Assembly (NCBI GenBank): GCA_031459535.1
Contig: JAVKIJ010000045.1
Span: 1-24,877, forward strand
Source of the DNA: Candidatus Fervidifonticultor quintus
GTDB taxonomy: Bacteria; Sysuimicrobiota; Sysuimicrobiia; Sysuimicrobiales; Humicultoraceae
Direction of reading: 5' to 3'
Length of the DNA stretch: 24,877 nucleotides
The position numbers and the translations under genes are program-made. Of this stretch, positions 1 to 24,877 are shown in pieces. The notes below the pieces were generated by a model. The model was not told the origin of the DNA. It did not search any database and saw only the letters and a list, made by a program, of their open reading frames with translations. Position 1 is the first letter of the stretch. Every line of letters begins with the position of its first letter.

Positions 1-495
1 ATCGACGTGGTCTCGGCGCTGGCTGCCGAGCTGGGCGTGCAGCTCGACGCGCGGCAGGTGCGGGTGGCGGCCCTGCGGCCCGAGGATCAGGCCGCGCCGG
101 TACCCCAGGCACGGTTGAAATTCGTGGGGCTCTCGGTGAGCGCGGTCCGCAACAGCGCCGAGGTGAAGGTCCACCTGGAGGACCGGGGCATGCTCTATGA
201 GGGCATCGCGGCCGGCCCGAGCCTCCCCCGCTACCGGCTCGCCCTGGTGGCGCAGGCCACCCTGCACGCGATCGAAGTGTTCCTCCGCGCCCAGGGGATG
301 CTGATCTTCGAGGGCGTCGGGATCCACACCGTGGGTGATCACGACGTGGCCGTGGTCACCGTGACCCTGGGCGGCAACGAGCAAGAGACGCTGGCCGGTG
401 CGTCGGTGGTGCGCGACGACCAGCGGGAGGCCGTGGTGCGCGCGGTCCTGGCTGCGGTGAACCGGCCGATTTCCTGGCTTGCGGGCAACCGGTAG
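1..495 (+). CDS. Conserved hypothetical protein, 5'-truncated by the window edge
   Basis: Frame is open from base 1 to TAG at 493-495 with GC3-rich codons. The C-terminus (GASVVRDDQREAVVRAVLAAVNR) looks like a folded alpha/beta domain. No function recognised. Confidence 0.75.
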   Translation: MDVVSALAAELGVQLDARQVRVAALRPEDQAAPVPQARLKFVGLSVSAVRNSAEVKVHLEDRGMLYEGIAAGPSLPRYRLALVAQATLHAIEVFLRAQGMLIFEGVGIHTVGDHDVAVVTVTLGGNEQETLAGASVVRDDQREAVVRAVLAAVNRPISWLAGNR

Positions 496-529
496 GCCGC
501 AGGACGTCCTGCTCCGCCATCGCCTATCC

Positions 530-535
530 TATAAT
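530..535 (+). promoter_or_regulatory. Probable sigma70 -10 element for secA
   Basis: Perfect TATAAT in the GC-rich intergenic region upstream of secA. No clear -35. Confidence 0.55.
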
Positions 536-579
536 GAAAGGCGTTGACCGGGGCTCGGCTCCGGTCGTTGAGGTGTTCC

Positions 580-3216
580 ATGCGCGGACTGCTGAGCCGG
601 TTGCTGGGCGATGCCAGTGAACGGGAGATCGCCCGTCTGAGGCCCCTTGTAGAAGAGATCAACGCTCTCGAGCCCGAGTACGAGGCGCTCAGCGACCATC
701 AGTTGCGCGACCGCGTGGCCGGGTGGCAGGCCGACGTCCAGGGTGCCATCGCCGGCCTGGGCGGCGACGAACGCAAGGTCCGCTTGCAGGCGAAGCTGGA
801 TGAGCTGCTGCCCCACGTGTTCGCCGCGGTCCGCGAGGCGAGCAAGCGAACCATCGGCCTGCGACACTTCGACGTGCAATTGATCGGCGGCGCGGTGCTC
901 CATCGGGGCCGCATTGCCGAGATGAAGACCGGCGAAGGCAAGACCCTGGTCGCGACGCTCCCCATCGCGTTGAACGCCCTCGCGGGTCGCGGGGTGCACC
1001 TGGTGACGGTGAACGATTACCTGAGCCGCCGCGACGCCGGATGGATGGCGCCCATCTACCATCTCCTGGGTTTCTCGGTCGCGGCCATCGGCCACGAGTT
1101 CTCGGGTCTCTACGATCCCGCATTCACCGATCCCAAGCCTCACCACGACGACCGGCTGAACCACTTCCGCCCCATCAGCCGGCGCGAGGCCTACGCCGCC
1201 CATATCACGTACGGCACCAACAATGAGTTTGGTTTCGACTATCTGCGGGACAACATGGCGCTGCGGCTGGAGGACCTGACCCAGCGAGAGCTCTACTACG
1301 CCATCGTTGACGAGGTGGACTTCATCCTGATCGACGAGGCCCGCACGCCCCTGATCATCTCCGGCATTGTGGAAGGCGCGGTGGATCGCTACCAGCGCTT
1401 TGCCCGGGTCGTGCCGCGGCTCCAGGTCGGAAGCGACTACACCGTCGACGAGAAACTGAAGAATGCCGTGCTCACCGACGAGGGCGTCGCCCACGCCGAG
1501 AGGCTGCTGGGGATCGACAACCTGTCCGATCCGGAGCACGTGGACGCGATGCATCACCTGCACCAGGCCCTGCGCGCCCACGCCTGCTACAAGAAGGACG
1601 TGGACTATGTGGTCAAGGACGGCCAGGTCATCATCGTCGACGAGTTCACCGGCCGCCTGATGTTCGGTCGGCGCTATGCCGACGGCCTGCATCAGGCCAT
1701 CGAAGCCAAAGAGGGCGTCAAGGTCGAACGGGAGAGCCAGACCCTGGCCACCATCACCTTCCAGAACTACTTCCGCATGTACGAGAAGCTGGCGGGCATG
1801 ACCGGCACGGCCAAGACCGAGGAAGAGGAGCTCACGAAGATCTACAACCTACCCGTGGTCGTGGTGCCCACCCACCGCCCCATGATCCGGGAAGACAAGC
1901 CCGACCTGATCTACAAGACCCAGCGCGCCAAGTGGAAGGCCGTGGTCGAGGAGATCCTGCAGTGGCACCGGCAGGGCCGGCCGGTGCTGGTGGGGACGCG
2001 TTCCATCGAGAAGAACGAGCACCTCTCGGAGCTGTTGCGGCGCCGGGGCGTGCCCCACCAGGTGCTGAACGCCAAGCACCACGAGCGCGAGGCCGAGATC
2101 ATCGCCCAGGCCGGCCGCGTGGGCGCCGTGACCATCGCGACCAACATGGCTGGCCGCGGCGTGGACATCATCCTGGGCGGCAACCCGCCCGACCCCGCAG
2201 AGGCCGAGCGGGTCCGCTCCCTGGGCGGACTGCACGTCATCGGCACCGAGCGGCACGAGGCGCGGCGAATCGACAACCAGTTGCGGGGCCGCGCCGGCCG
2301 GCAGGGTGACCCGGGGTCGAGCCGCTTCTACATCGCGCTGGACGACGAGCTGATGCGCATCTTTGCCGGAGAGCGGATCGCCGGGTTGATGGACCGGCTG
2401 GGCATCGACGAGGATACGCCCATCGAGCACAATCTGGTCACGCGCCAGATCGAATCGGCGCAGAAGAAGGTCGAGCAATATCACTTCGACATGCGCAAGC
2501 ACGTGCTTGAGTACGACGACGTCATGAACGTGCAGCGCCAAGTCATCTACGCCGAGCGGCGCAAGGTCCTGGACGGCGCGGGGCTGCGAGAGAACGTCCT
2601 CGACATGATCGCGCGGCTGGTCCGGGCCCAGGTCGAGCAAGTCTGCGTCAGAGAGGTCCATCCCGACGAGTGGGATCTTGAGGGGTTAGTCGAAGGCCTG
2701 GCCCAGCTGATTCCGCCGCTGGCTGACGTGGATCCGGCTTCGCTTCGGCGGATGCCGGCCGATGACGTGACCGAGCGGCTCGCCGCCGCGGCCATCGCGG
2801 CCTACGAGAAGAAGGAGGCCGAACTGGGCCCGGAGGTCATGCGGGAGATCGAGCGCCTGGTCCTGCTGCAGACCATCGACCGCAACTGGATTGACCACCT
2901 GCACAACATGGACGCTCTGCGCGAGGGCATTGGTCTGCGGGCCTACGCCCAGGTGAGCCCGCTCATCGAGTACCAGCGTGAAGGGTACGACATGTTCCAG
3001 AATACGTTGCGGGCGATCCAGGAGGAGACGGTGCGCACGCTGTTCCGCGTGCGGGTGGCCCCTCAAGAGCCCCCGGCCCGGCCTGTAGCGTCGGCGAGGG
3101 AGCCGGCGGCGGTGGGCGCCCGGCCCTCGGGCGGCCACCACAAGATCGGCCGCAACGATCCGTGCTGGTGCGGGAGCGGCAAGAAGTACAAGAAGTGCCA
3201 CGGTCGGGAGGCATAG
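580..3216 (+). CDS. secA: Preprotein translocase ATPase SecA
   Basis: Motifs [62 protein letters not shown] and the C-terminal SEC-C motif [22 protein letters not shown] at 580 follows SD-like GAGGTG (570-575). Confidence 0.99.
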
Positions 3217-5192
3217 CGTCCCCGGGGCGGCCGTGGTCGGTCGTCGGCGCCCTGACCACCGGCGCCCTGCTCGCCGCCGTCTTTCCCCGATGGGACCAGG
3301 GCTGGCTGGCCTGGGTGTCGCTGGTTCCCCTGCTGCTCGTGGTGCGCCACGCGGGTCCGGGCACCGCCTTCTGGCTGGGATGCCTCAGCGGCCTGGTCGC
3401 CTACGGCGGGTTGATGGAATGGATCCGCCTGTTCGGCACACCGGCCTGGCTGGCGCTCACGGTGATCATGTCGATGTTCCTGGGGATGTTCGCGGCAGCG
3501 GCCGCGGCCCTGGCGGCGCGCTACCAGGCCCGGCGCAGCGGGGCGTGGCTGTGGGTGATTCCTCTGACGTGGGCAGCGGTCGAATATGCCCGGTCCACCG
3601 GCCCGCTGGGGTTTCCCTGGGGGCTGCTCGGCCTCACGCAGTACCGGTCTCCCGTGGTCCTGTCGCTGGCACCGCTGGTGGGGACCGGTGGCATCGGAGC
3701 CGTCATCGCGCTGGTCAACGCCGCAATTGCCGAGGTGATCGCTTCCCCGCGCCGGCGTGCAGCGCCCGTCGCGCTGCTAGGCGTGCTGGCTGCGCTGGCA
3801 GGGGCCCATCGGCTCGCTGTGCCACCGGCATCGAGTTCGCGGGTCGTCGGGGCCATCCAACCCAATGTCCCTCCAGAGACCAAGGGCATGCCAGAGACCT
3901 CGGCGGCGATCCTCGAAGGCCTGCTGCGGCAGACCCGCGAGGCCCGGCGGGCCGGCGCGCAGATCATCGTCTTCCCCGAGACTGCGTTACCCGCTGACGC
4001 CGCTACCTCTCCGGCTGCCCGACTGGCGGTTGCGCGCGCCGCCGGCGGCGCGGTCGTGGTCGCTGGCGCGTTCCTGCCGGGCCCGCTGAACGGGGTGCTG
4101 GTCATCGGCCAGGACGGCGCGACGCTGGGCCGCTACGCCAAGCGGAGGCTGGTGCCGTTTGGGGAGGCCGGTGTCCGGCCGGGGCGGGACGCTGGTCCGG
4201 TGCAGACACCTGAGGGCGCCATCGCCCTGGCCATCTGCTACGAGTCGGCATTCTCTCCCCTGATCCGGCCGCAGGTCGCCGACGGTGCCGCGCTGATCGC
4301 CGTGCTCACCAATGATGGCTGGTTCGGCACGTCGGCTGGGCCGGCGCAGCACGCCGCCCACGCGGTGCTGCGTGCGGCGGAGACCGGCCGCAGCGTGGTC
4401 AGGGCGGCGAACACGGGCACATCCATGTTGATCCGTCCCGATGGGGGGGTCACTGCGGTCCAACCACTGGGCACCGCCGGGGTCCTCGTGGGCGCGCTCC
4501 CCACGGGCGGACCGGTGTCGTTCTACGTCCGGTGGGGGTGGATGCTACCGCCCCTGGCGGCGGCCGCCTGGCTCATTGCTAGCCTTCCGCTGGCGTGGCA
4601 GGCCGTTCGCCGTCGGCTCGCCGATTCAGTCCGGCTCCTGATTTCAGTGCTCGCCCCCGCCGCGGTCCTCGCCGCCGACCGGTTGCTCGCCGGCAGAGAC
4701 GACGGGCCCGGGGTGGTGGCTTCGTGCGCCGTCCTGGCGCTGTGCGCGGCCCTCGCGCGGCGCGATCTGCTCGACTGGCGCCGGATGGGGGCCTCGGTGA
4801 TGTTGTCGGTGGGCCTCACCGTGGTCCTGCTGGCGGCGATGCGGGGCGCCTATGCCCGCTACGGGTTCGTCGTGCCGCTGGGGCCCTCGGGGGGCGGCTG
4901 GCTACCGTGGCTGGCGCCCCACCTGCTGAAAGGGTTCGCCGTGGAGGCCTGGCTGCGCGGGGCGACCTTCTCCCCCGCGATGCGCCTGGGCGGCTGGCCG
5001 CTGGCCATCGCGGTCTCCACGGTGCTGGGCGTCTTCCTGCACGCCGGGCAGTCCCAGGAGATCGTCTTCTGGCACTTGGTCACCGGGGCGGGGTTCGGTG
5101 CCATCCGGCTCTGGACCCGGGATGCGATGGGCCTGGGCCCTGCGCGCGGTGTCGGAGATGCGGTGGTGATGGGCCTCGCCGGCCTGCGGTAG
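3195..5192 (+). CDS. lnt: Apolipoprotein N-acyltransferase with extra C-terminal CPBP/Abi-like membrane domain
   Basis: N-terminal TM helices, [11 protein letters not shown], and nitrilase triad FPET / KRRLVPFGE / ICYESAF, plus TNDGWFG and RAANTGTS. Start is uncertain: GTG at 3195 overlapping the secA end was chosen; the ORF track starts at 3162. Confidence 0.92.
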
Positions 5193-5209
5193 AGTCCAAT
5201 GGGAGCACC

Positions 5210-5218
5210 TGCTATAAT
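5210..5218 (+). promoter_or_regulatory. Extended -10 promoter (TGcTATAAT) for prfB
   Basis: TGCTATAAT at 5210-5218, with 9 nt between it and ATG 5228. Confidence 0.75.
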
Positions 5219-5227
5219 GCTGTCGCC

Positions 5228-6329
5228 ATGATGCAGCTTGAGGAACTTCACCTGCAGATCGACGAGAGTCGACGACGCCTCCAGGACCTGCGGGGGCATC
5301 TTTGACCTTCCGGCCAAACACGCCCGCATCGTAGAACTCGAACGCGCCATGCAGGAGCCCACGCTGTGGGCCGATCAGGAGCGGGCGCGCGCCGCCGGGC
5401 AGGAACTGAGCGCGCTACGCGCCGCGGTCGAGAGCGTGGTAGCGCTGGAGCGTCGCCTGGAGGACCTGGGCGCCCTCGTGGAACTGGCCGAAGAGTCGCC
5501 CGGCGCCATTGACCCCGGGGAGCTGCACAGAGAGGCCCGGGCACTGGCGGAAGGGCTCGATCGTCTTGAGACCGCAGCCCTGCTCTCCGGCCCGCACGAC
5601 GAGGCCAACGCCATTCTGTCCATCCATGCCGGGGCCGGGGGCACCGAGTCCCAGGACTGGGCCGCAATGCTGGTGCGCATGTACCTGCGCTGGGCCGAAG
5701 GCCGCAGCTACAGCACGGAGATCGTGGACCTGTCACCCGGTGAAGAGGCTGGCGTGAAGAGCGTGACCGTGATCGTCAACGGTCGCCATGCCTATGGCTA
5801 CCTCAAGACCGAGCGGGGCGTGCATCGTCTAGTGCGGTTGTCGCCCTTCGACGCCGCCCACCGCCGGCACACGTCGTTCGCGCTCGTCGATGTCATTCCC
5901 GAGGTGCAGGAGACTGAGGTAGCGCTGCGCGACGACGAGCTCAAGGTGGAGACATACCGGTCCGGCGGCGCCGGCGGCCAGAACGTCAACAAGGTGGAGA
6001 CCGCGGTGCGGATCACGCATCTGCCGACCGGGATCGTCGTGCAGTGTCAGAATGAGCGTTCGCAGCATGCCAACAAACTCACGGCGCTGCGCGTCCTCAA
6101 GGCTCGGCTAGCCGAACTCCAGGAGGCCAGGCAGCGGGAGCGCTTGGCGGAGCTGCGCGGAGAATACCGCGAAGCGGCGTGGGGCAACCAGATTCGGTCC
6201 TACGTTCTGCATCCATATCAGCTCGTTAAGGACCACCGGACCGGCGTCGAGACCGGGGACACCGGTGCCGTGCTGGACGGTCGCCTGGACAGCTTCATGG
6301 ACGCCGCGTTGCGGGCGCAGTTGAGCTGA
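5228..6329 (+). CDS. prfB: Peptide chain release factor 2, decoded through a programmed +1 frameshift at CTT-TGA-C (5300-5306)
   Basis: Frame 0 reads [25 protein letters not shown]-stop. The +1 frame continues DLPAKH... with [11 protein letters not shown], the RF2-specific SPF motif, GGQNVNK and WGNQIRSY. Confidence 0.97.
5291..5306 (+). promoter_or_regulatory. prfB +1 frameshift cassette (internal SD-like GGGGG, CAT, CTT TGA C)
   Basis: CGGGGGCATCTTTGAC matches the canonical AGGGGG-NNN-CTTTGAC RF2 autoregulatory site. Confidence 0.95.
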
Positions 6330-7015
6330 TGCGCCGGGCGCGCCTAGTCATCGCCAGCGTCGCGGCCCTGGTCGCCGTGGGGTGGATCCTGCCCTCGCTG
6401 TTCGTGCAGCACCGGCTCGGGGCAGCGCTGCGACCGCGACTCCAGGCGTCCGGGGGCATCTCGGTCCGCGCGCTGACCTCGGTGTTCTCCCTGGCGAGGG
6501 GTCGCGTCGACCGCACGGAGGTCCTGGCGTCCGGCGTGCACCTGGGTGAGCTGACCGCGCAGACGCTGAGGATGCGAGTGGACGGCCTGCGCGTGCGGCG
6601 CGCGCCTGATGGATCCGTGGTGGCGATCGGCGCGCGGTCGGGGTGGGCGGAGCTGCGGGTGGGTCGCGAAGAGCTGGAGACGTTCCTCCGGCAGCGAGGC
6701 GTGATCAACCCCACCGTGACCATTGACCCCTCGGGGGTCGCCGCGTCTGGTGGGGTGCGCGCCGGGCCGATCTCGGTGCAGGTGCGGCTACGGGGGCAGT
6801 TCTACGCGGCTGACCGCGCCGATCTCCACTTCCGGGTCGACGCGCTGGAGGCGGGCGCGCTGCCGGTGCCCGGGCCCCTGGCTACGACCGTGCTGCAGGC
6901 GACCACAGGTCCCCTCGTCTCGTTTCGACGCCTGCCCATCCCGGTCGCCATCGAACAGGTTTCGTCAGTGCAGGATCGGGTCGTGGTGACCGCACGGATC
7001 GTAGGCACACCGTGA
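6329..7015 (+). CDS. DUF2993/LmeA-like membrane-anchored protein (putative lipid-binding)
   Basis: N-terminal TM/signal anchor, a 'LARGRVDRTEVLASGV' segment and a beta-rich body typical of this family. ATG overlaps the prfB stop (TGATG). Confidence 0.6.
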   Translation: MRRARLVIASVAALVAVGWILPSLFVQHRLGAALRPRLQASGGISVRALTSVFSLARGRVDRTEVLASGVHLGELTAQTLRMRVDGLRVRRAPDGSVVAIGARSGWAELRVGREELETFLRQRGVINPTVTIDPSGVAASGGVRAGPISVQVRLRGQFYAADRADLHFRVDALEAGALPVPGPLATTVLQATTGPLVSFRRLPIPVAIEQVSSVQDRVVVTARIVGTP

Positions 7016-8985
7016 TGCGTCGGGGTTTGGTGGCGCTGGTGCTGGTCGGGCTCGCCGCGTCTGCGGCGGTGCTGGTACCGCGCGTGCGACTCGAGGCCGG
7101 CTACCGGGCGGTGGAGATCGTCCTCGACGGCGACGACTGGCTGATGCTGGCCCGACGCGAAGGTCGGGAACCGGCCCGGATGCTGCGGGCCCTGCGCGAC
7201 CGCGGCGCGACGTCTCTGGCGATAGCCGACAACACGCTGAGGCGCCTGGCCGACGATGGCCTGATCAGCTACGCCAGCGGGCCCACGTTGCAGTCCCAGG
7301 CGCGCCTGTCGGCACTGGCTCCCCCGTTTGCCCGTCTGCACGCGGCCGGGGCCATTCGGACCGACGCCGTCTATGTCACCGGGCCACGAGGGCATCTCGA
7401 CTTCGTGGCCCAGCGATTCCGGGCTCTGCTCGGGCCGGAGCGCACCCACCTGCGGGGTGATGTCGTCGAAGTGATTGGCGCCCAGCAGGACCTGGAGGAG
7501 ATCGGCCTGGGCTATCGGGCTGAGGATGCGGCGCTGGCCAGGGCAGCCGGGTTGGGGGTCGTCCTGCGACCGAGGAACTATCGCGGGCTCTCCCGCGCCA
7601 GCCTGCGGGTCCTGGTGGACGGCTACGCTCAGGCCACGCCCCAGCCCACGCTGATCTTCGCGCTGACGGAGGTCCAAGGTTACGAGAGGCTGATCGGTGA
7701 CGCCGCGGCCGAGTACTGGCGGATCGGCGCCCGGTTCGGTCGCATCGAGGTCTTCTCGGCCAGGCGCAAACAGCGGGGTGAGGATCGGCTGACGGCGCTG
7801 ATGCAGCCCGCGGTGATCCGGGTCTTCAGCATCACGCCGGAAGAGCTCCAGGTCCTGAGGCCGGCGCAGGTTGCCGACCGCTTCCTCCGTGCGGCGCAGG
7901 AACGCAACATCCGACTGCTGTATGTGCGACCGCTGCTGTCCACTCCGGCCGGCGACTCTCCCGTGGACGTCAACCTGGACTTGGTCGCATCCATTGCTCG
8001 GGGCCTGCAGGAGTCCGGGTTCGCAGTGACCCGTAGCCAGCCGCTGGCCCCGCTGGAGGTCCCGCGACCCGTGATGTGGGTCGTCGCCGTCGGGGCGCTC
8101 GCCCTGGCCTTCCTCGTCGTGGATGACCTGGCCCGCGCCGTCGGGCTGCGGCTGAGGTCTTCAGTGGCAGGCGTTTTGCTGGCGCTGGCCGTGTTGATCA
8201 CCGTGGGGGCGAGCTTCTCCCGCCTCGACGGGTTCTGGCGGCAGTTGCTGGCCCTGGGGACGGCCATTGCCGCGGCGACCGGTGCCGTGGTCTGGGCGCT
8301 GCCGCCTCACGCGCCGACGCGGAGGACCTCGCCAATCGCTGCGGGCCTGGGAGTTCTGTTGCGCGCGTTGGTCGTGGCGGTGAGCGGCGGACTGTTCGTG
8401 GCGGCGCTGCTGAGCCAGTGGGCCTTCATGCTCGCCTTCGCGACCTTCCTGGGCGTGAAGCCCGCGCATGCCGCGCCCGTCGTGCTGGTCGGGACGTGGG
8501 TGGCGCTCGGCGCGCGGGCGTCTGTTTCGTGGCGCCAGACGCTGCAGGACCTGGTTGACTGGGTTCGGCGGCCCCTGCGCGTGGGCTGGGCGCTGGCTGC
8601 GTTGGCGCTGGGCACGTTGGGCGTGCTGCTGCTCGCCAGGACCGGGAACATCGGCTTGCCGCTGCTGGGCGCCGAGGTACAACTGCGCACGATGCTGGAG
8701 GACGTGCTGGTCGCGCGGCCCAGGACCAAGGAGTTCCTGATAGGATACCCCGCGCTGGTGCTCGCTGGCGTCGCATCCAGTGTGGGATGGCGAGGCGCCG
8801 CTCTCCCGCTGGCCATGGCTGGCGCCGTCGGGACCGCCGGTGCGATCAACTCCTTTTCGCATCTCCATACGCCGTTGCTCTACACAATCTGGCGGACCGG
8901 AAATGCCCTGCTCCTCGGCGCGGTACTGGCCATCCCGGCCGCGGTGATGCTCCTCTGGGTCGCCCGACGCGGTCGCCGGTCCTGA
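7015..8985 (+). CDS. DUF5693-family membrane protein (typical csaB neighbour)
   Basis: N-terminal TM, large extracytoplasmic domain (ERNIRLLYVRP), multi-TM C-terminus with GVK, RPRTKEFLIGYP and NSFSHLHTP. Lies directly upstream of csaB. Confidence 0.8.
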   Translation: MRRGLVALVLVGLAASAAVLVPRVRLEAGYRAVEIVLDGDDWLMLARREGREPARMLRALRDRGATSLAIADNTLRRLADDGLISYASGPTLQSQARLSALAPPFARLHAAGAIRTDAVYVTGPRGHLDFVAQRFRALLGPERTHLRGDVVEVIGAQQDLEEIGLGYRAEDAALARAAGLGVVLRPRNYRGLSRASLRVLVDGYAQATPQPTLIFALTEVQGYERLIGDAAAEYWRIGARFGRIEVFSARRKQRGEDRLTALMQPAVIRVFSITPEELQVLRPAQVADRFLRAAQERNIRLLYVRPLLSTPAGDSPVDVNLDLVASIARGLQESGFAVTRSQPLAPLEVPRPVMWVVAVGALALAFLVVDDLARAVGLRLRSSVAGVLLALAVLITVGASFSRLDGFWRQLLALGTAIAAATGAVVWALPPHAPTRRTSPIAAGLGVLLRALVVAVSGGLFVAALLSQWAFMLAFATFLGVKPAHAAPVVLVGTWVALGARASVSWRQTLQDLVDWVRRPLRVGWALAALALGTLGVLLLARTGNIGLPLLGAEVQLRTMLEDVLVARPRTKEFLIGYPALVLAGVASSVGWRGAALPLAMAGAVGTAGAINSFSHLHTPLLYTIWRTGNALLLGAVLAIPAAVMLLWVARRGRRS

Positions 8986-10046
8986 TTCTCGGGTACTACG
9001 GCTTCGGCAACCTCGGAGACGAAGCCGTGCTCGCCGGGCTGCTGGCTGCCCTTCGGGCGCGGCTTCCCGAGGCGCTCGTCGCGGTGCTCTCGGCCGATCC
9101 CCAGGCCACGACGCGGATGCACGGTGTATCGGCTCTGCCCCGCGGGCCGGCGGAGATCTGGCGGGCATTGCGCGGTGCGCGCATGCTGGTCTGCGGGGGC
9201 GGTTCGCTGGTCCAGGACGTGACCAGTGCCCGGAGCGCGCTCTACTACCTGGGCGCCATGCAGGCCGCGTCGTGGCGACGGGTGCCCGTGGCGGTGATCG
9301 GGCAGGGCATCGGGCCGCTGCGTCGGGCGTGGATTCGCCGCCTGGCAGGCCGGGCGTTCTCCCAGGCTCGGGTCATCAGCGTCCGCGACGCCGAGTCCGC
9401 GCAGACTTTGCGTGAGCTCGGAGTACGCCCAGTCGTCCATCTTGGGGCGGACCTAGCGCTGCTGGCGCCGGCGGCCGACCCGGGCCAGGTGCAGGAGCGG
9501 ATCAGGCGTGAAGGGCTTGACCGGGCCCCCATCCGGATTGGGGTGGCCACGCGGGCCTGGCCCGGCATGCGCGAACCAGAGGAGCTTGGGCGGGGGATCG
9601 GCCGGTTCGCCGACATGGTAGGGGCGAGAGTTGCGATCTTCCCCTTCGATCGGTCGCGCGATGGAGAGATCAGCCGCACCGTGGCTCGGGCCGCCGCTGG
9701 CCGGGTGGTGGAGGTCGAGACGCCCGCCGAGCTGATGGGTCTGGTGGCCGCCATGGATCTCATGGTGGCGGTACGCCTCCATGGGCTCATCTTCGCCGCG
9801 GCGGGCGGCGTTCCGGCAGTGGCGCTGGCCTACGATCCGAAGGTGACGGCCTTTGCCGCCGAGATCGGCCTGCCCGGGCCGCTGCCGGTGGACTGCACCG
9901 GGCTGGGGCTGGCGGAGGCCATCGCCCGTGCCTGGGACGGACGCGCAAGCCTCCGGTCCCGCGCGCAGGCCGCGTACCCCGGGCTGCGCAGCCGGGCCCT
10001 GGCCTCGGTAGACCTCCTCGCCAGCGTCCTCAACGGGAGGGCCTAG
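8955..10046 (+). CDS. csaB: Polysaccharide pyruvyl transferase CsaB
   Basis: GYYGFGNLGDEA, GGGSLVQDVTS, YYLG, QGIGPL, SVRD, RLHGLI and YDPKV motifs. Start is uncertain: CTG 8955 proposed; the nearest in-frame ATG upstream of the first motif is at 8787. Confidence 0.9.
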   Translation: MGRPTRSPVLILGYYGFGNLGDEAVLAGLLAALRARLPEALVAVLSADPQATTRMHGVSALPRGPAEIWRALRGARMLVCGGGSLVQDVTSARSALYYLGAMQAASWRRVPVAVIGQGIGPLRRAWIRRLAGRAFSQARVISVRDAESAQTLRELGVRPVVHLGADLALLAPAADPGQVQERIRREGLDRAPIRIGVATRAWPGMREPEELGRGIGRFADMVGARVAIFPFDRSRDGEISRTVARAAAGRVVEVETPAELMGLVAAMDLMVAVRLHGLIFAAAGGVPAVALAYDPKVTAFAAEIGLPGPLPVDCTGLGLAEAIARAWDGRASLRSRAQAAYPGLRSRALASVDLLASVLNGRA

Positions 10047-10065
10047 CTCCCTGCGCCACAGACCT

Positions 10066-10095
10066 GCAGGAGTTCCACCGGATCGAACGGAATAG
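10066..10095 (+). promoter_or_regulatory. Sigma-H-type promoter upstream of spoVS
   Basis: GCAGGAGTT - 12 nt - ACGGAATAG closely matches the Bacillus SigH consensus RnAGGAwww-N11/12-RnnGAATww. Confidence 0.65.
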
Positions 10096-10142
10096 CCTCC
10101 CAGTATCGCCTGCCGTCGCAGCATTTCAAGGAGGCAGACATC

Positions 10143-10406
10143 GTGCCGGAGGTGCTGAAGGTCTCCGCAGACTCCAAGCCCAAGGCGGTTGCAGGCGCTG
10201 TCGCGGCGATCCTGCGGGAGAAGGGCACGGTGGAGATCCAGGCGGTTGGCGCGGGGGCCGTGAACCAGGCTGTCAAGGCCATTGCCATTAGCCGTGGCTT
10301 CGTGGCCCCCAACGGGATCGACCTGGTGGCGATTCCGGCGTTCACGAAGGTCGAGATCGACGGGGAGGAGCGCACCGCCATCAAGTTCCTTGTCGAGGCC
10401 AGGTAG
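10143..10406 (+). CDS. spoVS: Stage V sporulation protein S family protein
   Basis: EVLKVSADSKPKAVAGAVA...QAVGAGAVNQAVKAIAISRGFVAPNGIDL...IPAF...DGEERTAIKFLVE is the SpoVS signature. Strong SD AAGGAGG before the GTG. Confidence 0.97.
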   Translation: MPEVLKVSADSKPKAVAGAVAAILREKGTVEIQAVGAGAVNQAVKAIAISRGFVAPNGIDLVAIPAFTKVEIDGEERTAIKFLVEAR

Positions 10407-10413
10407 CCGCCCC

Positions 10414-11367
10414 GTGAACGGCACGGCCTATGGCGAGCTGAAAATCTTCTGCGGCTCGTCAACCCCGACCCTGGGTCAGGAGATCGCGGAGTACCTGCGT
10501 ACCCCGCTGGGGCGCGTGACCCTCATGCGCTTCGCTGACGGCGAGATCTACTGCCGGTACGAGGAGAACGCTCGGGGCGAGGATGCGTTCGTCATCCAGT
10601 CCACCTGCCATCCCGTCAACGAGCACCTCATGGAACTGCTGATCATGGTGGACGCGCTGCGCCGGGCGTCTGCGGGCCGCATCACGGCCGTGATGCCCTA
10701 CTACGGGTACGCCCGGAAGGACAAGAAGGATGCGCCCCGCGAGCCGATCACCGGACGGCTGGTCGCCGACCTGCTGACCACCGCCGGGGTGAACCGCGTG
10801 CTCACCGTGGATCTGCACGCAGGCCAGGTCGAGGGTTTCTTCAACATCCCCGTGGATCATCTGCGAGCCATGCCCCTGTTCGCCGATTACCTGGCCCGCA
10901 AGGGGCTCCGCAACGGCGTCGTCGTGGCCGCCGACGACGGCGCAGTCCGGCGCAGCAAGCACCTGGCAGACCGCCTCGACCTGCCCCTGGCGGTCATCTT
11001 CCAACGTCGGGTTGGCATGGACGCCAAGGAGCCCATTCAGATCGTGGGCGACGTGGAGGGTCGGATCCCCATCTTCATCGAGGACATCGTGGACACGGCG
11101 GGGACGATCCTCCAGGCCGCAGGCGTCCTGCTGTCGCACGGGTGCCAGCCCGAGATCTACGTGTGCGCGACTCACCCGGTGCTGGCCGGGCCTGCGGTCG
11201 AGCGGCTCTCGCGGCCCGAGATCCGCGAGGTGATCGTCACCAACACGATTCCCATCCGCCCGGACCACCTGATTCCCAAGATCACCGTGCTGTCTGCGGC
11301 CCCGCTGCTGGCTGAGGCCATCCGGCGCATTCACCTCAACCAGTCGGTCAGCCTGCTGTTCACATAG
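10414..11367 (+). CDS. prs: Ribose-phosphate pyrophosphokinase family protein (atypical active site)
   Basis: FADGEI, LMELLIMVDALRRASA, PYYGYAR, DLHAGQVEGFF, DTAGT, ATH, VTNTIP and SVSLLF motifs. GTG start at 10414. Confidence 0.92.
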   Translation: MNGTAYGELKIFCGSSTPTLGQEIAEYLRTPLGRVTLMRFADGEIYCRYEENARGEDAFVIQSTCHPVNEHLMELLIMVDALRRASAGRITAVMPYYGYARKDKKDAPREPITGRLVADLLTTAGVNRVLTVDLHAGQVEGFFNIPVDHLRAMPLFADYLARKGLRNGVVVAADDGAVRRSKHLADRLDLPLAVIFQRRVGMDAKEPIQIVGDVEGRIPIFIEDIVDTAGTILQAAGVLLSHGCQPEIYVCATHPVLAGPAVERLSRPEIREVIVTNTIPIRPDHLIPKITVLSAAPLLAEAIRRIHLNQSVSLLFT

Positions 11368-11374
11368 CCACGTC

Positions 11375-12862
11375 GTGACCGTGGTCCGAACGCGCTTCGC
11401 CCCCTCGCCGACCGGATACCTCCACGTGGGTGGAGCTTGGACCGCGTTCTTCAACTGGCTGTACAGCCGCCACCAGGGCGGCGTGTTCATCCTTCGGATC
11501 GAGGACACCGACCGATCCCGGTCTACCCAGGAATACGAGGCGGCCATCCTGGAGGACTTCAAGTGGCTGGGACTGACCTGGGACGAGGGGCCCGATATCG
11601 GGGGGCCGGTGGGGCCCTACCGGCAGACGGAGCGCGGTCACCTCTACGCCCAGTACGCCGCCGAGCTCGTGGAGCGCGACGCGGCGTACCCGTGCTACTG
11701 CACGCCACAGGAGCTGGAGGCCGAGCGACGGCAGGCCGAGGCTCAGCGTCGCCCGCACCGCTACTCCGGGCGCTGCCGGGCGCTGACTCCCGCGCAGCGG
11801 GCAGTTCTGGAAGCCGCCGGCCGCCGGCCGTCACTGCGCCTGCGGGTGGTCGGTCAGATCGAGCCGATCGTGGTGCACGACATCATCCGCGGCCCGGTGG
11901 TGTTCGAACCCGAGCACCTGGACGACTACATCATCGTCCGATCCGACGGCACGCCCCTGTACAACTTCGCCAATGTGGTGGACGACCACCTGATGCAGGT
12001 GACGCTGGTGATCCGCGCCAGCGAGCACCTCTCCAACACACCCAAGCAGTGGCTGATGTACCAGGCGCTGGGCTGGACTCCCCCCCAGGTGGCGCACCTC
12101 CCCGTGATTCTCGGCGCCGATCGCAAGAAGTTGAGCAAGCGCCACGGCGACACCGCGATCCGCGAGTATCGCGCCCAGGGGTATCTGCCCGAGGCCATGC
12201 TGAACTTCTTCGCGCTCATGGCTTGGCACCCGGAAGCCGAGCGCGAGGTGTACAGCTTGGAGGAACTGATCGCTGGTTTCGCGCTGGAGGAGGTCGGCCG
12301 TGCATCCCCTGTCTTCGACCTGGACAAACTCACCTGGCTGAATGCGGTCTACATGCGCCAACTCATCGAGCGCGATCCCGATCGGGTGGTCACTCTGTGC
12401 GCCGAGATCCTCCACCGTGAGGGGCTGCTGCCGGCCAGCCCGTCGGCCGACCAGCGAGCGTATCTGAGGAAGGTCATCGAGGTCGTGGGCGACCGATTGC
12501 GCGTCGGGCGGGACATTGTCGCCTACGGCGACTTCTTCTTCAGGGACGTGGTCTACGAACCTGCGGCTGCTGCGCAACACCTGGTACCGACGGCCGCGCC
12601 CTTGCTGGGAGCGTTCGCCGATGCGCTGGCGGGTCTGGAGCGGTTCGAGCGCGGACCCATTGAGGCGGCACTGCGGCGGGTGTGCGCCTCCGCCGGCCTC
12701 GATGCCCGCGCTCTGATCCACCCCGCCCGGGTGGCCCTGACGGGGAAGACTGTGGGCCCCGGGCTGTTCGAGCTGACCGAGTTGTTGGGCCGCGAGCGCG
12801 CCCTAGAGCGGCTACGCCAGGCGGCGCGTCTGGCCACAGGACAGAGCGCCCGCGCGCCTTGA
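11375..12862 (+). CDS. gltX: Glutamate--tRNA ligase
   Basis: RTRFAPSPTGYLHVGG, LRIEDTD, GPYRQTER, YPCYC, KLSKRHG and RVALTG...GPGLFE motifs. Confidence 0.97.
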   Translation: MTVVRTRFAPSPTGYLHVGGAWTAFFNWLYSRHQGGVFILRIEDTDRSRSTQEYEAAILEDFKWLGLTWDEGPDIGGPVGPYRQTERGHLYAQYAAELVERDAAYPCYCTPQELEAERRQAEAQRRPHRYSGRCRALTPAQRAVLEAAGRRPSLRLRVVGQIEPIVVHDIIRGPVVFEPEHLDDYIIVRSDGTPLYNFANVVDDHLMQVTLVIRASEHLSNTPKQWLMYQALGWTPPQVAHLPVILGADRKKLSKRHGDTAIREYRAQGYLPEAMLNFFALMAWHPEAEREVYSLEELIAGFALEEVGRASPVFDLDKLTWLNAVYMRQLIERDPDRVVTLCAEILHREGLLPASPSADQRAYLRKVIEVVGDRLRVGRDIVAYGDFFFRDVVYEPAAAAQHLVPTAAPLLGAFADALAGLERFERGPIEAALRRVCASAGLDARALIHPARVALTGKTVGPGLFELTELLGRERALERLRQAARLATGQSARAP

Positions 12863-12888
12863 CCCCCTTTTGCGGACGCCCGTATAAT
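12859..12888 (+). promoter_or_regulatory. Sigma70 promoter for tRNA-Gln
   Basis: TTGACC (12859-12864, overlapping the gltX stop) - 18 nt - TATAAT (12883-12888). Confidence 0.8.
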
Positions 12889-12938
12889 CAACGTGCGCCC
12901 GCGCTCCACGTGCGGTGCGGCGTGCTCCGCGTGCACGC

Positions 12939-13012
12939 TGGGGGATCGTCTAATGGTAGGACGACGGGCTCTGGACCCGTTAGTGGGGGTTCGAATCCTC
13001 CTCCCCCAGCCA
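12939..13012 (+). tRNA. tRNA-Gln (anticodon CTG)
   Basis: Acceptor stem TGGGGGA/TCCCCCA, D-arm GTC-TAATGGTAG-GAC, anticodon arm ACGGG-CTCTGGA-CCCGT, T-loop GTTCGAATC, discriminator G and encoded CCA. 74 nt. Confidence 0.97.
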
Positions 13013-13049
13013 CCTTACCGGTCCACCATTTGACACATCATCGCCCCAG

Positions 13050-13898
13050 ATGAAGAGAGGCGGCTTGATCGTCACCGCCCTTGCGGGGGGTCTGCTGGGC
13101 GCGGTCCTCTTGGCGGCCGCCGGCCGATCCGTGGTGGAACAACGGGTGTTCAGCGAGGTGGACACATTGCTGGCCCGGGGCAGGAGCGCACGGCGGGCGA
13201 CTCTCACCGAGACCCACCTCGCGGGCCTGCCCGAACCCGTGCGGCGCTGGCTCCGCTATTCGCGGGTGGTGGGACGGGAGCGTCCTGTGACCGTGCGGCT
13301 GAGGCAGCGCGGGCTGTTCCGCCTCGGCCCGCAGCGGGGCTGGATGCCGTTTGAGGCGGAGCAGTACTACACGACCGATCCCCCGGGCTTCGTGTGGGTC
13401 GCGAGGTTCCAGATGGCGCCGGCCGTGTCCATCTTTGGCAGGGATCGGTACGCGGACGGGGTGGGCAGCATCCGCATGTGGCTGCTCTACCTGATCCTCG
13501 TTGCCAGCAAGAGCGGTGGTGGCCTCAACCAGGGTGCGCTGCTGCGGTACCTCAACGAGACCATGTGGTTCCCGGCGGCGGCCACCAGCCCGTACATCAC
13601 CTGGGAGGCCGTCGGTGCTCACGCTGCCCGCGCCACCATGCGCTACGGTGGAGTGTCGGGATCGGCGACGTTCGTCTTCGATGAGCAGGGCCGGCTGGCG
13701 GAGATGACTGCGGAGCGCTTTGACGACGCCGTAGGCGGCTTGCAGCCGTGGTCGACGCCGATCGCGGCCTATGGGCAGTTCGACGGCGTGCGGGTTCCCG
13801 TGGCGGGGGAAGGGAGGTGGAGGTACCCGTCCAGTGACTTCACGTACATCCGCCTGAGGGTAACCGACCTCGAGTATGATCGGCCTGACCGGTTCTGA
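13050..13898 (+). CDS. DUF6544-like membrane-anchored hypothetical protein
   Basis: N-terminal TM and motifs LPEPVRRWL, WMPFEAEQY, PGFVW, GRDRY and LLRYLNE..WFP, recognised as this uncharacterised family. Confidence 0.7.
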   Translation: MKRGGLIVTALAGGLLGAVLLAAAGRSVVEQRVFSEVDTLLARGRSARRATLTETHLAGLPEPVRRWLRYSRVVGRERPVTVRLRQRGLFRLGPQRGWMPFEAEQYYTTDPPGFVWVARFQMAPAVSIFGRDRYADGVGSIRMWLLYLILVASKSGGGLNQGALLRYLNETMWFPAAATSPYITWEAVGAHAARATMRYGGVSGSATFVFDEQGRLAEMTAERFDDAVGGLQPWSTPIAAYGQFDGVRVPVAGEGRWRYPSSDFTYIRLRVTDLEYDRPDRF

Positions 13899-14039
13899 CT
13901 GGGCTCAGTGATTCTTCGACGATGCCTGCGTCTCGCGCAGCGCCCACCCGCCGCCGACAGGAAGCGGACAGCCCTTGGCGAAACCACGCTTCCACTGCCG
14001 GCCCCACGGTCCGCGGTGAAGACGTCAAAGGAGAACACC

Positions 14040-15158
14040 ATGAGCAGCGTGCGGGTTCTGGTCGGTACCCGGAAGGGAGCCTTCATCCTCTCGTCGGACG
14101 GCCGGCGGCAGCAGTGGGATGTCAGCGGGCCGCACTTCCCTGGCTGGGAAGTCTACCACGTGAAAGGTTCTCCCGCCGATCCCCAGCGGCTGTACGCGTC
14201 ACAGTCCAGCGGTTGGTTCGGGCAGGTGGTTCAGCGCTCCGATGATGGCGGCCGGACCTGGACCCCCGTGGGGAACACGTTCGCATACGAGGGTATCCCG
14301 GGCACGCACCAGTGGTACGATGGAACGCCCCACCCGTGGGAGTTCAAGCGGGTCTGGCACCTTGAGCCGTCGCTGACCGATCCGGAGATCGTCTACGCTG
14401 GCGTGGAAGACGCCGCGCTGTTCCGCTCGACCGACGGCGGCTGGAGCTGGCAGGAACTGGCCGGCCTGCGCGGCCACGGCTCAGGACGCTTCTGGCAACC
14501 CGGCGCCGGGGGGATGTGCCTGCACACCGTCCTGCTGGACCCAGGCGATCCCGGCCGGATGTTCGTGGCCATCTCGGCGGCGGGCGCGTTTCGGACCGAA
14601 GACGCGGGCCGGACCTGGCAGCCGATCAACCGCGGGCTCATCTCCCAGTACGAACTGCCAGACCCGGATGCGGAGGTCGGGCACTGCGTGCACCACATGG
14701 CCATGCACGCGTCGCGACCGCGGGTGCTGTTCATGCAGAAGCACTGGGACGTCATGCGCAGCGACGACGGCGGCGATTCGTGGCGCGAGGTCAGCGGCAA
14801 CCTGCCCACCGACTTCGGCTTTGTCATCGACGTGCACGCCCACGAGCCGGACACCGTCTATGTGGTCCCCATCAAGAGCGACTCGGAGCACTATCCGCCC
14901 GAAGGCCGGCTGCGCGTCTACCGCAGCCGCACCGGTGGAGGCCAGTGGGAGGCGCTGACCGACGGCCTGCCGCAGCGCGACTGCTACGTCAACGTGTTGC
15001 GTGAAGCCATGGCCGTCGATGCCCTGGATCCGTGCGGCGTCTATTTCGGCACCACCGGGGGCCAGGTGTACGCCTCGGCCGACGCGGGAGACCACTGGGC
15101 CTCCATTGTCCGGGATCTGCCCGCGGTGCTCTCGGTGGAGGTTCAGACGCTGTCGTGA
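14040..15158 (+). CDS. Asp-box/BNR-repeat beta-propeller protein (often annotated exo-alpha-sialidase/glycosyl hydrolase)
   Basis: Repeats [40 protein letters not shown] and SADAGDHW. N-terminal [18 protein letters not shown] before ATG 14040. No signal peptide. Confidence 0.85.
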
Positions 15159-15451
15159 TCCGGGTCGTGCTCCCGACGCACCTGCGGAGGCTGGCGCAGG
15201 TTGATGGCGAGGTGACGCTGGAGGTTGTCGGGCCGGTCACGCAGCGTTCGGTGCTCGACGCGCTGGAGGCGGCGTACCCGGCGCTGCGGGGGACCATCCG
15301 CGACCATCTCAGGGGCCAGCGACGGCCGTTTGTGAGATTCTTCGCATGCGAGCGGGACCTGTCCCACCAGGCGCCAGACGCCCCGCTGCCCGAGCCGGTC
15401 GTGCGGGGGAAGGAACCGTTACTGATCGTGGGAGCCCTGGCCGGCGGCTGA
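15155..15451 (+). CDS. MoaD/ThiS family ubiquitin-like (beta-grasp) protein
   Basis: 98 aa: [13 protein letters not shown]...[17 protein letters not shown]...RRPFVRFF...GALAGG-stop, ending in Gly-Gly. GTGA overlap with the propeller gene stop. Confidence 0.88.
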
Positions 15452-15574
15452 GACCGTTCGATCGTCCCCTCCCCAGACCGTCACTGGCGCGCCGAAGGTC
15501 CCCTGGCCGGGGCCGGAGGATGCGCCGCCGCTGGCCCGAAGGGAATCCACGGTGGTCCAGAGAGGAGATCGTGG

Positions 15575-18226
15575 ATGAGGGAATTGCACAGGACGTTTCT
15601 GTACGACGCGCACAAGGCCCTGGGCGCGAGGATGGTGGAGTTCGCCGGATGGGAGATGCCGCTACACTACCCCACCGGGGTGGTTCAGGAACACTTGGCC
15701 ACGCGGAAGCGCGCAGGCCTGTTCGACATCTCCCACATGGGACGGTTTGCGATTCGCGGGCCGGGCGCATTGGCATTCCTCCAGCACGTGCTCACCAACA
15801 ACGCTGCCGCGTTGGATGGCCGACCTGTGGGCGCCCAGTATACGGTCATCCCCAACGCCACAGGCGGGGCGGTTGACGACGCGTATCTCTATCGCTTCGA
15901 GGACGGGGAGTTCCTGCTGGTGGTCAACGCCGCCAACCGACAGAAGGACTGGCAACATCTCCAAGGGTATCTGGGGGAGTTCCACGGCGTCGAGCTGGTC
16001 GACTGTACCGAAGATGTGGTCATGCTGGCGTTGCAGGGGCCCATGGCGCGCGACCTGCTCGGCGGCGTGATGACGTCCGGCGAGCTGCCCGAGCCGCCGC
16101 GCAATACGGTGAGCATCGTGGGGGTCAACGACGCCCAGGTGAGGGTCGGCCGGACGGGATATACGGGCGAGCCGCTGTGCTTCGAGCTCTTCGTGGATCG
16201 CCGGCAGGGCCCTGCGCTGTGGGACCTCCTGATCCGGCGGGGCGCTACGCCGGTCGGCCTAGGTGCCCGGGACACACTGCGTCTGGAAGCCGGCCTGCCG
16301 CTCTACGGCCACGAGTTCGGCCCGGATCCCGAGGGGCGGGAGATTCCCGTCCTCGCGGTCTCCATCACGAAGTCGGCGGTCAGCTTCTCGGCGCTGAAAG
16401 GGGAGTTCGTGGGCCGCGCAGCTCTGCGCAGGCAATTCGAGGCGCTGGCCAGGATCATGTCGCGCGACTACTCGACCCTGCCAGACCTCCCCCGGCGCAT
16501 CAGGCCGCTGGCCGTCACCGGACGCGGCATTGCCCGCCAGGGCGCCAGGGTGTTCAAGGGGGACCGCCACGTCGGCTACGTGACCAGTGGGACCATGGTG
16601 CCGTTCTGGATCTTCGAAGACGACGGGAACATCTCCAGACCCACGGACCGGCACGAGATGCGCGCGATCGCTCTGGCCTACATCGACAGTGACGTTGCCG
16701 ATGACGAAGAGCTCCGCATCGACATCCGCGGTCAGGCCGTGGAGGCGGTGGTGGTTCCGTACCACCTCCGCTCTGAAGCGCCGCCGTACGCCCGGCCCAT
16801 CGTGGTCCGCCGGGCGGCCCCGGAACCGGTCCCGCCCGCGCAGGCGCCTCAGGCGCGGGTGCGCTGGCTCCTGCAGGAGACCATCAGCAACACCCGGTGG
16901 AGGCAGCACCAGTGCGTCAACCTGATTCCCTCGGAGATGACGGCTTCTCCCATGGTGCGGCTCCTATCGGTCATGGACCCGGCGTTCCGCTACGGCGAGC
17001 ACCGGGAGGTGAAGGCGTTCTACGACGCAGAGGTCTTCTACTATCAGGGGACGGAGTTCATCGCAGAAGTGGAGCGGCGGCTGCAGCACGAGATGCGGCG
17101 ATACCTGGAGTGCCATGACGTAGAGCTGCGGGTGATCAGCGGGCAGATGGCCAATGCCGCCGTGTTCAGCGCCATGGTGGACTACATCAACCGGGCAGAC
17201 CGCCGCCAGGAACCCAGGCGCATGCGATGCGTCATGAACCACCACATCGGCAAGGGTGGCCACCTGAGCGCCCAGCCCATGGGCGCCCTGAAAGACTTTG
17301 TCGCCCGCGACCCAAGGACCGAGCGCCCGGCGGTGATCAACTTCCCGGTGCTGCGCGACAACCCCTATCAGATTGACGTGCAGGCGACGTGCGAGCTCAT
17401 CGACAGATACCGCCCTGAGCTTATCGTCTTCGGCAAGAGCATGGTCCTCCACAGGGAACCCGTGGCCGAGATCCGCCGATTCCTCGACGCTCAGCGGATC
17501 ACGGCCGTGGTGATGTATGACATGGCCCACGTGCTGGGGCTGGTCGGGCCGCACTTCCAGCGGCCGTTCCAGGAGGGGGCCGATCTGGTGACGGGCTCGA
17601 CCCACAAGACCTACTTCGGGACCCAGCGGGGCGTGGTGGGCAGCCGCTTCCAGCCCCACGAGGAAGGCTATGAGCTGTGGGAGCGGGTGCGCAGCCGGGC
17701 GTTTCCCGGAGCTCTCTCCAACCACCACCTTGGTACGCTGCTGGGCCTGCTGATGGCCGCCTACGAGATGAACCACTTCAAAGATCAGTACCAGCCCAGG
17801 GTCATCGCCAACGCCAAGGCGTTCGCCCGGGCCCTGCACGAGTGTGGACTGGCCGTGGCCGGCGACCCGGCCATAGACTTCACGGAGACTCATCAGGTCG
17901 TGGTGCACGTGGGGTACAGTCGGGGCCCGGAGATCGCGCGTCGGCTTGAGGAGAACTGCATCATCTGCAATTTCCAGGCCTGCCCGGGCGAGGAAGGCTT
18001 CACGGCCGCCGGGGGACTGCGGCTGGGAGTCGCGGAGATGACCCGCTTTGGCATGGAGGCCGAAGACTTCCGTGAACTGGCTGTCCTGATGAGGGAGGTG
18101 ATTGCAGACGGGGCCAACGTGGCCTCGCAGGTCAAGGCATTTCGCGCCCGGTTCCGTGACCTCCGGTTCTGCTTTCGTCAGGAGGACTACGCGGACCTGA
18201 TCCAGGAGTTGCACGGGCTCCTGTAG
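15575..18226 (+). CDS. Fusion of glycine-cleavage aminomethyltransferase (GcvT, N-terminal) and serine hydroxymethyltransferase (GlyA, C-terminal)
   Basis: GcvT motifs EFAGWEMPLHY, GLFDISHMG, LVVNAAN, ALQGP, RTGYTGE and GLGARDTLRLEAGLPLYG. Pro/Ala linker. SHMT motifs NLIPSE, GGHLS, YDMAHVLGL, TGSTHKT, ANAKAFA and GLRLG. SD GAGGAG. Confidence 0.93.
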   Translation: MRELHRTFLYDAHKALGARMVEFAGWEMPLHYPTGVVQEHLATRKRAGLFDISHMGRFAIRGPGALAFLQHVLTNNAAALDGRPVGAQYTVIPNATGGAVDDAYLYRFEDGEFLLVVNAANRQKDWQHLQGYLGEFHGVELVDCTEDVVMLALQGPMARDLLGGVMTSGELPEPPRNTVSIVGVNDAQVRVGRTGYTGEPLCFELFVDRRQGPALWDLLIRRGATPVGLGARDTLRLEAGLPLYGHEFGPDPEGREIPVLAVSITKSAVSFSALKGEFVGRAALRRQFEALARIMSRDYSTLPDLPRRIRPLAVTGRGIARQGARVFKGDRHVGYVTSGTMVPFWIFEDDGNISRPTDRHEMRAIALAYIDSDVADDEELRIDIRGQAVEAVVVPYHLRSEAPPYARPIVVRRAAPEPVPPAQAPQARVRWLLQETISNTRWRQHQCVNLIPSEMTASPMVRLLSVMDPAFRYGEHREVKAFYDAEVFYYQGTEFIAEVERRLQHEMRRYLECHDVELRVISGQMANAAVFSAMVDYINRADRRQEPRRMRCVMNHHIGKGGHLSAQPMGALKDFVARDPRTERPAVINFPVLRDNPYQIDVQATCELIDRYRPELIVFGKSMVLHREPVAEIRRFLDAQRITAVVMYDMAHVLGLVGPHFQRPFQEGADLVTGSTHKTYFGTQRGVVGSRFQPHEEGYELWERVRSRAFPGALSNHHLGTLLGLLMAAYEMNHFKDQYQPRVIANAKAFARALHECGLAVAGDPAIDFTETHQVVVHVGYSRGPEIARRLEENCIICNFQACPGEEGFTAAGGLRLGVAEMTRFGMEAEDFRELAVLMREVIADGANVASQVKAFRARFRDLRFCFRQEDYADLIQELHGLL

Positions 18227-18253
18227 GTCGGGCGGCCTGGCGCCGGGCCCGAC
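18227..18253. terminator. GC-rich hairpin between convergent gcvT-glyA and glnS
   Basis: GTCGGGC (18227-18233) is the reverse complement of GCCCGAC (18247-18253). No U-tract on either side. Confidence 0.35.
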
Positions 18254-18274
18254 GTCCGAGCTGACCAGCGCGTT

Positions 18275-19990
18275 CTACCGCGCGCGGCCGGCGAGCTTGG
18301 CCCAGGAATCGCGGAGCGTCACGATGCGGTTGAACACCAGGTGGTCGGGCCGGGAGTCCACCGGATCCGGCCAGAAGTATCCCAGGCGCTCGAACTGGTA
18401 GCGGGTGTCCGGGGGATCGCCGAGCACGCTGGGCTCGACCCAGCCATTGACCACCACCAGCGACTGGGGATTTAGATGGGCGGTGAAGTCGCCGTCGCCC
18501 GCCTCGGGGTCGGGCACGAGGAATAGACGGTCGTAGAGCCGTATCTCCGCCGGCACCGCGTGCGCCGCCGAGACCCAGTGGATGGTACCCCTGACTGGGC
18601 CCCCGGCCGGTGGTTTGCCGAGCGTGTCGGGATCGTAGCTGCAGCGCAGTTCCACTACCTGGCCGTGCCCGTCCCGCACGACCTCATCGCAGCGGATCAC
18701 GTAGGCGTGGCGCAGGCGCACCCGCCCGCCGGGTGTGAGGCGGTGGAACCCCTTCGGCGGGTGCTCCAGGAAGTCGTCGCGCTCGATGTAGAGCTCTCGG
18801 GAGAACGGCACCACCCGCTCGCCCGTCCGGGGCACGTCATGGGGCCAGTAGGGCGCCTGGAGGTACTCCACGGTGGCGTCGGGGAGGTTGGTCAGCACCA
18901 CCCGCAGGGGCCGGAGCACGGCCAGCACCCGGGGCGCGCGGTAGTTCAGGTCGTCTCGTACCGCCGCCTCGAAGATCGCAGGATCCACACGACTGTTGGC
19001 CCTGGCGACGCCGATGCGGTTGGCGAACTCACGAATCGCTTCCGGCGTCACGCCCCGGCGCCGGAGGCCTGAGAGGGTGGGCAGGCGCGGGTCGTCCCAG
19101 CCGTGGACGTATCCGCCTTCCACCAGTCTGATCAGCTTGCGCTTGGAGAGGACGGTGTAGTCCAGGTTCAGCCGCGCGAACTCGTACTGGTAGGGGCGAG
19201 ACGAAGAGGGGAGACCGCACGTGCCCCGCAGATTCTCCACCAGCCAGTCGTAGATGGCACGGTTGTTCTCGAACTCGAGGGTGCAGAGGCTGTGGGTGAT
19301 GCCTTCGATGGCGTCGGAGAGCGGGTGTGCGAAATCGTACAGCGGATAGATGCACCACGCGTCGCCGGTGCGGTAGTGCCGCGCGTGCACGATGCGGTAG
19401 AGAACCGGATCGCGCAACTTCATGTTGCGGCTGGTCAGGTCGATCTTCGCCCGCAGGACATGCGCGCCGTCGGGGAACTGGCCGGCGCGCATCCGCCGGA
19501 ACAGGTCCAGATTCTCCTCCACGCTGCGGTCGCGGTACGGGCTGGGCCGGCCGGGCTCGGTCACCGTGCCGCGATAGACGCCGATTTCGTCCTCGGACAG
19601 GCTGTCCACGTAGGCCTTGCCGGCCGCAATGAGCTGCTCGGCCATGAAGTAGAGTCGCTCGAAGTAGTCGGACGCGTAGAGCTCCCTGCTCCACTGAAAC
19701 CCCAGCCACGCCACATCCCGCTTGATGGCTTCCACGTACTCGACACTCTCGGTTTCAGGGTTGGTGTCGTCGAAGCGCAGGTTGCACTCGCCGCCGTAGT
19801 CAAGCGCGAGGCCGAAGTTGAGACAGATGGACTTGGCGTGTCCGATGTGCAGATAGCCGTTGGGCTCTGGCGGGAACCTGGTGACCACGCGCCGATACCG
19901 CCCGCGCCGGAGGTCGTCGTCGATGATGTCGGTGATGAAGTTGGGACTGACAACTCGCTTGCGGGCGGAGCCGCTGGAGTCTCTGCTCAT
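18275..19990 (-). CDS. glnS: Glutamine--tRNA ligase (no C-terminal YqeY appendage)
   Basis: [69 protein letters not shown] and [11 protein letters not shown] at 19990 with SD GGAG. Confidence 0.98.
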
Positions 19991-20051
19991 GGGCACTCCA
20001 TCGGAATCGCGCGAGGCCGCGCGCGGGAGTATTGTCCCGACCTGGATGGCG

Positions 20052-21428
20052 CTACCTGGCCAGCCCCTCGAGCACCTCGGCGGGCGCCGCCATCCGGCCC
20101 GCGGCCCCTCGATCGTGCAGCGCCATGGCCAGGTACTTGTCCGCTTCGGCGTCTGCGCCCGCCTCCCGCAACAGCAGACCGAGTTCCCCCGCGGCGGTGG
20201 TCGCCCGTCCTCCCTCCCCGACGCGGTTGAGCGTGGACACGGCACCCCGCAGGAGTTCGATGGCCTCGCGGCGGCGTCCCTGCGCCCGCAACACCCGCGC
20301 CAGCGCCACCTGGCAGGCGGCCTGGCGCGCCGGGTCGCCTGCCGCCTGCGCCTCCCGGATGCCGCGCCGCGCCGCCCGGGAGGCATCGCCGCGGCGCTTG
20401 AGCGCCAGCAAGACCAGGGCCATCTCCTCCAGGGTCATGCTGCGGTCGCGGGGCGACGCGACCCGGTCCTGGACGCGCAACGACTGTTCCAGCGCCGCCA
20501 GCGCCTCGTCCAGCTTCCCCTGCTCGCGGCGCACCAGTCCCAGGTGACCAAGGGTCCGGCCGACCTCGACGAGATCCTCGGCTCCGGCGAACGCCTCGCG
20601 GGCCTGGGTGAGATACGTCGCCGCGGCGTCCAGTTGTCGGCGCGACCAGGCCACCAGGCTGAGGCCGACCAGCGCCTTGCCCCGCAGCGACGACAGGCGC
20701 AGCCGCGCGGAAACCTCGAGTGCCCGCCGGTAGGCTCGCTGCGCCCGGTTGATCTGGCCCAGCTGGAAGCGTGTCGTGCCCAGGGAGAGCAGCGCGCGCA
20801 CATTCTCCTCGGTGCGGGCGGCCTTGCTGCGCTGCAGGATCACCGCAGCCTCTTCCAACCACGGCAGGGCGGCGCCATACGCGCGCCGCCGGACCTCCAC
20901 TTCCCCGCGAAGGGCCAGGGCCATTCCCAGATGGGTAGCCAGCCGGTGTTGGCGGGCCAGCGCCGTGGTCTCCTCGGCCCAACGCGCGCCTTCGTCGAGC
21001 CGCCCGGCGCCAATGGCGACGCGGGCCCGGAGCAGCGCCGCACGGGCCCGCAGCTCTACCGGCATGTCGGGCAGCAGGGCCGACGCCGCATCCACGAGCT
21101 TGATGGCGTCGGCGCCGTGGGTGTCCGGGTCCATCTGCCGTGCCAGGTGTAGCAGATTCAGCACCGTCTCGACCCGCAGGTCCGCCGGATCCAGGAGCAG
21201 CGCGCCAATCGAGCTGTTGACCCGTCTGGCCAGGGAGATGACCGTCTCCACCGAGGGATGCGAGCGCCCGCTCTCCAGAAGACTGATGAAGCTCTTGCTC
21301 AAATTGGGCGCGCCAAGAGCCTGCTGCGTCAACCCGGCGCGGCCGCGGGCGAACAACAGGCGCCGTCCAAACTGAACCAGCCATTCCGGCCGCGCTGACA
21401 CGGATGGCGTCGGAGGACGTGTGGACAC
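20052..21428 (-). CDS. XRE-family HTH plus TPR-repeat transcriptional regulator (RRNPP-like architecture)
   Basis: N-terminal [39 protein letters not shown], followed by about 8 TPR-like helical repeats (e.g. [25 protein letters not shown]). Confidence 0.85.
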
Positions 21429-21434
21429 GGCTAC

Positions 21435-21463
21435 AGCCTAGCACCGCGGCATGCCGTTGACAA
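21435..21463 (-). promoter_or_regulatory. Sigma70 promoter for the HTH-TPR gene (likely leaderless transcript)
   Basis: Minus strand TTGTCA - 17 nt - TAGGCT, with TG extension (TGcTAGGCT) and 6 nt before the GTG start at 21428. Confidence 0.65.
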
Positions 21464-21564
21464 TGCACGCCCGGACGCCGGGCGGTGGAGGGGACCGCCG
21501 CCGGCGCGGGGAAGAACCGCCGCGGACCGGCCTGCCGTACGGCCTGGTCTGCTGGGGGAGTGCG

Positions 21565-21885
21565 ATGACCAGATCGCGACCGTCACCGGTGAACCCTCAC
21601 CTGCGCGATCGTCTCGTGGATCGCCTGTGCCGTGCTCTGTTGACCCTGAAGACCGTTGAGGAGTGCTACCGGCTGCTCGAGGACCTCTGTACGGTCAGCG
21701 AGATCAAGGCCCTGGCAGCGCGACTGGAAGTGGCCCGCCTCCTGGATGCCGGCCTGACGTATGAGGAGATCGCGCGACGGACAGGTGCCAGCAGTGCCAC
21801 CATCAGCCGGGTCCGCCGGTTTCTCGAATACGGGGCCGACGGGTATCGCCTGGTCCTCGATCGTCTGAGCCGCGGGCATCACTGA
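21565..21885 (+). CDS. YerC/YecD family TrpR-like regulator (HisR)
   Basis: LCRALLTLKTVEECYRLLEDLCTVSEIKALAARLEVARLL...TYEEIARRTGASSATISRVRRFLEYGADGYRLVLDRL is the YerC signature. SD GGGGGAG. Directly upstream of the his operon. Confidence 0.92.
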   Translation: MTRSRPSPVNPHLRDRLVDRLCRALLTLKTVEECYRLLEDLCTVSEIKALAARLEVARLLDAGLTYEEIARRTGASSATISRVRRFLEYGADGYRLVLDRLSRGHH

Positions 21886-21927
21886 CACGACGCCTCACCA
21901 GTGTCACCCGCGCAGCGGATGTGACCC

Positions 21928-21956
21928 TTGACGGACGCTCAGCGTCGTGGTAAGCT
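21928..21956 (+). promoter_or_regulatory. Sigma70 promoter of the his operon
   Basis: TTGACG (21928-21933) - 17 nt - TAAGCT (21951-21956), preceded by TGg (extended -10). Confidence 0.8.
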
Positions 21957-21976
21957 AACGGTGTTTTGCAATTTAG

Positions 21977-21996
21977 TACTTTATCGTGATAAAGGG
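21977..21996. promoter_or_regulatory. HisR/YerC-type operator palindrome
   Basis: taCTTTATC-GT-GATAAAGgg in an AT-rich patch just downstream of the promoter. Resembles the Firmicutes HisR box (CTTTA-N6-TAAAG). Confidence 0.78.
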
Positions 21997-22004
21997 ACAA
22001 AGTC

Positions 22005-23231
22005 ATGCGCATTCGCAGCGCCGGGCGTGCCCGGTGGCGTCAGGTGCCGGCAGGGATGCCCGACCAGACGGCGGACCACGTCGCGGCCCGGCGGCGCCTG
22101 GAGGCCCGCCTGCTCACCCTGTTTACCGCGTGGGGCTACGATGAGGTGGCCACCCCCACCCTGGAGTACCTGGACACGCTGCTGCATGGCGCTGGGCCCG
22201 GCGTCGCCGACCGCCTGCTGAAGCTGGTGGACAGCGGCGGCGAGATTCTCACCCTGCGTCCCGAGATGACCGTGCCGCTGGCGCGGTTCGCCGCCACGCG
22301 GCTGCTGCCCGCCGGCCGCCGGCCGCTGCGGCTGGCGTACGTGGCCACGGTCTTCCGAGGACAGGAACGCGGCTCCGGCCGCTTGCGCGAGTTCACCCAG
22401 GCCGGCGTCGAGCTGATCGGTGAGGGCGATCTGGCCTCCGACGCTGAGGTCATCGCCCTGGCCGCCGAGGCGTTGCGCGTCGCCGAGGTGCCGGGGGCGT
22501 CTATCAGCGTGGGGCACGCGGGGTTCCTGCGGGGTCTGCTGGCGTCGTTGCCCGACCCGATCGCCGAGGCCACCCGCGACCTGTTGTACCGGCGGGCGTT
22601 CGCCGAGCTCAACCGCCTGGTCCCCCAGGGAGCGTCGCTGGAGGCGCTGCGCCGGCTCCCGACGCTGCGCGGGCCCGATGCGCTGGATCGGGCGCAACCC
22701 CTGGCCGCCACGGACGAGAGCCGGGCCGCGCTGGAGGCGCTGCGGGTGGTGCTGGACCGCGTGGCGGTCCACCGGCCCGCCGTCCGCGTCGACCTTGACC
22801 TGGGGCTGATCCGGGACTTCGACTACTACAGCGGCGTGGTCTTCGAAGCCCACGGGCCTGCCCCAGGCCTGCCGCTCCTGGGTGGAGGGCGGTATGATGA
22901 CCTGCTTGCTCGCTTTGGGCAACCGGCTCCCGCGACAGGGTTCGCCATCGGCCTCGAACGGGTGCTTGAGGTCACGTCGGCCCGTCCGGGCACCCGAGGC
23001 GTGGTGATGGTGGTCTACCGCGGCGATGCCTATGGCGCCGCAGTCGCGGCCGCGGCCAGGCTGCGGGACGCTGGCGTCCCGGCGATCGTCTCACCCACTC
23101 CGGGCGCGGGGGGCCACCTGGGTGTGGTGACCGTGGAACCGGACGGGCTGCGGATCGAACTCGGGGGGCGCCAGACGACCGTGACGCTCGACCGCCTGGT
23201 GGCGACCGTGCAGGCCGCCTGGGCGCCATGA
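22005..23231 (+). CDS. hisZ: ATP phosphoribosyltransferase regulatory subunit
   Basis: HisRS-like motifs WGYDEVATPTLEY, LRPEMTVPLAR, REFTQAGVELIG, DYYSGVVF, GGGRYDDL and ATGFAIGLER. Immediately precedes a short-form hisG. Confidence 0.93.
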   Translation: MRIRSAGRARWRQVPAGMPDQTADHVAARRRLEARLLTLFTAWGYDEVATPTLEYLDTLLHGAGPGVADRLLKLVDSGGEILTLRPEMTVPLARFAATRLLPAGRRPLRLAYVATVFRGQERGSGRLREFTQAGVELIGEGDLASDAEVIALAAEALRVAEVPGASISVGHAGFLRGLLASLPDPIAEATRDLLYRRAFAELNRLVPQGASLEALRRLPTLRGPDALDRAQPLAATDESRAALEALRVVLDRVAVHRPAVRVDLDLGLIRDFDYYSGVVFEAHGPAPGLPLLGGGRYDDLLARFGQPAPATGFAIGLERVLEVTSARPGTRGVVMVVYRGDAYGAAVAAAARLRDAGVPAIVSPTPGAGGHLGVVTVEPDGLRIELGGRQTTVTLDRLVATVQAAWAP

Positions 23232-23884
23232 TGATGGTACCGTTGGGCGTCGCGGTCCCCACGGGTCGGCTGCTGGCCGGGGCGCTGGGGTTGCTGCAAC
23301 GCGCTGGGCTGGCCGTCGACGCGCTGAGCGATGATCGACGGCTGATGGTGACCGTGCCCGGTGCCGTGCGCATCCTGAAGGCCAAGCCCACCGATTTGCT
23401 CACGTATGTGGAGCGCGGGGCGGCGGACGTAGGGATCATCGGCCGCGACATGATTCTGGAGCAAGGTCGCGACGTGTACGAACTGCTGGACCTTGAGTTC
23501 GGCGCGTGCCGGGCGGTGCTGGCGTTTCCCGAGGATGCGGCTGACGAGCTGTGGCAGCCCGGTCGCGCGCTGCGGATTGCGACCAAGTACCCGCGCCTGA
23601 CCGCAGGATACTTCGAGCAGCAGGAACGTCCGGTGGAGATCGTGGTGCTGTATGGTTCGGTGGAACTGGCGCCCCTGGTCGGGTTGGCCGACGGCGTTGT
23701 GGACTTGGTCATGACCGGGCGGACCCTGGTCGAGAATCGCCTCCGGGAGGTCGCCGAGGTGGCGCGGTCCACGGCCAGGCTCGTGGCGAATCGCAGCAGC
23801 CTGAGCCAGTCGCCTCGGGTGGCCGAGTTCGTGGCCACGGTGGAGTCGCTGCTGGGGCAGCGGAAGCGAGGTGTGCATGCGTAG
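23228..23884 (+). CDS. hisG: ATP phosphoribosyltransferase, short form
   Basis: YVERGAADVGIIGRD, LLDLEFGACR, RIATKYP, GSVELAPLVGLADGVVDLVMTGRTL..N motifs. 218 aa, lacking the C-terminal regulatory domain. Confidence 0.96.
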   Translation: MMMVPLGVAVPTGRLLAGALGLLQRAGLAVDALSDDRRLMVTVPGAVRILKAKPTDLLTYVERGAADVGIIGRDMILEQGRDVYELLDLEFGACRAVLAFPEDAADELWQPGRALRIATKYPRLTAGYFEQQERPVEIVVLYGSVELAPLVGLADGVVDLVMTGRTLVENRLREVAEVARSTARLVANRSSLSQSPRVAEFVATVESLLGQRKRGVHA

Positions 23885-24877
23885 GGAGCCGTTCCCAGTC
23901 CAGGCGCTACGCGATCAGCCGCCAGACCAACGGCGTCGGAGACTCGAGCGGTCGTCGGCGGCTATTTTCAACGAACAGGCGCGGGCGTACGCCCGACAGG
24001 TCCTGGAAGACGTGGCATCTGGCGGCGATGAGGCTGTGGCGGCGTATACCGCCCGGTGGGATGGGGTGACGTTGCGACCGGACGAGCTCGAGGTGCCGCG
24101 TGACGCGTTCGACGCCGCGCGCCGCACGCTCGATGGCGGCCTCCTCCATGCCCTGGAGAGCGCCATCGCGCGGAGCCGGCGCTACAATCAGTGGCTGCGG
24201 CCGCCGTCGATGATGCTCGAGGAACTCGAACCCGGCATCACGGTCGGGGTCCGCTACACGGCCTGCCGGTCGGCCGGCCTCTACGTGCCATCTGGCAAGG
24301 GGACGTTCCCCTCGATGCTGATCGCGCTGGGCGTCCCGGCGGCGGTGGCCGGTGTGGAACGGGTGGTGGTGGTGGTCCCGCCACGGCCGGACGGAACGGT
24401 GGATCCCGCCGTGCTCGTCGTCGCAGACCTGTTGGGGATCCGGCATCTGATCCGGTGCAACGGTGCCGCGGGGGTGGCGGCCCTGGCAGTTGGGACAGAG
24501 CGCATCCCCAGGACCGACCTGGTCGTGGGCCCCGGCAACCCCGTCATCGCTGCGATCCAGCTCGCCGCGGCGCCCTTTGGCACCCGGCCCCTGGTGATGC
24601 TTGGTCCCACCGAGTCCGTGGTGCTCGCCGACGACAGCGCCGACCCCGACCGCCTGGCGCTGGACTTGCTCAATGAGGCCGAACACGGCACTGATTCCGC
24701 TGCGGTCCTGCTCGCTGCAGGCGCCGGGCTGGCCGAAGCGGTCGCGGAGCGCCTGCCCGGCTACCTGGACCGCCTGCCCCAACCCCGGCGCACCTACGCG
24801 CGAGCGGCCCTGAGCGATCTGGGTGGGTTGTTCGCCATCGCCGATCTGGACGAGGGGATCGAGTGGATCAACCAGTA
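23877..24877 (+). CDS. hisD: Histidinol dehydrogenase family protein, 3'-truncated by the window edge (missing from the ORF track)
   Basis: Manual translation from ATG 23877: MRREPFP...DVASGGDEAVAAYTARWDG...AGLYVPSGKGTFPS...VPAAVAGV...AALAVGTERI...VGPGN...GPTESVVLAD...DLLNEAEHGTDS, open to the end of the window. Confidence 0.88.
   Translation, partial: MRREPFPVQALRDQPPDQRRRRLERSSAAIFNEQARAYARQVLEDVASGGDEAVAAYTARWDGVTLRPDELEVPRDAFDAARRTLDGGLLHALESAIARSRRYNQWLRPPSMMLEELEPGITVGVRYTACRSAGLYVPSGKGTFPSMLIALGVPAAVAGVERVVVVVPPRPDGTVDPAVLVVADLLGIRHLIRCNGAAGVAALAVGTERIPRTDLVVGPGNPVIAAIQLAAAPFGTRPLVMLGPTESVVLADDSADPDRLALDLLNEAEHGTDSAAVLLAAGAGLAEAVAERLPGYLDRLPQPRRTYARAALSDLGGLFAIADLDEGIEWINQ

Follow-up and report, generated by a model that had tools for sequence, protein, structure and literature searches.

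The gene at positions 15575..18226 (+) of the window (the whole stretch of 24,877 nucleotides from a hot-spring bacterium analysed here) encodes, on a single chain, a glycine-cleavage T-protein (GcvT) followed by a divergent serine hydroxymethyltransferase (SHMT). We consider it probable that this fusion is a bifunctional enzyme, acquired horizontally, the halves of which would dock onto one another in a set geometry and hand over methylene-THF, most likely in the direction from glycine to serine. One-carbon metabolism has its two hubs in glycine cleavage and SHMT. A preliminary description, made from the letters alone, had already read the gene as a fused one-carbon enzyme of this kind, a reading that domain scores, the conservation of both active sites and gene linkage now support.

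In the scheme that we favour, the N-terminal half would be the T-protein of the organism's glycine cleavage system (GCS), working with GcvH and GcvPA/PB, the genes of which lie on another contig, while the C-terminal half would be a PLP-dependent SHMT of a divergent, Methanocaldococcus jannaschii-like lineage. The 5,10-methylene-THF produced at one site would be used at the other and THF returned, so that two glycine (and NAD+) would be interconverted with serine, CO2 and NH3 (and NADH), the canonical glyA being retained for housekeeping. Both activities, the hand-over of folate and its direction are what we infer from the observations that follow.

One reading frame and its junction

The frame comprises 883 codons and a stop, with neither internal stop nor frameshift, and inspection of the sequence places a Shine-Dalgarno-like aggaga (15562..15567, +) 8 nt 5′ of its ATG. 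Pfam recognizes GCV_T at residues 9–251 (249.6 bits), GCV_T_C at residues 363–395 (40.8 bits) and SHMT at residues 434–837 (118 bits, for a cut-off of 27), in keeping with the uninterrupted 883-residue succession of GcvT, linker and SHMT that had been described; homologues match it in length and in architecture. The GcvT half (aminomethyltransferase), assigned from curated models, fold and residue conservation, covers residues 1–412 (15575..16810, +). Alignment of fusions delimits a linker of 15 residues, 413–427 (16811..16855, +), which reads VVRRAAPEPVPPAQAPQARV at about residues 411–430. The remainder, residues 428–883 (16856..18223, +), is by Pfam, fold and conserved residues a divergent SHMT resembling that of M. 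jannaschii. The codon proposed for the PLP-binding lysine, aag at 17606..17608 (+), was correctly located: it encodes K678, within V-T-G-S-T-H-K-T.

That two genes were misjoined, or that a foreign contig was binned with this genome, has next to no chance of being the explanation. The genome is in 138 contigs, 88.9% complete and with 5.24% contamination, and contigs from an RNA library, which cover 22 of 30 bins over the gene with pieces within both halves, fail to bridge 16564–16854 (residues 330–427); such a library can also contain DNA. Assembled DNA contigs from two runs (3972 and 3751 nt), by contrast, span 15400–18300 with 0–2 letter differences and no gaps, but as these runs are perhaps the source of the present DNA, their support of the junction is not independent. 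Independent support comes from the homologues: the best 120 listed all measure 864–923 residues and all carry both Pfam domains, and thousands of database proteins from independent assemblies share the architecture at about 883 residues, as the preliminary description had believed. The flanks, moreover, are colinear with genomes of the same genus at 71–81% nucleotide identity. Homologue architecture and colinear flanks together effectively refute an artefact.

Around the gene, an Rfam scan of 14900–18500 at E ≤ 1 returned neither a glycine riboswitch nor any other family, while a scan for promoters and terminators was uninformative, with no terminator and a single promoter-like site, inside the gene. 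A MoaD-like ORF had no match in Pfam or NCBIfam.

The two putatively catalytic halves

Judged by its scores, the GcvT half is a genuine T-protein. It exceeds the curated cut-offs of both NF001567 (308.9 bits, for 300) and TIGR00528 (245.9 bits, for 235.85), and it shares the fold of the T-proteins of Thermotoga maritima (1woo) and Escherichia coli (3a8i, with H-protein), with which residues 2–343 align at 190.9 (1woo) and 169.6 bits; Foldseek comparison of the fusion model with 1woo and 1wos gives TMt values of 0.86–0.89 (E 5e-32). It differs from stand-alone GcvT in being covalently joined to SHMT, and from 1woo in having extra segments at about residues 290–305 and 344–362. Its VDD motif corresponds to IDD in 1vlo and 1woo when aligned, and all of the 58 aligned fusions retain D101, N118, E204, R232 and R236. 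We take the Asp to be the equivalent of the residue mutated in 3a8k ('ETD97N'), and the Asn, Glu and Arg to have catalytic or folate-site roles; here, as in the other half, active-site roles are assumed to carry over from work on the E. coli, human and Bacillus stearothermophilus enzymes.

The SHMT half is closest, among solved structures, to the M. jannaschii chains 4bhd and 4uqv (168.3 bits, residues 11–446 of 458), with a TMt of 0.89 to the 4bhd fold. An l-threonine transaldolase (7k34, 106.8 bits) ranks third among the solved matches; mouse SHMT (1eji) scores 95.5 bits and chain 1dfo, presumably E. coli SHMT, 64.8 bits. The archaeal-style motifs pointed out earlier (YYQG, TGSTHKTYFG and FPG.LSNHH) are present, as YYQG (489–492), TGSTHKTYFG (673–682) and FPGALSNHH (710–718), and they align with LYQG, GSTHKTFFG and FPGVVSNHH of 4bhd, so that GSTHKT(F/Y)FG and FPGxxSNHH are common to both. 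Residues of the active site are conserved: Y473, Y490, S522, G561, G562, D649, S675, H677 and R816 are kept in 58/58 fusions, and E475, H563, H652 and K678 in 57/58. The PLP lysine K678, together with the Asp, the stacking His, the Tyr, the Glu and the carboxylate Arg, would fill the usual catalytic roles of SHMT.

Other features set this half apart. The M. jannaschii enzyme is a stand-alone protein, whereas the fusion half adds a conserved, family-specific stretch, residues 536–590 (17180..17344, +), which aligns to gaps in 4bhd and reaches a column conservation of 0.94 at residues 561–580. Before the carboxylate Arg, the folate-site motif is N799-F/Y-Q801, aligned to CNKN of mouse 1eji and LNKN of 4bhd, with Gln (56/58 fusions) in place of the second Asn of N-K-N. 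M. jannaschii SHMT, for its part, prefers tetrahydromethanopterin, a point against the scheme that we favour. Our genome does encode a THF enzyme, formate-THF ligase, and the GcvT half is similar to T-proteins that use THF, which bears only indirectly on the cofactor of the SHMT half. Compared with canonical bacterial GlyA, such as the organism's own copy, the fusion half belongs to the same Pfam family and has the same PLP-lysine chemistry, yet it remains below the curated cut-off of the canonical model NF000586 (PRK00011; 230.1 bits, for 335), as do the SHMT halves of fusions in 40 other genomes (222–268 bits). This missed cut-off, together with Q801 in the folate motif, suggests that its preference for substrate or cofactor may differ from that of canonical GlyA.

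When the tree is rooted on this genome's GlyA, selected as outgroup, the fusion halves group in a separate clade within the divergent SHMT-like proteins, made of 34 fusions and five stand-alone proteins, with stand-alone sisters. A search for shorter relatives of the SHMT half brought up mostly fragments of fusions at contig ends, and also 424-residue proteins on long contigs. The nearest non-fusion Atlas clusters are mostly bacterial in six rows and mostly archaeal in four, and named relatives include a Schekmanbacteria and a Woesearchaeota protein. The label 'archaeal-type' given in the preliminary description thus holds for likeness (168 bits to 4bhd, 65 to 1dfo), not for lineage: with nearest stand-alone relatives that mix bacteria and archaea, an archaeal origin lacks support.

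The predicted interface and a fusion in the opposite order

The linker varies in sequence among homologues, and its length is nearly constant. An AF2 model of the whole fusion is confident (pLDDT 92.5, pTM 0.90), its lowest-pLDDT block (61) being residues 411–420. When the halves were folded as separate chains, they scored an ipSAE of 0.63 (median of three runs), for 0.00 in the best of three controls; the mark is reached by 58/80 solved complexes and 2/110 mismatched pairs, counts that are only rough here because our own alignment was the input. Contacts agreed to at least 83% between these runs, and partner pLDDT was at least 91. A Foldseek search of the PDB gave no entry spanning both halves (best TMq 0.44), which makes it unlikely that the model simply remembered a solved complex. 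On the SHMT side, the predicted interface involves residues 559, 580–584, 588 and 805–811; residues 559, 580–584 and 805–811 flank the GGH563 and N799-x-Q801...R816 motifs. The halves are thus predicted to pack in a fixed interface by way of the family-specific SHMT insertion, and the position of this interface beside folate-site motifs hints at channelling of methylene-THF. SHMT normally works only as a homodimer whose subunits share the active site, which the docked GcvT half would have to allow. The halves also show correlated evolution (r = 0.97, 1653 pairs), the SHMT half being better conserved than the GcvT half (mean pairwise identity 0.61 versus 0.55).

Chloroflexota carry the same two enzyme families on one chain with the order reversed, SHMT preceding GcvT, in proteins of about 1040 residues (1042 in one of them). 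The family is large and conserved, and 118 of the best 120 listed have both domains. In these proteins the SHMT is of the canonical type (Pfam SHMT, 422 bits), some 200 residues of conserved spacer separate the domains, and identity to the halves described here is as low as 26% and 39%. Annotated only as GcvT or as glycine hydroxymethyltransferase, these proteins give a weaker model (pLDDT 76.7, pTM 0.64). With their opposite order and such low identities, they would represent an independent fusion: judged by sequence, the same two enzymes have been joined twice.

Known systems offer partial parallels. Dimethylglycine oxidase (1pj6), sarcosine oxidase (1vrq/2gag) and TMAO demethylase (9q59), which all appear as structural or sequence matches to the fusion, also join a GcvT-fold domain to an enzyme that makes a one-carbon unit, and in dimethylglycine oxidase and heterotetrameric sarcosine oxidase the C1 fragment passes through an internal cavity. 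In those systems, however, the product of the partner, an oxidase or demethylase, is an iminium or formaldehyde and no H-protein serves the GcvT-like domain, whereas the partner here would consume or produce methylene-THF. Plant mitochondrial glycine decarboxylase and SHMT, in photorespiration, carry out the same net conversion of two glycine to serine, CO2 and NH3, as separate proteins. Literature searches produced no description of either order of fusion: one supplementary file of PMC4921024 gave no match, and the supplementary trees and tables of PMC12827605 lay outside their scope. The GcvT–SHMT fusion is widespread yet apparently unstudied, which agrees with the earlier remark that no biochemical characterization was known.

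Hosts, gene neighbourhoods and metabolic role

At least 184 species genomes in about 11 phyla encode the fusion, mostly at 59–72% identity and near-equal length; many hosts are Thermodesulfobacteriota or syntrophs, Syntrophobacter and Desulfosarcina-like MAGs being among the carriers, and Acidobacteriota, Gemmatimonadota and Thermoleophilia are also represented. One of gcvH, gcvP or lipB flanks it in 31/80 related loci (21/49 when at least 3 kb are available on each side), the other 49 of the 80 having no GCS gene in the flanks examined. Of 40 genomes that encode the fusion, 24 have no other TIGR00528 match at E ≤ 1e-20. Intact active sites, linkage to gcvH, gcvP and lipB, and the position of sole T-protein in many genomes argue together for a fused one-carbon enzyme. 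In 34/40 genomes it is accompanied by a canonical SHMT that exceeds the NF000586 cut-off. Among the six without one is G002 (locus L062), a whole chromosome according to its record title, in which the fusion may be the main SHMT. An association with glycine reductase was considered, as a Grd cluster is present in our genome, and dropped, since full-length GRDB occurs in only 4/40 fusion-bearing genomes.

In the organism studied here, the fusion is the only GCV_T match of the genome. It lies between unrelated genes, away from gcvH and gcvP: the 23 window ORFs scanned contain neither GCV_H nor GDC-P, as had been reported, and a search of the genome places gcvH, gcvPA and gcvPB on contig C18 and a canonical glyA (523 bits with NF000586) on contig C35, with no stand-alone gcvT match. 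No L-protein partner was identified, which, like the position away from gcvH and gcvP, counts against the explanation that we prefer. None of 30 relatives has the fusion; congeners carry different genes in the slot that it occupies between syntenic flanks, and no native gcvT is present upstream of gcvH. Taken together, these observations support the horizontal acquisition suggested earlier, and the native stand-alone gcvT appears to have been displaced by the newcomer. At 88.9% completeness and 5.2% contamination, 'only GcvT' and 'native gcvT lost' fall short of proof.

The direction of the reaction is hinted at by neighbours in other genomes. A homologue of free serine kinase lies directly downstream, on the same strand, in 11/80 loci (65 bits with NF053625, below its cut-off of 380; E 5.3e-9 with PDB 5x0b), and a SerB-like ACT+HAD gene follows in 10/80; the surroundings further include Lrp regulators and Liv-type ABC transporters. 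We consider the direction from glycine to serine the more likely. In the present genome, tblastn at E ≤ 1e-5 returned no serine-kinase-like, ACT-HAD or PNDR genes. The serine dehydratase alpha chain had no match either, a negative that at 88.9% completeness is not evidence of absence. A comparable arrangement of functions is found in Thermococcus kodakarensis, where GCS, GlyA and SerK provide a possible path that leads from serine to phosphoserine and 3-phosphoglycerate, according to PMC11032457 and PMC5120207; the serine-kinase-like gene downstream of the fusion matches that route, with the difference that T-protein and SHMT are separate in T. kodakarensis.

The chain could also be bifunctional in the reductive, assimilatory sense, its T-protein running in reverse within a glycine synthase and its SHMT adding a second C1 unit to yield serine. 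We hold this to be unlikely, even if the abundance of Thermodesulfobacteriota and syntrophs among the hosts, the formate-THF ligase encoded in our genome (869 bits) and the ancestral GCS-based reductive glycine pathway proposed for Desulfobacterota in PMC12827605 all agree with it, and even if the serine-kinase-like gene would equally fit removal of serine towards 3-phosphoglycerate. The difficulty is that both sites would then consume methylene-THF: the fusion would bring co-localization and fixed stoichiometry with no intermediate to hand over, and two independent fusions with a fixed interface become harder to explain. Lrp regulators and amino-acid ABC transporters, furthermore, look like uptake and catabolism, and the fusion extends to Acidobacteriota, Gemmatimonadota and Thermoleophilia, which are not, to our knowledge, known for the reductive glycine pathway. 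At the level of chemistry, one may ask whether the C-terminal half is an SHMT at all. Its failure to reach the GlyA cut-off, the canonical glyA present in most hosts, the rank of the transaldolase 7k34 and the change at Q801 would suit a different PLP enzyme with the SHMT fold, an aldolase or transaldolase that might, for instance, cleave threonine or other beta-hydroxy amino acids to feed glycine to the GCS. This seems quite improbable to us, as a real SHMT gives the better match (168 versus 107 bits), E475, Y490, H563, N799 and R816, which we take to be the residues needed for the folate-dependent reaction, are kept, six of 40 genomes have no canonical SHMT, and the predicted interface adjoins the folate-site motifs.

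Two readings, finally, differ over how tightly the halves are coupled. Fusion might serve co-expression and equal dosage alone, each half working independently on the free folate pool, and there is a precedent of sorts: in classic work on pea mitochondria, separate glycine decarboxylase and SHMT reportedly showed no channelling. The constant length of the linker, the whole-protein pTM of 0.90, a predicted specific interface that uses a conserved family-specific insertion, and the second, independent fusion leave this reading very little probability. At the other extreme, the fusion could be a self-contained machine converting glycine to serine, with a bound folate that shuttles C1 units between the T-protein and SHMT sites across the fixed interface, insulated from the cell pool. 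It would have been invented twice, as GcvT–SHMT in Thermodesulfobacteriota and numerous further phyla and as SHMT–GcvT in Chloroflexota, and, where the genes are linked, would head a serine-kinase route; we regard this as unlikely. Were it true, the loci with a serine kinase would define an undescribed bacterial route from glycine through serine and O-phosphoserine to 3-phosphoglycerate, which would be a means of assimilating glycine, or a terminal branch of the reductive glycine pathway that dispenses with serine deaminase.

To return to the bifunctional enzyme that we favour, the existence of a widespread single-chain version that displaces the T-protein, and of a second fusion in opposite order, argues that coupling these two steps is selectively useful. 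The fusion would be a ready-made part for asking whether hand-over of methylene-THF improves flux. Thousands of database entries labelled only 'GcvT' would, moreover, carry a second enzyme, and pathway reconstructions that draw on them are affected.

A GcvT and an SHMT in one chain

The gene at 15575-18226 (+ strand) is a single open frame of 883 codons, with a ribosome-binding site, aggaga, read 8 nt 5′ of its start. Pfam places GCV_T at residues 9-251 (249.6 bits), GCV_T_C at residues 363-395 and SHMT at residues 434-837 (118 bits), in agreement with the uninterrupted two-domain frame proposed in the preliminary description; the linker, the SHMT motifs and the PLP-lysine codon (aag, 17606-17608, + strand) are present as it gave them. 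The GcvT half passes both curated NCBIfam GcvT models (308.9 bits for a cut-off of 300; 245.9 bits for 235.85), and the SHMT half lies below the cut-off of the canonical GlyA model (230.1 bits vs 335). Continuity of the junction holds at the DNA level, where assembled contigs from two hot-spring runs, possibly from the source sample, cover the whole gene without gaps; RNA-library contigs of the same study match pieces of both halves and miss the junction, and do not thereby prove a single transcript.

The fusion is genuine and widespread, not an artefact. As had been surmised, databases hold similar proteins: the best 120 homologues listed (864-923 aa, 69-89% identity) all contain both domains, and a pattern scan restricted to a single genome for each species returned 206 matching stretches, 184 of which encode a relative. 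The best 80 of these 184 were kept (59-76% identity); their record titles or NCBI labels place them in Thermodesulfobacteriota, 'Deltaproteobacteria' MAGs, Acidobacteriota, Actinomycetota (Thermoleophilia), Chloroflexota, Planctomycetota, Gemmatimonadota, Pseudomonadota and three candidate phyla. At one Thermoleophilia locus (L069, G033:C16:362281-364859) the gene breaks near 362760-362844 and continues in a second frame, perhaps through a frameshift or an error in sequencing.

We aligned 58 fusions (alignment A1: the window protein, 41 from the compared loci, 11 diverse representatives and 5 close matches), taking positional equivalence of active-site residues from printed alignments to solved chains; for their roles we rely on what we take to be established for the E. 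coli, human and Bacillus enzymes. D101, N118, E204, R232 and R236 of the GcvT half are kept in 58/58 sequences, as are Y473, Y490, S522, G561, G562, D649, S675, H677 and R816 of the SHMT half, where E475, H563, H652 and K678 are conserved in 57/58. In the N-K-N motif that precedes the carboxylate-binding Arg, Gln (Q801) takes the place of the second Asn in 56 of the 58. The linker varies in sequence and is nearly constant in length. The SHMT half is better conserved than the GcvT half (mean pairwise identity 0.61 vs 0.55) and both diverge in step (r = 0.97, 1653 pairs), which argues against a decaying SHMT passenger and against domain swapping. To judge from these residues, the protein is a putative bifunctional T-protein/SHMT.

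An AF2 model of the whole chain, based on the 58-row alignment, had a pLDDT of 92.5 and a pTM of 0.90, a value that, with halves of similar size, requires confident placement of one relative to the other. No PDB entry spanning both halves was found (best TMq 0.44). Folded as separate chains, the halves gave a median ipSAE of 0.63 over three runs, whereas the highest of three controls scored 0.00; the ipSAE mark, which 58 of 80 solved complexes and 2 of 110 mismatched pairs attain, is a rough guide only, because our own alignment was used. Contact agreement between runs was at least 83% and partner pLDDT at least 91, and these predictions support binding between the halves. The predicted contacts involve residues 76-85, 159-160, 171-175, 200-201, 270-274, 352-354 and 402-404 on the GcvT side, and 559, 580-584, 588, 781-789 and 805-811 on the SHMT side. 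Residues 580-584 fall in a stretch that is gapped against Methanocaldococcus jannaschii SHMT and ranks among the best conserved of the family. The GGH563 and N799...R816 motifs, which line the folate and substrate pocket in SHMT structures, are bordered by contacts 559 and 805-811. The modelled interface may bring both folate sites together.

A separate family has the reverse order, SHMT then GcvT (about 1042 aa), in two Anaerolineae genomes that also carry the 883-aa type: L087 2007..5135 (+; = G029:C24) and a second example, L088 (G015:C50). A canonical-type SHMT (Pfam 422 bits) comes first, then a conserved spacer some 200 residues long, then GCV_T (256 bits). The family is large and, to go by names, mostly from Chloroflexota: among its best 120 homologues listed, those that are named being Anaerolineales or Chloroflexota, 118 have both domains and 112 measure 1035-1083 aa. 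Identity to the 883-aa type is 26% (SHMT) and 39% (GcvT), indicating that this fusion arose independently; its model is weaker (pLDDT 76.7, pTM 0.64). Database labels of both types read GcvT or glycine hydroxymethyltransferase only.

Lineage and acquisition of the fusion

The SHMT half had been called archaeal-type, and as a likeness this is fair: among solved structures it matches M. jannaschii SHMT best (4bhd/4uqv, 168.3 bits), followed by an L-threonine transaldolase (106.8), mouse SHMT (95.5) and chain 1dfo (64.8), which we take to be E. coli SHMT. As a statement of origin it is not supported, because the relatives are mixed, the nearest non-fusion Atlas clusters being mostly bacterial in six rows and mostly archaeal in four. 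A rapid maximum-likelihood tree with 81 rows and the canonical GlyA of this genome as outgroup combined 59 of 73 long candidates from an exhaustive representative search (14 with coverage below 80% were dropped) with alternate rows among the first 42 of A1. One clade (SH-aLRT 99) holds all 34 fusion halves and five stand-alone proteins, and its sisters are stand-alone SHMT-like proteins; among the few relatives with names, a Schekmanbacteria protein is a sister and a Woesearchaeota protein lies inside. In the core 883-aa clade, phyla are intermixed on short branches, a pattern that would fit repeated transfer.

In this genome the fusion was probably acquired horizontally, as the preliminary description had thought possible. 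None of 30 relatives (5 of the same genus, 13 of the family, 12 of the order; none of 29 without the unpublished G053) has it: each gives a match confined to residues ~3-420 (39-46% identity) in an open frame of 369-584 aa, and so carries a stand-alone gcvT. The window contig belongs to its bin and is not mis-binned, for same-genus genomes are colinear with it over 5001-13012 (69-73% nucleotide identity), 14039-15449 (79%), 18287-19965 in glnS (79-81%) and 20116-24872 (71-73%). The fusion itself is unmatched there, except for short similarity to 5′ gcvT at other sites, and the slot that separates the MoaD-like ORF from glnS differs among congeners, holding a PQQ-dehydrogenase-like gene in G041, and a long ORF with a 148-aa ORF in G045.

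This region has further features. A 98-aa ORF (15155-15451, +), without Pfam or NCBIfam match, ends in Gly-Gly, a feature typical of MoaD/ThiS-type proteins; it starts at a GTG that shares bases with the TGA stop (GTGA) of a BNR/Asp-box repeat protein (13908-15158, +), and it has a conserved counterpart in another genome of the genus (L089 3768..4064). The variable slot begins exactly at the 3′ end of the window glnS (18275-20386, −), which, like that of G045, lacks the ~200-aa C-terminal extension of G041 glnS (L089 259..2577, +). Some 80 nt at 12932-13013, probably a tRNA gene, are 95-99% identical over genomes of the genus, family and order, with flanks at ~72%.

The acquired gene also appears to have displaced its native counterpart. 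In G041 (L091 = G041:C24) the gcvT stop lies 17 bp ahead of gcvH, and contig C18 of this genome (L092) aligns to that operon (78%) from gcvH onward only, with no GcvT C-terminus found in the last 129-156 bp 5′ of gcvH (L092 7086-7241), where the contig ends. This gap, and the failure of a profile search to find a second GCV_T match, suggest replacement of native gcvT, in an assembly that is 88.9% complete and whose C18 contig end falls just upstream of gcvH.

Genomic link to glycine cleavage

As the preliminary description had it, the window lacks gcvH and gcvP (no GcvH or P-protein among 23 ORFs scanned with profiles). Elsewhere in this genome we found a canonical glyA on C35 (523 bits) and gcvH-gcvPA-gcvPB on C18, and no further GCV_T match. 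We called and clustered ORFs in 80 related loci, naming cluster representatives with Pfam and NCBIfam. Recurring neighbours are gcvP subunits (28), gcvH (27), lipB (17), a pyridine-nucleotide-disulfide oxidoreductase (PNDR, 12), Lrp/AsnC (9) and Liv-type ABC transporter genes; gcvH, gcvP or lipB lies nearby in 31 of the 80, and in 21 of the 49 whose flanks extend for 3 kb or more on each side. Typical maps are 'lipB< gcvPB< gcvPA< gcvH< Lrp< PNDR> FUSION> serK-like> ACT-HAD>' and 'FUSION> gcvH> gcvP> gcvP> lipB>'. The PNDR gene (L022 1077..2504, −; directly 5′ of the fusion also in L015, L039, L044, L047, L057 and L058) scores closest to CoA-disulfide reductase/NADH oxidase models (304 bits, below cut-off), with 129 bits for lipoamide dehydrogenase; it may substitute for L-protein.

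A census of gcvT and glyA covered 40 genomes that carry the fusion; these correspond to 41 of the 80 loci, mostly those with long flanks, the other 39 falling outside. The fusion is the sole TIGR00528 match (E ≤ 1e-20) in 24/40; in two more the extra match is either another copy of the fusion (G021) or a further piece of the one gene (G033), and only G025 and G032 have an above-cut-off match of stand-alone size. Canonical SHMT passes the NF000586 cut-off in 34/40, two being reverse-order fusions; that search found none in G002, G007, G014, G021, G022 and G027. G002:C1 (locus L062, titled whole chromosome), where no canonical glyA was found, has besides the fusion another divergent SHMT-like gene, whose frame a single TAG interrupts (listed sites 4916842-4918028 and 4054015-4055295); the main SHMT of this genome may be the fusion.

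Direction of the reaction

That no characterisation was known agrees with our full-text and passage searches, which do not extend to subscription journals and found no description of either fusion. 'Fusion' and 'fused' are absent from the main text of a 2026 paper on the evolution of the Desulfobacterota glycine cleavage system (GCS) and SHMT (PMC12827605), and the main text and one supplement of a survey of fused metabolic genes from 2016 gave no match (PMC4921024).

The two sites share methylene-THF only when it is the product of one and the substrate of the other (2 Gly <-> Ser + CO2 + NH3 + 2[H]); when the reaction runs in the reductive glycine direction, each of them consumes it. The neighbours that recur resemble genes of amino-acid uptake and use. 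In 11 of the 80 loci a free-serine-kinase homologue (serK-like) lies 3′ of the fusion on the same strand, at a median distance of 30 bp (NF053625 65 bits, E 4.7e-18, cut-off 380; PDB 5x0b E 5.3e-9), and in 10 an ACT+HAD SerB-like gene lies 3′ (TIGR00338 112.8 bits, cut-off 144), an arrangement that suggests a glycine -> serine -> phosphoserine operon. One serK-like (SerK/SbnI-like) product, of 293 aa and without Pfam match, is encoded at L037 8694..9575 (+), directly 3′ of the fusion; equivalents occur in L039, L040, L041, L042, L044, L047, L050, L056, L057 and L064, usually with the ACT+HAD gene next. This genome, where serK-like, ACT+HAD and PNDR neighbours were not found, has formate-THF ligase. 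It also has a glycine/sarcosine/betaine reductase cluster (L093 5140..10019; L093 = G000:C1:4000-17000), readable only with TGA as selenocysteine (GRDB, GrdE-like, DUF5940+GRDA) and adjoined by two ABC permease genes; full-length GRDB occurs in only 4/40 fusion-bearing genomes.

In Thermococcus kodakarensis, serine is made from glycine by GCS and GlyA, with serine kinase proposed as the onward route to 3-phosphoglycerate (PMC11032457; PMC5120207). This route, together with the uptake-like neighbours and the serK-like genes, leads us to favour, with modest confidence, the direction from glycine to serine. The fusion is a variant of known enzymes, uncharacterised in the literature searched, and we propose that C1 units would be handed over between its two sites.
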